DNA of 64,000 bases, taken from positions 39,879 to 103,878 of the IMG/VR virus record IMGVR_UViG_3300023179_000044; one strand, 5' to 3'. The notes beneath the pieces are model-generated. The model saw nothing but the letters and a program-made list of their open reading frames with translations. It was not told the origin of the DNA and did not search any database. This DNA is from a virus. Positions 1 through 64,000 of this stretch are shown piece by piece. The translations under genes were made by a program, and so were the position numbers. Position 1 is the first letter of the stretch. Each line of letters opens with the position of its first letter.

Positions 1-659
1 ATTTGCCAAAGAAGCGGGAGTGGAAGTTCTCTAATAGAAACTGCATCTTTTTTAAATTTTCTTCCGTCTCCAGATTCTATATCTTCTGGAATTAAAAGAG
101 GAATAGAAAACTTTGCACCGTCAGTTTGAATAGATGCAGTAAGCCCTAAAATTCTTTCTTTTGCTGCATTTGCTGTAGCAATAAGATATGATTTTTCAAT
201 AATTTCATTGGTTATTGCATCATTTACAGAAAAGAATTTTTTAAAACTATTTCCTCTACTACCTGAATTAAAACGACTTCCAGTGTAAACACCAGTCATT
301 TCTTTATGACGAAGTTGACAATATCCCTTAGCACGGGGGCCAAGATACTTTGAGAGGTGACGAACACAGCGGGTCCAATCTCCAGGAACTCCCCACATAA
401 TTTTTGCTCCACCTACACCTCTAGTCCAGTAGTGCCTTAAATCTTCTGCATTTCCCCTATTTCTATCTAGACCCCCACCAGCAGTAAGAGCTTCATACTC
501 TTTATCTCCACATTTTGCTAGCTCCTCTAGAGCATACTCAATCTCCATCTGAGGCTGCCAGTTAGATTCATATAATGGATCTTCTTCTTGCATAATTTCT
601 TCATAGGACATAAGAAGATCTTCATTAGTGATATCAGTTGGATTTCCTATTTCCATCAT
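1..659 (-). CDS. Probable capsid maturation (prohead) protease, runs off the window; not in the ORF track
   Basis: Hand translation from ATG 659: MMEIGNPTD...LTAGGGLDRNRGNAEDLRHYWTRG...IPEDIESGDGRKFKKDAVSIRELPLPLLWQ. The ESGDGR...LPLPL.WQ pattern resembles actinophage capsid proteases; lies in the head module. Confidence 0.6.
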   Translation of the reverse strand, partial: MMEIGNPTDITNEDLLMSYEEIMQEEDPLYESNWQPQMEIEYALEELAKCGDKEYEALTAGGGLDRNRGNAEDLRHYWTRGVGGAKIMWGVPGDWTRCVRHLSKYLGPRAKGYCQLRHKEMTGVYTGSRFNSGSRGNSFKKFFSVNDAITNEIIEKSYLIATANAAKERILGLTASIQTDGAKFSIPLLIPEDIESGDGRKFKKDAVSIRELPLPLLWQ

Positions 660-666
660 GTATTCG

Positions 667-2598
667 TTATCTGCCACGGTTACGATCTCTCTTTGCATGA
701 GTTGCGGTATAAAAACCTAGGGCTTCTTTGTGCCTAAGTTGACAATATCCTTTTGCTCTAGGTCCAAGATATTTAGCTAAATGTCTAACACATCTCTTCC
801 AGTCCCCAGGGAGTCCCCATTTAATCTTTAATGCACCTTCTCCGCGAGTCCAGTATCTGCGTAGCTTTTCTGCATTACCTCGATTTCTATCTAGTCCACC
901 ACCGGCAACCATAGTCGAGTAGTGGTCACCCCAGAAATTAATTAGATGCTGATATGTAGATGACATCGCTGCTTGAGGAGCACCCATTGGTGCTTGTGTC
1001 GGAGCTGGCATAGGGGCTGGCATAGGTCCAGCTGGTGCCGCTGGAGCCGGATTCTGCTCTTTTGGCGGCTGAGTAGACTCATCTACTTGCTTAAGGATAT
1101 CTTTAACAAGTTCTGGAGTATCTAGTTTAACTACAGGTGGAGGAGTAGCTGATTGCAAGTCTCTTAGAATTTGCTCATCTAAAACCCATTTTTGATCTTT
1201 ACGCTTGTATGTGAGAGGTTGATTAGTAGTTGCTGTTTTTGGAACAATTGCAACTACATCCATTACGGCCTGCGGATCATCTGGTGAAACAATAGCAATA
1301 TATTTTGGCTCTACATCACTAGTTTTAGGTGTCATATCTTCAGCCGAAGCACCATCTGAAGTTAGAGCAACTTTTCCTCTAAATTTAGTAACTGCATTTG
1401 ACCAATCAGTAAGCATCTGATCTAATTCATATTTAGTCATTGGACTAGGACCACTTGATAGTAAAGCTACAGGACCATCTTTTTCAACAACCGGCTGAGC
1501 TAAAATTCCTTTTGTATTGATAGGAGTAATTGGAGCAACAATTTTGTAAGATTTTTCTTCTGTAGAGTCATCTATTTTTTCAAATCCAGAAGCCTGAATG
1601 ATTCTATCAATCATGCCCATGTCGAGATCTTCTATCGAGTCAGAAAACATCTGAGATTCGTCTGGATTAATATCATCAATTTGAATCATTTTAAAGGGAG
1701 ATTCTTGCATGAGAGCTGAAATAATAATTGCAGAGTCAGAATCAACTAAAACATGTGTTTTTTCAGTTTTATCATATGGATCATCTAGTCCTGAATCGTA
1801 AGTATAAATATCACCATCAATATAACCAAGATCATCCCAAGAGCAGTCGTCCCATACATAAACGTGACCATCGATTTCTATTTTGTAAAGACGATCAATC
1901 CCAGAGCCATCTAATCTAACTCTTACTAAAAACTCAGGGCCATATGACGAATCTAAATTATGAGCTTCTTTAAAAGCATTTATATCTGACTCATAGTCAT
2001 CTTCATAGTAGCTGTCAAGATGATCTTCATATTCTGGATCCGTATATCCAGTTGAAGTCATTGCTCGTTTTTCACGCTCTACAATTGCAGAAGCCCAACG
2101 CCAAGCAGCGTCACCGCCCCACAGTGCCCAGGCGATTCGTCCATTACTAGGGAAGTTATCTTCACCCAAATCCCATCCTTTACCCTTTTTGTCGACTTCA
2201 TGACGAGGGAAATATTTAGCGATATGGCGGACCTTTGCTAGACCGATTTGACCACCTTTAGCAAGTGTACGAGCAGTATTAAGCCCAACTGGAGTTCCGC
2301 CTCGGTGGTGCTCTTTGTGCCACTTAAGGGCTTTAATTGCTTCGGATTTAACACCATCAGGAATAGTGTACATTCTGCTAGTAGATGCAACTACTGGATT
2401 TAGAGTGCTATCTAGTGTTACAGATGCAAGCTCATAGGCGGTTTCCGGAGTCTCTGAATTAAAAGTCCAACCACTTTTTTGAATATTAGAAAGTGCACCC
2501 ATCTCAGTGACGATGTTAAGTTCAGTGTCAATAATTACACTGTAGTCGCCAATAGCAAAAAGCGATAACTTTCCTATACTTCCTAAATATTCAAGCAT
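667..2598 (-). CDS. Head-module multidomain protein (643 aa)
   Basis: Contains a GGTPVG...YFPRHEVDK...GRIAWALWGGD module and a C-terminal YWTRG...WG.PGDW.RCVRHL.KYLG...GYC module duplicated in the next gene. Confidence 0.6.
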   Translation of the reverse strand: MLEYLGSIGKLSLFAIGDYSVIIDTELNIVTEMGALSNIQKSGWTFNSETPETAYELASVTLDSTLNPVVASTSRMYTIPDGVKSEAIKALKWHKEHHRGGTPVGLNTARTLAKGGQIGLAKVRHIAKYFPRHEVDKKGKGWDLGEDNFPSNGRIAWALWGGDAAWRWASAIVEREKRAMTSTGYTDPEYEDHLDSYYEDDYESDINAFKEAHNLDSSYGPEFLVRVRLDGSGIDRLYKIEIDGHVYVWDDCSWDDLGYIDGDIYTYDSGLDDPYDKTEKTHVLVDSDSAIIISALMQESPFKMIQIDDINPDESQMFSDSIEDLDMGMIDRIIQASGFEKIDDSTEEKSYKIVAPITPINTKGILAQPVVEKDGPVALLSSGPSPMTKYELDQMLTDWSNAVTKFRGKVALTSDGASAEDMTPKTSDVEPKYIAIVSPDDPQAVMDVVAIVPKTATTNQPLTYKRKDQKWVLDEQILRDLQSATPPPVVKLDTPELVKDILKQVDESTQPPKEQNPAPAAPAGPMPAPMPAPTQAPMGAPQAAMSSTYQHLINFWGDHYSTMVAGGGLDRNRGNAEKLRRYWTRGEGALKIKWGLPGDWKRCVRHLAKYLGPRAKGYCQLRHKEALGFYTATHAKRDRNRGR

Positions 2599-2600
2599 TT

Positions 2601-3002
2601 TTACTCTCTAGCTGGATTACTACCGAACAGAGTGTATTCTTCTAACCACTCTTCATTTAAAGTGCCATCAACGTATTTAACAAGAGCAAGTGACTTGTTA
2701 TTTTCATCAAAAGCTTCGTCATTTTTCCAATCAACTACATAATTTACATAGTCATTAAATAAATCATGAACGCGCCAAGAATAGTTTCCTGGAGCTAAAA
2801 CCCACTGATCTTTTTCTTTATTGTAGTAAGAAATACCAAAAGCACCATCAGCTAAAATATCTACAACTTTTCTAGTTTTAGGGTCTAAAAATATATAAAT
2901 TTTTCTACCCAGAGTAGTCTTTTTAGAGACAGATTCATTTTCTGGTAGTTGAACTTTATAGTCCTCTACTTTTGTATCTTTACTAACTGAACTATTTACC
3001 AT
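2601..3002 (-). CDS. Hypothetical protein (133 aa)
   Basis: ORF tiled in the operon downstream of the 2593-aa gene. Confidence 0.6.
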   Translation of the reverse strand: MVNSSVSKDTKVEDYKVQLPENESVSKKTTLGRKIYIFLDPKTRKVVDILADGAFGISYYNKEKDQWVLAPGNYSWRVHDLFNDYVNYVVDWKNDEAFDENNKSLALVKYVDGTLNEEWLEEYTLFGSNPARE

Positions 3003-3020
3003 AATATACTCTATTCTATT

Positions 3021-3383
3021 CTAATACAGTATTGTACCAGTGTCATTGGTAGGACCAAGTCCCATTGAACGCATTGTCGGAGCATTTCCTTCTATTTTAA
3101 CTTCCCCTGGCTCATCATAAAGACCATATGCAGCAGCGACTACAGCATATGGGTCCTCTAAAGATGCAGATAAGAATGGTCCAGTTGGAGTTACGGCCCA
3201 GTCTGGTCCATTCGCCATTGAATAAATATAGTTTTCTATATCTTTAGAAATAGCATCGGCATCTTCGGTGTGAGTTATAAAGTAGCCATCTGGAACCCAG
3301 ACTAGTTTTTCTCCAAGAACATATATATTAAATGGTTCATTGTACTTTTTTCTCCACGGCTGAGCGGCATAAAATTCTTCCAT
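3021..3383 (-). CDS. Small acidic protein (TPTGP motif), candidate partner/immunity protein
   Basis: Starts 8 bp after the giant gene whose C-terminus has a HExxH domain. Function inferred from position only. Confidence 0.5.
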   Translation of the reverse strand: MEEFYAAQPWRKKYNEPFNIYVLGEKLVWVPDGYFITHTEDADAISKDIENYIYSMANGPDWAVTPTGPFLSASLEDPYAVVAAAYGLYDEPGEVKIEGNAPTMRSMGLGPTNDTGTILY

Positions 3384-3391
3384 AGTATATC

Positions 3392-6300
3392 CTACAATCC
3401 TGTAATTTTGCTTAGATAACTTCTAAGACTATTTAATTCTTTTTCAGTATACTTTGAAGCTTCTTCACCTTCAAGTTCATTTTGCAAGAAGTTGATTAAC
3501 TGGCTATATTCAGATCTACTAAGAGTTCCATCACTACCAGAGAATTTATCAATTATAGAAGAAATAACTCCTTCATTATCTGATCCTATAGATCCTTTTT
3601 GCATGGCTTTCTGCGCAGATCCGGATGGCTTAGGAGTAGTAACTGAACTATTAGCTTTAGCCACTGCACCAGATCTATCTGCTAGTGCAAATAATGTACC
3701 GAAAGCAAGATTTCTTACATCGTTATCTACTCCATCAGACTTAGCTCTACCAAATACTTGAACTATATTATCTACAGGATTGCCTTTAGAATCAGTATAA
3801 GTATCAGTATTTGGATCGTAATTTACATCAATTACTTTCTTTTTACCATCTTTATCTTTGATTTTTGCCTTTAGGCCTTTTCCTCTAGAAGCAATCCCAG
3901 GTAGAGATAAAGCATCTTCAAAAGCCATAGTCATAACTTCGCTATGAGATGATTCTGGAGTAATTCCTCTTTCATAGACCTTAGACATATATGGACTAGC
4001 AAGACCCTTAATCGCTAATGCTTTTTCTTTGTCGCTATACCCTGGACCAAGAAGCTCAGCTAGTCTCAAGACATTTGGAAGCATTTCTTCAGGTGTTCCT
4101 GCATTTTGCACGCCTTTATCATAAATAAATGCATGCTGCAGTTGAGGCATATTAGGAATTAATTCTGCAATAACGTGAGTATTCTCGTGAATTGCAGTAG
4201 CAGTAGTTCCGCCATCACCTTTCTGAGACATCCCTGGTCTATTAGATAAGTGAATATGGAATCCCTTTATATCTTCACTAACAAAAGCCCTAGGTACGCC
4301 AGACATAATGAAAATGCTTTTATTTTCATTTCTAGCCCTACTAATTAATCCACGAATCATAGATGATGGAAGTAGGCTTATTGCTTCTTCAAAACCAACC
4401 TTTGATAAGAATGTATCTTCAGGTCTTACGGGTAGATTTTTCTCTTCACTAAATAGCAAACCATTAAATTCACTCAATGACACGTTATCAAGTTCGATGC
4501 CTTCGTCATTCATGGTATCTATGTAGCCTTGTCTTTGGGCAGCACCTATAGTTTGAATAGCACGTCTTTCAGAAACCTGAGCATCTTTATGATTTTTTGC
4601 AGCAAGCTTAAATTTACTTTGAAGTGTTTTATATGCAGCAGTTGCTGCTCTATCATTCATAACATCATAAGCATGGAAATGAATTGCATTAGAGCCAAGA
4701 ACGCCAGTTTTGACAGAAGTAGCAAGATATGGAAGTCCAGCTGCATCTAAACGCTTCTTTAGTTCATCTCTATCAACTTCTGGACCATTAGGACCATTTT
4801 TAATTAATCCTTCGGCATTCATTTTATCAAAAATAGCTTTTTGATTAGCATTAGATATCGTTGCTAGATTAGACGGAACTGACTTAAATTTAGACATTCC
4901 TTTAGCTCTTTCAAGATCTAATGCATTTTTTGCAGAAACTTTTTCATTTTCTTTTTCAACTCTATTTGACTCTAAATCATTAAAGAAAGTATCCAAATCT
5001 GGAGCATTAGAAGTTGATATGCCCTGGGACTGAAGATTTTCTAAAGTTCTTTGATCAATCTTTTTTCTAAGTTCATCACCAATAGCCAATACTTCATCTT
5101 TAGCTTTTCTAGCCTCTTCGGTAGGTTTAACCGCTGTATCAGAACTATCCTTAATTGGAGTCCTTTGAGTAGTATCAATAGATAATGTTTTAGCAGTTTT
5201 TCCATCGCTACCCATTCCAATTCCAATATCAGCTGCTCTCTTTCCAAGTGTAGTTAGAGCAGATGGTTCTGGAGCCTTGAGAGGAGAAGAAGAAATTATT
5301 TCATCAGTATCATTAAAGGTTTTAGAATCACCATTGTCAAAAGTAAACTTAGTTACAGCCGACCCAGTCTTTTTATTTGTTCCAGACTTCTTAGATATAA
5401 CTCTACCAAAACGACCCCCATTTGGATCGTACAGGGTATCTCCTACAGAAATATCAGATGCTTTGGTTGAAGTACCTTTTTGCGGGCTACCAATTATTTG
5501 ATCTTCATACTTATTATAATCAATATAAGAAAAATCAATTGCATCAGTATTAAACTTCATGATAGGAACAATGTCACCATTATCATCATAAGCTTTTTTA
5601 TCAAAAATCAAACCTTTATCAAAATCAACAACATCTCCATTTTTAAGAGCACGCTCAACGTCAAGTTGATCATTTCTTACAGTTTTTCTTCCCTTTTCTA
5701 GAGGTGTATTATCAGGAACTCTTATGAGTTTTTCAGTTGTAATAACTCTAGGTTGCTCATCTGGGTCATCAGAGAACCTAACACTTACATAGTTAGAGTA
5801 AGCAAAGTTTCCTGCAGCATCATGTTCAACTCTAAGTTTATGATCAATTACACCTACGGCATCGCCATTAGGATCGATATTATTTGGCCATCTCACTTTC
5901 ATTCCAACCTGAGCAATTTCTCCACTCTTAAGCCTGTGAGGAGCTAATGCGATTCCAGCATCATCAAGAACTTTATTTTCTATAAAGTCAACAATTTCTT
6001 TAAACTGATCAGTAAACTCGCGCTCATCAAGATATGCAAATTTTTGTCTTAGAGTTTCAAGGATGACTCTTTTAGCTACATCTCTTGCTTCCTGAGTATC
6101 AGGAAGATCAGCAACATATGATACTAAAGCATTAACTGCAGCTAATTTATCTCCTTTATCAAGAGCATCCCAGAATGATGGAATACCTTTTCTCATTTGG
6201 TTATAGAGCTGGCTCGTATCTTTTGCTTTTGATTTATTTAATCTTTGCTCTCTACCCCCAAGAATTAGCAATGCTTCTTCGGTAGGAGTTCTTAAAGAAA

Positions 6301-9300
6301 GGCTTGTATCATCTGAAGACGGGTCTCTTAGGATATTTTCAAAACTTCCTGTCCGCTGAGCCTTAAATCCTCCACGAATTCCTCCGTAGTATCTTTCATT
6401 ACGCATCTGATCCTTAGGTGTTTTTCCTTTAGGATTTGCTTTCCAGTCACGAAGGAAGTATTTTTCTAATAGAGCCTGAGGGCCACTAACACCTAGCAAA
6501 CTTGTAAGACTCTTATGAGGAGCATAGTGATAGAAAGTTTCTGACATACCAGTGTTTAAATCAGTATAAGTTGCTACAACTCTAAAGTTATCATCCTGAT
6601 TCTTTACAATACGAAGTTCAAAAAATGTTTTTTTACCAGCAAAATCTTTAGATGTTTTAGGCTCAGTAAAACTTAGTTCCCTGGCCCAAACTATGCTGCC
6701 ATCTTGTTTAATAGTTGCATTAGGATTAATTGCTAACAATGCAGCAATAATATCTTCTCCTTTAGCAGTAGACACGCTAGCAAGGGCAGTTTTAGGAATA
6801 CCGGATACATCAATTCCTTCTACACGCTTTTTAGGATCGTCTTGTCTAGCTGGGTTATCAACCCAGAACCTAGACGGACCTCCAGGATGAGGAGTTGGAG
6901 TTATTACAGTAGAAGCATTCTTTGGCTTAGCGAATCTAGAAGAATTCTTAGATTGAATACTTCTTCCATTATTAAGTTTTTCTAATGCTGCAATTAAAGA
7001 AGAAACTCCACCCTTATTAGACTGAACATCAGCTATAAAGTTAGGATCTTTAAATAGTTCTTCAATTACAGTATCGCCATCTGCACCTGAATCAATTAAT
7101 TTAGCAATTTTTCCAGTAGGGTCATATTTAGATAGCTTAGACTTTGAAAGTTCTCTGTTATTTCTAACCCCGGCACTACGCTGTTGTCCAAAATTCTTAG
7201 CTAATTCGTCAATACTGTCATATTTTTTAGATGGAACTGAAGAATCACTTCTATTACGAAGAAGTGCACTACCGTCTTTATTAACAGTTACTTCCCAGCG
7301 CACGCCATCAATTAACTTACTGTATTGCTGTCTACCTTTAGACCCAATTTGTTGCCAACCATCAAGGAAGTTTTTAGGCGGGGTAGTTGGACCAGAAACT
7401 CTTCCCTGAGAGATAAATGTTTCTTGATCATTTTGTTCAATAAATGGCTTTCCATTTCTTCCGGTAGATCCAAGAGACGAAGAAAGTTTTTCTGGTTTAG
7501 ATCCTCCATCTTCTTCATTTCCAGGACCTCGAACTTCTTCGGCCATTTTATCTCTATAATCCCAGCCATCCATTCCGTAGTCCGCCGGGCGGTTATATTT
7601 AGTATTAAACTTCTCGAGGCCATCTCGTCCAGAGTAATTCATTGCCCACTCAAGGCTACCTAAAAATAAACCTTTTTTAGCTCTAGTTGTAGAAACATAA
7701 TGAATTCTTGTTTCTTCTTCATCTAATGCTCTTTTAGCTATTTTTTTATCTTCAGAATTTGGATCAGCAAAATCATTACCGAGACTAACGTAATCCCACT
7801 CTAGACCTTTACCCCTATGCGCAGTACTAAGAGTTACATCAGCAATTACATCATTTGCTTCTAGTCTATTTGGAATGTAAGCAGCTATTGCATCTAATTC
7901 AGACTGACGATCATCATCATCACGAGTTGAAAACTCCCAGTGTTGTTCTGTACCATTATATTTCCAGCCTCGATTTTTTAGGTAGTCTTTAAGCGGAGAC
8001 CCATTTACATACTCTTTATATGTAGCTTCACCACTTAATGTTAGAACTCCAAAATCATCAACTTCATAATTTAATCCTCTACCAGCTTTAGATATCCATA
8101 CGGTTCCAGATGACCCAATTGAAGCATCCAAATTAGAATCTACAGCACCTCCAGTATCAGACTTATCTACTAATAGATCCTCTATAACTTCACCAAGACG
8201 ATCGTATCTTGTTTTACCTGTATTATCTGCATATGTAGAAAATGTATACCAACGGCCAACTACAGATTTAGGATCTCTTTCTGCTCTTTTTTGAAACTCT
8301 TTTAAGGTTGTAATTCCTCTAAAATCAGAATCTTTTATGGGCTCTCCATTAGGCATTTGAGGGGTTTTAGTTCTATCTTTAAAATCTGCCCTAAGCCACT
8401 GTATATAGTAGTAATTATTAGTTAATTCTTTATAAAGCTGGCTTAAAGCCGCAACTTTTCTATTATCATCAATAAAACCAACAATAGCTTCGGCAGCAGC
8501 TAAATTAGTCCTAGTTAAGTGAGCTCTCTGTGGTCCAAATGGTAGTTCATCAATATCCCCTACAATTCCAGGGAAGTTAGAATCATCAACATTAGGATTT
8601 CCTACAAGACGCTTATTGTCTCCAAGTATATTTAGAAAAGCATTACCTGGTCCAGTTAAAGAATCAGGCATTCTATAGCTTGTAGTTAAGTTTACAACTG
8701 CACCAGCCGAGTTCTTTGCATCATTTAATGCGTTAACTGCACCTCTCCAGGTAAAGATATTTTGATTTGTATCTCCAACGTGAGCGAGCTGAATATTTCC
8801 TTTATTATTTTTTAGAATATCAACAACAGTCTCGTTTGTGTCCTGAGCTTCATCAATAATTACAAGTTTTGCTGGTAGTCTCTTCGTTCCAACTTTAATT
8901 TTAGATAAATCCGGATTACTAAGTTGCCAAAGTTTTAGCACATGGTCCTGGCTAATAGCTATTCTTCTATTACCAACAAATTTTTTCTTGTCTTTATCCC
9001 AGTAGCCAAGTTTAGGATTATCTTGACTAATGTCATCCCAGTATTTATTTGCCCAGCCAAGCCATTTATCAAAATCAATCTTGTACTTTTGACCGTCTCC
9101 TTCCATAAAATCTTCTGTAGGCATGTCAAAAGCATCAGAAAATGCTTTAATTACGTTATCTTTTGATATCTCTCTACCAGGAGAATTACAGAAATTAGAA
9201 ATGATTTTATCTACAAGAAAAGCTGCATCTTCACTATCAATATTTCTTCCAGGACCAGGAGTATCATCAGTACCTAAATGAAGAGCCAGATATTCTGGAG

Positions 9301-11173
9301 TATAGACAAGTTTAGAAAACTTTGGTGCTCTATTAATTTTTGTTGCAGCTTTTTGCTGAATAGTTAAAGATTTTCTAGCTAATTTGTGAGTTGTCATCGC
9401 ATCTGAGTTATCACGTGGAAGCCTAGCTTTTGCATCAGCAGCATTTTTATTACCAAAAGTAAGTACTAATACACCATCATCTGGGCGTAGCCGACCCATG
9501 GCCCTAGCAATAGCTACCGATGTGGCAGTCTTTCCACAACCAGCTAATGCATCCATAACAGTATCTTGCTTAGCTAAAACAATCGCAGCAATTGCTCTTT
9601 TTTGTTCAGAGCTTGGTACAAATCCTCCCGTATCTTGAGTAAAGTCCTGACCTGCCGCCAAAGCATCAAGTTCTTCGTTGCTCATCTTAGCTACTTCTTC
9701 AATAGCCTGTTTAACTTCTTCTACAGTAGGTGGAGTTTCACCAGTAAGTTCTGGATCCTTCATTGGATCGCTTGTTGTTTCACTTGGAGGAATATTTAAA
9801 TTCAAATCTCCGTCTTTTGCTGGAGGAGTGAATCCACCATCCCCCTCTGAAGTTTCTGGAGTCTGGATAGACGGAGTTTCTTCTTCTCCATCTTTAAAAT
9901 CAACATCATCATCAGGAATATCTTCATATGAAGGACCGTAAGATCTTCCGCCTTTTCTACCCTTTGCTTTTTCAACAACTTCATCTACAGTTGGCGCGTT
10001 GCCATCCATCGCATCATCAATTGCTTCTTTAATGATGTCATCAGATGCTGGCTGAGATTCTTTATCTAATTTTGATGGTTCGTATTTTTCTGCCTCTGTA
10101 GTGTCAATAATTTCAGGTTCAGTAGTATCTGGAAGCGTGCCCGGCTCTTCATCGGTCAGTAGATTTTCAAAATATTCTTTATTTGGAATATCTTCTGTTG
10201 GAGACTCGGATCCATCTTTAAGTCCATCCATTACTTTAGAATTTAATAGTCTTCTAGCAGCTCTAAGTCTTTCAATTCTTTGTGTATCAGGATTTTCTTC
10301 AGCTTTTAAAGACTCAATTTTATCTTTAAGAGCTTCATCTAATTTAAATATAGGAAACTTTGACTCAAGTTCTGATCTTAGTCGAGCAGCTTCCCCTTTT
10401 TTATTTTTTTCACCAGAAATTTTTCTATAGTTTGAATGTTCCTTACCAAAGTACTTCCAAGCATTACGATTAAAACTCTTTCGACCTGCCTCCCTAACAA
10501 CATCCTCCACGCTCTGCTGTGGCTTCATTAGTGGTTCTTCTGGCTCTACTTGCTTAGATGGAACAACTTCTTCCGATGGCATGCTTTCGACTATGCGAGC
10601 AAGCTCTTCTTTTGACATCTTTCCTTCAGCACCAGGCTCAAGCTGAGCAAGAGGAGAGTTAGCTTTTTGCTCTTCAATTATTTGCTTTTCTTCATCTGTA
10701 GGAGTAGCATCAGCAAGTTCTAAGTCCTGAGGAGTAATTTCATCAATTAAAGTATTCTCATAGTCAAGAAAATCGTCCTGTGACCACTCTCTAGAAATAA
10801 TAGGATTTCCCCTACTATCGAGTTTTTGACCTGGAGTAATGCCTTGACGCTTAAGAGCTTCTTCAGGAATAATACCTTCAATGGTTTCCATGGCATTTGT
10901 AGGAACGTGATAAACACCATCTCTAAAGCCTTTATCAGAAAAACCTTGAACTAAAATTCTAGCAAAACCCTTAATTTTATTAGAAGCTCCGATATACTTA
11001 CCTCTAATAGGGATTGGTGGCAAACCATGCTTCAGCCTAGCTAGCATTAATTGTAGATGGCCCATTTCGGCCCACTGGCCGTGGCGATCACGAAGCTGGA
11101 CCATCCAGAAACCCTTGTTAGCTCCTAAGCCAACTGCAATAATTACTTCTGGGTCTTTATTTTCTAATGACAT
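3392..11173 (-). CDS. Giant polyvalent protein (2593 aa): shared N-terminal domain, SF1 UvrD/Rep-like helicase, C-terminal HExxH zincin-like metallopeptidase
   Basis: Walker A ALAGCGKT (~9525-9550), IIDEAQD (~8841-8860), VGDTNQNIFTWRGA, LTTSYR, STAHRGKGLEWD (~7795-7830), EETRIHYVSTTRAK; HENTH at ~4175-4189 with downstream EVMTMAFE. Confidence 0.85.
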   Translation of the reverse strand: MSLENKDPEVIIAVGLGANKGFWMVQLRDRHGQWAEMGHLQLMLARLKHGLPPIPIRGKYIGASNKIKGFARILVQGFSDKGFRDGVYHVPTNAMETIEGIIPEEALKRQGITPGQKLDSRGNPIISREWSQDDFLDYENTLIDEITPQDLELADATPTDEEKQIIEEQKANSPLAQLEPGAEGKMSKEELARIVESMPSEEVVPSKQVEPEEPLMKPQQSVEDVVREAGRKSFNRNAWKYFGKEHSNYRKISGEKNKKGEAARLRSELESKFPIFKLDEALKDKIESLKAEENPDTQRIERLRAARRLLNSKVMDGLKDGSESPTEDIPNKEYFENLLTDEEPGTLPDTTEPEIIDTTEAEKYEPSKLDKESQPASDDIIKEAIDDAMDGNAPTVDEVVEKAKGRKGGRSYGPSYEDIPDDDVDFKDGEEETPSIQTPETSEGDGGFTPPAKDGDLNLNIPPSETTSDPMKDPELTGETPPTVEEVKQAIEEVAKMSNEELDALAAGQDFTQDTGGFVPSSEQKRAIAAIVLAKQDTVMDALAGCGKTATSVAIARAMGRLRPDDGVLVLTFGNKNAADAKARLPRDNSDAMTTHKLARKSLTIQQKAATKINRAPKFSKLVYTPEYLALHLGTDDTPGPGRNIDSEDAAFLVDKIISNFCNSPGREISKDNVIKAFSDAFDMPTEDFMEGDGQKYKIDFDKWLGWANKYWDDISQDNPKLGYWDKDKKKFVGNRRIAISQDHVLKLWQLSNPDLSKIKVGTKRLPAKLVIIDEAQDTNETVVDILKNNKGNIQLAHVGDTNQNIFTWRGAVNALNDAKNSAGAVVNLTTSYRMPDSLTGPGNAFLNILGDNKRLVGNPNVDDSNFPGIVGDIDELPFGPQRAHLTRTNLAAAEAIVGFIDDNRKVAALSQLYKELTNNYYYIQWLRADFKDRTKTPQMPNGEPIKDSDFRGITTLKEFQKRAERDPKSVVGRWYTFSTYADNTGKTRYDRLGEVIEDLLVDKSDTGGAVDSNLDASIGSSGTVWISKAGRGLNYEVDDFGVLTLSGEATYKEYVNGSPLKDYLKNRGWKYNGTEQHWEFSTRDDDDRQSELDAIAAYIPNRLEANDVIADVTLSTAHRGKGLEWDYVSLGNDFADPNSEDKKIAKRALDEEETRIHYVSTTRAKKGLFLGSLEWAMNYSGRDGLEKFNTKYNRPADYGMDGWDYRDKMAEEVRGPGNEEDGGSKPEKLSSSLGSTGRNGKPFIEQNDQETFISQGRVSGPTTPPKNFLDGWQQIGSKGRQQYSKLIDGVRWEVTVNKDGSALLRNRSDSSVPSKKYDSIDELAKNFGQQRSAGVRNNRELSKSKLSKYDPTGKIAKLIDSGADGDTVIEELFKDPNFIADVQSNKGGVSSLIAALEKLNNGRSIQSKNSSRFAKPKNASTVITPTPHPGGPSRFWVDNPARQDDPKKRVEGIDVSGIPKTALASVSTAKGEDIIAALLAINPNATIKQDGSIVWARELSFTEPKTSKDFAGKKTFFELRIVKNQDDNFRVVATYTDLNTGMSETFYHYAPHKSLTSLLGVSGPQALLEKYFLRDWKANPKGKTPKDQMRNERYYGGIRGGFKAQRTGSFENILRDPSSDDTSLSLRTPTEEALLILGGREQRLNKSKAKDTSQLYNQMRKGIPSFWDALDKGDKLAAVNALVSYVADLPDTQEARDVAKRVILETLRQKFAYLDEREFTDQFKEIVDFIENKVLDDAGIALAPHRLKSGEIAQVGMKVRWPNNIDPNGDAVGVIDHKLRVEHDAAGNFAYSNYVSVRFSDDPDEQPRVITTEKLIRVPDNTPLEKGRKTVRNDQLDVERALKNGDVVDFDKGLIFDKKAYDDNGDIVPIMKFNTDAIDFSYIDYNKYEDQIIGSPQKGTSTKASDISVGDTLYDPNGGRFGRVISKKSGTNKKTGSAVTKFTFDNGDSKTFNDTDEIISSSPLKAPEPSALTTLGKRAADIGIGMGSDGKTAKTLSIDTTQRTPIKDSSDTAVKPTEEARKAKDEVLAIGDELRKKIDQRTLENLQSQGISTSNAPDLDTFFNDLESNRVEKENEKVSAKNALDLERAKGMSKFKSVPSNLATISNANQKAIFDKMNAEGLIKNGPNGPEVDRDELKKRLDAAGLPYLATSVKTGVLGSNAIHFHAYDVMNDRAATAAYKTLQSKFKLAAKNHKDAQVSERRAIQTIGAAQRQGYIDTMNDEGIELDNVSLSEFNGLLFSEEKNLPVRPEDTFLSKVGFEEAISLLPSSMIRGLISRARNENKSIFIMSGVPRAFVSEDIKGFHIHLSNRPGMSQKGDGGTTATAIHENTHVIAELIPNMPQLQHAFIYDKGVQNAGTPEEMLPNVLRLAELLGPGYSDKEKALAIKGLASPYMSKVYERGITPESSHSEVMTMAFEDALSLPGIASRGKGLKAKIKDKDGKKKVIDVNYDPNTDTYTDSKGNPVDNIVQVFGRAKSDGVDNDVRNLAFGTLFALADRSGAVAKANSSVTTPKPSGSAQKAMQKGSIGSDNEGVISSIIDKFSGSDGTLSRSEYSQLINFLQNELEGEEASKYTEKELNSLRSYLSKITGL

Positions 11174-11269
11174 CTAGATTTGGGTCCTTCTTCTAGGAGC
11201 AAAATAATTGTTTTCTAGTATGATTTCTACTAGTAATTTTACCGTTATTTAGCTGGTATGATTTGGGAA

Positions 11270-12085
11270 TTATAGATTATCTAAATCTTTTATGGAATTT
11301 AAAGTACTTAGAAAAGTATTCCAATTTGCAATCTGAGCATACCTAGGGCTATCAACAAAATCTCTAGTTAAAAAATCATTAGAATCTTCTACCCAGTCAG
11401 GATGATCATTCAGTTCTTGTAGCACTTCGTTAGCACTAGCACCGCCATCAATCATTCGAGATAGCTGGCCAGATACATCATATTTAGCTAGTTTTTCTTT
11501 AGCTATTTCTTTAAAATCTACGGCCACTTCAGGGTCCTCCAATTTATTAAGAGAATCTATAAATTCATTTAGTTTAAATGCTGAAAGCCTATCTTCCATA
11601 TCTGAGTCATCGCTCAATCCCCGAGATGCTTCAGAAAGACCATTATAAGCAGAAAGAGAATTTAAATATTCCATAATGCTATCTTTTGTATAGCCCTGAT
11701 TAATTCTATATTCTAGCTCTCCACTAGGATCTAGAAGATTACTTTCACCACTATTTAGACTAAATAAGTCAAGTTTAGACAAAAGATCAAGTCTAGACTT
11801 GTTATACGCATCCATAGCTACGTTTTTAAAGTTTTCTTCATTTCCAGTAGTTGCAGCATTATACATATCATCTGAAATAACACCAGCGGAAACTAACGCA
11901 GACAGACGAGTTTTTGTATGAGCATACTCAACGCTAGATGGATCGTAACGAAAAACTCTATAAATTAAATTAGATTCTCTAGGATCTAGTGACTCAAGTT
12001 CTGCTAATAGTTTTTCAGTGGCGGCTTTTCCATAAATATACTTAGATTTATTAAAAAACTCATCTTTAAATTCATTATCTGACAT
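11270..12085 (-). CDS. Hypothetical helical protein sharing a module with the 2593-aa protein
   Basis: KLAKYDVSGQLSRMIDGGASANEVLQEL aligns with KLSKYDPTGKIAKLIDSGADGDTVIEEL in the giant protein. Confidence 0.65.
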   Translation of the reverse strand: MSDNEFKDEFFNKSKYIYGKAATEKLLAELESLDPRESNLIYRVFRYDPSSVEYAHTKTRLSALVSAGVISDDMYNAATTGNEENFKNVAMDAYNKSRLDLLSKLDLFSLNSGESNLLDPSGELEYRINQGYTKDSIMEYLNSLSAYNGLSEASRGLSDDSDMEDRLSAFKLNEFIDSLNKLEDPEVAVDFKEIAKEKLAKYDVSGQLSRMIDGGASANEVLQELNDHPDWVEDSNDFLTRDFVDSPRYAQIANWNTFLSTLNSIKDLDNL

Positions 12086-13332
12086 TAAATCTCCTTAGGA
12101 AGAAGGTCTGCATCCTGGCTATCGTCAAGATAAACAGCCAAACGCTTTGCTCTGTTGAATGGATTTTCTCCCATTGTTTCAGCTCTGAGCCAAGCAGCCT
12201 TTAGTGCCGGAATAATCTCATAACTAGCATCTGAATATTCAGCTAAAGCAAAGATTGCTTGTTCTTTATTAGTATACTCTGTTTCCGATAATAGTGTTAC
12301 CGTCAACTCTCCAGAGTAGTCGTATTCATAAACTGTAGTTTGATCTTCAGGAGTTAAAGTAGGTTGATCTCCGGAAGCTCTAACTGATTTCTTTGATGAT
12401 TTTGGATGTGATGGTGGAAGTAAATCATTATCAGTAGTGTATTTACTATTCTTTGGTGAACCAGATTTGAGCAAGTGTAAAAACGCATTTACACGAGCCA
12501 TAGCCCATGAGTTGCGGTTTTGATCTGGACGATGGGAAGAAGAAAAGGCTCCAGCACCACGGCGATAAACAGCTTTAACCATGGAAAGAGAAGCTTTTCT
12601 GTTTGACGTTTTATTAAATTCTTCTACTTTAGATTTTAAAGACTCTTCTACTTTTTTAGAAAAAGTAATTGACTTTGAGCCAGAAGCCGATCCTTCAGAA
12701 TTTTTATCAGAACCTTTTATTTGGTCTTTTTTTGGAGCTGGTTTAGAGCCTGCAGTTGCAGTTACAGCTTCTTCTTTTTCTTTTGTAATTGGGCCCCCAA
12801 CAACCCAGGCATTACAAGTTCTTGAAGCTGCACACTTAAAGTCAAATGCTTCACAGTAGCCAAGCTCAGCTGTATCTATAGCATCCCATGCATTCTGCTC
12901 ACCAGAATCTCCAGCTGCTAAGCCACCTTCAATACAGTTAAGCATTTTTGGAGTACGAATAAACATAACACAGTTGCCGCAAACACTTTTTCTGGCTTCA
13001 TCGCTAGATACATCCCATCTTTGAGCTTTAGACGCCCAGAAATCATCGTTAGGTTCTTTAGGATTTAAAGGTCCGTATTCAGCAGTTTTAATGGCTTTTT
13101 CTCTATTTGCAAGATTTATAGCAATATCTTGAGTAGCAGGGGGGCAATTATCATCGGATTCAACAGCCGCTGTTACAGGGGTTTTAACTTCAGTTTCTTG
13201 CTTTTTAGTAATATCAGAAAGTCTAATCCACTTACCATCTCTGTATACCTTCATCCCCTCAATATCAGACATACGTTCGCCGATAGAACTTCTTTTATCG
13301 TCGTTAGTTTTTTCAGTAATTTCTTCAGCCAT
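12085..13332 (-). CDS. Head-module protein with a Cys-rich domain and a YRRGAGA...WAMARVNAF domain; start revised to 13332 (leaderless)
   Basis: CGNC...C...F.C...CNAW..GGP motif; -10 TATAAT (13339-13344) lies 6 nt before ATG 13332. Confidence 0.65.
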   Translation of the reverse strand: MAEEITEKTNDDKRSSIGERMSDIEGMKVYRDGKWIRLSDITKKQETEVKTPVTAAVESDDNCPPATQDIAINLANREKAIKTAEYGPLNPKEPNDDFWASKAQRWDVSSDEARKSVCGNCVMFIRTPKMLNCIEGGLAAGDSGEQNAWDAIDTAELGYCEAFDFKCAASRTCNAWVVGGPITKEKEEAVTATAGSKPAPKKDQIKGSDKNSEGSASGSKSITFSKKVEESLKSKVEEFNKTSNRKASLSMVKAVYRRGAGAFSSSHRPDQNRNSWAMARVNAFLHLLKSGSPKNSKYTTDNDLLPPSHPKSSKKSVRASGDQPTLTPEDQTTVYEYDYSGELTVTLLSETEYTNKEQAIFALAEYSDASYEIIPALKAAWLRAETMGENPFNRAKRLAVYLDDSQDADLLPKEI

Positions 13333-13339
13333 TTTCTTA

Positions 13340-13564
13340 TTATACCTTATCGTCAGATTTTGGAATATAAACAGCTTCCCAATAGCCACGAGCTAGAATA
13401 CTACCTAAAAACTGAGTATCAAATTCTTCGCCATCAGCATTTTTAATATGAGCAAGATATTCTCCATTTTTATCTTTGCCATCATAAATCACTAATGAAC
13501 CACTTTCTCTTTTATAGAGAACAGTTCCTTTTTTAACTTCTTCCATATTATTTTCCTTTACCAT
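13340..13564 (-). CDS. Small hypothetical protein (SILARGYWE motif)
   Basis: Overlaps the preceding small gene downstream of the 3612-aa gene. Confidence 0.55.
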   Translation of the reverse strand: MVKENNMEEVKKGTVLYKRESGSLVIYDGKDKNGEYLAHIKNADGEEFDTQFLGSILARGYWEAVYIPKSDDKV

Positions 13565-13770
13565 CTATATCCGTCAGCTAAACTTTTATAGAAATTATCC
13601 TCTAATTCTATGTATTTATCTCCCGTGTAGTCTTCTACTTCAGAAGCAGCACCATTAAGAAGAACATTTTTATAAATAGGCATTTTAGTTTCAGTTATCC
13701 ACAAATCGGGTGTAACTTCTCCTAGTAGTAGACCGGACTCATGTTTTTTAGTCATTTTTATTTTAATCAA
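13558..13770 (-). CDS. Small hypothetical protein
   Basis: ATGA overlap with the stop codon of the 3612-aa gene. Confidence 0.55.
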   Translation of the reverse strand: MIKIKMTKKHESGLLLGEVTPDLWITETKMPIYKNVLLNGAASEVEDYTGDKYIELEDNFYKSLADGYRW

Positions 13771-16700
13771 AATAGCCCTCCTCCAAAGGATCTAGGTTTA
13801 GAATATGGTTTTTTACTAGAGAACTCCCATATTATACCCTTACTAGTCAACAAGTCAATCATTTCAACTGAAGGCATTTCATAAAATACAACTTTTTCAA
13901 TGTCATCTAGTGTCACACCGCCATGAATCTGGGCCTCAATTGAACCAAATTTAGCAAAATTTTCACTTTCAAAGAAGTTTTTCCCGGTAGCTTCTCTATA
14001 AATAGCAGCCATCTGAGTCAAATAACTCAATTTAAATTCTGGATCAGTCAATGGAGTAGTTTCATCAAAGTTATTCAAAGAGTCTCTATCAGAAATGGTG
14101 GTTCTTTTCTTTACTTCTGGCTTCAGCACTACCTGGGCAGGCTCGGATCCTCCATAAATTTTTAAAGCATCTTCTGGTGGTGGTAGTGTAGCTGAAGCAA
14201 GCGATCCATATACTGGACGCCCTTCCAGTGGAGAGTCTCCCTCATAGCCAAAAGCCATGCTTTCATATAAAACACGTAAAGCACGATACTCCTCATTAGA
14301 GACTCCAGCCATAGAGCGTTTAGTCTCGTGTACTGTCTTTATTCGTCCTTCTTCTAGAACTTTTTCTAGAGCACGAGATGGCATAATAACTGATACAGCA
14401 CCAGATTCAGAAAATTCTTTTAGATCTTTATTTGTAATTTCTACAGATTGTTCTGGATCAACCGTAACATCATAAACCTGACTATTTACTTCATCATCCG
14501 CATAGTCTGGAGTTGTTATGGCAAACTGATCTAGGTCTTCTTTACTTATTCTTGGACGTTGTCTAGTTAAACCTCGTTCTAAAAGTGCATAAGCTATAGT
14601 TGAACCATCAAAATTATTAGTTTTAGATGTCAATGCTTCCATTATGTCTCTGTAAAGTGGATTACTATGCGCTGCTATTAAAGCTTCAGTATATTTTTGA
14701 TCGTTATCCATTTTGTCTTTATAAAGATTTTTTATTCTTAACAATTCTTTTTCTTCATCTGTGTCGGGGCTATCTTTTTTAAATTGTATAGCTGACCTAA
14801 TATATTCGTAAGTTTCTCTACCTTCTGGAGTTCTGTCAGTGTCCCAGGGGAGAGACAAATCCCTACCAAGTTCAGTTGCAATTTCTTTATAAGCTTTGTC
14901 GCTAGCATTGTGTTTTGCATCATCAAGATTAGAAATAACCGAGCTTAGTTCTTGCCTAGCGTCGTCCGATAGTCGTGTTCCAGTTATATCTGTTCTATTT
15001 TTATTTTCTTGGTTCGGGTTTTTATTTTTATTTTTATATTCACTAGAAAACATGATAGGAATAGATATTCCAGCTTTATCTAACTCTTTTTGTATTCTTG
15101 CTTTTTCGGCTTCCATATCTGCTTTAGAACTATTTCTATCATCGAGAATAATAGTTTCTATTTCATCACTAGAAATTCCACCGTGAATCTGAGCTTCGGT
15201 GTAGCTGGGATGGTAAGCACCATTTCCGTAATCAAGGTTATTTTCAACTTGCGGTAAATAGCCAATAATACCTGCAGCATATAAAGAATCAGGATCAATT
15301 TTTTCTCCAAGTGGGATAGCTTGGAAAGCCCTATCAAACGAATCGTTCATCGTGGCTGTAGATCTATCTCTGACTGATTTTTTAAGAATAAGCTTTACAT
15401 CTCCGTAGCCAAAAGTTGGACTAGAGTCTATATCATTGAATCGATTACTAGTTCCAAATAGTCTTTTTGGAGCATCATCAGTTGGATAAACTAAATAGCC
15501 ATAAATAGGTCTATTTTTTGGATCTAAATCAATTGGAAGACCCATTAAAGCACGTTCGACCACCGTTCTTTTAGAATTGTCAAACAATCCATTAGAAAAT
15601 TGAGTCTCAAACTGAGTTTTAATTCTTTTATCTTCTAAAATTTTAGCAAAAGTTTTTTCATCTACCGCGACTACAATTTCGGCGTTATCTAATTTATCAG
15701 CAATTAAACTTAAATTACTGTCTATGAGATCAATACCCGAAACAATCTTAGGAAGATTATTTTCAGATACTTCATTTTTCATCTCTTTATACATCTCTAA
15801 AAGTAGCATGGTATTTTCATGCATTGCATAATTATTAAGTTGCTCTTTTATTGCATCAAATTCAATAGGAGAAAGTTTATCTTTATATATTTTATTAAAT
15901 TCTTTTATATCAAAATATATAAATCTATCTTTATTTCTTTTAATCCAATCTTGAGCAAAATCTATGGCTTCTTGTGAATGACCATATGAAGTACGGTCAA
16001 GATAATCAACAGTCAAAACAGTGGACATTACTTGACCCGTAATATCTTCAGATTTATTTGGTATAGGGTCCCCATCAGAGTCTGGCTCAGTCAATTTCTT
16101 TATAAACTTTTTATCTGGATCTATGTATTCTTTAATAGAATCCATTGCAGAATAGTTTTTAAGTAAAGATATAATTTCTTCTTGAGTAGATGGAATAGCT
16201 ACTTTTGGTTTTTGTTGTTCTTCAAGTTCATCAAGGCTTGGCCTTTCGCGAGTGACCTGAACTACTTCTACAGGAATAGAAATTCCATAATTTTTCATAA
16301 GATCTTCAATATTTTTAGCAACCTCTAGAAGAGCCTCTTTATCATTATCACTGTAAGCAGGTATAACAAATTTTTCAATATCATCTAAAGAAACACCACC
16401 ATGAATCTGAGCCTCAAGATAGTTTGATCCAAAATCTCCAAGAGTACTTGGCGGTATTTCTAACACTCCAGATTTTAAAACAGAGTCTCTGTCAACTTTA
16501 GTCAAATCTGATGCCACGAACTCGGCTGAAAGACTATCCTTAGCTGTAAATCTTGTTCTATTTTTTATTGATGATTTAAGTACTACCCTAACATTTCCGT
16601 ATTGATATAAATTAGGACTTTCTAGTCTATAGTCCGTTGAGAATGGATTTAGATTACGATACAATTCTGGAGTACTCTCTAGTCCTAGATATCCATAAAT

Positions 16701-19700
16701 AGGTCTAAGACTGTCATCAATGTCTATAGGAACACCGTTTACACTGAATTCTGAAATTGCTCTTTTAATTGGATCATAAAGGCCCCTACTTTTAGCAGTT
16801 TCAAATTGAGATTTTATTCTTCCATCTTTAAATAAATTTTCAATAAACTTTTCATCGATAGCAATAGTAACAGAAGCATTTTTTATAGCATTAGATAAAT
16901 CTTCAGCTGCATCCATCATTTTTCTTACAGATTTAGCATCTTCACTTTGTCCAGGAAAAGCTTTTTCATATTCAAGAAACATCTCATCAACGGCTTTTTT
17001 ATTTACATAATCTTGATAAGTTGTTATTGCATTATAAATAGCATCTTTTTTCCACATAAAGTCATTAGAGGTTCTTTCATCAATACTTTCAGCGGCAGCA
17101 AATAGTTTTTCTTTTAATTTTTTTCTATTTATATATAAAAATTTTTCTTTATTTTTTTCAAACCACTCTTTAGCAAAATCAAATACCGTCTGATCTGGCT
17201 CTTTATATCCTTCATTTACTTTTAATGCTTCATCTCTGTCTTTTAATCTTTTTAATATGCTATATGGGTCATAATAAAATGTTGGATCATCTGGATCACT
17301 AGCATCATCATATGCTTTTTTATCGGTAAAAATAATTGACTTATCCGACAGATATTTTTCTAGCTCGTCCTCTATGGAATAAGGAATGGCAGAAGCATTA
17401 ATTTCATTAGAAGTAAAGTCTTCTTTTTTAACTGGTTCTTTAGGACGTTTATATATTTTGTCATACTCTTCAATATCGGCATTAATTTTGTCTGATAATT
17501 CTTTTATAGTATTAGAATCAATTTTTTGATCTTCTCTATTAATGAGCTCATCTAAAAGATCCTCGGTAGGCTTGCTAAGTCTAGCATCCTTAAAATATTT
17601 GTATACATCATCACGTTCTTGTGGGCTAGCAAAGGTGACGTCAGTTACACCGTCCGACTTATACTGCTCTTCAGGCCACTCAGGTAAGAATTGCTTTTTT
17701 CCATACTTTACCCTGATTCTTAGGGTTCCGTCAGCATCTTCAAAAACTTCAGAAACTGTAAACTTGGCAGCTATAGGGAGAATAACTTCTTTTTCTCTGT
17801 CATAAACAGTTCCGTCTGGCTCGATAGGGGAGCCTGTAGCACCTTTTTCTGTTTTAATTTCAAAAATAACCGCTGAATTAGTATTTGAATCTTTATTATT
17901 TTGATCTAGAATTGCAAAGCCCTCGGCCACTTCAGGGTCTAGTGAGGTCGAAGTAAAAATATCACTAGATATAACTTCATCCCCTGGCTTTAGCTGCATC
18001 AACTGAGCACGTAATTCAGAGTCTCTTCGGGCTATAGTTCCTCTATAGAGTTTTGTTCCTTCTGGAATTTCTTCAGATTCAGTTAGCTTTTTTAAATTAG
18101 AAACTAATTTATTAACACTCTCGGAAGTATCGGAATCAAACTCTTCACCTTTTATAAAATCTTTTATTAATAAATACTGACCTTTTTGATAACCAGTGAT
18201 TGCTTCTTTTTCTTCATTTGTTCTATCTGGAGTTGGAAGTTGATCTATGCCACCCATATCAGGAGATTCGGGCTGGATCTGCCATATAGGATCGCCATCA
18301 GGAGGGCCAAAACCAGCTGGAATACGAGCAAATGATGTAAAGAATATAGGATTTAATACAGTATTTTCATCGTATCGACCACTCGACTCTGAGATTTTAA
18401 TTCTAATAGGAGTTGGTCGGCCACCGTTATCTCTTGCAGCAATAAGTTTTACTACGTCATCGCTATTATTTAAAGAATATTTTTCAGTATTTGGATTATA
18501 AAGTATTTCAATTGGCTCCCTAAATCCATTATCCTTAATATCTTTAGCGACTTCACTAGCTTTAGTTTTATTTTCCCCAGTGACAAGACCGAAATCAGCA
18601 TTATCTACTTTAGAAAGCACATCTCCTGGACGTACATATCCAACAGTGCCGAGGTTTCCTCCATTAAGAATTCCAAATGGAGCACGTTTTGTTCCTGGTT
18701 TTAAATCTATATTTAAGTTAGGATCTTCTTGCTTAGAGTACTCGGATGTTTTTTGTCTTACTGCATCTAAGTATGGCTCATTAAGTGTTACTTTTCTGTA
18801 TAAACCATATTTATGTAAAAGACTTTGTAAAGTCTCTAACCCCTCATCAGAGTTACCATATTCATTAATTAAATTAATAGCTTGAGTGTCATATATTTCA
18901 CCTCTAAGCGAAGCTTTTATATCACGAAGTTTTTGTCTACCCCAAATACTTAGATTTGATAATTTTTCTGAAGAATTTTCTTTTTTAACTGTTGTATTTG
19001 TATTTTTATATTTTAGTTTGATTGTTAAATTACTATTAGAATCCTTTTCTACACCGATAACTTCTAGCTGCGCTCCAATTGGTAAAACCACCTCTTTTTC
19101 TAAATCATACATATCCCCACTGGCTCCCACTACAGCACCAGTTGCACCATTTTCTGTTGTAATATCAAATACTATTCTTTTTGTTGGAGCAACTCTTTGA
19201 TCACCAAGAGCAGCGAAATCTATAGCAACACTTTTATCTCTTGTAGTAGAAGTAAATGTATTATCTGACGATACAATATCGCCAGGTTGTAGTTGGTTAA
19301 ATTGAGCGTACTTATCACTAGAAAATACGGCAAAAGTTCCTCTATAGAGTTTTGTTCCTTCTGGAAGCTCTTCTGAAGTAGTTACTTTTTTTAGATGCGG
19401 TATTGCTTTATCAAATTTTGCTTTTTGTTCTTCAGTAATAGTCCCATTAGTTGGATCTGCCATATATTTTGCTAAACGATAATATGAAGGACTTTGATAA
19501 AGTTCTATACTTTCATTTTCTTCATCAGTTCTAGGTGGTATTGGTAAATCAAATTCGTCATTAGCTGTTTCTGGAGTTTTCTCTTCTGATTCTGGATATT
19601 TATTTAAAATAAACTCGCGACGAGCTTTTAGTTTTTCTTTAAGTTCTTTATTATCAGCTGGGTCAGAAATAAACTTATCAACAAGTTCATCTATTTTTTC

Positions 19701-22700
19701 TGGAGTAATAGCGCGAAGCTTTTCGACACTTTTTCTTTCAGCCTCGGGACTCATATTAGAAAAAAGTTGACCAGTAGTATTTTTCTTGTCTTTAAAAGTC
19801 TCTAATTCTCCTACTTCATTACCAAAAGCCGATCCCTTACGCTCGCCTCTGGCACGATATAGAAGAGAACCTCCGGAGTCTATACGAACTGGATTTCCAT
19901 CTTTGTCATAACTTAAATTGTCGTATCCAGTACCAACAACGTCCCAGTTGCCTAGCCATGCATCTATTGCAAACCCGTCGAATGCCGGATCGTTGGGGTC
20001 CACCCCATTATTTATTCTTTCTGCTACTGAAGTTAAAGGAGTGGTTTTCCAATCAGTGTAAGTTACTTGTTTACTACGCATTAGGCCTTTTTTAACTTCT
20101 AATGCGTCGATTCCGGCTTCTTTATATAATGCAGAAGCGAGTGCTTCATTATCTCCACGGTTTTTATCTTGGATCTTTACATAGAAAATATTTCCAGTAT
20201 TTGGATCTTGATATTTTCCACCAGGATTAGAACCAAGAGGTCCAGAAATTTGTTTAAAGTTAGTAAAATCTAACTCGGGGGTTTCAGATTTTTTAAGCTC
20301 TTCACTTAACTCGGGTTTTAACTTATTTTCTGCAGATTCTATAATAGGTTCTATTTTTTCTACATTTTTAAGACGAGAGTCATTTGGATCGTGGCCACGG
20401 CTGACAAAGAAAGGTTTACCTATTAGCTCTTGCATAGAAGAGAGGACCTTAAGCGATCTGTCTACTTCATCTCCAGCTTCTGGATTATCAAAGTATTTTT
20501 CAGCTCCTCCTCCAATATAATGAAGTGATTCACCCTTTAAACGCCATTTTTGATTACCATTTTTATCTTTAAATGATTCAAATAATCTATAAAACCTATC
20601 AGAACGAGGTGTCTCCGAGCCCCAGTCGCGTTCCCATGCACCTTCACCATAAAGTTCGTCATATTTAGCTGGAAGAGCACCTTTTGTTAAACCATTTTCT
20701 TCATAAAAAGATGCCCAGTCGCGGCCATCACCAAAAGGACTGCTATCTAGTGCATAGTAATCGAACTGGCCTAGTGGTTTAAGATGTCTAAATGGGCTTC
20801 CTCCACCACTTCTATCAAACTTCTCATTTGGGCCAACCTTTAGATCCTTTAAATTAAACCACGGAGCATTTTCTGGGTTTGGAATCTCTAAATCACCAAG
20901 TCTAGTAACTCTACCTGGAATTGACGTAACTTCGGGGCTTATTACAGCACCAATTTCATCAGAAATACGGCTAAAACCAAGTAGACCAGTTATTTCATCG
21001 GGTCTAGCTTTAATTTCATAACGACCAGTATTTTTCCCTTTATCTCCTTTTCCACGTTCAACGTTATAATCAAAAGCCATATACCTATCAAGTGAAGCGT
21101 AACCAGCGGCGGCATCGGCTTCTGTATCTTTATGGTGAATATTATTTCTATAAAAAGAAATAAATCCTCCAGGCTTAACTCCTAAAAATTTTTCAGCATA
21201 AAGTTGATTAACTTTTTTGGCTAAAGGTGAAATATCTTTTGGATCGCTATACTTAGTCATTAAATCTGTGGCAATATGATTACTTAGATAATCCCAGAAA
21301 AGATTTTTATCGGTAAGTTCGCCATATACCGTTTTTAAAAGTTCAGGGTTTTCTTCTTTAATCTGATCGAAGAGACTCCTATACTGAGCACCAACAACTT
21401 CTTCAATATCTTTTGGACTTCTAATTAAAGGGAAGCGACCCTTTTTTCTAAGATTGTTTGCGGCAACAGAACGAATATTCTTAAGCGCGTCATCCCCAGA
21501 AACTTCATCAACCAGCTGGTCTGGAGAGACCGGCTTTATAAAATTAAGCCCTTCGCTTGCTAAGTGTAAACGTATACGTTCATTCTGTTCTTCAGCAATA
21601 GCTGCCATTTTTGGAGATAACTCGGTAACAAATGGTCCTAGTTCTGGTCTTTCGGATTTTTGTTTTACAAGTTTATCTGCAATATCAGCTGGAGATTCTT
21701 TTGTAACTTCTGGAGATGGTGGCGAAGTTTCTTTTGGTGGTTCTCCTTCTGGTGCTTTAGGCGGATTTCCTTTAATACCAACTTCACCTTCTACTTCACG
21801 CTTAGGAGCAGGCTTAGGATTAGCGGAAGTAGCGCCTAGAGTCTGTCTAGGAACACCAACATAGTCATTATATTCATTTGCAAGTTTAAGAACATCCTCA
21901 TGATCAAGATCAACAACGACAACATTTAAATCAATTGGCTTATCCCCCATCTCCTGCGCAGCCAAAGCACCAGCCCAACGGTGGTGACCATCGATGACAT
22001 ACCCGTCACGGCTTACATATAGAACTGCTTGATCAAACTTTGCTCTACCTTCTGGAGTTAGGAATGCCTGAGCAATACCTCCAACATTTCCCATATCCAT
22101 TTCTGACTGAACTGGTGTAAGTTGATCTGGTGTTTTTACATCTCTAGTGTGTTTGATATTAAGTTCATCAAGAATTTTTTCAAATTGTTTTTGATCAGCA
22201 TCAGTACCAAGCTGCGGCATTAATCCACGTTCAGCACCTAAATTGTTATTTGTATAGTTTTCTTTACCATACATCTTCATATTCGTAACATCTACACCAT
22301 TGGTTCGATATTTACGAGTTAGACTTTGCATTTCTTCACTACTTAAAGGACTTCCATTTTTAGATCTTAAAAATGAAAGTAATGAATTAGCTCTTTCCTC
22401 ATTTAAAAGCCCAGAACTTATAGCTCTGCGGAGTCTGTTGTATTGCCTCGGCTCTAATTTCTTTAGTTCATCATCTAGTTCTCTAGCTAGTTCAGCTGCT
22501 CCTCCTATAGCATTCTCATCTGCACCAATATACTTTCTATCTGCAGCTGCAATTTTTAGAGCTTCTACCCAAGTATCTTTGTCTACTTCAATAAATCCGC
22601 CATCATAAAGAACTTCATACGCTTCCTGAGGATCAGTTATATCTGTTCTTACCTCTGATGGGTCAATTTCGTTTAGATCCCAGAAACCGCCCTCGTGTCT

Positions 22701-24605
22701 AGTTGGAGCTGTGGGGCTAGACTCATCTTTAAATTCAGGCTTAAACTCTACTTTTCTTCCATAGCCGTCAAGTACTCGATTATTTTGAATATCACGAATA
22801 CGTCGATTTGCCTTAGTTTTATCAACGTGGGTGAGTTTATCAGCTGGAATTATATTTCCACTAGAGTCAACGTACCACTCTAAAGGCTTACCATCAGTAT
22901 CGGTTTCACCCTCTACATCAGGTATCTCATATATAGGCTCTTTTTTCCTCGGCTCCGGAGGTGGTTTTATTGGCGGTGACTCGGATGGGTTTCCTTTGAT
23001 ACCAACTTCACCAGCAACTTCACGGTCAGGAACTTCTTTTTCTTCAAATTTTTGGCTAAGGTCAGCCTTTTTAACACCAGCAAAATCAGTAAACTCGTTG
23101 GCTAAACGGATACCTTCGCCGTGATCCATATCAACTACAACAACATTTAGTTCAATGTCTTCCCCAAGCTCGTCCTGAGCAATAAGTGCAGCAGCCCAGC
23201 GGTGGTGACCATCAATAACATACCCATCTCTAGTTACATAAATGGGGAGTTTTCTAAGTTTTTCTCTTGACTCCGGATTTAAGAAACCCTGAGCAATTCC
23301 ACCAACCTTACCCATGTCCATTTCTGACTGAATAGGTGTCAACTGGTCAGGAGTCATCAGTCCATCGGTTATTTTAATACCATTGTCAGCGCAATATTTT
23401 CTAAATAACTTAGCGTCGTTGTCATCTCCAAGTTGTGGCATCAAACCACGAGGAGCACCTAGGTTGTTCTGGGTATAGTTAGTCGAATTACCCATCTGAA
23501 GATTTGTAAGGTCGACTCCGAGATTACGGAACTTCCTATGTACTTGCCTCATTTCGTCTTTAGTTAAGGCTTCGCCGTTCTTACCGTTAACTAGGTCTAT
23601 TAGGGCTCTGGCTTTTTCTTCATTTAAGTCGGATGGCTTCACAGCACGAAGAATTTTTGCTTTTTGTTTTGTTGGAAGTTTATCTAAAGTATCTAGAACT
23701 TCCTGAGCAAGTGCAGATTTTCCGATCGCATTCTTGTCTTTTTTTATGTACTTGGAATCCGCTGCTGCAATTCTAAAAGCGTTCCAAGCAATTTCTGGAG
23801 CAGCTTGACAAACTTCTCCGTCATACATAAGCTCATACAGTTCTTGAGCATCTTTTACGTCTCTAATTACATCGGCTTCAGTAATTTCATTTTTATCAAT
23901 GAAGCCCCTCTCGTGTCTTACTTCTTGAACTCTAGGATCAGCTGATTCACGATTTTCAAATTTAAATTTTACTTCTCGACCATTTCCGTCAAGAATTCTA
24001 TTATTTTCTATATCTCGAATACGAAGATTTTCTGGAATTCTGCGAGATGGGTCTAGTTTATCTTCACTAATAACCATTCCATCTTCATCAACCCACCAAG
24101 CTAGAGATGGATTTTTAGAAATGTCTGGAATTGGATAAATTTGAGCTACAGGCTCATTACCAGTAACACGTTCAAAGTCAGCATCAGGAATTCTTGCTTT
24201 TACTGTCCCGCTGTCTAAAGATTTTCCAGTTATTCTTTCAAAATCATCATCAGGAATAATACCTTTTGCATTTGTAAAATTAGCTGAAGGAATTTCATAT
24301 TCACCATCTGGAAGATTAGGATTATTTTTAACCTTAATTACAGCAACACCAGGTTTAGAAATTCTTACAAATTTTCCATGTCCAGAAACTTTTCCAATAT
24401 TTGGAAAGTCCATAGAAAAAGTAACGCTACCAAACATCTTAGCCCAGCGGCCTTTAGCATCACGAATCTGTCTACGCCAGAAACCTTCGTTTGCACCCTC
24501 GCCGCCAGGAATATCAGGCCCAGCGTCTGCTACAAGTCCTTGGGGCTGAGCTGGGAGTTTAAGATTTTTTTCAGCACCTAAGACGTCTCTTAGGTAATTA
24601 GACAT
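13767..24605 (-). CDS. Giant polyvalent protein (3612 aa): shared N-terminal domain, 2x ParB/Srx-like, HipA/CtkA-like kinase, 2x VIP2-type ADP-ribosyltransferase, 3x DUF3626-like
   Basis: GYVIDGHHRWA twice (~23200, ~21980); GSNPGG..YVK..NE..A..LY..DAWLGNWD..DN..RIDSGG (~20230-19870); LYRGT..FTST..EKEV(V/I)LP twice (~19345-19080, ~18045-17780); RP(I/V)YG..YG..EAQIHGG three times (~16400, ~15185, ~13925). Confidence 0.85.
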   Translation of the reverse strand: MSNYLRDVLGAEKNLKLPAQPQGLVADAGPDIPGGEGANEGFWRRQIRDAKGRWAKMFGSVTFSMDFPNIGKVSGHGKFVRISKPGVAVIKVKNNPNLPDGEYEIPSANFTNAKGIIPDDDFERITGKSLDSGTVKARIPDADFERVTGNEPVAQIYPIPDISKNPSLAWWVDEDGMVISEDKLDPSRRIPENLRIRDIENNRILDGNGREVKFKFENRESADPRVQEVRHERGFIDKNEITEADVIRDVKDAQELYELMYDGEVCQAAPEIAWNAFRIAAADSKYIKKDKNAIGKSALAQEVLDTLDKLPTKQKAKILRAVKPSDLNEEKARALIDLVNGKNGEALTKDEMRQVHRKFRNLGVDLTNLQMGNSTNYTQNNLGAPRGLMPQLGDDNDAKLFRKYCADNGIKITDGLMTPDQLTPIQSEMDMGKVGGIAQGFLNPESREKLRKLPIYVTRDGYVIDGHHRWAAALIAQDELGEDIELNVVVVDMDHGEGIRLANEFTDFAGVKKADLSQKFEEKEVPDREVAGEVGIKGNPSESPPIKPPPEPRKKEPIYEIPDVEGETDTDGKPLEWYVDSSGNIIPADKLTHVDKTKANRRIRDIQNNRVLDGYGRKVEFKPEFKDESSPTAPTRHEGGFWDLNEIDPSEVRTDITDPQEAYEVLYDGGFIEVDKDTWVEALKIAAADRKYIGADENAIGGAAELARELDDELKKLEPRQYNRLRRAISSGLLNEERANSLLSFLRSKNGSPLSSEEMQSLTRKYRTNGVDVTNMKMYGKENYTNNNLGAERGLMPQLGTDADQKQFEKILDELNIKHTRDVKTPDQLTPVQSEMDMGNVGGIAQAFLTPEGRAKFDQAVLYVSRDGYVIDGHHRWAGALAAQEMGDKPIDLNVVVVDLDHEDVLKLANEYNDYVGVPRQTLGATSANPKPAPKREVEGEVGIKGNPPKAPEGEPPKETSPPSPEVTKESPADIADKLVKQKSERPELGPFVTELSPKMAAIAEEQNERIRLHLASEGLNFIKPVSPDQLVDEVSGDDALKNIRSVAANNLRKKGRFPLIRSPKDIEEVVGAQYRSLFDQIKEENPELLKTVYGELTDKNLFWDYLSNHIATDLMTKYSDPKDISPLAKKVNQLYAEKFLGVKPGGFISFYRNNIHHKDTEADAAAGYASLDRYMAFDYNVERGKGDKGKNTGRYEIKARPDEITGLLGFSRISDEIGAVISPEVTSIPGRVTRLGDLEIPNPENAPWFNLKDLKVGPNEKFDRSGGGSPFRHLKPLGQFDYYALDSSPFGDGRDWASFYEENGLTKGALPAKYDELYGEGAWERDWGSETPRSDRFYRLFESFKDKNGNQKWRLKGESLHYIGGGAEKYFDNPEAGDEVDRSLKVLSSMQELIGKPFFVSRGHDPNDSRLKNVEKIEPIIESAENKLKPELSEELKKSETPELDFTNFKQISGPLGSNPGGKYQDPNTGNIFYVKIQDKNRGDNEALASALYKEAGIDALEVKKGLMRSKQVTYTDWKTTPLTSVAERINNGVDPNDPAFDGFAIDAWLGNWDVVGTGYDNLSYDKDGNPVRIDSGGSLLYRARGERKGSAFGNEVGELETFKDKKNTTGQLFSNMSPEAERKSVEKLRAITPEKIDELVDKFISDPADNKELKEKLKARREFILNKYPESEEKTPETANDEFDLPIPPRTDEENESIELYQSPSYYRLAKYMADPTNGTITEEQKAKFDKAIPHLKKVTTSEELPEGTKLYRGTFAVFSSDKYAQFNQLQPGDIVSSDNTFTSTTRDKSVAIDFAALGDQRVAPTKRIVFDITTENGATGAVVGASGDMYDLEKEVVLPIGAQLEVIGVEKDSNSNLTIKLKYKNTNTTVKKENSSEKLSNLSIWGRQKLRDIKASLRGEIYDTQAINLINEYGNSDEGLETLQSLLHKYGLYRKVTLNEPYLDAVRQKTSEYSKQEDPNLNIDLKPGTKRAPFGILNGGNLGTVGYVRPGDVLSKVDNADFGLVTGENKTKASEVAKDIKDNGFREPIEILYNPNTEKYSLNNSDDVVKLIAARDNGGRPTPIRIKISESSGRYDENTVLNPIFFTSFARIPAGFGPPDGDPIWQIQPESPDMGGIDQLPTPDRTNEEKEAITGYQKGQYLLIKDFIKGEEFDSDTSESVNKLVSNLKKLTESEEIPEGTKLYRGTIARRDSELRAQLMQLKPGDEVISSDIFTSTSLDPEVAEGFAILDQNNKDSNTNSAVIFEIKTEKGATGSPIEPDGTVYDREKEVILPIAAKFTVSEVFEDADGTLRIRVKYGKKQFLPEWPEEQYKSDGVTDVTFASPQERDDVYKYFKDARLSKPTEDLLDELINREDQKIDSNTIKELSDKINADIEEYDKIYKRPKEPVKKEDFTSNEINASAIPYSIEDELEKYLSDKSIIFTDKKAYDDASDPDDPTFYYDPYSILKRLKDRDEALKVNEGYKEPDQTVFDFAKEWFEKNKEKFLYINRKKLKEKLFAAAESIDERTSNDFMWKKDAIYNAITTYQDYVNKKAVDEMFLEYEKAFPGQSEDAKSVRKMMDAAEDLSNAIKNASVTIAIDEKFIENLFKDGRIKSQFETAKSRGLYDPIKRAISEFSVNGVPIDIDDSLRPIYGYLGLESTPELYRNLNPFSTDYRLESPNLYQYGNVRVVLKSSIKNRTRFTAKDSLSAEFVASDLTKVDRDSVLKSGVLEIPPSTLGDFGSNYLEAQIHGGVSLDDIEKFVIPAYSDNDKEALLEVAKNIEDLMKNYGISIPVEVVQVTRERPSLDELEEQQKPKVAIPSTQEEIISLLKNYSAMDSIKEYIDPDKKFIKKLTEPDSDGDPIPNKSEDITGQVMSTVLTVDYLDRTSYGHSQEAIDFAQDWIKRNKDRFIYFDIKEFNKIYKDKLSPIEFDAIKEQLNNYAMHENTMLLLEMYKEMKNEVSENNLPKIVSGIDLIDSNLSLIADKLDNAEIVVAVDEKTFAKILEDKRIKTQFETQFSNGLFDNSKRTVVERALMGLPIDLDPKNRPIYGYLVYPTDDAPKRLFGTSNRFNDIDSSPTFGYGDVKLILKKSVRDRSTATMNDSFDRAFQAIPLGEKIDPDSLYAAGIIGYLPQVENNLDYGNGAYHPSYTEAQIHGGISSDEIETIILDDRNSSKADMEAEKARIQKELDKAGISIPIMFSSEYKNKNKNPNQENKNRTDITGTRLSDDARQELSSVISNLDDAKHNASDKAYKEIATELGRDLSLPWDTDRTPEGRETYEYIRSAIQFKKDSPDTDEEKELLRIKNLYKDKMDNDQKYTEALIAAHSNPLYRDIMEALTSKTNNFDGSTIAYALLERGLTRQRPRISKEDLDQFAITTPDYADDEVNSQVYDVTVDPEQSVEITNKDLKEFSESGAVSVIMPSRALEKVLEEGRIKTVHETKRSMAGVSNEEYRALRVLYESMAFGYEGDSPLEGRPVYGSLASATLPPPEDALKIYGGSEPAQVVLKPEVKKRTTISDRDSLNNFDETTPLTDPEFKLSYLTQMAAIYREATGKNFFESENFAKFGSIEAQIHGGVTLDDIEKVVFYEMPSVEMIDLLTSKGIIWEFSSKKPYSKPRSFGGGLF

Positions 24606-24608
24606 GGG

Positions 24609-25064
24609 CTATCTTAGACCAAGTGTTGATTCTAGTTGCCACTGCCATTTCTTGTGCATGTCATCACGCTCTGCCAAGAAATTTGCAATTCCCTGTTCAT
24701 TACACTCATTAGCCACTTCAAATGCGCTAATTACACAGAAATTGATAGATTTATTCAAATTTGCAAGTGACTCAACCATCTGTGAGGGGTCACCAGACAA
24801 ACGTGGAAGATCTCCAACACAAGTCAACTCATGAAAATCTTTTAAAAAATACGGAGCATCAAACCCAAGCTTGCGAATATTTTCAGCAAGCGGATCTATT
24901 GCACTATCGTAGTCTTCATAAATCTCACTAAAAAATTCATGCATCTGAGAAAATTCAATTCCTTTTACATTCCAGTGATAGCCATGTGCAATAAATTTTG
25001 CAACAATAGTATCGGCAAGAAGATGGGAAAGCTTTTCAGCTAGGGCTACATTATTTTCATGCAT
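24609..25064 (-). CDS. dps: Dps family mini-ferritin
   Basis: HGYHWNVKG..F..MHEFF..IYE..D.LAE.IR.LG ferroxidase signature; C-terminal H.K..W.L. Confidence 0.92.
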   Translation of the reverse strand: MHENNVALAEKLSHLLADTIVAKFIAHGYHWNVKGIEFSQMHEFFSEIYEDYDSAIDPLAENIRKLGFDAPYFLKDFHELTCVGDLPRLSGDPSQMVESLANLNKSINFCVISAFEVANECNEQGIANFLAERDDMHKKWQWQLESTLGLR

Positions 25065-25066
25065 TT

Positions 25067-26815
25067 TTATACCTCAGGTTCTGCCAATGGAACTGGCGGT
25101 TCGGCGGGGGGTGGGGTGGTAGGAATAGCTCCCGGAGCTCCAGCAGCTTCAGGGGCTCCATTTAATAGTTGTTGAATATCTGGAGACATAGGAGCTGGAT
25201 TACTTGCTTGAGAGGTAGTTCTGATCATGTCCATAATTTCTGGAGTTATTGCTGCAAGCATACCTTCAGTCAATTCTGGAGTAATCATACCCTTACTCAA
25301 TACTAACCTAAGAGCTAGTTCCTGAGGAGTAGGAGCATCCTGATCAGAGAATCCGTGAGATTTTCTCCAAGTATCAAATGAAATTGCCATCTTTTCAAAT
25401 CCGCTATCTGCATCTGCAGCTCTGTCATTACGAGTAGCAATTAATGATGGATCATACCAAACATGCAATCGCTTAACATCAGCTTCTGAGTATCCGTTTG
25501 CAATTAAATAAGGGCGCAAATATACAACAGTAAGGGCATCTGCAATAAGCAGCATCATAGGCTCGATGTGAGCCTTATAAAGAGCTTCGTCAATCTGAAG
25601 AGCATTCGAGTACTTAACATTAGCTAGACCTGTTACAACATCTTTTGGAACATCTAGACCTTGCATGATGCGCTCTAGAACTCGATCAGCACGAGCTACA
25701 AGAGAAGCATCAAATGAACGCTCAAACTTGAATTGCTTGATCTTATCACCAAGTTCAGCAGGACCACGAATAATAAGTGGAACAACTGCAGATGCTGAAT
25801 CCTCGTCTTTAATCGGAGTGGTCATAGCATCGATAAGTTGATCTTCAAAGTCGTCAGCAGATTCTTCTGGATTGTATTGCTCGTTGTAGTTGCCATTCTC
25901 GTCGTATGGATAGTCTGGGTCTGGAGCAGCAGCTACAGAAAGGCCATCTGGCAAATACAAAGCACCTGCGTTGAGGCGAGAACGAGCAGTTGCACGAAAG
26001 GTACGATTTAGAAGTAGAAGTTCAGCACAAAGATCTAGTAGACCACGAAGGCTTGAATCAGATTCTTGGCTATAACGTGGGTGAGCTTTCCAGACACGTC
26101 CAATAAATGCGTCTTTTGGAAGAAGAATTCCACCTTTACCACTAGACATTGAAGAAGCTACTCCACCACCAACTTCCCTGCGTGGCTGAATAATGTAGTT
26201 ACCCTTAGAATCTACCTGAAGTTCATCAACAGACCTGATATCCCAAGACTCCGGGAGACCGGAACCAATTCTTTCTGGAATCTGTACTAGGTAACACTCT
26301 CCAGTGACCTGCAAGTTTAGAGCTGCATCTTTTAAAAGACCTGACTGGCCGCCATACGCTGAATTTAATCTATCAAGAGCCCTCTTTGCAGCTTCTGCAA
26401 GTTGAGTATCAACAGTGCTAGATTTTTCTACAGAAACAGGAGCCTCCGCTGGGTCATCTACAACAGCTGCGTAAAGACGAATACGTGAGACGACAGACGC
26501 CACAAGGTTAAACGCATATTTAATTTCACCAATTGAATCATAGTACTCCCATGCTTCGGTTTGCCAACTAGAAGACGCGGATTGACGTCGGGATTTAAAA
26601 AGTTCTGCTTCTCCTCTGTCGCCAATCCTTACCTGAGCTGCAGCTGCTGTAAGTGGGCGAGGAGCATTATAAGCTAAAGATTCTGCGTAAACTAGACCAA
26701 AAGAGTCAACCGAAACACCAGGAGCCACCTGAGTAGCCGTTTTTGGAACAGTTGTACGAAAACCTGTAGCACTCCTACGACTTGGTTGCTCTGCGTTTTT
26801 CTTAAAAATTCCCAA
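25067..26815 (-). CDS. Portal protein
   Basis: 582 aa just downstream of TerL; WQ.EAW..YD.IGE..YA N-terminus and AVVP.I..GP...LA.GLD.P-like core typical of actinophage portals. Confidence 0.8.
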   Translation of the reverse strand: MGIFKKNAEQPSRRSATGFRTTVPKTATQVAPGVSVDSFGLVYAESLAYNAPRPLTAAAAQVRIGDRGEAELFKSRRQSASSSWQTEAWEYYDSIGEIKYAFNLVASVVSRIRLYAAVVDDPAEAPVSVEKSSTVDTQLAEAAKRALDRLNSAYGGQSGLLKDAALNLQVTGECYLVQIPERIGSGLPESWDIRSVDELQVDSKGNYIIQPRREVGGGVASSMSSGKGGILLPKDAFIGRVWKAHPRYSQESDSSLRGLLDLCAELLLLNRTFRATARSRLNAGALYLPDGLSVAAAPDPDYPYDENGNYNEQYNPEESADDFEDQLIDAMTTPIKDEDSASAVVPLIIRGPAELGDKIKQFKFERSFDASLVARADRVLERIMQGLDVPKDVVTGLANVKYSNALQIDEALYKAHIEPMMLLIADALTVVYLRPYLIANGYSEADVKRLHVWYDPSLIATRNDRAADADSGFEKMAISFDTWRKSHGFSDQDAPTPQELALRLVLSKGMITPELTEGMLAAITPEIMDMIRTTSQASNPAPMSPDIQQLLNGAPEAAGAPGAIPTTPPPAEPPVPLAEPEV

Positions 26816-26830
26816 CGGGGCTCCTAATGG

Positions 26831-27112
26831 TTAGCGACCAGCTAATAGACCAATTACTGCAGATATGGACAATACTAATGATACCACATATGCAATTACT
26901 GGAACTAGTAAAAATCCTACTACAAATAAGATAGATACATAAAAACCAGTACACCAGTCACACGTTATTAAATAGCCAAAGCCGTGGCTAGCAGGAAATT
27001 TTTTCCAAATTCTTTCTCTAACTGGTTCAAAAATAGTATCCGTAGTTATTACTCTAGTTAGTCTAAAAGCGGCTAAGGCATAAATTATAAATGTAACAAG
27101 ATCTAGTGTCAT
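26831..27112 (-). CDS. DUF1360-like membrane protein
   Basis: LA.FRLTR.IT.D.IF.P.R...LITC.WC.G pattern with hydrophobic helices. Confidence 0.75.
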   Translation of the reverse strand: MTLDLVTFIIYALAAFRLTRVITTDTIFEPVRERIWKKFPASHGFGYLITCDWCTGFYVSILFVVGFLLVPVIAYVVSLVLSISAVIGLLAGR

Positions 27113-27468
27113 TTTTTCTCTTTCAATGTAACTAATGTTCTTCTAGGGTTCCAGCTTCTAAGTCTAGACCCACAGCCACAATTTGTGTCTCTTTTAAAGG
27201 CAAGCATTTTTCCACTTTTAGTAATAATCTTACTTTCACCTTTTAGATCTTTTTCAAAAGTAGTGTACTCTTCTTGAAAAATAACTTTTGCTCCATCAGG
27301 AGAATCAACTGCAACAATAATTATGTCTGAGTCAATGACAACTCTACACTTATCAACCATAAATGAACCTTCGGTAGGCGGGACTACCTTTACTTCATCT
27401 AGTGAAGCAACTGAATTAGGTGCTACAGCAACAAGAATTGCCGGAAACATATCAAAAACTATAATCAT
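27109..27468 (-). CDS. Hypothetical protein (CGCGSRL motif)
   Basis: ATGA-coupled to TerL and to the DUF1360 gene. Confidence 0.65.
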   Translation of the reverse strand: MIIVFDMFPAILVAVAPNSVASLDEVKVVPPTEGSFMVDKCRVVIDSDIIIVAVDSPDGAKVIFQEEYTTFEKDLKGESKIITKSGKMLAFKRDTNCGCGSRLRSWNPRRTLVTLKEKK

Positions 27469-28847
27469 CTAACTCTAAATCTTCCATTTCCATTAATTCT
27501 TCGTTCAGAAAAACTCTTGGCCCTTATTTTTCCACCAGTAAATCCGAGAGGTGGCTTAATTAAAAGAGCTGTAAGAGCATGGACAAGTGCATCAACTCGA
27601 TCAGGAGATTTTCCTTCCCCTGGAACCCACGAAATCATTTGCGATTCAAGATCACCAAGAAAACCTATATGGTGAACGCGACCTTGTTCGTAAGCAAGAG
27701 TAACTGGCTCTGCACGAAGGGCTTTTCCATGTTTAGAGTGGACTTCAAGTACTTTAACAGTTGGGTCAATTGTATTAATAGCGTTACGAACAAGTGCTCC
27801 ACCCTGGTTTACTTCAGCAATAACAGGGCAACCCCACTTGCGAGCCATCTTAACAACCTGATTAGCCCAAACATCAGGAGAGCCATGCACGCTGGCATCT
27901 TCAAGCACCCAAGCTTGGCGTTTGTAAAGATCATGTTCTGCTGTAGACGCTACAACTACAATTCCACACTCGTCACGGGGATTTTCTGCAACTGAAGGAT
28001 CAACTCCAATACAGCGAAGTGGGGTTGAAAGTGGGTAAGCACCCTCTCTTCCTGACTCAATCATTTCTTCAGTCCAAAGAGCACCTTCCATAGCTTCAAG
28101 CATTTCACCGTAAAGTTCCTGACGAGCAAGTGCAGTTCCCTGATAAACGCCAAGCATAGTATCAAGATAGCTAGAACTTAAGTTTCCAGCATTATCCATA
28201 GTCGAGCCACGAGTGATTACAACTTTTCCAGTTTTTGATTCTTCAATAAGTTTGTAAAGAAGCTGAGTACGCTTAGGAGTAGTTGTTACAAGAATCTTAG
28301 GGTTCTGTCCAAGACGAGTACCAACACGCAAGTTGTCAAAAGCAGTCATACCAGCTGCGTCTGGTGTCTGACGCCAAGCGGCTATCTCATCTCCCCAAGC
28401 GTGAGTGAACTGAGGACCACGGAGAGAGTCTGGTTCGTCAGCAGTAAATAGTGAAGCTACGTTTCCATTTGGCCAGGTAAGTCGTCTCTTAGATGGTTCG
28501 TAGAGTGGACGCTCGGATGGTGGAGTTATGTTCATAATTCCAGACTCACCTTCAACGATAACGTCACGAACGTCTCCAGCAGTACGAGCTACAAGGGCAA
28601 AACGACGTTGGCCAGTATTTGTATATCGAGCTTGTTCACGAACCCACTCGGAGGCAAGTCTTGTCTTACCAAACCCACGTCCTGCTAGAACTAGCCAGAC
28701 GTTCCAATCTCCTGGTGGAGTTTGTTGCTCAGGGCGACCCCAAACAGACCAATCCCACATTAATGCATCTGGATCCATTCCAGATAAAGCAAGAGCCTGC
28801 TCTTCCGGTGATAGAAGAGCAAGCTGCTCCATAATGCTTTTTCCCAT
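27465..28847 (-). CDS. terL: Terminase large subunit
   Basis: Walker A AGRGFGKT, LRGPQF..AWGDE Walker B, TTTP, nuclease IGVDP...D and SPDRVDA. Leaderless: TAAAAT 6 nt upstream. Confidence 0.95.
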   Translation of the reverse strand: MGKSIMEQLALLSPEEQALALSGMDPDALMWDWSVWGRPEQQTPPGDWNVWLVLAGRGFGKTRLASEWVREQARYTNTGQRRFALVARTAGDVRDVIVEGESGIMNITPPSERPLYEPSKRRLTWPNGNVASLFTADEPDSLRGPQFTHAWGDEIAAWRQTPDAAGMTAFDNLRVGTRLGQNPKILVTTTPKRTQLLYKLIEESKTGKVVITRGSTMDNAGNLSSSYLDTMLGVYQGTALARQELYGEMLEAMEGALWTEEMIESGREGAYPLSTPLRCIGVDPSVAENPRDECGIVVVASTAEHDLYKRQAWVLEDASVHGSPDVWANQVVKMARKWGCPVIAEVNQGGALVRNAINTIDPTVKVLEVHSKHGKALRAEPVTLAYEQGRVHHIGFLGDLESQMISWVPGEGKSPDRVDALVHALTALLIKPPLGFTGGKIRAKSFSERRINGNGRFRVR

Positions 28848-28861
28848 AGGGATATTTTACC

Positions 28862-29413
28862 CTACTTTAAGCGATTCTCTTTAACAATCGGAGTGTAGAC
28901 CTTGGAAGTAGCAGTAACTGGTTGCTTATATCCGTAGCGGACAAGACGGAAGCGTAGAGCACCATGAGTAACTCCGAGACGTTTTGCTAGGCGGTACAAG
29001 GTAACACCTTCAACAACGTGAGCGTGATTCAGAAGGGCTGTGTACTCTTCTGCTTCAGCACGATACTTCTTTCCATTTGAACGGACCTGCTGAGCGTATG
29101 GCTGAAGCTCGAGTAGACGCTTTAAAGTTTCTGGAGAAGGTTCAATGTAAACAGGTTTTGGTTTTTCCTGTTTAATTGGTGGTTCTGGAATAAGAACTGG
29201 AATTGTTACTTTTTCTGAAAGAGGAGACAGTGCAATTTGTCTTACTCTCTCACGAGTGATTCCAGAGGCAGCAGAAATAGATTCTAAAGTCCAACCAGCC
29301 GAACGTAGCGCACGAATAAGATTGTCTCTATTCTCGCCACTTACTGTTTCGAACTCTTCGTAAATGTGCTTAGGTAGCATTTGATTCTTTTTAATAAATG
29401 TTGTAGTTGTCAT
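28862..29413 (-). CDS. Tandem helix-turn-helix DNA-binding protein; start revised to 29413
   Basis: GWTLESIS..SGITRERVRQI and GVTLYRLAKRLGVT. A promoter overlaps the longer annotated start. Confidence 0.75.
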   Translation of the reverse strand: MTTTTFIKKNQMLPKHIYEEFETVSGENRDNLIRALRSAGWTLESISAASGITRERVRQIALSPLSEKVTIPVLIPEPPIKQEKPKPVYIEPSPETLKRLLELQPYAQQVRSNGKKYRAEAEEYTALLNHAHVVEGVTLYRLAKRLGVTHGALRFRLVRYGYKQPVTATSKVYTPIVKENRLK

Positions 29414-29420
29414 GACTGTC

Positions 29421-29449
29421 ACTTTATAAGGTATCTTTCTATTTGTCAA
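29421..29449 (-). promoter_or_regulatory. SigA-type promoter, leaderless
   Basis: TTGACA-N17-TAAAGT, 7 nt before ATG 29413. Confidence 0.75.
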
Positions 29450-29453
29450 ATTA

Positions 29454-29735
29454 TTAAGAGCTTCTTTTTCGCCCTTGATTTTTTAGGTACGGAGGTATTT
29501 CTTCACTAATTCTGATTTTATAGCCGTCTATAAAATCATCAGTAATTAGGTTGGAGTCAACAACATTAATAATTGAATTTACAAATTCAAAAAATTTATT
29601 GATCTCCTGAGTTTCTTTGTCTAAGTTGCAAGTTACTTCTAACGTGCAATCAGACATTTCAAACAATCCAGTTTGATGAACAGAATCTCTAAATTCATCA
29701 AATGTATTAATTTGAAGTATTACGGTTTTTGCCAT
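29454..29735 (-). CDS. Hypothetical protein
   Basis: 93-aa ORF tiled in the operon. Confidence 0.55.
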   Translation of the reverse strand: MAKTVILQINTFDEFRDSVHQTGLFEMSDCTLEVTCNLDKETQEINKFFEFVNSIINVVDSNLITDDFIDGYKIRISEEIPPYLKNQGRKRSS

Positions 29736-29747
29736 TTTAACTCTTCT

Positions 29748-30206
29748 CTATTTAGTTTTTTGTGTTTCAATGTGATCGTCAATATCTATAGTCTCAACGC
29801 CACTAACTAAAACAATAGCACTTAAAGCAAGTACTGTCAATACAAATAGTATAAATAAAATAATAAATATGCAACTTAGAGTAGCTAGTAAAATATCAAC
29901 CATTTTAATTCCTTGATGCAAGAATTGCTACAGGAATAGCAGAAATAGCAATAACAGTTGAATTTAAGATGATAGCTGCAATTACTAAAGAAACAGTTAA
30001 AACCGAAGACCATGAAATAGATCTGAGCCATAAAAGAAATCTAATCATTTTTCCTCTTTGTCATTTGGATATACAACCCCTAAAAGAGGCTGCGGAGATT
30101 TTTTGCTTTCTCTAAATATAATATACAATTTGCAGACGAGATAAGCAAGTACGCCACTCAAGCTAGTCATAAAAATAATACCAAGAGTGAACAATAAAAA
30201 TATCAT
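29748..30206 (-). CDS. Three tiny membrane-protein genes (29748-29903, 29905-30048, 30045-30206) below the ORF-track cutoff
   Basis: Hand translation gives 47-53 aa hydrophobic ORFs, tightly coupled; TATACT lies 6 nt before ATG 30206. Confidence 0.6.
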
Positions 30207-30269
30207 AACTTAAGTATAGTGCAAGTTTTATATGGGGCAGTTTTAGGCCATGCCCAGGGCTAAGGGGTG

Positions 30270-30872
30270 CTACTTTTTTAGTATGTTTGGCTTTTCTATA
30301 TCTTTTTGATCAACTACTCGAACAAATCTAATTTGACTATGTTTGTAGTCTGATAGAGGCTGAATAGTTGTTGTACCAGTCCCCCGATTTGCATTGATTA
30401 TCCAGATAGTTCTTTTGCCATTTTTACTAGTTTTTATTTTGTAGACAATAGAAGAGTGGTAGAAATTAGTGCTGTTATTGTAGGCATAGACAGCAATATC
30501 TCCAACCTTAACTTCATCATAAGACACACGTTTACCTATATGTGCCTGTTTGTCAGCTGAATGTGGAAGTGTAATACCGAACTGCTCGTAAAGCCACACA
30601 ACCATGCCTGAGCAATCCCAGCCATAAGTGCTTGACCCAGCAAAAACATAAGGAGTTCTATTTTCCCGGGTCCCCAGATATTTTACGAGATGCGTCATAT
30701 GTTCTAGATTTCGTTGCAATTTAAATGTATCCGCAGTCGAAACTCTAACTTTAGATTCCGAGGCAGCAACATTTGCCTTATTATTTTTATCCTGAATCGT
30801 ACGAGCCGAAACAGATGCAGAGCACCCTGCTAAAAGCAGAATGATGCTTGCTATAGTAATGAACTTTTTCAT
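30270..30872 (-). CDS. NlpC/P60 (C40) peptidoglycan endopeptidase, lipoprotein-like
   Basis: LLAGC lipobox-like signal; PYVFAG....WDCSG...LPHSA..Q...GD...H. Confidence 0.88.
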   Translation of the reverse strand: MKKFITIASIILLLAGCSASVSARTIQDKNNKANVAASESKVRVSTADTFKLQRNLEHMTHLVKYLGTRENRTPYVFAGSSTYGWDCSGMVVWLYEQFGITLPHSADKQAHIGKRVSYDEVKVGDIAVYAYNNSTNFYHSSIVYKIKTSKNGKRTIWIINANRGTGTTTIQPLSDYKHSQIRFVRVVDQKDIEKPNILKK

Positions 30873-30953
30873 TTAGCGACCTTACCTTTCATTTCTTTAG
30901 TACTGGGGTCGTTTATTGTCGAAGTGACATATATCTATTCAGTTTTTATATAC

Positions 30954-30991
30954 AAAAAAGCACATTCAGTCTTTTATTGACAGAATGTGCT
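30954..30991 (-). terminator. Intrinsic terminator
   Basis: GCACATTC...GAATGTGC stem followed by a T tract on the minus strand. Confidence 0.7.
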
Positions 30992-31031
30992 CTCCGTCTT
31001 AATAGGATATCACAAGTTTAAATAGTTGCGT

Positions 31032-31553
31032 CTATTTTGTCAAGCGAACTCTTTTATACATGGCTCTATATGTTACGCCGGCCGCCTCAGCTAATTCTTT
31101 GATTGGGACGCCATTAGCATGTAAGCGCAAGCAAATGGCAGTTAGTTGGTCATTTGCCACGGCTGCTGCCGAAGAGTTTGCCATCTTTGCCCTGTAAGTA
31201 CGTGCAACTGGTGCAATTGAACGAATAAGCTCTATCTCATCTGGAAGAATGCCTGGAGATATTGGAGTAGTTTTTTGATAGCCATCAGGATGGGTTTTAT
31301 AGCCCGGAGAAGGCACCGGAATAGGCGCGTCTACTAAATCTCGTTCCGTGGGTGAAGTAAAGCGTAGAAGCCAGCTACGGACTGTTGAGCGAGGTCTAGG
31401 AGGGGTTAAAGAATCTCCGATAGCTTGAAGAGTCCAACCCTCGTGATAGAGGTCATAGACGCGCTTAATCAGATCTTCTTGGGGGAGAGATTTTAAGTAG
31501 CGTTTTTCTTCGGGTGGCAGGGGCTGATTTCTAGCTGAACGGCGATCTGTCAT
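31032..31553 (-). CDS. Tandem HTH protein with the same architecture as 28862-29413
   Basis: GWTLQAIG...RSTVRSW and GVPIKELAEAAGVT; leaderless TATAAT at 31560-31565. Confidence 0.75.
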   Translation of the reverse strand: MTDRRSARNQPLPPEEKRYLKSLPQEDLIKRVYDLYHEGWTLQAIGDSLTPPRPRSTVRSWLLRFTSPTERDLVDAPIPVPSPGYKTHPDGYQKTTPISPGILPDEIELIRSIAPVARTYRAKMANSSAAAVANDQLTAICLRLHANGVPIKELAEAAGVTYRAMYKRVRLTK

Positions 31554-31699
31554 GGAACCATTATAGCGGGTAAAACTCTTATACTGTGTTAAAAATTTAG
31601 TACCTTAACGTCAACTGCTTTTGGCCTGCGAGACGGAAAACCCTAATTTTTGCCCGCGCGATTTTTGTTTCCTACGTGTGCCGCTATCTCGTATTATAT

Positions 31700-32430
31700 T
31701 TTTTCAAAACTGGCGAATTTTTTATACTCTTATTTTTTTTTAATATTTAATCTCAAATAGTATTTCAAGTAATCTGGGAACTATTATCTTTTAAAAATAA
31801 TCTTTTTTACATGTATATTCTAGGTAATCACATCTTTAAAAAAAAATATTTTAAAAATATTCTAATTATTTATACAAGTCTTATAATCTTCTTGATCTTA
31901 ATCACTACTCATTCAGTATAAAATCACGTGCATATATTTTTTGTTTAACAAATAAAATATTTAACACAAGTAACACAAGAGTCACATGACAATCACACAT
32001 GTCACACATGTCACACACTACACAACATTCTCTAATGTAAATTTCATATACCCATCTCACACTAATCACATCTACTAGATATAGCTCATGATACTTACCT
32101 AATCCAATTGCCTAATCACAATCTTCATATCTAGTTATGTCCACATAGTCTTTACATTAGGGGAGGTATTATATGTTGCTTGAGGATAACCGTGTATATA
32201 GTTATCACACTAGAAGCATTTCACTATACACATGTAATCCCTTAGTCACTACCCACTCATCCTACTTCCCTCTAATACTCTTGTCCCCTTTATCTCTTAC
32301 CCCCTCTTATTTCTTATCCCCTCTTCCCCTCTAGTTCCTTCTTCCCCTCTTTCCCTTTAGTCCCCTCTTCCCCCCTCTAGTCTTTCACTCAGGGGGCACT
32401 CCACCCACTGCCCCCCACTCACCCATCTCT
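31700..32430. other. Non-coding low-complexity region: AT-rich, then CA-rich, then polypyrimidine
   Basis: A/T runs 31700-31960; CACACATGT repeats ~31994-32017; C/T-dominated tract with CTTCCCCTCT units 32260-32430. Confidence 0.7.
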
Positions 32431-32586
32431 CCTCACACAAAGAATGATATTGTCGCCTGGAGCTATCCGTGACTATAGGTATGACATCTACCCACACATC
32501 TAGTACTCCTGCATCTACTACACTCTCAATAAAAGAAGAAGAGGTCTTACACATGTAAGACCTCTCACTCTTAGTACTTATATCTC

Positions 32587-32868
32587 TTAGCTACTCACAG
32601 CTGCAAGAATGATCAAGAATGTCCAGAATAGATTCCACACCAATGTAGGAACACCAGTCGCTAGACCAGTCACTGACCAAGCAGCAGATGTCCCATCTTC
32701 TTTAGCTCTCTTAAAACCAATAGAAGATAAAACAACTACAACAATAGAAGATAGAACAAACAGAGGAGATAGGAACCAAGACAAGATGAATGATAATGAA
32801 ACATTCACAATGCCAACAATACCAGCAGCTACTCCAAGACTATTCTCTTTAGATTTAGACATATACAT
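32587..32868 (-). CDS. Small membrane protein (DUF4190-like)
   Basis: Three hydrophobic segments. Confidence 0.55.
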   Translation of the reverse strand: MYMSKSKENSLGVAAGIVGIVNVSLSFILSWFLSPLFVLSSIVVVVLSSIGFKRAKEDGTSAAWSVTGLATGVPTLVWNLFWTFLIILAAVSS

Positions 32869-32922
32869 TTTCCTTTACATAAGAGCTATGACATAGCACT
32901 CTAATCATAGTAGACATCTCTA

Positions 32923-33672
32923 CTATTTTCTCCAAGGGAACTGCTTATTCCCATAGAGATCTCTCATATGTTTATTCAATGAGAGAAACATATCCCCTTG
33001 AACTGAGCCATCATTACCCCCAAGGCGATACAACAAAGTACTCTTACCACTACATGCAAAGTTCTTATGATTTAGTACTCCAGTAATTAACTGATAGTAC
33101 CTACGATCTCCACCCCAACCTGAGTCCCACATGTACCCAGTCAGTCTAATAAAGTCCCTCTTAAAGAAGTAGCAACTAGTATCGACTAGGTTTCCATTGT
33201 CTGGATTACCAGCAATAGGCCACATACCAAGGGACTCAGAGTCATCCTCACAGATAAACTCTCCATCCTTAGAATAAATCTTCCTAAGCGAATATACCCA
33301 ATCATAGTCTTCAGACTCTATCTTCTCCACCAACGAACTTACATGATTTACCTCTATCATGTTGTCTTGATCTAGAAACATCACATAGTCATGATTGATC
33401 AAATGACTTAATCCTGCAATTATCCTATGACCATACCAACCCCCACCTCCAGTATTGTAGGGAAGAGTCAAAACGCGCAGCTCGACCATGCACTGAATCT
33501 GACCCACTATGCTACTGACTTGCTTCTCATACTCAGGGCCATCTACTACTAGCAAGTACTCGACATTCTCATAGTCCTGCTTCATCACAGACTCGATGCA
33601 GTCTTTAAGTTCAGGGGATCCTATTGTTGGAGTCACTATCAAGACAGATTTCAAATTACTTCTTCTTCCCAC
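32923..33672 (-). CDS. Glycosyltransferase family 2
   Basis: VLIVTPT...CIESV..QDY...LVVDG, FLDQD (DxD), GGD. Confidence 0.88.
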   Translation of the reverse strand: MGRRSNLKSVLIVTPTIGSPELKDCIESVMKQDYENVEYLLVVDGPEYEKQVSSIVGQIQCMVELRVLTLPYNTGGGGWYGHRIIAGLSHLINHDYVMFLDQDNMIEVNHVSSLVEKIESEDYDWVYSLRKIYSKDGEFICEDDSESLGMWPIAGNPDNGNLVDTSCYFFKRDFIRLTGYMWDSGWGGDRRYYQLITGVLNHKNFACSGKSTLLYRLGGNDGSVQGDMFLSLNKHMRDLYGNKQFPWRK

Positions 33673-33811
33673 TGAAAATATAACTCAGTAGCATAAATAT
33701 AATTACCACGCCAAGCCATGACCACGAAATGTACTGCTTGGTCACAAACTCACCAGCAAAAAATAATAGGCTAATCCAGCCAAGTGTCCTAAGTAGTAAC
33801 GAGAACATCCT

Positions 33812-35176
33812 CTACTTTATATCTCCTTCAGAGGCTCCAGTAATTCCAATACTTGACTCTACCACAGGGAGCGCTTTCTTGACAAGTGCTTCATAGAACA
33901 TAGACAAAGGAAACTCATCATCCAGAACGCAGTCAGTCAATTCTCCAGTTGTCCCCTCGAGCAGAGGTAGGTCGCGCGCGAGCCACCGTGATGCAGGATG
34001 AGGAGTTAAAGTACTTGACACTAGTTCATAGGCTGCCAGCCAATGAGCCAGCTTTGGTCTGTCTATAGACTTCCAATAAAGCTCATTGATTTCGTCTGAC
34101 AATTGCAAGACTACAGTAGGCAATCTATTCCAATTGATAAACAAAGAAGTGTCAGTCCAGTCTAGAACTCTATGCTGATGCAAGTAGGCAAAGAGCAACT
34201 GGCCAGCAACTGAATCATAGTTACGCTTCCTAGTTCCTGACAGAGGAAACCTAAAAATTCTGTCAAAAATGATTGCATACTGCACTAGCTCAGCATGCTT
34301 TTTTGCGTCGACTACCGTGTAAGGGTTGGAGCTAAGTTTTACACATTCTCTGAATGCAGTAAGGTCACACCTAAGTTCTTCTATTCCATACAGAAAGAAA
34401 GGCATGCGTTGCTTAATCATGAATGGGTCGAAGGGCAAGTCACCTCTCATGTGGGCTCGATCATGAATCAAGTCCCACATCACATAGGTCTTCTCAGTCA
34501 GCTCTTGGTCAGCAAGTAACTCAGCCAGGCCAGCAGGAATATCCAGATTGGTTATCTTGGCGACCTCTCTAACAACTCTTCTAAACCTGGCAGCTTCTCT
34601 GTCTGCAAAGATTCCTCCCCAGGTAAACTTAGGCAGCTCACCAGCTCGCTTAACTATTGACACAGACTCAGGGAAAAGTACAGCAGAGTTGGTCAAGTAG
34701 CCAGATGTGAAGTCGACAAACCTTATTGGAACAAACCCAGGATTTGAGTACTCCATATCTTCTAGATTGAAAATAAACTCTGGCCAAATGACCTCAAACA
34801 AAACAGCCTCGACCAATCTGTCAGTCGAACCATTTTGTGTATACATTGGAAACACAACAACATGAGCCAGCCCATCTACTCTTGCTCGCTCTGGATGAAA
34901 AGCTTCTAATGAATTGTAAAAGTCTGGCATTGCAAACTTACCATCAGCCCACTTCTCGAAGTCATCAGCACATGCCAGCAGATACTCTGAGTCATGTGGA
35001 AGAAAGCCTGAAATCTTTCGAAGCGACATCGAAATAGTTGAAGCAGCAAGCGCACACAAGCCGTGTACTGCTGTATCAGGTATAGATCCATTTGTAACTT
35101 GATACCCTCTAAGTGTAGAGGCAGCAGATTTAATTGCAGACCATTCAGGGGATAAGGCTATGTCTTTTGCTAGCAT
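33812..35176 (-). CDS. DUF6421-like protein (actinobacterial), putative metalloenzyme
   Basis: VVFPMYTQNG, SAVLFPE, WGGIF.DREAARF, WDLIHDRAHMRGDLPFDPFMIKQRMP..EELRCDL. Family recognised from memory. Confidence 0.7.
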   Translation of the reverse strand: MLAKDIALSPEWSAIKSAASTLRGYQVTNGSIPDTAVHGLCALAASTISMSLRKISGFLPHDSEYLLACADDFEKWADGKFAMPDFYNSLEAFHPERARVDGLAHVVVFPMYTQNGSTDRLVEAVLFEVIWPEFIFNLEDMEYSNPGFVPIRFVDFTSGYLTNSAVLFPESVSIVKRAGELPKFTWGGIFADREAARFRRVVREVAKITNLDIPAGLAELLADQELTEKTYVMWDLIHDRAHMRGDLPFDPFMIKQRMPFFLYGIEELRCDLTAFRECVKLSSNPYTVVDAKKHAELVQYAIIFDRIFRFPLSGTRKRNYDSVAGQLLFAYLHQHRVLDWTDTSLFINWNRLPTVVLQLSDEINELYWKSIDRPKLAHWLAAYELVSSTLTPHPASRWLARDLPLLEGTTGELTDCVLDDEFPLSMFYEALVKKALPVVESSIGITGASEGDIK

Positions 35177-35277
35177 TTCTTACTTTCAATTTACTTATAC
35201 TAATGATAACATGTAGCATTATAAAAATACATAGGCACTCAAACCATAACAAAGACTTAACAGAAAGTGGGTTCTCC

Positions 35278-35664
35278 ATGCTAAGGGTTATCATATGTGG
35301 ATCAAGAGAGTTCACTGACCAGTCGGTCATGGCTCAGGCATTGGAAGAGCTACGAGAGTGGGCTGAGCAACAGCCACTAACCATCGTTCATGGACATGCT
35401 AGGGGAGCAGACCTACTAGCAGAATTTCTAGCTAAGTCAATACTTCCAGACGCCATTATTGAGCGACATCCAGCCAACTGGGGATACTATGGAAAGTCTG
35501 CTGGTCCCTTGAGAAACGCAGAGATGGTTAGTCTAGGAGCAGACCTAGGGCTAGCCTTTTATGTAGATGGACTAGATTCCAGAGGCACCAATGGATGCGT
35601 CTCTCTCATGGAACTTGCCAAGATCCCAGTCAGGAAGTTTGTCCAGCCTAGCAGAAAAAACTAG
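35278..35664 (+). CDS. DUF2493 / YspA-like SLOG family protein; start revised to 35278
   Basis: RVIICGSREF...IVHG.ARGAD...PANW..YGKSAGP.RN.EM...AF...SRGT. Confidence 0.85.
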   Translation: MLRVIICGSREFTDQSVMAQALEELREWAEQQPLTIVHGHARGADLLAEFLAKSILPDAIIERHPANWGYYGKSAGPLRNAEMVSLGADLGLAFYVDGLDSRGTNGCVSLMELAKIPVRKFVQPSRKN

Positions 35665-35815
35665 CGAGCTACCCGTGTTACTAGGGCTATCGAATAGAAC
35701 TAGTAGTTAATACCTACTCAGGTGAAAAAATGAAAAATCATACTAGGCAGTTTTCATTTGGGCTGGCAACAAAAAACCCCCGATTTCTCGGGGGCTTTTG
35801 TCTAGGGGGACTTGA

Positions 35816-36214
35816 CTAATCTTCTTCGTCTTCGTCTTCGTCTTCGTCTTCGTCTTCACATTCACCCTCGCAACCCTCTACGCCACAAATGTAGCAAACT
35901 TCGTATTCAGTAGCACCTTGCTCAATAAGGCTCGTGTAGCCAGCGTTAGGGTCTTCGTGATTAGTCTCTACTGCCTGAATGAATTTTAGAGAGCAAGACT
36001 TCGCAAACCACTCTTTTAGTATGGAGAGCATTTCACTAGGGGTCTTCTCTTCGCAAGTGAAGAAACTATCTGGCTCTTCACCATAACCATAACCTTTTAC
36101 TTCGGCGACTTGCTCTTCGTCCATAAGAACATAGATTTTGTGGCAAGTGTCCCAAGTAATCGCCTTAGCGTCGTCTAGGGCGTATTCTACTTCGTCCCAG
36201 TCTATAACTGCCAT
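35816..36214 (-). CDS. Acidic hypothetical protein with Cys cluster and (ED)n tail
   Basis: Own promoter, GATAGG RBS and terminator; (TCTTCG)n at 35820-35857. Confidence 0.75.
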   Translation of the reverse strand: MAVIDWDEVEYALDDAKAITWDTCHKIYVLMDEEQVAEVKGYGYGEEPDSFFTCEEKTPSEMLSILKEWFAKSCSLKFIQAVETNHEDPNAGYTSLIEQGATEYEVCYICGVEGCEGECEDEDEDEDEDEED

Positions 36215-36407
36215 TTCGGTTTTCCTATCTGTTTAGTAACCCTTGTTGGCTACATACTTACTATAACCCTTACTGCCGACATTTGTTCCAACTTCTAATC
36301 AAAAATTAGTAGTTACTGGAAAAAATGAAAAATGTTATTTAGGCTTTTATTTTTTCTGGGCAAAAAATAACCCCCGATTTCTCGGGGGCTATCTGTGAAG
36401 TTTTTGA

Positions 36408-36761
36408 TTACAGGGTTTTTAGGTAATCGTAAAGGGTTTCCCTAATCGTAGCAAAATACGCTTCTGGATAGGCTTCCTTCATCATCTCTCGGTCAAAATG
36501 AGTGTTACGACCATTGACCTTCTTGACGACTACCACGCCACCGATAGTGCCTTCTACGAAGTCACCTAAGATTTCTCTTAGGGCTAGTTCAGCAAGTTCC
36601 TTCTGCTCTTTTGCTAGTGCTTCTGCTTTCTTAGCGTTCCTAAACTGGTTTAGGATTTCTTGGGCTTCTGGGGATAGTTCTAGTGATACTGACTTTGTTG
36701 CCTTTGTTGCCTTTTTTGCTGGGGCTGACTTTTCAGCCTTCTCTATTTTTTCTTTTGGCAT
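36408..36761 (-). CDS. Hypothetical protein, paralog of 41035-41376
   Basis: Near-identical C-terminus KKVNGRNTHFDRE.MKEAYPEAYFATIRETLYDYLKTL. Confidence 0.8.
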   Translation of the reverse strand: MPKEKIEKAEKSAPAKKATKATKSVSLELSPEAQEILNQFRNAKKAEALAKEQKELAELALREILGDFVEGTIGGVVVVKKVNGRNTHFDREMMKEAYPEAYFATIRETLYDYLKTL

Positions 36762-36935
36762 TTTTTTCCTTTGTTAGTTTTTCGGCTGGTTGCCGTGTTA
36801 CTAGGCTACGATACACCACCGACATAGAGCAACACTAATAGCAGTTTTTTTGTATCTACTGGAAAAAATGAAAAATGTTATTTAGAGTTGCTGGCTAAAA
36901 ACTTGGGGCTAAGTCTATTGACCTAGCCCCAGATT

Positions 36936-37115
36936 TTATCTAAAACTTTTTATTAGTTTGTAGATGGCAGTTAGGGGTCTGCTCTTACGCCTATGACGAC
37001 CACCTGACTTATCTAGCATTTTGTAAGACCAGTTTTGAGTTTTATACGAAACTTTGAAAGATAGTCCGTGTATTGCTCTTAGCAACTTGTATGCCAAATA
37101 GTATGCCAGTTTCAT
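36936..37115 (-). CDS. Small basic hypothetical protein
   Basis: ATGA-coupled to 37112-37366; start revised. Confidence 0.5.
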   Translation of the reverse strand: MKLAYYLAYKLLRAIHGLSFKVSYKTQNWSYKMLDKSGGRHRRKSRPLTAIYKLIKSFR

Positions 37116-37366
37116 TTGACCGATACCTTTTCCCACTGGTCTTTGTTATCAACTAACTCTTTTACATCTAGCGAGATTTGATACCACGCTTGGAATAGCA
37201 TTAGACCATAAACATCTAGGGTTAGACCAGTTGAGCCATTGTAGAGATAACCCTTTGGCAGTTCCAGCGTTGCTAGACCATCACTATAAAAAATAGTTAT
37301 GCCATTATCTTTTGCTAGGTTTATAGTCTTTACTATGTCCCCAGTTCCAAATGTTTTCTTAGCCAT
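37112..37366 (-). CDS. Hypothetical protein
   Basis: GATAGG RBS and promoter upstream. Confidence 0.65.
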   Translation of the reverse strand: MAKKTFGTGDIVKTINLAKDNGITIFYSDGLATLELPKGYLYNGSTGLTLDVYGLMLFQAWYQISLDVKELVDNKDQWEKVSVK

Positions 37367-37551
37367 TTGAGTTTGTTCCTATCTTTTAGGGGGTCTGCTG
37401 GTTGCTGACCCGTGTTATCACTCTACACCTAAATAGAAAAACACCACTACTTTTACTTAGTTTTTTAGAACTACTGGAAAAAATGAAAAATAGTTCTGGC
37501 ACTCATCTAATCAAAAAATACCCCGTCAAACTGACGGGGCATTTTTGCGAC

Positions 37552-37782
37552 CTAACTATTCAGGCTATTCATTAGGTCAAACATTATCCAGCAAGGCTCA
37601 CACTTGACGGACTTACTGGCTTGACTTGGACTAGGGGGATTAGATTTGAGATTACGACCACAAAGAGAGATTACAGGCTCTAAGGGCTTACCAGTTTCAT
37701 CTAAGGCTACAAGATGTCTAATGGACTTAGGGGGTCTAGTTCCAGTTGTATCTGGCGAGATGTCTGTTAGGGCTTGGCTCAC
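37552..37782 (-). CDS. Small Cys/His hypothetical protein
   Basis: H...LCG...CEPC pattern; GTGA-coupled. Confidence 0.55.
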   Translation of the reverse strand: MSQALTDISPDTTGTRPPKSIRHLVALDETGKPLEPVISLCGRNLKSNPPSPSQASKSVKCEPCWIMFDLMNSLNS

Positions 37783-38009
37783 TTGGCTTCACACTCCCAG
37801 CAAGCAGGGGAGTAATCACTATAAAGTGATACCCCGTGTTCGCAGTAATCGGTTTTACGCTTGCGTTCCAGAACTTCGGACATCTGGTCTATCATAGCCA
37901 GCAAGCGTTCAGGGTTGCCACCCAGAGAGAGTTGGCGTTGGGCTTCTTGGATAGCATAGCCCAGAGTTTCGGCAGAGTAGTTAGCGTAGGGGTTGCTAGG
38001 TGTAGTCAT
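37779..38009 (-). CDS. Small hypothetical protein with C-terminal CEH...CWEC
   Basis: Tiled in the unit; start revised to follow the 38011 stop. Confidence 0.6.
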   Translation of the reverse strand: MTTPSNPYANYSAETLGYAIQEAQRQLSLGGNPERLLAMIDQMSEVLERKRKTDYCEHGVSLYSDYSPACWECEAK

Positions 38010-38010
38010 C

Positions 38011-38154
38011 TTAGTTGTCGCTTTCATCTAGGGTCATTTCGACTTCGGTTAGGTGGCACTCTCGGCATAACTGGGAGTTGCTATCGGGGGCTAGGGTTGG
38101 GAACACTTTACCAGCGATAAAGTTTCCACAGTCGGCACAAATTGGGGTGGTCAT
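38011..38154 (-). CDS. 47-aa zinc-finger-like protein (not in the ORF track)
   Basis: MTTPICADCG...LCRECH with GATAGG RBS directly after a PafBC-type promoter. Confidence 0.6.
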   Translation of the reverse strand: MTTPICADCGNFIAGKVFPTLAPDSNSQLCRECHLTEVEMTLDESDN

Positions 38155-38306
38155 TGAGTTCCTATCTATCGGGGGGCTTGCTCGTTGCTTGCCCGTGTTG
38201 CCAGCCTAGCAAATACCACCGACATCATCTACACTTCTCACCAACTTTTCACCAAAGAGTTCCTGGTACTGGAAAAAATGAAAAATCTTATTTGGAAATT
38301 CTAAGT

Positions 38307-38655
38307 AAAAAAACTTCCCCTAGTATCCGCAGGGATTTCTAACTAGGGGAAGTTTCGGGCTATCGCTTGGAGATAGGATTTGGGCAAGGTATAACAAGCG
38401 ATAACCCTAGTGAGTTTGTAAGACCTGCCCTTACTCTTAGGGGGCGACCCTAAGCGACCTAATCAGTATGCCTACTGACTTGACTAACTCTCCCGACCTT
38501 GTAGATGTCTGCTCTGTGTATTTGTGGAAACCGACTAACCCGACCTTATAGATGTCTGCTCTGTGTTTCCTGATTCGGCGAACTCTTCCTAGTCAACTGA
38601 TTCGCCCTGACTCGCTAGTTTCCAACAATACTTACCTAGGAAGTAAGTGGACAAC
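38307..38655 (-). ncRNA. Putative ~350-nt structured non-coding RNA occupying its own unit
   Basis: Own box (38718), promoter TTGCGT-N16-TATTCT (38662-38689) and terminator; no credible ORF; at least 6 hairpins and a 28-nt direct repeat. Confidence 0.7.
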
Positions 38656-38803
38656 AAGATAAGAATACAGGTTTTTATGATTTACGCAACTTTTCACGAA
38701 AGTTTTTTGTATTCACTGGAAAAAATGAAAAATCTTATCTAAGCGATTTTTTGGCTAAAAAAATAAGTCCCCGATTTTCAGGGGACTTACTTTTTAGATT
38801 TGT

Positions 38804-39151
38804 CTAGGAGACACCGATTACTGACTTTATCCGTGTTATCTGGTTTTCGGTTAGGCTCTTGGTTTCGCCATTGTCGTCTGTTCCACCTGTAATAACTGCG
38901 TCTCCGACAATAATGTCTGTTTTGCCATAAGACATTTCCCAGAGTTTCGTTGCTAGAAAGTTGAAAGGCAGTCCAGTTAGTTTACCTTCCTCATTTATCC
39001 AGAGAGTTAGTCCAGCGAGTTCTTGGTCTAAATCTACTGCTTCTATCCAACCTGCTACTGCTTTACTTAGGAAATCATACTCCTTAGAGTTCTCTACCTG
39101 CTCGGTAGAAACTCCACCATCAGCCTTGATAACTAATACTTGCTTAGTCAT
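38804..39151 (-). CDS. DUF3846-like protein
   Basis: V.GWIEAV...W.NEEGKL.GLP.N..AT...IVGD.V.TG. Confidence 0.8.
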   Translation of the reverse strand: MTKQVLVIKADGGVSTEQVENSKEYDFLSKAVAGWIEAVDLDQELAGLTLWINEEGKLTGLPFNFLATKLWEMSYGKTDIIVGDAVITGGTDDNGETKSLTENQITRIKSVIGVS

Positions 39152-39359
39152 TTTGACCTGCCTATCTGTTTTGGTAGCCCGTGTTGACTACATAAGTAAT
39201 CTACTACTATCAACCGACATTTGTTCCAACTTCTAACTAAGTTTTGTATCTACTGGAAAAAATGAAAAATCTTATTTAGACATTTTGCTTCTAGTTCATC
39301 TGGGCAAAAAATAAACCCCTAGATTTTTGGTCTAGGGGTCTATTTATTTTTGAGTTGAT

Positions 39360-39473
39360 TTAGAGCCTGTCCCTGCTCTGCTTGCTCTGCTTGATGTCCC
39401 TGCTAATGCCACCGATAACTGATAACACTGATAGCACTAAATAAACACCAATAAAGGCGTATTGCCACCACAT
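39360..39473 (-). CDS. 37-aa membrane peptide
   Basis: TAATG-coupled; MWWQYAFIGVYLVLSVLSVIGG. Confidence 0.5.
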   Translation of the reverse strand: MWWQYAFIGVYLVLSVLSVIGGISRDIKQSKQSRDRL

Positions 39474-39715
39474 TAGTTCCACTCCCCTAATGCTCTTAGC
39501 ATTTCGTTAGGTGAAACTTTTAGGGCAACGCATAACTTAGCAAGTGTATCTGCTGGAAGTTGGCGTTGCTTGTGGAAGTATCTGCTAAGGCTGGACTTTT
39601 GTAGTCCTGTTGCGATAGCAAACTGATTTAGCGACTTATAGCCACGCTTAGAATACTGGGCGACAAACCACTCCCAAGTAATCTCACTCTGGCTCTTGAC
39701 TTTTGCTTTTGGCAT
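39473..39715 (-). CDS. XRE-family HTH regulator
   Basis: SLNQFAIATGLQKSSLSRYF..QR.L....L.KLC.AL.VSP. Confidence 0.8.
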   Translation of the reverse strand: MPKAKVKSQSEITWEWFVAQYSKRGYKSLNQFAIATGLQKSSLSRYFHKQRQLPADTLAKLCVALKVSPNEMLRALGEWN

Positions 39716-39913
39716 CTATCTCTCCTATTTTTGAGTTGGTCTATTTGACCTACTAACCACATTACACCAGTTTCCCGAAAAGCAACACCCGTGTTATGAG
39801 TTTTTGTATCTACTGGAAAAAATGAAAAATCTTATTTAGGATTTCAGTTGTTAGTTTGTTTGGGATAAAAATAACCCCCTAGATTTAGGGGGCTACTTTT
39901 TTAGGGGGGGGGT

Positions 39914-40228
39914 CTATCTGGACAATAGGGCGATAAATCGTCTAATGGTCTTTTTATCCGTGTTTTGTTCTAGGTATCTCAACACGCTATCAACTGGCAG
40001 ATTTCGGGCTATTCTGCCGACTAATACTGATGTGGTTTGGCTAATGTATGGTGTGTGGAAATACATAATCTCACTGGTTCGGGTGTTGTAGTCTAAGATT
40101 TTGGTTTTCCAGTGTGTTATCTGGTAGATGTCCCCTAACTGCTCGGCAGTTATGGTTTGGTTGTAGTTTGTAAAGGGGGCAAGGTTTTTGATTTGTTCCC
40201 CGATTTCGTGGTTTGGTAGGCGTTTCAT
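39914..40228 (-). CDS. Hypothetical protein
   Basis: ATGA-coupled; Y....SQTTS motif. Confidence 0.65.
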   Translation of the reverse strand: MKRLPNHEIGEQIKNLAPFTNYNQTITAEQLGDIYQITHWKTKILDYNTRTSEIMYFHTPYISQTTSVLVGRIARNLPVDSVLRYLEQNTDKKTIRRFIALLSR

Positions 40229-40398
40229 TGGGACATCTCCACTAATACAATAGCGTTACGAAGTTCGGCTATACGGGCTTTGACTAGGGTAATCTGTTTT
40301 TTCTCGGTTAGCGTTTCTAGTTCAGCAATTAGTACTTGCTCACGCTTTTTCAGATGGGCTAATGGGTTGATAACCATTGGCAGTTTATTTTCTGTCAT
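40225..40398 (-). CDS. Small coiled-coil hypothetical protein
   Basis: Start revised to lie downstream of the promoter at 40443-40464. Confidence 0.55.
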   Translation of the reverse strand: MTENKLPMVINPLAHLKKREQVLIAELETLTEKKQITLVKARIAELRNAIVLVEMSQ

Positions 40399-40623
40399 TT
40401 CAGTTTCTCTATCTCTAAGGGTAGCCGTGTTGCTACTCATCAACTATAACCCTAACAACTGACAAAAGTTCTGACTATCTGACAACTACTGGAAAAAATG
40501 AAAAATGTAATCATAGGTTTCTGGCTTCTGGGCTGGTTTGGATTTGATTTGGATAAAGAAACCCCCCCTGAAACCCAACTTGGACAGGGGGGGTTTTTGA
40601 GTGTGGCAGACACTCGGCTGGAT

Positions 40624-40836
40624 TTACTTGACTTTGACCCAACGGCAAGTCGTAGCGAGCAAGTTATCGTAATCGCCACTTGTGGCTTCTACTCTATACT
40701 GCTCAATAAGTTCTGGCGACACCTTAGCGTCTTTCATTGCTCGCATTACACGAGCAAGAATAGCAAAGGCATTTCCATCTTCACCGACTAACTTGACGGC
40801 TTTGACTTCTGGCAACTTTACAGACATCTCTAACAC
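40624..40836 (-). CDS. Hypothetical phage protein (LVGEDGNAFAIL...SGDYDNLL)
   Basis: Motif familiar from small phage/MGE proteins; own unit. Confidence 0.75.
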   Translation of the reverse strand: MLEMSVKLPEVKAVKLVGEDGNAFAILARVMRAMKDAKVSPELIEQYRVEATSGDYDNLLATTCRWVKVK

Positions 40837-41034
40837 CCCACTTCCCTATCTCTAAGGTAGCCCCGTGTGGCTACATAAGTAATCTACACTTTCCCACCGA
40901 CATACCCCAACACTTTTCACCAAGATTTAGTATCTACTGGAAAAAATGAAAAATGTGTATCTCTAATCTTGCGATTTTCTGCTAAAAAAATAAACTCCCC
41001 TAGATTTAGGGAAGTTTATTTTTTTTGGTCGGTG

Positions 41035-41376
41035 TTAGAGAGTTTTCAGGTAGTCGTATAGAGTTTCCCGAATAGTTGCGAAGTAGGCTTCTGGATAAGC
41101 CTCTTTCATTAGTTCTCGGTCAAAGTGGGTGTTTCTGCCATTGACTTTTTTCAGGACTACGACACCATTGATGGTGGCTTCTAGGCACTCTCCTAGCAAC
41201 TCACGCAGGGCGAGTTCTGCTTGCTCTTTGTCTGCTTTGGCTTGGGCTTCGGCTTTTTTGGCATTACGGAAACTGGTTAGCAACGCCATACCCTCTGGCG
41301 AGAGTTCTAGCGAGTTGGATTTCTTGGCAGTTTTTTTAGTGGTCTGCTTTACACTTTCAGTTTTAGTTTTTGGCAC
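41035..41376 (-). CDS. Hypothetical protein, paralog of 36408-36761
   Basis: Shared sequence; promoter TTGTAA-N17-TACACT upstream. Confidence 0.8.
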   Translation of the reverse strand: MPKTKTESVKQTTKKTAKKSNSLELSPEGMALLTSFRNAKKAEAQAKADKEQAELALRELLGECLEATINGVVVLKKVNGRNTHFDRELMKEAYPEAYFATIRETLYDYLKTL

Positions 41377-41493
41377 TTTTTATCCTTTGTTAGTTTCGGG
41401 GTTATTCCCGTGTTATCAGTGTAGCCTAATAATCAAGATTTTACAAATAAACTCCCTAAGATTTTTAGGGAGTTTATTTGACTACTTGATTTT

Positions 41494-41652
41494 TTAGTAA
41501 TCGCTCTCGTCTGTAAAGTCGGCAGACATAGCCAACTCGCCTCTGGCGTTCATCTCGCTTTGAGAAACAACCTCATCTTTATCGCAGATGTGCTCTTGGC
41601 TCGCAGGGTAAGAAACCCAACCCTCGCAGGTCTCGCAGTATTCGTGTATCAT
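41494..41652 (-). CDS. 52-aa acidic Cys/His protein (not in the ORF track)
   Basis: MIHEYCETCEGW...HIC; GATAGG RBS; terminator follows. Confidence 0.55.
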   Translation of the reverse strand: MIHEYCETCEGWVSYPASQEHICDKDEVVSQSEMNARGELAMSADFTDESDY

Positions 41653-41850
41653 TTTTCACCTCTTTCCTATCGTGTTCCCAAACTAGCACTAAAACGGATC
41701 TCCATAAAGAAAAAAACTAGCAAGTTGCTAATCACTGGAAAAAATGAAAAATGTTATTTAGGATTTCCTAGTTTAGTTCTGGGCTAGATAAAGCAAAGGG
41801 CTAGACTACAAAAGTAATCTAGCCCTAAGTTCGCTAGGAGATAGGGGAAA

Positions 41851-42334
41851 CTAGCGAAACCTTCTCGGTGTTCGTAATCTACGATAAACCGAGTATTGAC
41901 CTATTACATAACCAGCGACCAGACAGGCAACAGCAAGCGTGATAACTGCTATCAACTCAATAAGATTAGACATCACTTCCCCCTTTCGCTAATCGCCAAT
42001 ACCAAAGCACCAAAGATTAGGATTAGAGCCAGAGAGCCACCTATAACTAAACTTTCCGTGTTCATAAAATAAAACCCTGTTATTAGAGAGTAGCACCCTA
42101 ACGCCATTAGTAAATACTTCATTACTTATCTTTTCCTATCTTTACAGCGTCTAAGGCAAACCAAATAGATACCACTACACCAAGAACCAGACCATTAGAC
42201 CAAACTTCATCTATGGTGTGAGCCTGACCAGCACCATTGGCAACCAGTAAAGCGTAAGTGATAACCCAAGCACCAGCAACTAGGGGAGTGATTAGCAACC
42301 CTGCCAATGCTCTAAAAAATACATACTTATTCAT
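41851..42334 (-). CDS. Three coupled small membrane-protein genes (42122-42334, 41973-42122, 41851-41973)
   Basis: Hydrophobic ORFs with stop/start overlaps. Confidence 0.6.
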
Positions 42335-42526
42335 TTCAGTTCCTATCTATCAAGTAGCCTGTGTTGGCTACATAAATAATTTATACCCAAATAGCAAAAA
42401 ACTCAACAAGCAACAAAAAAATAACTATCTACTGGAAAAAATGAAAAATGTAATCTAGGGTTCGGTGTTTTCTGGGCTGGACAAAAAAATACCCTGCCAC
42501 TTGGACAGGGTATTTTTAGTTTTTAT

Positions 42527-42919
42527 TTAGTAGCAATAAAGGCAGGTTGAGCCATAACAGGCGTGTTCATCAGCGTATCGTTCAGGGCAGATTTCTCTGG
42601 CTTGTTCGTGTATTTGGATAGATAACTTTTCTAGCAACCTTTTTACCTGCCACATAGATTTTAGGATTTCATCTATCGTGTTTTGGGTCTGCTCTGGCAT
42701 CTCAACTAACAGGGCAGGTTCGCCATTGGTATCAAGCGTTAGGGGCAAGTTCAGCAACTCATCTCTATACTTCTCGACCTTGCGAATTATGGTGTCTATT
42801 TCGCTGGTGTCTTGGCTGGTGTCGTAAAGAATAGCACCATAGGGGCTTTCTAGGATTTCCACCTGCTCTGCTAGTTTTTCTAGGGCGATAGCGTTGCTCT
42901 CTGCTAGGTTCTCTTTCAC
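42527..42919 (-). CDS. Hypothetical protein with C-terminal Cys cluster
   Basis: GATAGG RBS; terminator follows. Confidence 0.6.
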   Translation of the reverse strand: MKENLAESNAIALEKLAEQVEILESPYGAILYDTSQDTSEIDTIIRKVEKYRDELLNLPLTLDTNGEPALLVEMPEQTQNTIDEILKSMWQVKRLLEKLSIQIHEQAREICPERYADEHACYGSTCLYCY

Positions 42920-42927
42920 TGGGTTTC

Positions 42928-43128
42928 CTATCTCTCGGTGTTCTCGGTGTTCTTGCTTTCAGCAAGGATTTCTTGGGTTCTAGCCAAAATAACTTTTATC
43001 TGCTCTGGCGTTAGGTGAGCAAAAATAAAGCCATAAGCGTATGGATAAACTACTTCATCGCTTTTACCTGCTAACCTAAGGTTTTCTATGACCTGAATAA
43101 TCGGGTCAATGGTGGTCTGGTCTGCCAT
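42928..43128 (-). CDS. Hypothetical protein
   Basis: GATAGG RBS before the revised ATG at 43128. Confidence 0.6.
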   Translation of the reverse strand: MADQTTIDPIIQVIENLRLAGKSDEVVYPYAYGFIFAHLTPEQIKVILARTQEILAESKNTENTER

Positions 43129-43320
43129 AATCGGTGTCCTATCTGTCGGGGGCTTTTCCATAAAACAACTATAACCCTAACCACTGACGAAGCTTCACTA
43201 CTTTTTATCAAAAAAAAATAGATACTGGAAAAAATGAAAAATGTTATTACTGCTTTTTTTCTTGGACAAAAAATAAACCCCCCTAAGTTCAGGGGGGAGT
43301 ATCTTGATAACTAGGCTAGA

Positions 43321-43734
43321 TTAGTCATCTAAGGCTATTTCAGCGACCTCTAAGGTAAAGGTTGCCCAATACTCATCATGGCTAGACCTAACTACCTCTA
43401 ACACGCTGTAATCATCATTAGAGTAAAAGCGAAGTGTGAAGTCGCTATCTAGGCTAAGGTCGCTAATCAAGTTTTCAGGGTTGCTAATTTTATAGCCAGA
43501 GCGTCTATCCCAATTTAGGTTTTTAGCGTTGATTAGAATTGGAGTTTTCAGTTCATAAGAATTGGCAGTCATCCACTTTTCCAGCAAGTCAAACTTGATG
43601 TTATCTAAGTCATCTTGCCAGCAACCATAGCAGTCTTCACTAGGTTTTGATGTTTTAGTTTCTTCATCATAATCCTCACAAGAGCAAGTGTCGCTAAGTG
43701 TATAGCGAAGCGTTAGTTCAGTTTTAGTTCCCAT
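43321..43734 (-). CDS. Acidic hypothetical protein (CSC...CYGCW...SSHD)
   Basis: Own unit with AGGAG RBS. Confidence 0.7.
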   Translation of the reverse strand: MGTKTELTLRYTLSDTCSCEDYDEETKTSKPSEDCYGCWQDDLDNIKFDLLEKWMTANSYELKTPILINAKNLNWDRRSGYKISNPENLISDLSLDSDFTLRFYSNDDYSVLEVVRSSHDEYWATFTLEVAEIALDD

Positions 43735-43979
43735 AATAATCTCCTAAGTAAGTTTTGGCAGTTGCCATAAATAGAGGCTAGCAAACTTTATAAAAATAAC
43801 TCGCAACTTGGATAACTTTTTGATAACTTTTTTTCTTTATTTATTATCTAGTGGAAAAAATGAAAAATAGTTAGTAAGGTTTTTGTTCCCTTTTAGCAAC
43901 TTATCAAAATAAGATGTATTCTGCTCTAAGTCCCCCCTAAATAATCTAATAATGGAAAAAATGAAAAATAATCTAGCAA

Positions 43980-44490
43980 CTTTTATAGATTTTTACAGGT
44001 TTTTACAGGTTTTTACAGGTTTTTACAGATTTTTACAAATTTTTTATTATTTTTTACTTTTATTTTTTGATTTTTACAGATTTTTACAGATTTTTACAGA
44101 TTTTAGCGTTTTTTGGCTTTTTAGGCGTTTTAGGGCTTTTAGCGTTTTTCAGGCGTTTCGGGGTTTTAGGCGTTTTAGGGCTTCTATGGGCTTTTAGAGC
44201 GTTTCCAGCCAGAAACGGCTGTTAGACGGGTTTGGCTATCCGTCAAGGCTTCTAGGCTCTATCGGGTCTAAGGTCTATCCGTCAAGTGTAGGCAGGGGGC
44301 TTATAGGCGAGCCGTCATTTAGCGAGCCGTTGAGTTCAGGGGGCTTATAGGCGAGCCGTCAAACTGCTAGCCGTTGGCTTTTAGGGCTTATAGGCGAGCC
44401 GTTGATTTGCTAGCCGTCATTTAGGCAAGCCGTCAAATGCTAGCCGTTGGCTCGCCTAGCCGTGTTGATTAGGCGAGCCGTTAGGCTTGC
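43980..44490 (+). repeat. Non-coding tandem-repeat block, candidate origin or bent-DNA site
   Basis: ~10-bp TTTTTACAG(G/A) units 43981-44101; TTTTAG(G/C) units 44101-44197; GGCGAGCCGT / GCTAGCCGT / GGGCTTATAGGCGAGCCGT units 44295-44482. Confidence 0.85.
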
Positions 44491-44494
44491 TGGT

Positions 44495-44842
44495 TTAGGC
44501 TTGCCGTTCAGTTTCTATACTAAACTCCGTGTATTCCACGCCGTCAATGGTATAAACACCCGTATCAGCATCAACCGACACGCTTGGAACATTTATCCAC
44601 TCTGTTCCCGTTAGGCTACCCGTTTCTATCCCGAAAGATAACTCGCCATTATAGTTTCCAAGCCTGACGGCGAACTCGTAAAAGATTTGAGCAGCCAAGT
44701 AAGACGGGTCGCCAATACGCCCCGTGTTCTCTAAAACATTTCTTACTGCTGTTAGGTTGTCCGTGCCTGACCAATGCCCGTAAAAAACTACGGGTTCAGG
44801 AAAACGCTGGCTGGTGATTTCTATAAATGCTCTGTCGCCCAT
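44495..44842 (-). CDS. Hypothetical phage protein (MGDRA...Y.HW.G)
   Basis: 115-aa ORF with a familiar N-terminal motif. Confidence 0.7.
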   Translation of the reverse strand: MGDRAFIEITSQRFPEPVVFYGHWSGTDNLTAVRNVLENTGRIGDPSYLAAQIFYEFAVRLGNYNGELSFGIETGSLTGTEWINVPSVSVDADTGVYTIDGVEYTEFSIETERQA

Positions 44843-44844
44843 TT

Positions 44845-45309
44845 TTATTTGTTCTCGCTTTCTTTGATTTTGTTGAGTTGGTTTATCGTATCACGCAAGA
44901 TGTTCATAGCCCTACCATTTGTAATAGGTGCGTGTTCATTTTCTAGTGTTGCTAAATGGTTCTCCAAATCAGCGATAACTGATTTTAGTGTTGGAACTAA
45001 TAGCGTTGGTGTTAGTGTTTCCATTTCTGATTTCTCGCTTTCTGTTTCAGGGTTGATAAATGTTTCCAAGTGGCATAACTCTACCATTTTGGAAACAGAT
45101 AGGATTTTTGAGCCACCAAAAGTAATCCCTTTTGGCAACTCTATTTCACTATCCCAGTAGCCGAAGTTTGCTAACTCTATTGCCTGTAAGCAAGGCTCTC
45201 TTAGGTCTATTGGAAGTGGTGGATAGTGGTTGCCTAGTAAGTGCCAAGTTATTCTTTTATCTAGGGCTATCTCGGTGTTGCTAACTATGTTCTCGCTTAG
45301 TTTGCTCAT
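44845..45309 (-). CDS. Hypothetical protein (WHL..NHYPP motif)
   Basis: GAAAGG RBS; promoter TTGATT-N17-TAGACT. Confidence 0.7.
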   Translation of the reverse strand: MSKLSENIVSNTEIALDKRITWHLLGNHYPPLPIDLREPCLQAIELANFGYWDSEIELPKGITFGGSKILSVSKMVELCHLETFINPETESEKSEMETLTPTLLVPTLKSVIADLENHLATLENEHAPITNGRAMNILRDTINQLNKIKESENK

Positions 45310-45481
45310 TTGTTTCCTTTCAGTTAGGTAATGAAAGTCTAGTGATTTTTTTTACCCAAATCAAGTTATTTTCGGTGTGTTATCAAAAAGTTAGTTTTAC
45401 TGGAAAAAATGAAAAATCTAGTAAAAAGTTTCCAACTAAAAAAATCCCCCTATGCGAAACAATAAACATAGGGGGAAGTTT

Positions 45482-46193
45482 TTATTTTCTATCTTTACAG
45501 CCTACACAAACCCAGATAGCGTGTTCATAGTTAGGGTCAAGGTCAAGTCCAGAAGTATCTACAAAGTAAAGTGGTTCGCTGGCTAATCCAGTTCCACACA
45601 TTTCACAGGTGAAAACATTTTCGCCTTTACAGCAACTACATTTATCAAGTTTTTTGTTCGTGTCCATTAGTCCCACCCCATACAACCACAATAATAATCG
45701 TCAGTTGGCTCGTCAGGCGTGTATCTAAAAAACGCTAAGTCAGGGCTACTTGGTTTTGGATTATGAGCCCTATTAGTTTTTTCACTTCCACAGGTAGCCA
45801 TACGACCTGCTAACTGCTCTGGTGTTGGTTTTGCTGGTGTTAGTTCATTTTTATTTTCCATTTAGTTTCTCCTTAGTCTTGCTCAAACTCTACTAAATAA
45901 ACTTCGGGAATAACAGCGTCTAATCCTGTTGAGAACATACTTTCTAAACTATCGTATCCACCTAGTTCATCATAAAGAAACTCTTGGAAATCATCTGTGT
46001 ATTTGGTATCTACAACTAGCCAAGATAAATCGTTATACTCGTTTTCCCTGCTCATTTGTAGCCATTGTTCAGTTCCACGCCATAAGAACCAAACAAATCT
46101 ATCGGTGTAATCACCCTGAACCTTGACTAACTTTACATCAGGTATCCAGCCATTTAGTTCGTCAGCGTAGAAATCGTGTTTTACTTTTTCCAT
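45482..46193 (-). CDS. Three small genes: 45873-46193 (acidic), 45667-45861 (YYCGC), 45482-45667 (CxxC-rich)
   Basis: Tiled ORFs with RBS or TAATG coupling; starts revised. Confidence 0.6.
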
Positions 46194-46365
46194 TGGTGTT
46201 CCTTTCCAAGTTTGTTGATACAGATACACTAACACAGCCCACAGACATTTTTCTATTTTTATTTATTATCTAGTGGAAAAAATGAAAAATGTATTTCAGG
46301 TCTGGCTCATAAAAAGTTTGAGCAGTTTAGACACTTGCTCAGGTGTTTTCCTTTTCAGGAGTGGT

Positions 46366-46881
46366 CTAGCAGATAGAGAACCCACCAGAGTTCTCTAAAA
46401 ACTCTGCGAACTCTTTTAGGTCGTCAAGTTCCAGCGAGTAGTTAGTGTCCCAACTCTCTTTCTTGCCCTCGCCATTACAGCCATTACACCAGCCAGTTTC
46501 TCTGCCTAACATAATCGCCTGTTCAGGTGATAACTTGTGTTCTGGCATTTGGTTCTGGACACCTACTTCATCACTTCTAATACCAGTTCCAGCACATAGG
46601 TCGCAGTTTTCTAGTGGCAGACTAGCCAGATAAGCGTTTCTTTGCTCTATGTATTCACTAGCCTTGCCAGTTGCTAAATCGTCTTTGATACGCTTGGCGA
46701 GTTCCTTAGCACCTGTTTCGTCTAGTCCATCGCCATCGTTGTAATGCCCAGAAACATTAGCAACTAGGTCATTATAGTTATCCACGCAGAACTCCCAGAG
46801 TGGTCGCCAGCCCCAGACACTTCGCCTGAAATAAGCCCCTACTTCATTAGCAGGGTTTTTACCAAATACATCCATACCCAT
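46366..46881 (-). CDS. Hypothetical protein with DnaJ-type CxxCxGxG zinc motifs
   Basis: YFRRSVWGWRPLW; CDLCAGTG and CNGCNGEG; promoter TTGCGT-N18-TAGATT. Confidence 0.75.
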   Translation of the reverse strand: MGMDVFGKNPANEVGAYFRRSVWGWRPLWEFCVDNYNDLVANVSGHYNDGDGLDETGAKELAKRIKDDLATGKASEYIEQRNAYLASLPLENCDLCAGTGIRSDEVGVQNQMPEHKLSPEQAIMLGRETGWCNGCNGEGKKESWDTNYSLELDDLKEFAEFLENSGGFSIC

Positions 46882-47084
46882 TTTTCGTTTTCCTTTCGCT
46901 AGGGTTATTTATTTGATAACTGAAATCTACCAAACAAACTTCCAAAAACGCAACTTATTTCATAACTTTTTGATAAACATTTTTCTTGCTTTGGTTATTA
47001 GTGGAAAAAATGAAAAATCTTTTCTTGACATTTTTGGGGAAAAAGTTAGTTTTCCCTTATGGGAAAAACTAACGATTAGAAATA

Positions 47085-47282
47085 CTATTCAGTTTTAGTT
47101 TCAGGTTCATCATCACCAAAATCCACCAAGTCATAGGCGAGTATCTGGCGACCTACCTTGTCGTAGATGACTTCATAAATCTCTCCGTCATCTCCATTTG
47201 CTTCGGCTTCCGTCTTTGCTTCCAAGAGCAAGGCAAGCAGTAGGTTTGCTTCTGCTTCTGTTAGGCGTTTAGGGTCTTTCAT
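47085..47282 (-). CDS. Small acidic hypothetical protein
   Basis: ORF ending just before a terminator. Confidence 0.5.
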   Translation of the reverse strand: MKDPKRLTEAEANLLLALLLEAKTEAEANGDDGEIYEVIYDKVGRQILAYDLVDFGDDEPETKTE

Positions 47283-47350
47283 CTGCTATCCGTTAGTTGT
47301 TGGTCTGGTCTAGTCTGGTCTAAGGTCTATCCGTCAGGTCTGGGCAACTA

Positions 47351-47641
47351 CTATGCGAGCCGACTTGGTTGGCTGTCCGTCAAAAGTTGCTCGGCTGTAT
47401 CTGGCACTCTAAATCCCATACGCAAGCCGACTATCACTACAAGTTCAGCCGTGTCCATACCAAGACACTTGGCGATTTCATTTAGAACTTCACTACTCGC
47501 TTCTTTTCTACCCTGTTCTAGTTCCCAAAGGTAGTTATGTGAAATCCGTGCCTGTGATTTGTTTATGGTTTCTCGCAGAGTTAGTTGGTTCTTGTATCGG
47601 TGTTCGGAGATAACTTCTCCTAATGCTTGCCTGAATAACAT
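47351..47641 (-). CDS. ClgR-like XRE-family transcription regulator
   Basis: LFRQALGEVI...R....LTLRE....A.IS..YL.ELEQGRKEASSEVL..IA..L resembles actinobacterial ClgR. Confidence 0.75.
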   Translation of the reverse strand: MLFRQALGEVISEHRYKNQLTLRETINKSQARISHNYLWELEQGRKEASSEVLNEIAKCLGMDTAELVVIVGLRMGFRVPDTAEQLLTDSQPSRLA

Positions 47642-47822
47642 TTGTTAGTCCAAGTCCTTTCCGTGTTTTGAGTTGTATTCGTCAATAGCCTTACGAACTT
47701 CCACAGCGTAAGCAGGGTGTCGTGCCATAGACATCAGTAGTTTTTTCTTTTCCGTGCTGGTTAGAAAAATCCAGCGAAAGCGATACCAGAGTGTAATGAG
47801 CGTGTCTTTCATAATCTTTTCC

Positions 47823-48305
47823 TTACCTAATGAATACTACTGCTACTAATCCAAAATACACCAGATAGATAAATGGGGCAAGTCTGCCACCAATAATCTC
47901 TCGCCTACTACGCCACATAACGAGATACACACTTCCTATTACAAATGCCATAGATACAAGTGGCAATACTAGCCAGACCCAAGCGAACTTCCAAGATAGA
48001 GATAGACCCATAACTACAAATAACTTTACATCACCCATACCAATACTTTCCCATTTAGCGTGTATGTAAGTGAACACAGCAAGTAATACCACTCCAAAAA
48101 TAAGTGGCATAACTAATCCCCATAGCCACTCACCAGATACAACTGCGTAAGTAATGGCAGAGCCTAGCCAGAGCCAGATAGTAGGTAGCGTGTATTTGTT
48201 AGGAACTCTATTTTCCATAAAGTCCCAAATCAGTATTGGGATAGCAACTACGCATAAGTAGATAGCAGGAAGCGAAGCGATTATTTGTTGTTGTTGTGTA
48301 TTCAT
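47823..48305 (-). CDS. Prepilin peptidase-like (A24) membrane aspartic protease; leaderless start at 48305
   Basis: WDF...RVPN and GMGDVKL catalytic Asp motifs; multiple TM helices. Confidence 0.8.
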   Translation of the reverse strand: MNTQQQQIIASLPAIYLCVVAIPILIWDFMENRVPNKYTLPTIWLWLGSAITYAVVSGEWLWGLVMPLIFGVVLLAVFTYIHAKWESIGMGDVKLFVVMGLSLSWKFAWVWLVLPLVSMAFVIGSVYLVMWRSRREIIGGRLAPFIYLVYFGLVAVVFIR

Positions 48306-48501
48306 AAATCCCACTATACAAGTTAGGTGCGACATTTTACAAATCTTTTTTGGCGTGTTTTATTATTTAGTGGAAAAAATGAAAAATCTTATGAGCCAAA
48401 AAAACTAAAAAAAAACGCTGGTAGATAAACGAGAAAATCTACCAGCATTTTTTCACTTAGAAAGGAGTGATTATTTATTTATGGGTGTTGCTTGGTTCTG
48501 G

Positions 48502-48873
48502 TTAGAGAACATCAACTCGTAGAGTTGGCTCGCCAGCACCTTTGGCGACCCTGTAAGGTTCTAGCAGAGAGTAAAGTTCAGGATTTTCTCTCTCCAACTT
48601 ATCAAGGTCAAGTTTGGCAGGACTAGGGATAAGTTTGATAGACAATAAACGCTTACCCTTAGCGTCAGTTGCTACCAAATCAGATGTGATAGAGCCAACA
48701 GCGTCAAGAATAGCCTGTCTTGCTTGGTCAGACATTTCCTTTGCTTGCTTACCTAAATCACGACCATTACGCAGGTTTGCTACCTGCTTTTGTATGGCTG
48801 GTTTTAGAACTACTACCTGTGGGGTAGAAGTGCTAATGCTTGTAGTGCTTTGGTTCTTAGTTGCGTTTCCCAT
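48502..48873 (-). CDS. Hypothetical protein, distant relative of the 36408/41035 paralogs
   Basis: Helix, then AILDAVG...LD.DKLERENPELY pattern. Confidence 0.6.
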   Translation of the reverse strand: MGNATKNQSTTSISTSTPQVVVLKPAIQKQVANLRNGRDLGKQAKEMSDQARQAILDAVGSITSDLVATDAKGKRLLSIKLIPSPAKLDLDKLERENPELYSLLEPYRVAKGAGEPTLRVDVL

Positions 48874-48977
48874 TTGGAGTTCCTTTCGTTAGATTACCTT
48901 TGGGTGTATTGCTCTAATAGTAAATCACGATTTCTAAAATCTCGCAAGTTTATTTGATAACTTTTTGATAAACATTT

Positions 48978-49335
48978 TTAGGGAGTTTCTACCTGCTGTG
49001 GCTCGCCACACTCATAACAAGTTATGTAGCCAAGTCCGTCCCCAACAGGTGTTATCTCAAAAGTATCTACTGCTTTTAGTCCACACTCCGAGCAGTTGAT
49101 TTCAGTTTCCAGCGTCAGGGCTGTCTTGCTAGTCCGTTGGTTGCTCATACTCGTCCCAGATGTCTTGTCCGTCAATAAGGCTAAGGTCAGACCCGTTGTC
49201 CCACTTTACACGAATAGTCTTAGACCCCCACGGGTCTATGTATTCACCACGCTTTACTCCAAGCGAGCCGACTTTTAGATTTGTGTAGGGGTCGTCAGTA
49301 TGGACGAGCCGAACTCTGATTATTTGTTCCGTCAT
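48978..49335 (-). CDS. Two small genes: 49129-49335 (DUF4314-like) and 48978-49148 (zinc ribbon)
   Basis: RVRLVH.DDPY..L..G..G....D..G..I.VKWDNGS.L.LI.G.D; CSEC...CYEC. Confidence 0.65.
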
Positions 49336-50135
49336 TAGTTATCCGTTTCTGGTATCGGGTATAAACGAACTCCGTTTTCATCTTTGACTATGATAGTGGA
49401 GAACTCATCTACTACTAAACTATCCACCTGTTTATCTGCTAGTTCCCACGCCTGTTCAGGATTTTCGGCTATGACTTTGTATGTCCGTGTAATCTCAACA
49501 AAGAAATCTTTTACTTTTCTTGGGCAGTCCTCATACCAGTTTTCAGTTTCCTCGTCCCAAGCACAGACACACCCGTCCTCGTTATCTCGTTCCACATAAT
49601 CGGTATGGCAGTTTGGTATCCCCCACTCCTTAGTAAGCACTAACTCGCCATTTTCACCAGAGAACTCAGCCCCCCAGCCCTGTTCTTCTTCACTACAAAA
49701 CTCAAAAGATAGTTCTGGGTGTTGCTCTACCATAGCCACAAATACAGGTTCGGGAATAGACCAAGCAGTAGAGAAGTTCATAACAAGTTTAGAAGTTTTG
49801 TCTTTTTTGTTGATAGTGGTATTACCAGAATAATCGCAAGCGTCCCATTTGGTATCCCAGTTTTCATTGTTCCAGTTATACCAGTTGGTAGGAGTGTCGC
49901 CTTTTCTCTCGCCATTTTCCCAACCATTAGTGCCAAAGTATTCGCCACTCTCAACTGCGTCCTGTGGTGGTGCTACAAAGTTCCAGAACGACAACTCTAC
50001 TTCGGTGCTATAAACTACCTTGCCAGTTTCTTTATCAAAACTATCTGGGTGTGGGGCTGTTGCCTTGTCGTAAAAAGTTTCTACATCTTTGATAGAGCCA
50101 GTAATAGTTATGTTGTTATAGACCCAGTTAGGCAT
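49335..50135 (-). CDS. DUF1281/YubB ferredoxin-like domain protein
   Basis: MPNW..N.I.I.G...WY.W...NW.TKWD...F.TAWS.P...EE. Confidence 0.75.
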   Translation of the reverse strand: MPNWVYNNITITGSIKDVETFYDKATAPHPDSFDKETGKVVYSTEVELSFWNFVAPPQDAVESGEYFGTNGWENGERKGDTPTNWYNWNNENWDTKWDACDYSGNTTINKKDKTSKLVMNFSTAWSIPEPVFVAMVEQHPELSFEFCSEEEQGWGAEFSGENGELVLTKEWGIPNCHTDYVERDNEDGCVCAWDEETENWYEDCPRKVKDFFVEITRTYKVIAENPEQAWELADKQVDSLVVDEFSTIIVKDENGVRLYPIPETDN

Positions 50136-50147
50136 TTCTACTCCTTA

Positions 50148-50465
50148 TCATTGGAAGTTGTCCAGTATCTCTTGGATTTCACTTTCGCTAAGTCCACTCT
50201 CTATTCCACACTTACGGACATTTTCAGCAGTTTCCATTTTTAGCAACTCTAACCTGTCTGCTAGTGGGGTCATACCTATACGCTTGGCTATCTTTGTTGC
50301 TGTGATAACTGCTTTATAGGTGTCTGGGTCAGCGTAGCCAGTTTCAGTAAAACTTTCTACCAAAGCCCCAATGATACTTAGAGATAAAAGAAATAGCCCT
50401 GTTTCATCAGAGTTCTCAATGATTTCATCTAAATCTGGGTGGTCGTTTCCACAATGGTCGCACAT
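50148..50465 (-). CDS. Hypothetical protein; start revised
   Basis: GAAAGGACA RBS before MCDHCG. Confidence 0.65.
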   Translation of the reverse strand: MCDHCGNDHPDLDEIIENSDETGLFLLSLSIIGALVESFTETGYADPDTYKAVITATKIAKRIGMTPLADRLELLKMETAENVRKCGIESGLSESEIQEILDNFQ

Positions 50466-50742
50466 TTGTTTTGTCCTTTCAGTAGTGCGTTGTTTGTTTG
50501 TTGTGTCTAGTAAAGCATAGTTGATTTCTTTTAGCAAGTTATTTCATAAAGATTTTTTGGCGTGTCTGATTTGATAATGGAAAAAATGAAAAATCCTATT
50601 CAGCCATTTTTGGTAAAAGCGAACCCCTGATACCCGAAAGGACAGGGTTTGGTATCAGGGGTTCTAGTCCGTTTGTAGAGAACCTACTAGGAGTTGGGGG
50701 GACAAGGGCTTCGGCTCTATCCACAAACGGAGTTCTTATGTT

Positions 50743-52527
50743 CTAAACACCACCAACCTTTTCTAATGCTCTGGTGGCAGACTTACCGATAGTGTTGGCG
50801 ATTTCATTTACATCAAGTCCTGAAAGAACCACGCCATTATTTCCAACCAGAAGTGGTGGTGTATGGGCGTAGCAACCAGCAGGAACTATCCAAAGAACAG
50901 CCACGCCATTATCGGCACACATCTTTACAAACTCTTTGGCATTTCTAGTTTCGTCATCTGTGTATTGTCCGTCAGAAACTACAACCAACATACGAATACC
51001 AGAACCATAAAGTAAGTCTAGGTGTCCGTCTATTGCCTGAAAAGCCTGTCCAAAAACTTCTGTTCCGTCTGGGGCTGTCCAAACTGAAACCTGTTCTAAC
51101 TTTTGACCAAGTTTCAGAGTAGCAAAAACATCATTACCAAAATAGACCATACCAGTTCTAGCCTGAATACGCCTACCTGCTTCTGATAGAACCCAAGCAG
51201 TAGTAGCCATACTTTCCATAGCACCACTCATAGAGCCTGAAATGTCCACCATTACGCCAATAGTTAGTTCTGGGTCGTCAGTATGCTTACGCTTAGTTGC
51301 TCTCCACGCTGGTAGGTCAGAGTGAATACCCTTAGACTTCATAGCCAAGTTCTGAATAGCAACCCTAGTTTTTAGGCGACCCTGTGGAAATACCGACTTT
51401 ATTTCGGTAATAGACCTTTCACGATACTTTGCCTTTTCTAACATCTTGGAAAGACGAACAGCGTTTGCTCTTTCAGCAGGTTTAGGTGGTCGTTGATTTT
51501 CCAGTTGGGAACGACTAGAACTATCACCATTTCCAGTTGCGTTAGTAAAAACTTTACTGGCTTCTTTTTTGGACTTATTTCTTTGTTGCTGTTTGGAGTT
51601 ATGCTCTTGTAAAGTTTTGCTATCTTTTTCTTTGCCCTGTTGTTCGCCTAACTCTTTCTCAACATCACTAGCAGAGTTTTCTGTGTCTGTGTCCATAGCG
51701 TCAATGAGTTCTGTTCCAAACCCACTTTCGCCTTTTTCGCCTTTTTTGCCAGTTGGGAACTTACAGCCACCTTTTCCGTCTGGGTCAGCCTTGTCTAAAA
51801 GTTCTACCCACTTGGTAGCAAGTTCTGTTGCTCGCTTGATTTGGGAACACTCTAAACGCTGGAACTCATACCAGATAGAACGCAACTCGTCAAATAGTTC
51901 TTGACCAATAGCACTTATTACTTTGGAGTATGTAGAACTAACATCAGAGATTTTTAGAACGCCAGCGTCCACTCTTGCCATAGCCAAAGCACACGCAACA
52001 GCAGATAAGCGAACATCAGATAGGGCTTCCACGCTTGCTTCGTCCATACCTTGTAATGCTAGTTCCATAGCAGAACATCTTAGGAATACTTGATTTTCTG
52101 GCATAGCGATTACGCCAAATCTTTCTATTCTGCTTTCATCTAAAACTTGGAACGCCTGAAATACAGGTTCAGACATAGTGTCTAGTTTTGCTTGTTCCCA
52201 AATAGAAAATCTAGCGTGTAGTGCTTCGTGATAAATAATACCTGTGGCACTAGCCCACTCAAACTGATTACTTCTATCTCTCAAATCACCCACAAACTCT
52301 GGTGTTGCCCAAGTTCCAAAAGCAACTGGTATGTTGATTTCCATTTCAGCACTTGTCTTGATAAAGCAAGCAGTATGACCTATTCCTGCGTCAGAGCCAG
52401 CATAGACAACTATGTCGCCCCTGATAGCCCAGTTATTTACTACTTCTGCTATTTGCTTACAAGTTTCTAGCCACTCTTTCGGAGTTTCGCTAGTTCGTGT
52501 ATCTAATCTTGATACATAATGAGCCAT
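50743..52527 (-). CDS. HExxH metallopeptidase-like plus VWA domain protein (MoxR partner)
   Basis: IYHEALHARFS...LDE.RIE; MIDAS DISGSMS and VVSDG. Confidence 0.85.
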   Translation of the reverse strand: MAHYVSRLDTRTSETPKEWLETCKQIAEVVNNWAIRGDIVVYAGSDAGIGHTACFIKTSAEMEINIPVAFGTWATPEFVGDLRDRSNQFEWASATGIIYHEALHARFSIWEQAKLDTMSEPVFQAFQVLDESRIERFGVIAMPENQVFLRCSAMELALQGMDEASVEALSDVRLSAVACALAMARVDAGVLKISDVSSTYSKVISAIGQELFDELRSIWYEFQRLECSQIKRATELATKWVELLDKADPDGKGGCKFPTGKKGEKGESGFGTELIDAMDTDTENSASDVEKELGEQQGKEKDSKTLQEHNSKQQQRNKSKKEASKVFTNATGNGDSSSRSQLENQRPPKPAERANAVRLSKMLEKAKYRERSITEIKSVFPQGRLKTRVAIQNLAMKSKGIHSDLPAWRATKRKHTDDPELTIGVMVDISGSMSGAMESMATTAWVLSEAGRRIQARTGMVYFGNDVFATLKLGQKLEQVSVWTAPDGTEVFGQAFQAIDGHLDLLYGSGIRMLVVVSDGQYTDDETRNAKEFVKMCADNGVAVLWIVPAGCYAHTPPLLVGNNGVVLSGLDVNEIANTIGKSATRALEKVGGV

Positions 52528-52643
52528 TTGTTTTGTCCTTTCGTTTGGCTAGTAAAAGTAAATCATACATTTTTGTTTTCGTCAAGGGGTAGGGAGTGCT
52601 AAGTTTTTTACGCCTAGCACTCCCTATTTAGTAGGACGAACTA

Positions 52644-53651
52644 CTAAATCTTTGCTGGCTTACACTCATCATCACCGAATACTCTACGGAATACATCAGC
52701 GACAACTACTCTGTCTATTTCTGGGGCAGAAGCAAGCAAGTTTCCAATAGCCCACTTCATACCAAACAGATTAGCAACATCACGGAACGCAAGCAGTTCT
52801 CGCATTTGTGGCGACCAAGATACTTCACCTGCTAATCGCTTCTTAGACAGATTTTGACCTGCCGAAACTGCTGGTGCTGGAACGCCTAACTTCTTAGCAA
52901 GCGACCAGTCAGTAGTCATTTCTACTTGGATAGTGAAGCGAGATAGTAAAGGCTCGGACAAGCGAACACCAACAGCGTTAGGGTTGGTAGCACCTACTAC
53001 ATAAAAACCTTTCTTGGCTTTTACTATCCCCCTTTCTGGGTTGGCTGTGATTACAAGTTCATCTCTGCCGTCCATTAGACCATAGACCAAAGACATAACC
53101 TTTGGGTCAATAAGTCCAACTTCGTCAATAAGTAGAACTTTGCCCTGCTCTACTGCTTTGGTCAAAACTCCGTCCACCCACTCAAAACTTCCACTTGGAG
53201 TTTGGACATAGCCACCTAAGAAGTCAGAAACTTCGGTGTCGCCTGTTCCCAATAGGGTATAGAGTTCATCTGGGAAACTTGCTTCTACGAGAGCAGTTTT
53301 ACCACAACCTGCTTCACCATAGAGCAGAACATACTTACCATTTGCCCTAGCAGTTTTTAGAACTTCTATGTCGGAGTGTTCGCCCCACATACGAGAGTAG
53401 TAGTAATCACCATTTGGTCGTATGTATTTTTCGGCACTTACCATAGGTTCTACCACTTTTGTTCCAACCTTTGACTTTGTTATTGCTGTTCCTGCTTTTG
53501 CTCGCAAGTTTGCCCTAGCACTATTGGGCATTAGGGTTTCCATAATAGCAGGGATAGGCTCTGCTTTTGTGGAGTGTAGGACTACACCTTTGATTAGTGT
53601 TTCTAAATCTTTGTGTAGTTCTGAAATGTTTTTTATTTCTGTCTTTGCCAT
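52644..53651 (-). CDS. MoxR/CbbQ-type AAA+ ATPase; start revised to 53651
   Basis: GEAGCGKT, LLIDE, ATNP, LLSRF; adjacent to the VWA gene. Confidence 0.9.
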   Translation of the reverse strand: MAKTEIKNISELHKDLETLIKGVVLHSTKAEPIPAIMETLMPNSARANLRAKAGTAITKSKVGTKVVEPMVSAEKYIRPNGDYYYSRMWGEHSDIEVLKTARANGKYVLLYGEAGCGKTALVEASFPDELYTLLGTGDTEVSDFLGGYVQTPSGSFEWVDGVLTKAVEQGKVLLIDEVGLIDPKVMSLVYGLMDGRDELVITANPERGIVKAKKGFYVVGATNPNAVGVRLSEPLLSRFTIQVEMTTDWSLAKKLGVPAPAVSAGQNLSKKRLAGEVSWSPQMRELLAFRDVANLFGMKWAIGNLLASAPEIDRVVVADVFRRVFGDDECKPAKI

Positions 53652-53667
53652 TTTGATTTTGTCCTTT

Positions 53668-54180
53668 CTAAGATAAATAAACATCAACAGGAAAACCTGC
53701 GTCAGTTCTGGCTTTGGTTATTCTACGGATTAGAGCAGACGGAGTTTCGTGTTCTCTTATGTTTGATAGGTCTATGTTGCTTACTTCTACTACAAGTTTT
53801 CCTTGTAGTTTGGAGTAGCCATAAGAACCCTGCCTAACAACAGAAGCAACTACCTTTTCTACAAGGTCAGCAGTTATTTCAGTTGGATTTGCCTTTTCAT
53901 CTTTTGGCAAGTGGTGCTTAGTTTGCCATTGTCGTCTAGGCGACATCTTTCCAACAGCCCTGTATGTAAAGGCTACTGGAACTGCCTTACCCTTTTCATC
54001 TACACCAGCAGGGGTAATAATGATTTGGATAGTTTCTTTATCCCAAATGTGTTCAGGATTTGGCTTGATAAGTTCTAGGTAAAGACCCTTACCTACAACC
54101 TTTGGTGTTGCTGTTCCAGATTTTTCAGCAGTTGCTACTGCTTCTGCTGTTTCTGTATCTAGTGTTCCAAATGTTTCCAT
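53668..54180 (-). CDS. Hypothetical protein
   Basis: 170-aa ORF upstream of the AAA gene; promoter TTGACT-N16-TAAAGT. Confidence 0.65.
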   Translation of the reverse strand: METFGTLDTETAEAVATAEKSGTATPKVVGKGLYLELIKPNPEHIWDKETIQIIITPAGVDEKGKAVPVAFTYRAVGKMSPRRQWQTKHHLPKDEKANPTEITADLVEKVVASVVRQGSYGYSKLQGKLVVEVSNIDLSNIREHETPSALIRRITKARTDAGFPVDVYLS

Positions 54181-54288
54181 TTAGTTCGTCCTAACTTATT
54201 GGTTTATGTTGGACAGGATTATCCAACGAGTTCCACTTTACATCAACTTCTAATAAAGTCAAGTCCTAAGTGAAAAGTTTTTTGTTCG

Positions 54289-54864
54289 CTAATGGTGAAA
54301 ATCAACAGGGATTAGAAACTGCCTTTGTGGGGTTTCCTGAACACGCTTGTAAAAGTATTCCAAACTAGCGTCCCAGTTTTCTAAATCATAAATAGCAGTT
54401 TCAGAACACCACTCATTACTAAGAAGTAGCGATAGTTTTTTTATGTAATACATCACCATTGACTTCTTATAGTCGTTTTTATCTGGGTTATAGGGATAGG
54501 TAAATACATCTATACCTGCGTAATCAGTTCGTAGTGTTTTTCTAATGGCTTCTATTTCATTTATGCGATACCCTATAAAAGTAGTTATGACGCTATCAGC
54601 CAAAACAGGGTCGTCTGAAAAACATAAGTGATTTGGATTTTCAGATAAATCAACTTCCAACTTATTTTCTGCTCGTTGTTTTTGTTCTGGGGTCATAAAG
54701 ATTTCACCAGACCAGCGACCAGCGAAGTTTAGGTGGCTTGGGTTGCCACCTGCTTCGTGCCAGTCAGACCAGCGTGGCTCGCCATCTGAAAGTTTATCTG
54801 AAACGATACTAAATGCTTGTTCTGCGTTATCTGCTTCTACTAGCAGTAGTTGTATTGTGTGAAT
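54289..54864 (-). CDS. Hypothetical protein (WSDW...GRW...VDFH); probable ATT start
   Basis: Promoter at 54893-54921 and RBS at 54871-54877 point to ATT at 54862-54864. Confidence 0.6.
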   Translation of the reverse strand: MHTIQLLLVEADNAEQAFSIVSDKLSDGEPRWSDWHEAGGNPSHLNFAGRWSGEIFMTPEQKQRAENKLEVDLSENPNHLCFSDDPVLADSVITTFIGYRINEIEAIRKTLRTDYAGIDVFTYPYNPDKNDYKKSMVMYYIKKLSLLLSNEWCSETAIYDLENWDASLEYFYKRVQETPQRQFLIPVDFHH

Positions 54865-55050
54865 AGTAGTTCCTTTCGTAATGGATAGACAAAAGGTAGC
54901 ACAACTATTTATTAGACGCAAGTATTTTTTTAGATTTTTTCCAAATCATTATTTTTCATTTTTTCCCCCTAGCGAAAAAATCTTATGTAAGGTGTAAAAA
55001 CTTTTTATTATTCGTTAGTTGTTGGCAGAAGTCCTGCGTCTATTTTACTA

Positions 55051-55368
55051 CTAATCATTTTCATAGTCAAGGTCGTCAAACTCCTCATCAGCCATAAACA
55101 ACTGCTCAATTGACGGGACGCTGTATGAAGTAGTGGGGTTTACTACATCTACTATACATTCACCACATACAAACCACGGGGTATCCCGTTCATCAATTAG
55201 CACTGCGAATGGCACAAATGAAGCGTCCGTTAAATGTCCCACCTCATCTTCGCACGAAGCGCAGAGTAATCCGTTAAGCACGTCAGGTTCGACCAGGCCG
55301 GTTTGAACAGCAGTGTCCACGTCCCGGGCCGCTTCTAGCAGATGTAATTCAATTGACTTCATAATCAT
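55051..55368 (-). CDS. Acidic CxxC...CxxC protein
   Basis: Leaderless: TATTCT just upstream. Confidence 0.6.
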   Translation of the reverse strand: MIMKSIELHLLEAARDVDTAVQTGLVEPDVLNGLLCASCEDEVGHLTDASFVPFAVLIDERDTPWFVCGECIVDVVNPTTSYSVPSIEQLFMADEEFDDLDYEND

Positions 55369-55513
55369 AGAATACCCGTTGAATAAATCCGTGATTTGGA
55401 AGTCCGTTAAAAGTTTGGATCCGGAAGGCGGGCCGCGACTTTTTATGAACCGTTAATTAAAAGTGGCAGTGTAGCTCAGCTGCATCAGCTTCTCACGAGC
55501 CGTTCGTTAAAAG

Positions 55514-56259
55514 TTATTCCGATGAGAGGCGAGAGGCAAGCCGTTCAGACTGAATGACGAATCCGTGATTGACAGGGGCATCCGTAAAATCATTAGCAGT
55601 TAAGGCTCGCCCGATTTGTACTTCTACACATCCGATACAAAGCATGGCACGCTCATCAGGCCAAGCCTCATTCCATATCTCATCATGAATCATATAGAAC
55701 TCGTTGATGTGAAGTGTGTTGACTCCACAAGCCGCGCAATCAAATCCGTAGCAACTTCCTTGGCAGTCGGGATAGTTATCTGGGCACGGTTCATATTCAT
55801 AGTCCGAGCACTGGTAACACATTACTCGTTGCCCAAATCTATTTCTACGATGTAAGTAACATCACCGTCTTCATCAAAAACAACCAGGCCGCTTTCATCT
55901 ACCTTAAGACCCAGTGCCTTTATTACTTCACGCTGTTCTTCTGTAAAGTCTTCCATTATTCTTTCTCCAAATCTTCGGCTTGGTCGTAGTATTCGTGCCA
56001 GACTTCTTCGTGTCCGACCATTTGCTCGACCTCGTCTAACAATTCGTAGAAAAGGTCTCTCCAATCATTACTGCTCGCCATTATCTTCTTCCTCTCTGTC
56101 TTTCTGTAATTGGTTGAGCATAAATTCGTAAGCGTTATATGCGCCATTCGCATATGCGAAATCATACTGTAGTTCAGGGTCATTTGCTAGTTGCTCTTTG
56201 TCACTGGCAAACCAGCGCATATGTTCTCTAATGAGGTTGATTAGTTCTTGATTATCCAT
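55514..56259 (-). CDS. Four small coupled genes (56068-56259, 55956-56081, 55822-55956, 55514-55822 Cys-rich)
   Basis: Stop/start overlaps; the last has C..C...YM.HD..W...LC.GC.E..GR.L...DF. Confidence 0.6.
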
Positions 56260-56403
56260 GATGAGTAAAAAATAACATATCTCATGAATTCTGTCAACCT
56301 AATTTGAAAAAATGAAAAATAATTTTTTGATTGGCTTCCGGCAGCGGAACAATTTATGAATGTTCGTTAAAAGTTTACCTGGATGAGGATGGATCTGGAA
56401 CTA

Positions 56404-57252
56404 CTAAACAATGATAAAAAGATTCGTTTCTTTTGCAAGATGCTCAAGCGTTGGAATGTGAATCGTTCCCTGTAAATCTAGGTTGACCACACCAATGCTC
56501 CGCTGGTACCTGGCAAACGCGGACGCAGTTACTGAATCCCACTTTCCACGCTCAGCTCCTTTGATGTCCGTCATCGTCGAGAGGGCTAGCTGCACAACTT
56601 CGATTGAGCGGTTACGTGTTCCGGCACGCAATGCAGCAGTCTTAACCTGTTCGGGCTTGTTCGTAAGTTCTTCCAGGCCGCTGAGTTCAATACGATCCGG
56701 ATGCAGGCCGGTTAACTTTCTACCAAGCTTCGTTAAAAGTGCAGCTGCAGATCTGGCCTTCGGTCCCTGGAACTCCTCAGGCCGGCAAAACAAAACAACA
56801 TCCGTTAAATGTCTAACCTTCAGATGCACGCCGTCTTTTTGTTGGTGCTTTGAGTCTCCGAGTGTATTTCCCTCAACCGTTAAAAATTTACCCGTCTTCT
56901 TAAACTCACGTACGTCAACAACAATCCCAGCCGTTGGCATATCGAATGAACTACCCGTCGAGCCTTTTACAGAAATTGATGGAAAGCTGAAGATTGCAAT
57001 GTCACCAGGCCGAGGCTTACTGTAGACGCCGTTACTTCGAATGAAATCGGACAGTGCCGCGGGTACGTAAATGAATGACGGAATCTTTACACCGGACTCC
57101 CTGGCAACTACATCAATGAATGCTCCAGACCATGGAACACTGTCATATCCGAGGTACCGTCCGAACATGTTCTGGCCGAGAATCTCAGACTGATAGCCTA
57201 AATACTTTTTGGCAGTGGCAATGAAGAGATCTATTTTAGATTTACGTGACAT
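56404..57252 (-). CDS. CHAP-like plus peptidoglycan-binding-like protein with catalytic residues substituted
   Basis: A.KYLGY...PWSGAF...P.PGDI..F...GIV...TVEGNT; C-terminal V..VQ.AL...G.W...T..A...YQ. Confidence 0.7.
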   Translation of the reverse strand: MSRKSKIDLFIATAKKYLGYQSEILGQNMFGRYLGYDSVPWSGAFIDVVARESGVKIPSFIYVPAALSDFIRSNGVYSKPRPGDIAIFSFPSISVKGSTGSSFDMPTAGIVVDVREFKKTGKFLTVEGNTLGDSKHQQKDGVHLKVRHLTDVVLFCRPEEFQGPKARSAAALLTKLGRKLTGLHPDRIELSGLEELTNKPEQVKTAALRAGTRNRSIEVVQLALSTMTDIKGAERGKWDSVTASAFARYQRSIGVVNLDLQGTIHIPTLEHLAKETNLFIIV

Positions 57253-57274
57253 GTTCGCATCTTAGCACATTAAA

Positions 57275-57550
57275 TTAATAGCTGCAACTACATTTACATT
57301 TGACGGCAGCACCTGCAGCGGATTTACATCCGCACGCTTCATGAGAAGTTGATAGATGCAGATCCCTGGAATTAGATCCGGTAGATCCGGCTGCAAACTT
57401 TTCAAGATTGATTAAAAGATTCTCCGCTTCCTGAGCTAGGGTCGTCAGTCGAATGTGCTCGATGCGAGTCGATGCGTTTGTGATATCCGCTTGGAGGTGG
57501 TTGAAGTGAAGGCGGGCTGCTTCCACTAGTTCGTTAATTGTTGAGCTCAT
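57275..57550 (-). CDS. Hypothetical protein with Cys-rich tail; start revised
   Basis: Overlaps the end of the TerS-like gene. Confidence 0.5.
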   Translation of the reverse strand: MSSTINELVEAARLHFNHLQADITNASTRIEHIRLTTLAQEAENLLINLEKFAAGSTGSNSRDLHLSTSHEACGCKSAAGAAVKCKCSCSY

Positions 57551-58496
57551 CCGTTTGATCTTCTTTCTTTTCTTCAGCGGGTATAACTTCCGCATCAATT
57601 ATGTCTTTGTCCGCTACTACGTGCACGCCGCTATCCGCTAACTTTGCAGCAGCTTGAATAGCACCTTGGGCTAAGCGATCGAGCCGCTCCGCGATTACTT
57701 GAGCGGCAGGCCGCACGTCAATGTTTATTGAGCTATCTATCTCCACGCCGCCTCGAACTCCGGCTCTATCAAGAATTTCAGTGGCGGCTTTTAACTTAAC
57801 CGGTTCTGACTCAGCATTCTCCATAAGATCTTCAAGCATGTCCACGGCGTATGGAGCAGCTTGAGTCAACTTTTGACGAGCCCGTTCAATGTCATCCGAT
57901 GTTTTATGCTGCGTTGATCTTAAGTGAATCCGGCACAGGCCGTCATCTTTGGGGCGTCCGCTGGACCATAGCATACAACGAATACCGTCGTCTTTAATGT
58001 GACGGCAGCGATGCGGCTGAGCTAGAGGCTTACGCTTTGAAGACTTCGGGCCGCCTTCTTCTTGCTCTTTTAAATAAAGTCGCGTTGAGTGAACAACCCA
58101 CGGAGGTACTAAGTAATCCGTTGCTGGTTCAGCTAATAGATCCAGGCCGGTTAAATAATCTGAGTTGTTGGAAGTTGGGTCGAGCATAATTGGACGCTTC
58201 TCCGCTAAAGAGAGTAGACGTCGCTCCATAGTTGATTCTTTAGAGCGAGCTCGAATTAGACCCGTTGGTACTCCGTTAGAAGACCAGACCGGATCCCAGG
58301 CTAACTTTGCACGACGTAATATAGCACGGTTTTGATAGTTGTCTTCGCAGACACCTTTTTCTGCTTCTTCTATTCCTAGTACTGATAGATCGGGCCGTAG
58401 GTCAACCGGTTCGTCGATTTGATATTCCGAACGCTCTTCTTGTTCTTGATTGAAAGGATGCAGGCCGCTGAGGGAAACTTCTGATGAGTCATTCAT
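57534..58496 (-). CDS. Putative terminase small subunit
   Basis: RC...DG.RC...LC..H zinc knuckle, then A..AV..L..L...AESE.VKLKAATEILDRAG and a DAEV tail, typical of TerS-like proteins. Confidence 0.5.
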   Translation of the reverse strand: MNDSSEVSLSGLHPFNQEQEERSEYQIDEPVDLRPDLSVLGIEEAEKGVCEDNYQNRAILRRAKLAWDPVWSSNGVPTGLIRARSKESTMERRLLSLAEKRPIMLDPTSNNSDYLTGLDLLAEPATDYLVPPWVVHSTRLYLKEQEEGGPKSSKRKPLAQPHRCRHIKDDGIRCMLWSSGRPKDDGLCRIHLRSTQHKTSDDIERARQKLTQAAPYAVDMLEDLMENAESEPVKLKAATEILDRAGVRGGVEIDSSINIDVRPAAQVIAERLDRLAQGAIQAAAKLADSGVHVVADKDIIDAEVIPAEEKKEDQTDELNN

Positions 58497-58757
58497 AGTT
58501 ACTAACTTTACTTTAACCGTTGAAAGTTGATTGGATGATTAGATCGGGCCGAGCTTTCAACTTTTAACCAAGGCCGGTCTAAGGCGACGGTCACCTTTAC
58601 TGGGGAGAGGGCTTGAAAGATGACCGCCGCTGCTATTAATTTTAGCAGGGCGACAAATCGTCTAGTTGAAAGTTGAAAAGTTTGTTGGTAAGTTGAAAAG
58701 TTTTTTTGCGTGCGGTGAGGGAAACGGCAGCATTTTCTCTTAGTATAAACAACATTT

Positions 58758-59012
58758 TTAATTTTCGTCTTTTTCTAACTTTATGAAGCGACCATTTTTA
58801 TCTCTAATAATTCCAAAAGCAAGTAGTCTTGCTCTATCAGAACGCTTTAAAATTTTGTCTTTGTGAACTTTTTCAACATCACCACGCCTAACCATTCCCT
58901 TTTCTGGCATCTCCAAAGCACCCTCTTCAATCCAGTTATAAATAGTTTTTGGGGTGACCTCAAGCCACTTAGCTGCTAGTTCAATTTTAATTAGTGAGTT
59001 TTTAAAATCCAT
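58758..59012 (-). CDS. MerR/excisionase-like HTH protein
   Basis: AAKWLEVTPKTIYNWIEEGAL. Confidence 0.75.
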   Translation of the reverse strand: MDFKNSLIKIELAAKWLEVTPKTIYNWIEEGALEMPEKGMVRRGDVEKVHKDKILKRSDRARLLAFGIIRDKNGRFIKLEKDEN

Positions 59013-59077
59013 AGTCTTCCTTAAATAAAAATACTCCTAACAAGATAACATGCTAGGAGTATTTTTAAAAGACCGGA

Positions 59078-59365
59078 CTACTTTGGCGTGTTGCCTTTTC
59101 CATCGTTATCGTCATCTAAATCTTCTGGCCTTAGTTTCTTGAACTGATTCCAGAAGTCAATTACATTGTCGATTCCGTCTATTCCGTTTTTTCTATTAGC
59201 AAAGAGCACTGACTCATAGATTGTGTCTTCAAGTGATGTAATCTCTTGAACAATTTGTTCGATGTGTGAGTATAAAGCTTTTGCTGTGTCTTCTCTTAGA
59301 ACCTTGTACTCTTCAAGCAAAGACAGGTGTTCAAAGATTTTACTTAGGGCTTCGTTCTTATTCAT
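59078..59365 (-). CDS. Hypothetical protein
   Basis: TAATG-coupled; terminator at ~59027-59066. Confidence 0.6.
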   Translation of the reverse strand: MNKNEALSKIFEHLSLLEEYKVLREDTAKALYSHIEQIVQEITSLEDTIYESVLFANRKNGIDGIDNVIDFWNQFKKLRPEDLDDDNDGKGNTPK

Positions 59366-60066
59366 TACTCTACCACCTTAATTGTTCTATAACAAATGCC
59401 GGTTGGTTCTGTACGCCATTGCCATACATTATCTTTCATACCATTAGGATATTCAACATATATCATTGTTCCTTCTCCACACCCATCTATTCCAATACCA
59501 GGGCCATTATAAGAGTATTTAAATAAGTCGCTAGGCAGTGATGAATTTGGATTACCGCATGAAACTCCAGGGGCACATGTACTTCCCTTAGGCCATATTG
59601 TCGGTGAGTAGTAAATAGTGATAGTTTTAGTCGCTACACTACCACCATTTCCTGCTGGACCAACTGGTCCTTGAATTCCTTGTGCACCTGTATCCCCCTT
59701 TGGACCTTGCAATCCCTGTTGCCCTTGGACTCCAGGAATGCCCTGTAATCCAGTTAATCCTTGAATGCCTTGAACTCCCTGAACACCTTGTGGTCCAGTT
59801 AAACCTTGTGGTCCACGTGGTCCTGTGTCTCCTGCTGGTCCTGTGTTACCAACATCACCCTTTGGACCTTGTGTTCCTACTTGATTCCAAGTGATTACTT
59901 TTTCAGAGGACTTACATTTGGTATCTATTCTTACAACCTTGGTCTTGTTGTCTACGCAGGCTGAGATGGTGTTATTTGAGCCAGCAGCCATAACTGCTGT
60001 ACTGGATAGAATTCCTAGTCCTACCAGTAGATTTAGTGCTAATAAATTACGATTGAATTTATTCAT
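59365..60066 (-). CDS. Secreted collagen-like protein; start probably 60066
   Basis: Signal peptide, I.AC...C...E..ITW, about 25 Gly-X-Y triplets (~59655-59880). Confidence 0.85.
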   Translation of the reverse strand: MNKFNRNLLALNLLVGLGILSSTAVMAAGSNNTISACVDNKTKVVRIDTKCKSSEKVITWNQVGTQGPKGDVGNTGPAGDTGPRGPQGLTGPQGVQGVQGIQGLTGLQGIPGVQGQQGLQGPKGDTGAQGIQGPVGPAGNGGSVATKTITIYYSPTIWPKGSTCAPGVSCGNPNSSLPSDLFKYSYNGPGIGIDGCGEGTMIYVEYPNGMKDNVWQWRTEPTGICYRTIKVVE

Positions 60067-60699
60067 TTTCTTCTTCCTTTTGTTGATTGGTGCTTTCATC
60101 TGATTGTACTACATTATTACATTTTTCGCAATAGCACAACCATTCTTTGTCATACCAGACAATTTTTGGTTTACAGTTCTCGTGGTGCCCTGTCATGCAG
60201 AAGCCACACATTGGTCTACCATCTTGTGAATTTCTTTGCTTCACTAGTTTTCTTCTCTACATCTCTGACAAAGAAGAACGTCATACCCAGTTGCTTCGTC
60301 TTTAATAATTCCTTGCTGTGTTACTGGGACTGGACTAACTTTGCCCTCGGACTTGCATCTGTCGCATCTTTGCTCAACTAGCCACTTAACTTCATGCTTT
60401 CCCTTGCAGGCTAATATTCCCTGAGTTAAAGCATGGGCTGTACCAGATCCACGAGTTTTTCTTAGAAACACTCTTGTATCTGAAACTTCCAGGACTGGTT
60501 TTCCTTTTTTACATGGGCACACTAGTCTGGATGGTGAGCACGTACTCAACCCCCCATACTCAGTATGTCTTTTCATTGGATGGCCACAGATACAGATTCG
60601 TCCGTCTCTGTTATATCCGTCACCCTCAAACTCTCGTGCTTTTTCTTCTGCTTCTTCTTCCGAGAAATCAAAGAAGTCAAATGGATTATTTTCTGTCAT
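60059..60699 (-). CDS. Two Cys/His-rich zinc-binding hypothetical proteins (60244-60699, 60059-60244)
   Basis: CICGH..H...C...CPC; CGFC..GHH..C...CYC..C. Confidence 0.65.
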
Positions 60700-61094
60700 A
60701 TCTACATCTTCCTACTTGACAAATGATTTGTCAAGTCTACTAAGTCTAGCACAACTAAACTCAACTAAAAACACACTTAAATATACTAAACCAATTAAGT
60801 CGACTATATTTACAGTTACTGTGAAATTCATTTTCTTACGCGCGTAGTGGAATATAGTTCACTTAATTCATTTAGTATATATTAGTTTAGTTATATTAGC
60901 AGAATTTTCCAGTTTTGCACCAGATTTTTTTGCTAATATTTTTAATTTATATTAGCAGAAAATTCTCTGCCAACTTCATCTTTTTTTGCTAATAATATTT
61001 TTGCCTTTATCAATTATTATGATAACCTTACCACCCCCATATGCTATAATTTAGAGCCTAAATCAGCCCTTAAAACCACCATTAAACTTGTCTC

Positions 61095-61331
61095 ATGGAC
61101 CAGAGAGACTTCGATATATCATCAAATCCAGACCCACTGGATGTACTTTTGGAGCGTCTACAGCTCTGTACAGAAGTCATTAAAGAAGTACATTATCAAC
61201 TTGAAGAACCAGAAGAAGCAGACAATAAAGCGGACCTACTACTCACAGTAGAAGCCCTAGCCAGTGAAACTCTCGACCTTCTACACACCACAAAGAACCT
61301 CGTATGGGGGCCAGAAGAGGACGAAGATTAG
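61095..61331 (+). CDS. Acidic hypothetical protein
   Basis: First plus-strand gene, after TGCTATAAT (~61042-61050). Confidence 0.6.
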   Translation: MDQRDFDISSNPDPLDVLLERLQLCTEVIKEVHYQLEEPEEADNKADLLLTVEALASETLDLLHTTKNLVWGPEEDED

Positions 61332-61345
61332 GTATAATAAATACC

Positions 61346-62053
61346 ATGTCTGAAGAATCTAGCGACAAACCATTAAACATTAAAATATGTGTAAATACCG
61401 TTAAAGGATTTAGCGAGAAAACTCTTCCATTTGTAATACCGTCATTGCTATCAGCGGGTATAGAAAAAGAAGATATTTATATTTTTGAAGGTGGCCACGA
61501 TGAAAGGGTCATTGATACATATGAAGGTATTACTTATATAAAAACCAATCACAATTCCTTGGAATATACTTCATTTGTAGAAATTGTAGAAAATAAAATC
61601 GAAGCTGATTACTGGTTCTACACTCACGATACAGTTGTAGTAGGGGAGAATTTTAAATCTCTACTATACAACATTCCTGAAGATATGCCAGATAAAATAG
61701 CTTTAAGACATTTTCCATCCATGAGCATAGGAACCTATAAATACGAGTATTTACTTACTAATAAAGATTTAATTACTGGTATTAAAAACACCGATTACGA
61801 CAGGATTAGCCTTGTTGCTCTTAAGAAGTGGGGCGTTGGTAACGAGGACTATATCTTGTGGAAACATGAGCCACATCTAACAAGAACTTATAATCCACAT
61901 ATATACGGCCCAGATGAATACCCACAGGTGCTTCATCAAAGTAATATCTATGGAACAGAGACAATAAGAAGGGCAGAATATTTCCCACAACTTGATTTAG
62001 TAAAGCATAAATCTAATTGGGGGCAATCGCAGGACGTTGGAATTTCAATATAA
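61346..62053 (+). CDS. Putative glycosyltransferase-like protein; leaderless start at 61346
   Basis: YWFYTHDT motif, GT-A-like layout, sugar-operon context. Confidence 0.5.
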   Translation: MSEESSDKPLNIKICVNTVKGFSEKTLPFVIPSLLSAGIEKEDIYIFEGGHDERVIDTYEGITYIKTNHNSLEYTSFVEIVENKIEADYWFYTHDTVVVGENFKSLLYNIPEDMPDKIALRHFPSMSIGTYKYEYLLTNKDLITGIKNTDYDRISLVALKKWGVGNEDYILWKHEPHLTRTYNPHIYGPDEYPQVLHQSNIYGTETIRRAEYFPQLDLVKHKSNWGQSQDVGISI

Positions 62054-63006
62054 TGAAGATCGCCATAATAGGCGCAGGCTGGGTTGGCTGTCATTTAGCG
62101 TCTAAACTAATGAATGACCATGAAGTAGTTGTCTACGAGTCAGAGGGCATATTTTCTCAGACATCTTATAAGAATCAAAATCGCCTTCATTTAGGTTATC
62201 ACTATGCCAGAAGTAGTTTAACTAGGGATTTATGTATCAACACATTTAATAAGTTTTTAGAAGATTATCCGTCACTTATTTCTGACATTGAAAATAATAT
62301 TTATGTAGTTCCAAATGATAAATCAATAATTGACTTTAAAACTTATTTAAAAATATTTGATTATATGACGCATGACCTAGTCAACCTAATGTATTTAAAT
62401 AATATAGAAGGCGCAATTCGTGTAAATGAGAGATTTATTGATCCGTTTAAGTCGAAAAAGTATTTTATAGATCTTTTAAAAAATAACATAGTTTATAAAA
62501 TAATTACGGAAGAGGATTTAAGAAGCCTAGCTTTGAATAATGACTTAGTAATTAATGCAACAAACAACGTTCTTTCTCCAATTCTAGAAGATGTTAAGTA
62601 TGAACTATGCGAAGTCCTTGTCTATAAAAAAGTTGCCCCAGTAGAGTTTGGTGCTTTGACCTTTGTTGACGGGGATTTATTCTCTATATTTCCCTATCAA
62701 GATGACCTCTATACCGTAACTCAGGTAAACATAACTCCAAACCAAGACCTAACAACAGAACAAAAAAGAAAAGCACTCTCTAAAAGTATTGAATATTACT
62801 ATAGTTCTTTTAATAATGATTTTAAATTTCACCATAGTTTTAAGTCTTATAAGGTAAAAAATGTAAGCAGTTATGACTCTAGAATTCCTAGAATAATAAA
62901 GAACGACAATATAATTACAACATTTACGGGTAAAATTCAAGGTATATATCAAATAGAAGAATATGTTTTAAACCAAATCAAGGAGTTAAAAAGTGGCAAT
63001 ACCTAA
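62053..63006 (+). CDS. FAD-dependent oxidoreductase
   Basis: MKIAIIGAGWVG...S..NQNRLHLGYHY.RS...GK. Confidence 0.85.
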   Translation: MKIAIIGAGWVGCHLASKLMNDHEVVVYESEGIFSQTSYKNQNRLHLGYHYARSSLTRDLCINTFNKFLEDYPSLISDIENNIYVVPNDKSIIDFKTYLKIFDYMTHDLVNLMYLNNIEGAIRVNERFIDPFKSKKYFIDLLKNNIVYKIITEEDLRSLALNNDLVINATNNVLSPILEDVKYELCEVLVYKKVAPVEFGALTFVDGDLFSIFPYQDDLYTVTQVNITPNQDLTTEQKRKALSKSIEYYYSSFNNDFKFHHSFKSYKVKNVSSYDSRIPRIIKNDNIITTFTGKIQGIYQIEEYVLNQIKELKSGNT

Positions 63007-63757
63007 AATACTAGTTGGAGATACAGGACTGATTGGTAGAACCCTCTGCGACAAAATAGATTTTGACCTAAAGTTTAATTCAAGCAATATTTCTTTTTTT
63101 GATTCCACGGTCGAAGATGGCTGTGACATCTATCTTTCTTGTCTTCCGGCAGAAAAATGGAAGGTAAATAATAATACTTTAAAAGATATTTTAAATATAA
63201 TACAAATTTTCAACTATTTACAAACAAAGAAATACAACAATATTTATTTATTTTCAACTATAGATGTTTATGAAAATATTACAAGCGGAGCAGACGAGGA
63301 GTTATTACCAGAACTTAGATATTTTAGTTACGGAAACAATAGAAGATTCTTCGAGATTTTAGTAAAAGATCAATTGACCTACAATAAATTAAAAGTTATT
63401 CGCCTTCCAGGGCTATATGGAAAGTATTTAAAAAAGAATATTATTTTTGATTACATCAATAACCATCAATGCGAGAGCATAAATTTAAATTCCACGTATC
63501 AGTGGTATAACTTAGTTAATTTAGTTGATGACTTAGACAAAATTAAAGACGAGGAACGCGAGTTCTATAATTTTTTTCCAGAACCACTTTCAACTAAAGA
63601 ACTATTTTCCGCCTTAAATGCATCCGAAATAGGTTATGAAGGCTCAGAAGTGCTATATAACTACAAGACTAATACTACAGAAACAGGATATTGGCAAGAT
63701 AAAGATTCAGTTTTAAGGGGGGTATTAGAGTTTGTCAATCAAAATAGGAATAAGTAA
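62993..63757 (+). CDS. NAD-dependent epimerase/dehydratase-like protein
   Basis: LVGDTGLIG, STIDVY, YG.NR..FE, IRLPGLYG..LKKN. Confidence 0.8.
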   Translation: MAIPKILVGDTGLIGRTLCDKIDFDLKFNSSNISFFDSTVEDGCDIYLSCLPAEKWKVNNNTLKDILNIIQIFNYLQTKKYNNIYLFSTIDVYENITSGADEELLPELRYFSYGNNRRFFEILVKDQLTYNKLKVIRLPGLYGKYLKKNIIFDYINNHQCESINLNSTYQWYNLVNLVDDLDKIKDEEREFYNFFPEPLSTKELFSALNASEIGYEGSEVLYNYKTNTTETGYWQDKDSVLRGVLEFVNQNRNK

Positions 63758-64000
63758 CATGAGTTGGGACGCGGATCAAAACGAATCCATGTTCCATTTA
63801 TTGAAAGAACTTGGCTATGACTATGTAGAGTCCGTTTATAGTAAATTTTCTACAGAATTTCCAGTCCTAGCTATTCAAAGCATCTTCTACAACTCGGGAA
63901 TTACTACTTTAGATAACACAGAAGTCTGCGCAAATCATATAAAAAAGATTATTGCCGACTGCAAAAAACACGGAATTAAAGTAATTACCTTTGGCTCCCC
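63732..64000 (+). CDS. Sugar phosphate isomerase/epimerase (TIM barrel), runs off the window
   Basis: Hand translation from TTG 63732: SIKIGISNMSW...LKELGYDYVE...IQSIFY...ITFGSP. Confidence 0.7.
   Translation, partial: MSIKIGISNMSWDADQNESMFHLLKELGYDYVESVYSKFSTEFPVLAIQSIFYNSGITTLDNTEVCANHIKKIIADCKKHGIKVITFGS

Follow-up and report, generated by a model that had tools for sequence, protein, structure and literature searches.

The stretch of DNA analysed here, hereafter the window, comprises 64,000 nt and forms the 3' part of a 103,878-nt IMG/VR virus record whose completeness is estimated at 61%. Several studies of the years 2011-2019 have yielded freshwater and lake metagenomes with near-identical DNA, and no isolate phage close to this record was found. 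Between ~35.7 and 56 kb, the window carries an array of minus-strand genes organized in ~20 short units, each of which is headed by an almost invariant box; 14 copies of this box are found at up to three mismatches, against an expectation of 0, and a looser scan of the genome finds 21. The same array, with the same box, occurs in one IMG/VR fragment (L027) and in 12 metagenome contigs (L123-L134), and an exact scan of IMG/VR with an extended box pattern gave no hit. The window also contains a full-length DUF6421 gene (33812-35176; Pfam E = 1.7e-208), possibly a host-derived auxiliary gene, which may serve as a hint to the host. Its product shares 66-70% identity with proteins encoded by Rhodoluna and by other Micrococcales genomes from freshwater, which makes a freshwater actinobacterium the likely host, probably a member of the Microbacteriaceae.

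The subject of this study is one unit of the array, whose features are all read on the minus strand and are collected in Table 1. The region which follows its box contains, in order, an A-rich/AAGTTG element common to the sister units, the hexamer TTGCGT (38689-38684), a 16-nt spacer and the hexamer TATTCT (38667-38662). The promoter-proximal element aligns with the unit heads of L027 and L123, and by analogy with 13 sister units this region would be the promoter of the unit, with a predicted transcript start at ~38655. The two hexamers match the consensus weakly, at 7 of 12 positions, and a generic sigma-70 scan of both strands between 37400 and 39400 reported no promoter, though neighbouring coding units were included in the interval. 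In at least four units, the AAGTTG(G) element is located at a fixed distance of ~21-22 nt downstream of the box (38686-38695, 38241-38250, 39222-39232 and 36285-36295), and in some units it is followed by a separate TGTCGG-N10-TANNNT motif; some units of the array may thus carry two overlapping promoter types.

Table 1. Features of the unit and of its homologue in run X11 (window coordinates; identities and changes refer to the comparison with X11).
Feature	Coordinates	Strand	Remarks
Array box	38716-38738	-	Same box heads units in L027 and L123-L134
Inferred promoter region	38662-38715	-	From the alignment of 14 unit heads
Predicted hairpin H1 (6-8 bp, 3-7-nt loop)	38630-38648	-	Individually at chance level; outside the contig of the relative
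Predicted hairpin H3 (6-7 bp, 18-nt loop with UAGGAAG RBS-like motif)	38577-38606	-	Predicted
Repeat copy R1 (5' copy)	38539-38566	-	Enclosed by a 6-bp GGAAAC/GGUUUCC stem
Repeat copy R2 (3' copy)	38492-38519	-	Predicted mostly unpaired; alignment of the relative stops at its 5' edge
Predicted hairpin H4 (8 bp, GGCA loop)	38461-38480	-	Unchanged in the relative
Predicted hairpin H5 (7 bp, 5-nt loop)	38436-38454	-	Sole change of the relative in the loop, 38443
Predicted hairpin H6 (5-6 bp)	38418-38434	-	Changes of the relative at 38414 and 38417, just outside the stem
Predicted hairpin H7 (13-bp stem, 25-nt loop)	38357-38407	-	z -6.1; stem unchanged in the relative
Intrinsic terminator	38309-38355	-	Perfect 14-bp stem 38311-38324/38342-38355, then T-run
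X11 RNA body (164 nt)	38356-38519		6 listed substitutions, 2 single-base indels; 94-96% identity
X11 terminator stem			Compensatory change 38321 T>C/38345 A>G; matched deletions 38314, 38352
X11 terminator loop			Shortened by ~11 nt
X11 spacer, terminator to next box (17 nt)			6 substitutions, 2 indels; ~65% identity
X11 neighbouring 82-aa gene (same run)			30/291 substitutions; 90% identity

Between the predicted start and the terminator lies a body of ~300 nt in which the longest minus-strand ORFs have 25, 22 and 21 codons and the longest plus-strand ORF 36 codons. The array of this phage and those of 14 relatives were cut into 135 box-to-box units, and 133 of these contain an ORF of 61 codons or more. 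The two exceptions are the present unit and a 102-nt double box (43867-43968), the sole other box-to-box interval devoid of an ORF; the other 133 full-length units all hold such an ORF, so the contrast with the sole full-length unit that lacks one is clean. Stop-codon reassignment was considered, as freeing one stop opens TTG-initiated ORFs of 45-64 codons in the unit, and was rejected because the other surveyed units, except the double box, hold their ORFs of at least 61 codons in the standard code. The longest stop-free frame, of 51 codons, has no ATG, GTG or TTG and gave 0 hits in a phmmer search of 1.84 billion proteins, and tblastn, run with every frame piece on 1.7 Mb of related loci, found no credible match to the genes of the relatives, so that neither search detects the residual protein similarity of a decayed gene. 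No family for the unit emerged from protein and DNA searches: Rfam 15 gives 0 hits in the window at the gathering threshold and none inside 38309-38700 at E values up to 10, ARAGORN finds 0 tRNA or tmRNA genes in the window, and blastn of the unit against 50,697 phage records returns no match.

A unit with the usual box, a promoter-like region and a terminator but no gene most likely specifies a non-coding RNA of ~345 nt. The traits by which small RNA genes are generally recognized, namely an own promoter, no ORF and an intrinsic terminator, are present, the promoter by analogy and transcription by inference. The initial annotation, made from the letters alone, had proposed that the unit encodes a novel RNA of ~350 nt instead of a protein, and this reading is probable on the evidence of the box, the terminator and the lack of a credible ORF; its description of the set of signals as complete holds for the box and the terminator, which are present in the sequence, whereas the promoter is an analogy with a 7/12 consensus match that a generic scan misses. 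Two of the outcomes that were named as fatal to it, a match to a known family and a decayed gene, did not materialize in the searches made, in which no frame bore a trace of a protein, and the unit looks constrained rather than decayed.

The same annotation called the RNA structured, which is only partly justified. All six of the stems that it listed exist, and the full transcript folds on the minus strand with a z score of -4.3 (plus strand, -2.2); the former value is due to the terminator and the 13-bp H7 hairpin together. Without the terminator, the 300-nt body has an MFE no better than that of shuffled sequences (z -0.7), and its five short perfect local hairpins, against 1.4 in shuffles (P ~0.01), are an ordinary density for this genome, as 20% of the 300-nt windows in the 64 kb contain at least five. 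The body z score and this density are the reasons why the term applies only in part. What stands clearly above chance is limited to the H7 hairpin and the 28-nt duplicate. The word UAGG occurs six times in the unit against 1.3 expected, an excess that is not significant after correction for 256 words.

The 28-nt duplicate was correctly described from the outset, as two copies which differ by one transition (27/28 identity). The similarity extends to 33 nt at 91%, with a spacing of 47 nt between the copies, which leaves a gap of 19 nt (14 nt for a 33-nt repeat); 47 not being a multiple of 3, the copies lie in different reading frames. The edges of the repeat are sharp, with 3 mismatches in 33 positions inside against 11 in the remaining 14 positions of the 47-nt period (P = 6e-6), a pattern more suggestive of a motif that is being maintained than of a tandem duplication that drifts. 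The 28-mer has no stable internal hairpin. No further copy was found at up to seven mismatches in 1.76 Mb made up of the rest of the phage, its relatives, chance hits of the box pattern and candidate-host DNA, and the candidate host family, represented by 301 genomes, contained none at up to three mismatches. Exact searches gave 0 hits as well, with the 26-nt core in IMG/VR and with a 22-mer in the genomes of 185,579 species. An unsampled host might still carry a matching repeat.

The hairpin H7, adjacent to the terminator, exposes in the 3' part of its loop (38370-38378) a perfect 9-nt complement of the (G)AGAUAGGAA-type RBS consensus found upstream of start codons. The type of RBS switches within the array (35800-55000), from (G)AGAUAGGAA at ~35.8-43 kb to GAAAGGA at ~44-53 kb. 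A near-identical loop-plus-arm module forms the hairpin which precedes the terminator of a coding unit at 41830-41858. On the coding strand of the array and of its relatives, 17 of 39 CCTATC words fall in hairpin loops, which make up 13.6% of the bases; these 17 correspond to ~7 distinct hairpins because several relatives share homologous copies, and the RBS word itself shows no loop bias (12/119). In the orthologous 3' hairpins of the relatives, the loop motif is kept and the stems differ. Hairpins with a CCUAUC loop, the complement of the GAUAGG-type RBS, are seen just before the terminators of several coding units (41830-41858; L123:2862-2960; L126:975-1010 and 7406-7500; L133:865-900; L027:2198-2225), and local alignment of the present unit with units of the relatives that bear such a loop hairpin gave no match beyond the box and the promoter head. 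The anti-RBS loop of H7 is a general 3' module of this phage group. The anti-SD arm put forward at the start is therefore real as an RBS-complementary loop and is not special to this unit, and since ordinary coding units possess the same loop, the loop alone does not explain a dedicated unit devoid of an ORF.

The alignment of contigs from four runs to 37700-39300 revealed one homologue of the unit, a divergent and partial one which covers its 3' half; the collection of homologues proposed as a check yielded none in the fetched loci. This homologue is a 325-nt contig from run X11, which belongs to a different study; its alignment to 38229-38519 shows 22 substitutions and 20 gap letters. In addition to the body substitutions listed in Table 1, up to four more near the contig ends are unlisted, for a maximum of 10. 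The body is better conserved than the spacer (P = 2e-4); with respect to the neighbouring gene, P ranges from 0.011 with 6 substitutions to 0.17 with 10, so that, given the four unlisted substitutions, the latter contrast may not be significant. All eight of the listed body changes lie in predicted loops or linkers and 0 in the 68 stem positions (P = 0.014), three of them in the 5' part of the H7 loop. As for covariation, this single partial homologue has a compensatory change in the terminator stem and none in any stem of the body. The only 25-codon ORF is put out of frame by the loss of one nucleotide at 38393. Beyond 38519, which is the exact edge of R2, a further 45 bases of the contig are unaligned, and the 5' half of the unit, including R1, may therefore not be conserved. 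Taken together, the changes in this one short contig are suggestive of a unit that ends in a functional terminator and whose 3' half is constrained as a nucleic acid. In the same run, 153 nt at 37994-38148, with a 47-aa CxxC gene (38011-38154), are replaced by 11 unrelated bases, and the 82-aa gene beside it is kept.

The distribution of the unit is that of an accessory cassette: 14 related arrays lack it, and the divergent relative just described is the one in which it was seen. In two relatives besides the 12 metagenome contigs, the neighbouring 82-aa gene is present and the RNA absent. Neither blastn nor nhmmer detected a homologue in 180 retrieved loci (the arrays of the relatives included), whole-record searches of two related virus records found no such unit, and neither the H7 arm with its loop nor the H4 and H5/H6 stretches had an exact match in IMG/VR. 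In all 12 metagenome relatives, the DUF3846 unit (38804-39151) is directly followed by the homologue of the unit at 36408-36761, an adjacency which identifies the RNA unit and the next two as extra cassettes. The three consecutive units missing from these 12 relatives span 36875-38732 and consist of the RNA unit, a unit with genes for 47, 82 and 76 aa and a unit with a gene for 84 aa. Cassette turnover in the array evidently proceeds by whole units, with the boxes as their boundaries. For the group, the RNA unit is dispensable, since 14 related arrays do without it.

Among known systems, the closest in kind are trans-acting small RNAs of phages such as lambda LPR1/PreS (bioRxiv 10.1101/2024.10.31.621285), part of the phage-encoded small RNAs for which an overview exists (Bloch et al. 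2021, Plasmid 113:102527). The unit resembles them as a stand-alone non-coding gene with its own promoter and terminator whose product presumably acts on host or phage expression; it differs from them in its length of ~345 nt, several times the typical one, and it has no sequence or Rfam relation to them. No target was identified in the phage or in five candidate-host genomes: the rest of the phage genome offers only 10-12-mers of chance size as targets or extra copies, and the complementarities in the host genomes are chance hits, the best of which spans 30 nt at 83% inside a coding region. Hfq-type chaperoning is not expected in actinobacteria, to which the probable host belongs. CsrB and RsmZ are protein-titrating RNAs, which the unit recalls by its multiple hairpins and recurrent RBS-like motifs, with a possible competition with mRNAs for a factor; it has, however, no sequence relation to them, its UAGG enrichment does not survive the 256-word correction, and CsrA is not known in Actinomycetota. 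We regard the unit as a probable new phage ncRNA, of a known kind but assigned to no known family.

Several other readings of the same facts have to be weighed, and the main ones, each of which we judge rather unlikely, are a base-pairing anti-RBS regulator and a functionless remnant. As a riboregulator, the RNA would use the CU-rich loop of H7 to pair with GAUAGGA-type RBSs of early phage or host mRNAs and thereby shut down their translation, the rest of the molecule being a scaffold. A perfect 9-nt complement held in a 25-nt loop on a 13-bp stem, the unchanged RBS-complementary part of that loop in X11 and the enrichment of the motif in hairpin loops of the phage group speak for it; but the same loop closes ordinary coding units (41830-41858 and in relatives), 9 nt against a generic RBS confer no specificity, and no extended complementarity was found to phage transcripts or to the five candidate-host genomes. 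As a remnant, the unit would be what a lost gene or a recombination scar has left behind, with a working promoter and terminator and an RNA that has no role. This reading, of about the same limited probability, accounts well for the absence from 14 related arrays, hence dispensability, for a global fold that is not significant, for an X11 alignment that stops at the repeat edge and for the cassette turnover around the unit, where two more extra units follow and X11 lacks the 47-aa gene. It is less easily reconciled with a covered half that is conserved at least as well as the neighbouring gene and far above the spacer, with X11 changes that avoid the stems, with the lack of a protein trace in any frame and with a repeat that keeps 27/28 identity while its surroundings differ. 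The unit might also act as DNA, its repeats and dyads being binding sites for a protein at a transcription-activated origin, a partition site or a regulatory site, with transcription through the repeats incidental or activating. Direct repeats of 28-33 bp placed 47 bp apart, many inverted repeats and a promoter reading into the repeats would suit such an element, which we nevertheless find improbable: the repeats number only two and have no further copies elsewhere in the genome, no AT-rich unwinding stretch adjoins them, and the compensatory change in a dedicated terminator speaks for an RNA product.

Least credible of all is a micropeptide of at most 25 aa or an ORF with a non-canonical start. 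The 25-codon TTG ORF (38397-38320) does have a UAGGG motif 7 nt upstream, and there is the stop-free stretch of 51 codons; however, the start and the RBS of the former are buried in the 13-bp stem, its frame runs through the terminator and is shifted in the X11 relative, and the latter has neither a usual start codon nor a homologue. Hardly more probable, and largely refuted, is the suggestion made in the initial annotation of a CRISPR-repeat-like or antitoxin-like mimic, considered here as a Racr, a mini-array or a repeat RNA of the type III antitoxin kind, for which two 28-nt repeats within 165 nt of the predicted start and an early region full of small genes of the anti-defence type could be invoked. 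A Racr (solitary repeat unit) is defined by its similarity in sequence and structure to the CRISPR repeat of the host or of a relative (PMC10651486). The unit shares with Racrs a repeat-bearing small RNA downstream of a phage promoter, the absence of cas genes nearby and a counter-defence-like neighbourhood; the repeats lie ~90-165 nt past the predicted start, within the limit of 250 bp from an upstream promoter that applies to Racrs, the promoter here being a putative one. The defining similarity is missing, however, since the 28-mer matches no CRISPR repeat in the collections searched, neither in IMG/VR nor, as a 22-mer, in the 185,579 species nor in the 301 genomes of the host family, and it lacks a stable internal hairpin. 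CRISPR spacers have a length of ~26 nt or more, and the gap of 14-19 nt is too short for one, which also disposes of the mini-array. ToxI antitoxin RNAs consist of more than two contiguous direct repeats of ~30 nt, followed by a leaky terminator and the toxin gene. The likeness lies in direct repeats of about this size in a non-coding transcript of a mobile element; here, by contrast, two copies are separated by unique sequence instead of standing head to tail, and what comes next is a strong terminator and then a new box-promoter unit which encodes small zinc-ribbon-like proteins, of 47, 82 and 76 aa and with no Pfam match, and not an endoribonuclease toxin.

We therefore return to the reading of the unit as an accessory gene of a freshwater phage that stands alone and specifies a non-coding RNA. 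To this reading we give our preference, with modest confidence; transcription, the start point, action in trans and the existence of a ligand are inferences within it. The model we propose begins with the box-plus-promoter module, which would drive the unit as it does the protein-coding neighbours, and ends with the intrinsic terminator, which would stop the RNA, giving a minus-strand product of ~345 nt from ~38655 to 38309. This product would consist of a string of short hairpins around two largely unpaired copies of the 28-nt motif and would be closed at its 3' end by a very stable hairpin, whose loop would display the 9-nt complement of the GAUAGGA-type RBS and would be the generic anti-RBS module of the group. 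Abundant and early, the RNA would act in trans as a binding platform or decoy, its two motif copies holding two copies, or a dimer, of an RNA-binding factor. We put forward this platform built around the duplicated motif as the favoured, if tentative, mechanism; a protein sponge or defence decoy had already been offered as a possibility in the initial annotation. A more specific version, in which the two single-stranded motifs of an early-expressed decoy titrate a host RNA-binding factor of defence or translation, is distinctly more doubtful than the platform as such and less probable than either of the two main rivals. Among the public runs that contain the phage sequence, no RNA run is listed, and two metatranscriptomes from the study of one phage-containing run hold next to none of its sequence words.

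In conclusion, our observations point to a probable RNA-encoding cassette in an array of protein-coding ones, in a phage that belongs to abundant freshwater populations recurring over the years, the same sequence being present in runs from 2011 to 2019. Phage ncRNAs are under-annotated because gene callers skip them, and Racrs and lambda PreS indicate that counter-defence and takeover may depend on such RNAs. The unit supplies a first RNA candidate for the phages of freshwater Microbacteriaceae, a poorly studied group, and a functional RNA would provide a defined 28-nt motif usable as bait for its partner. Could it be a decoy? If so, it would represent an RNA-based device for counter-defence or takeover that has no relation to CRISPR mimicry and forms a swappable cassette within a box-promoter array of small proteins of the anti-defence type.
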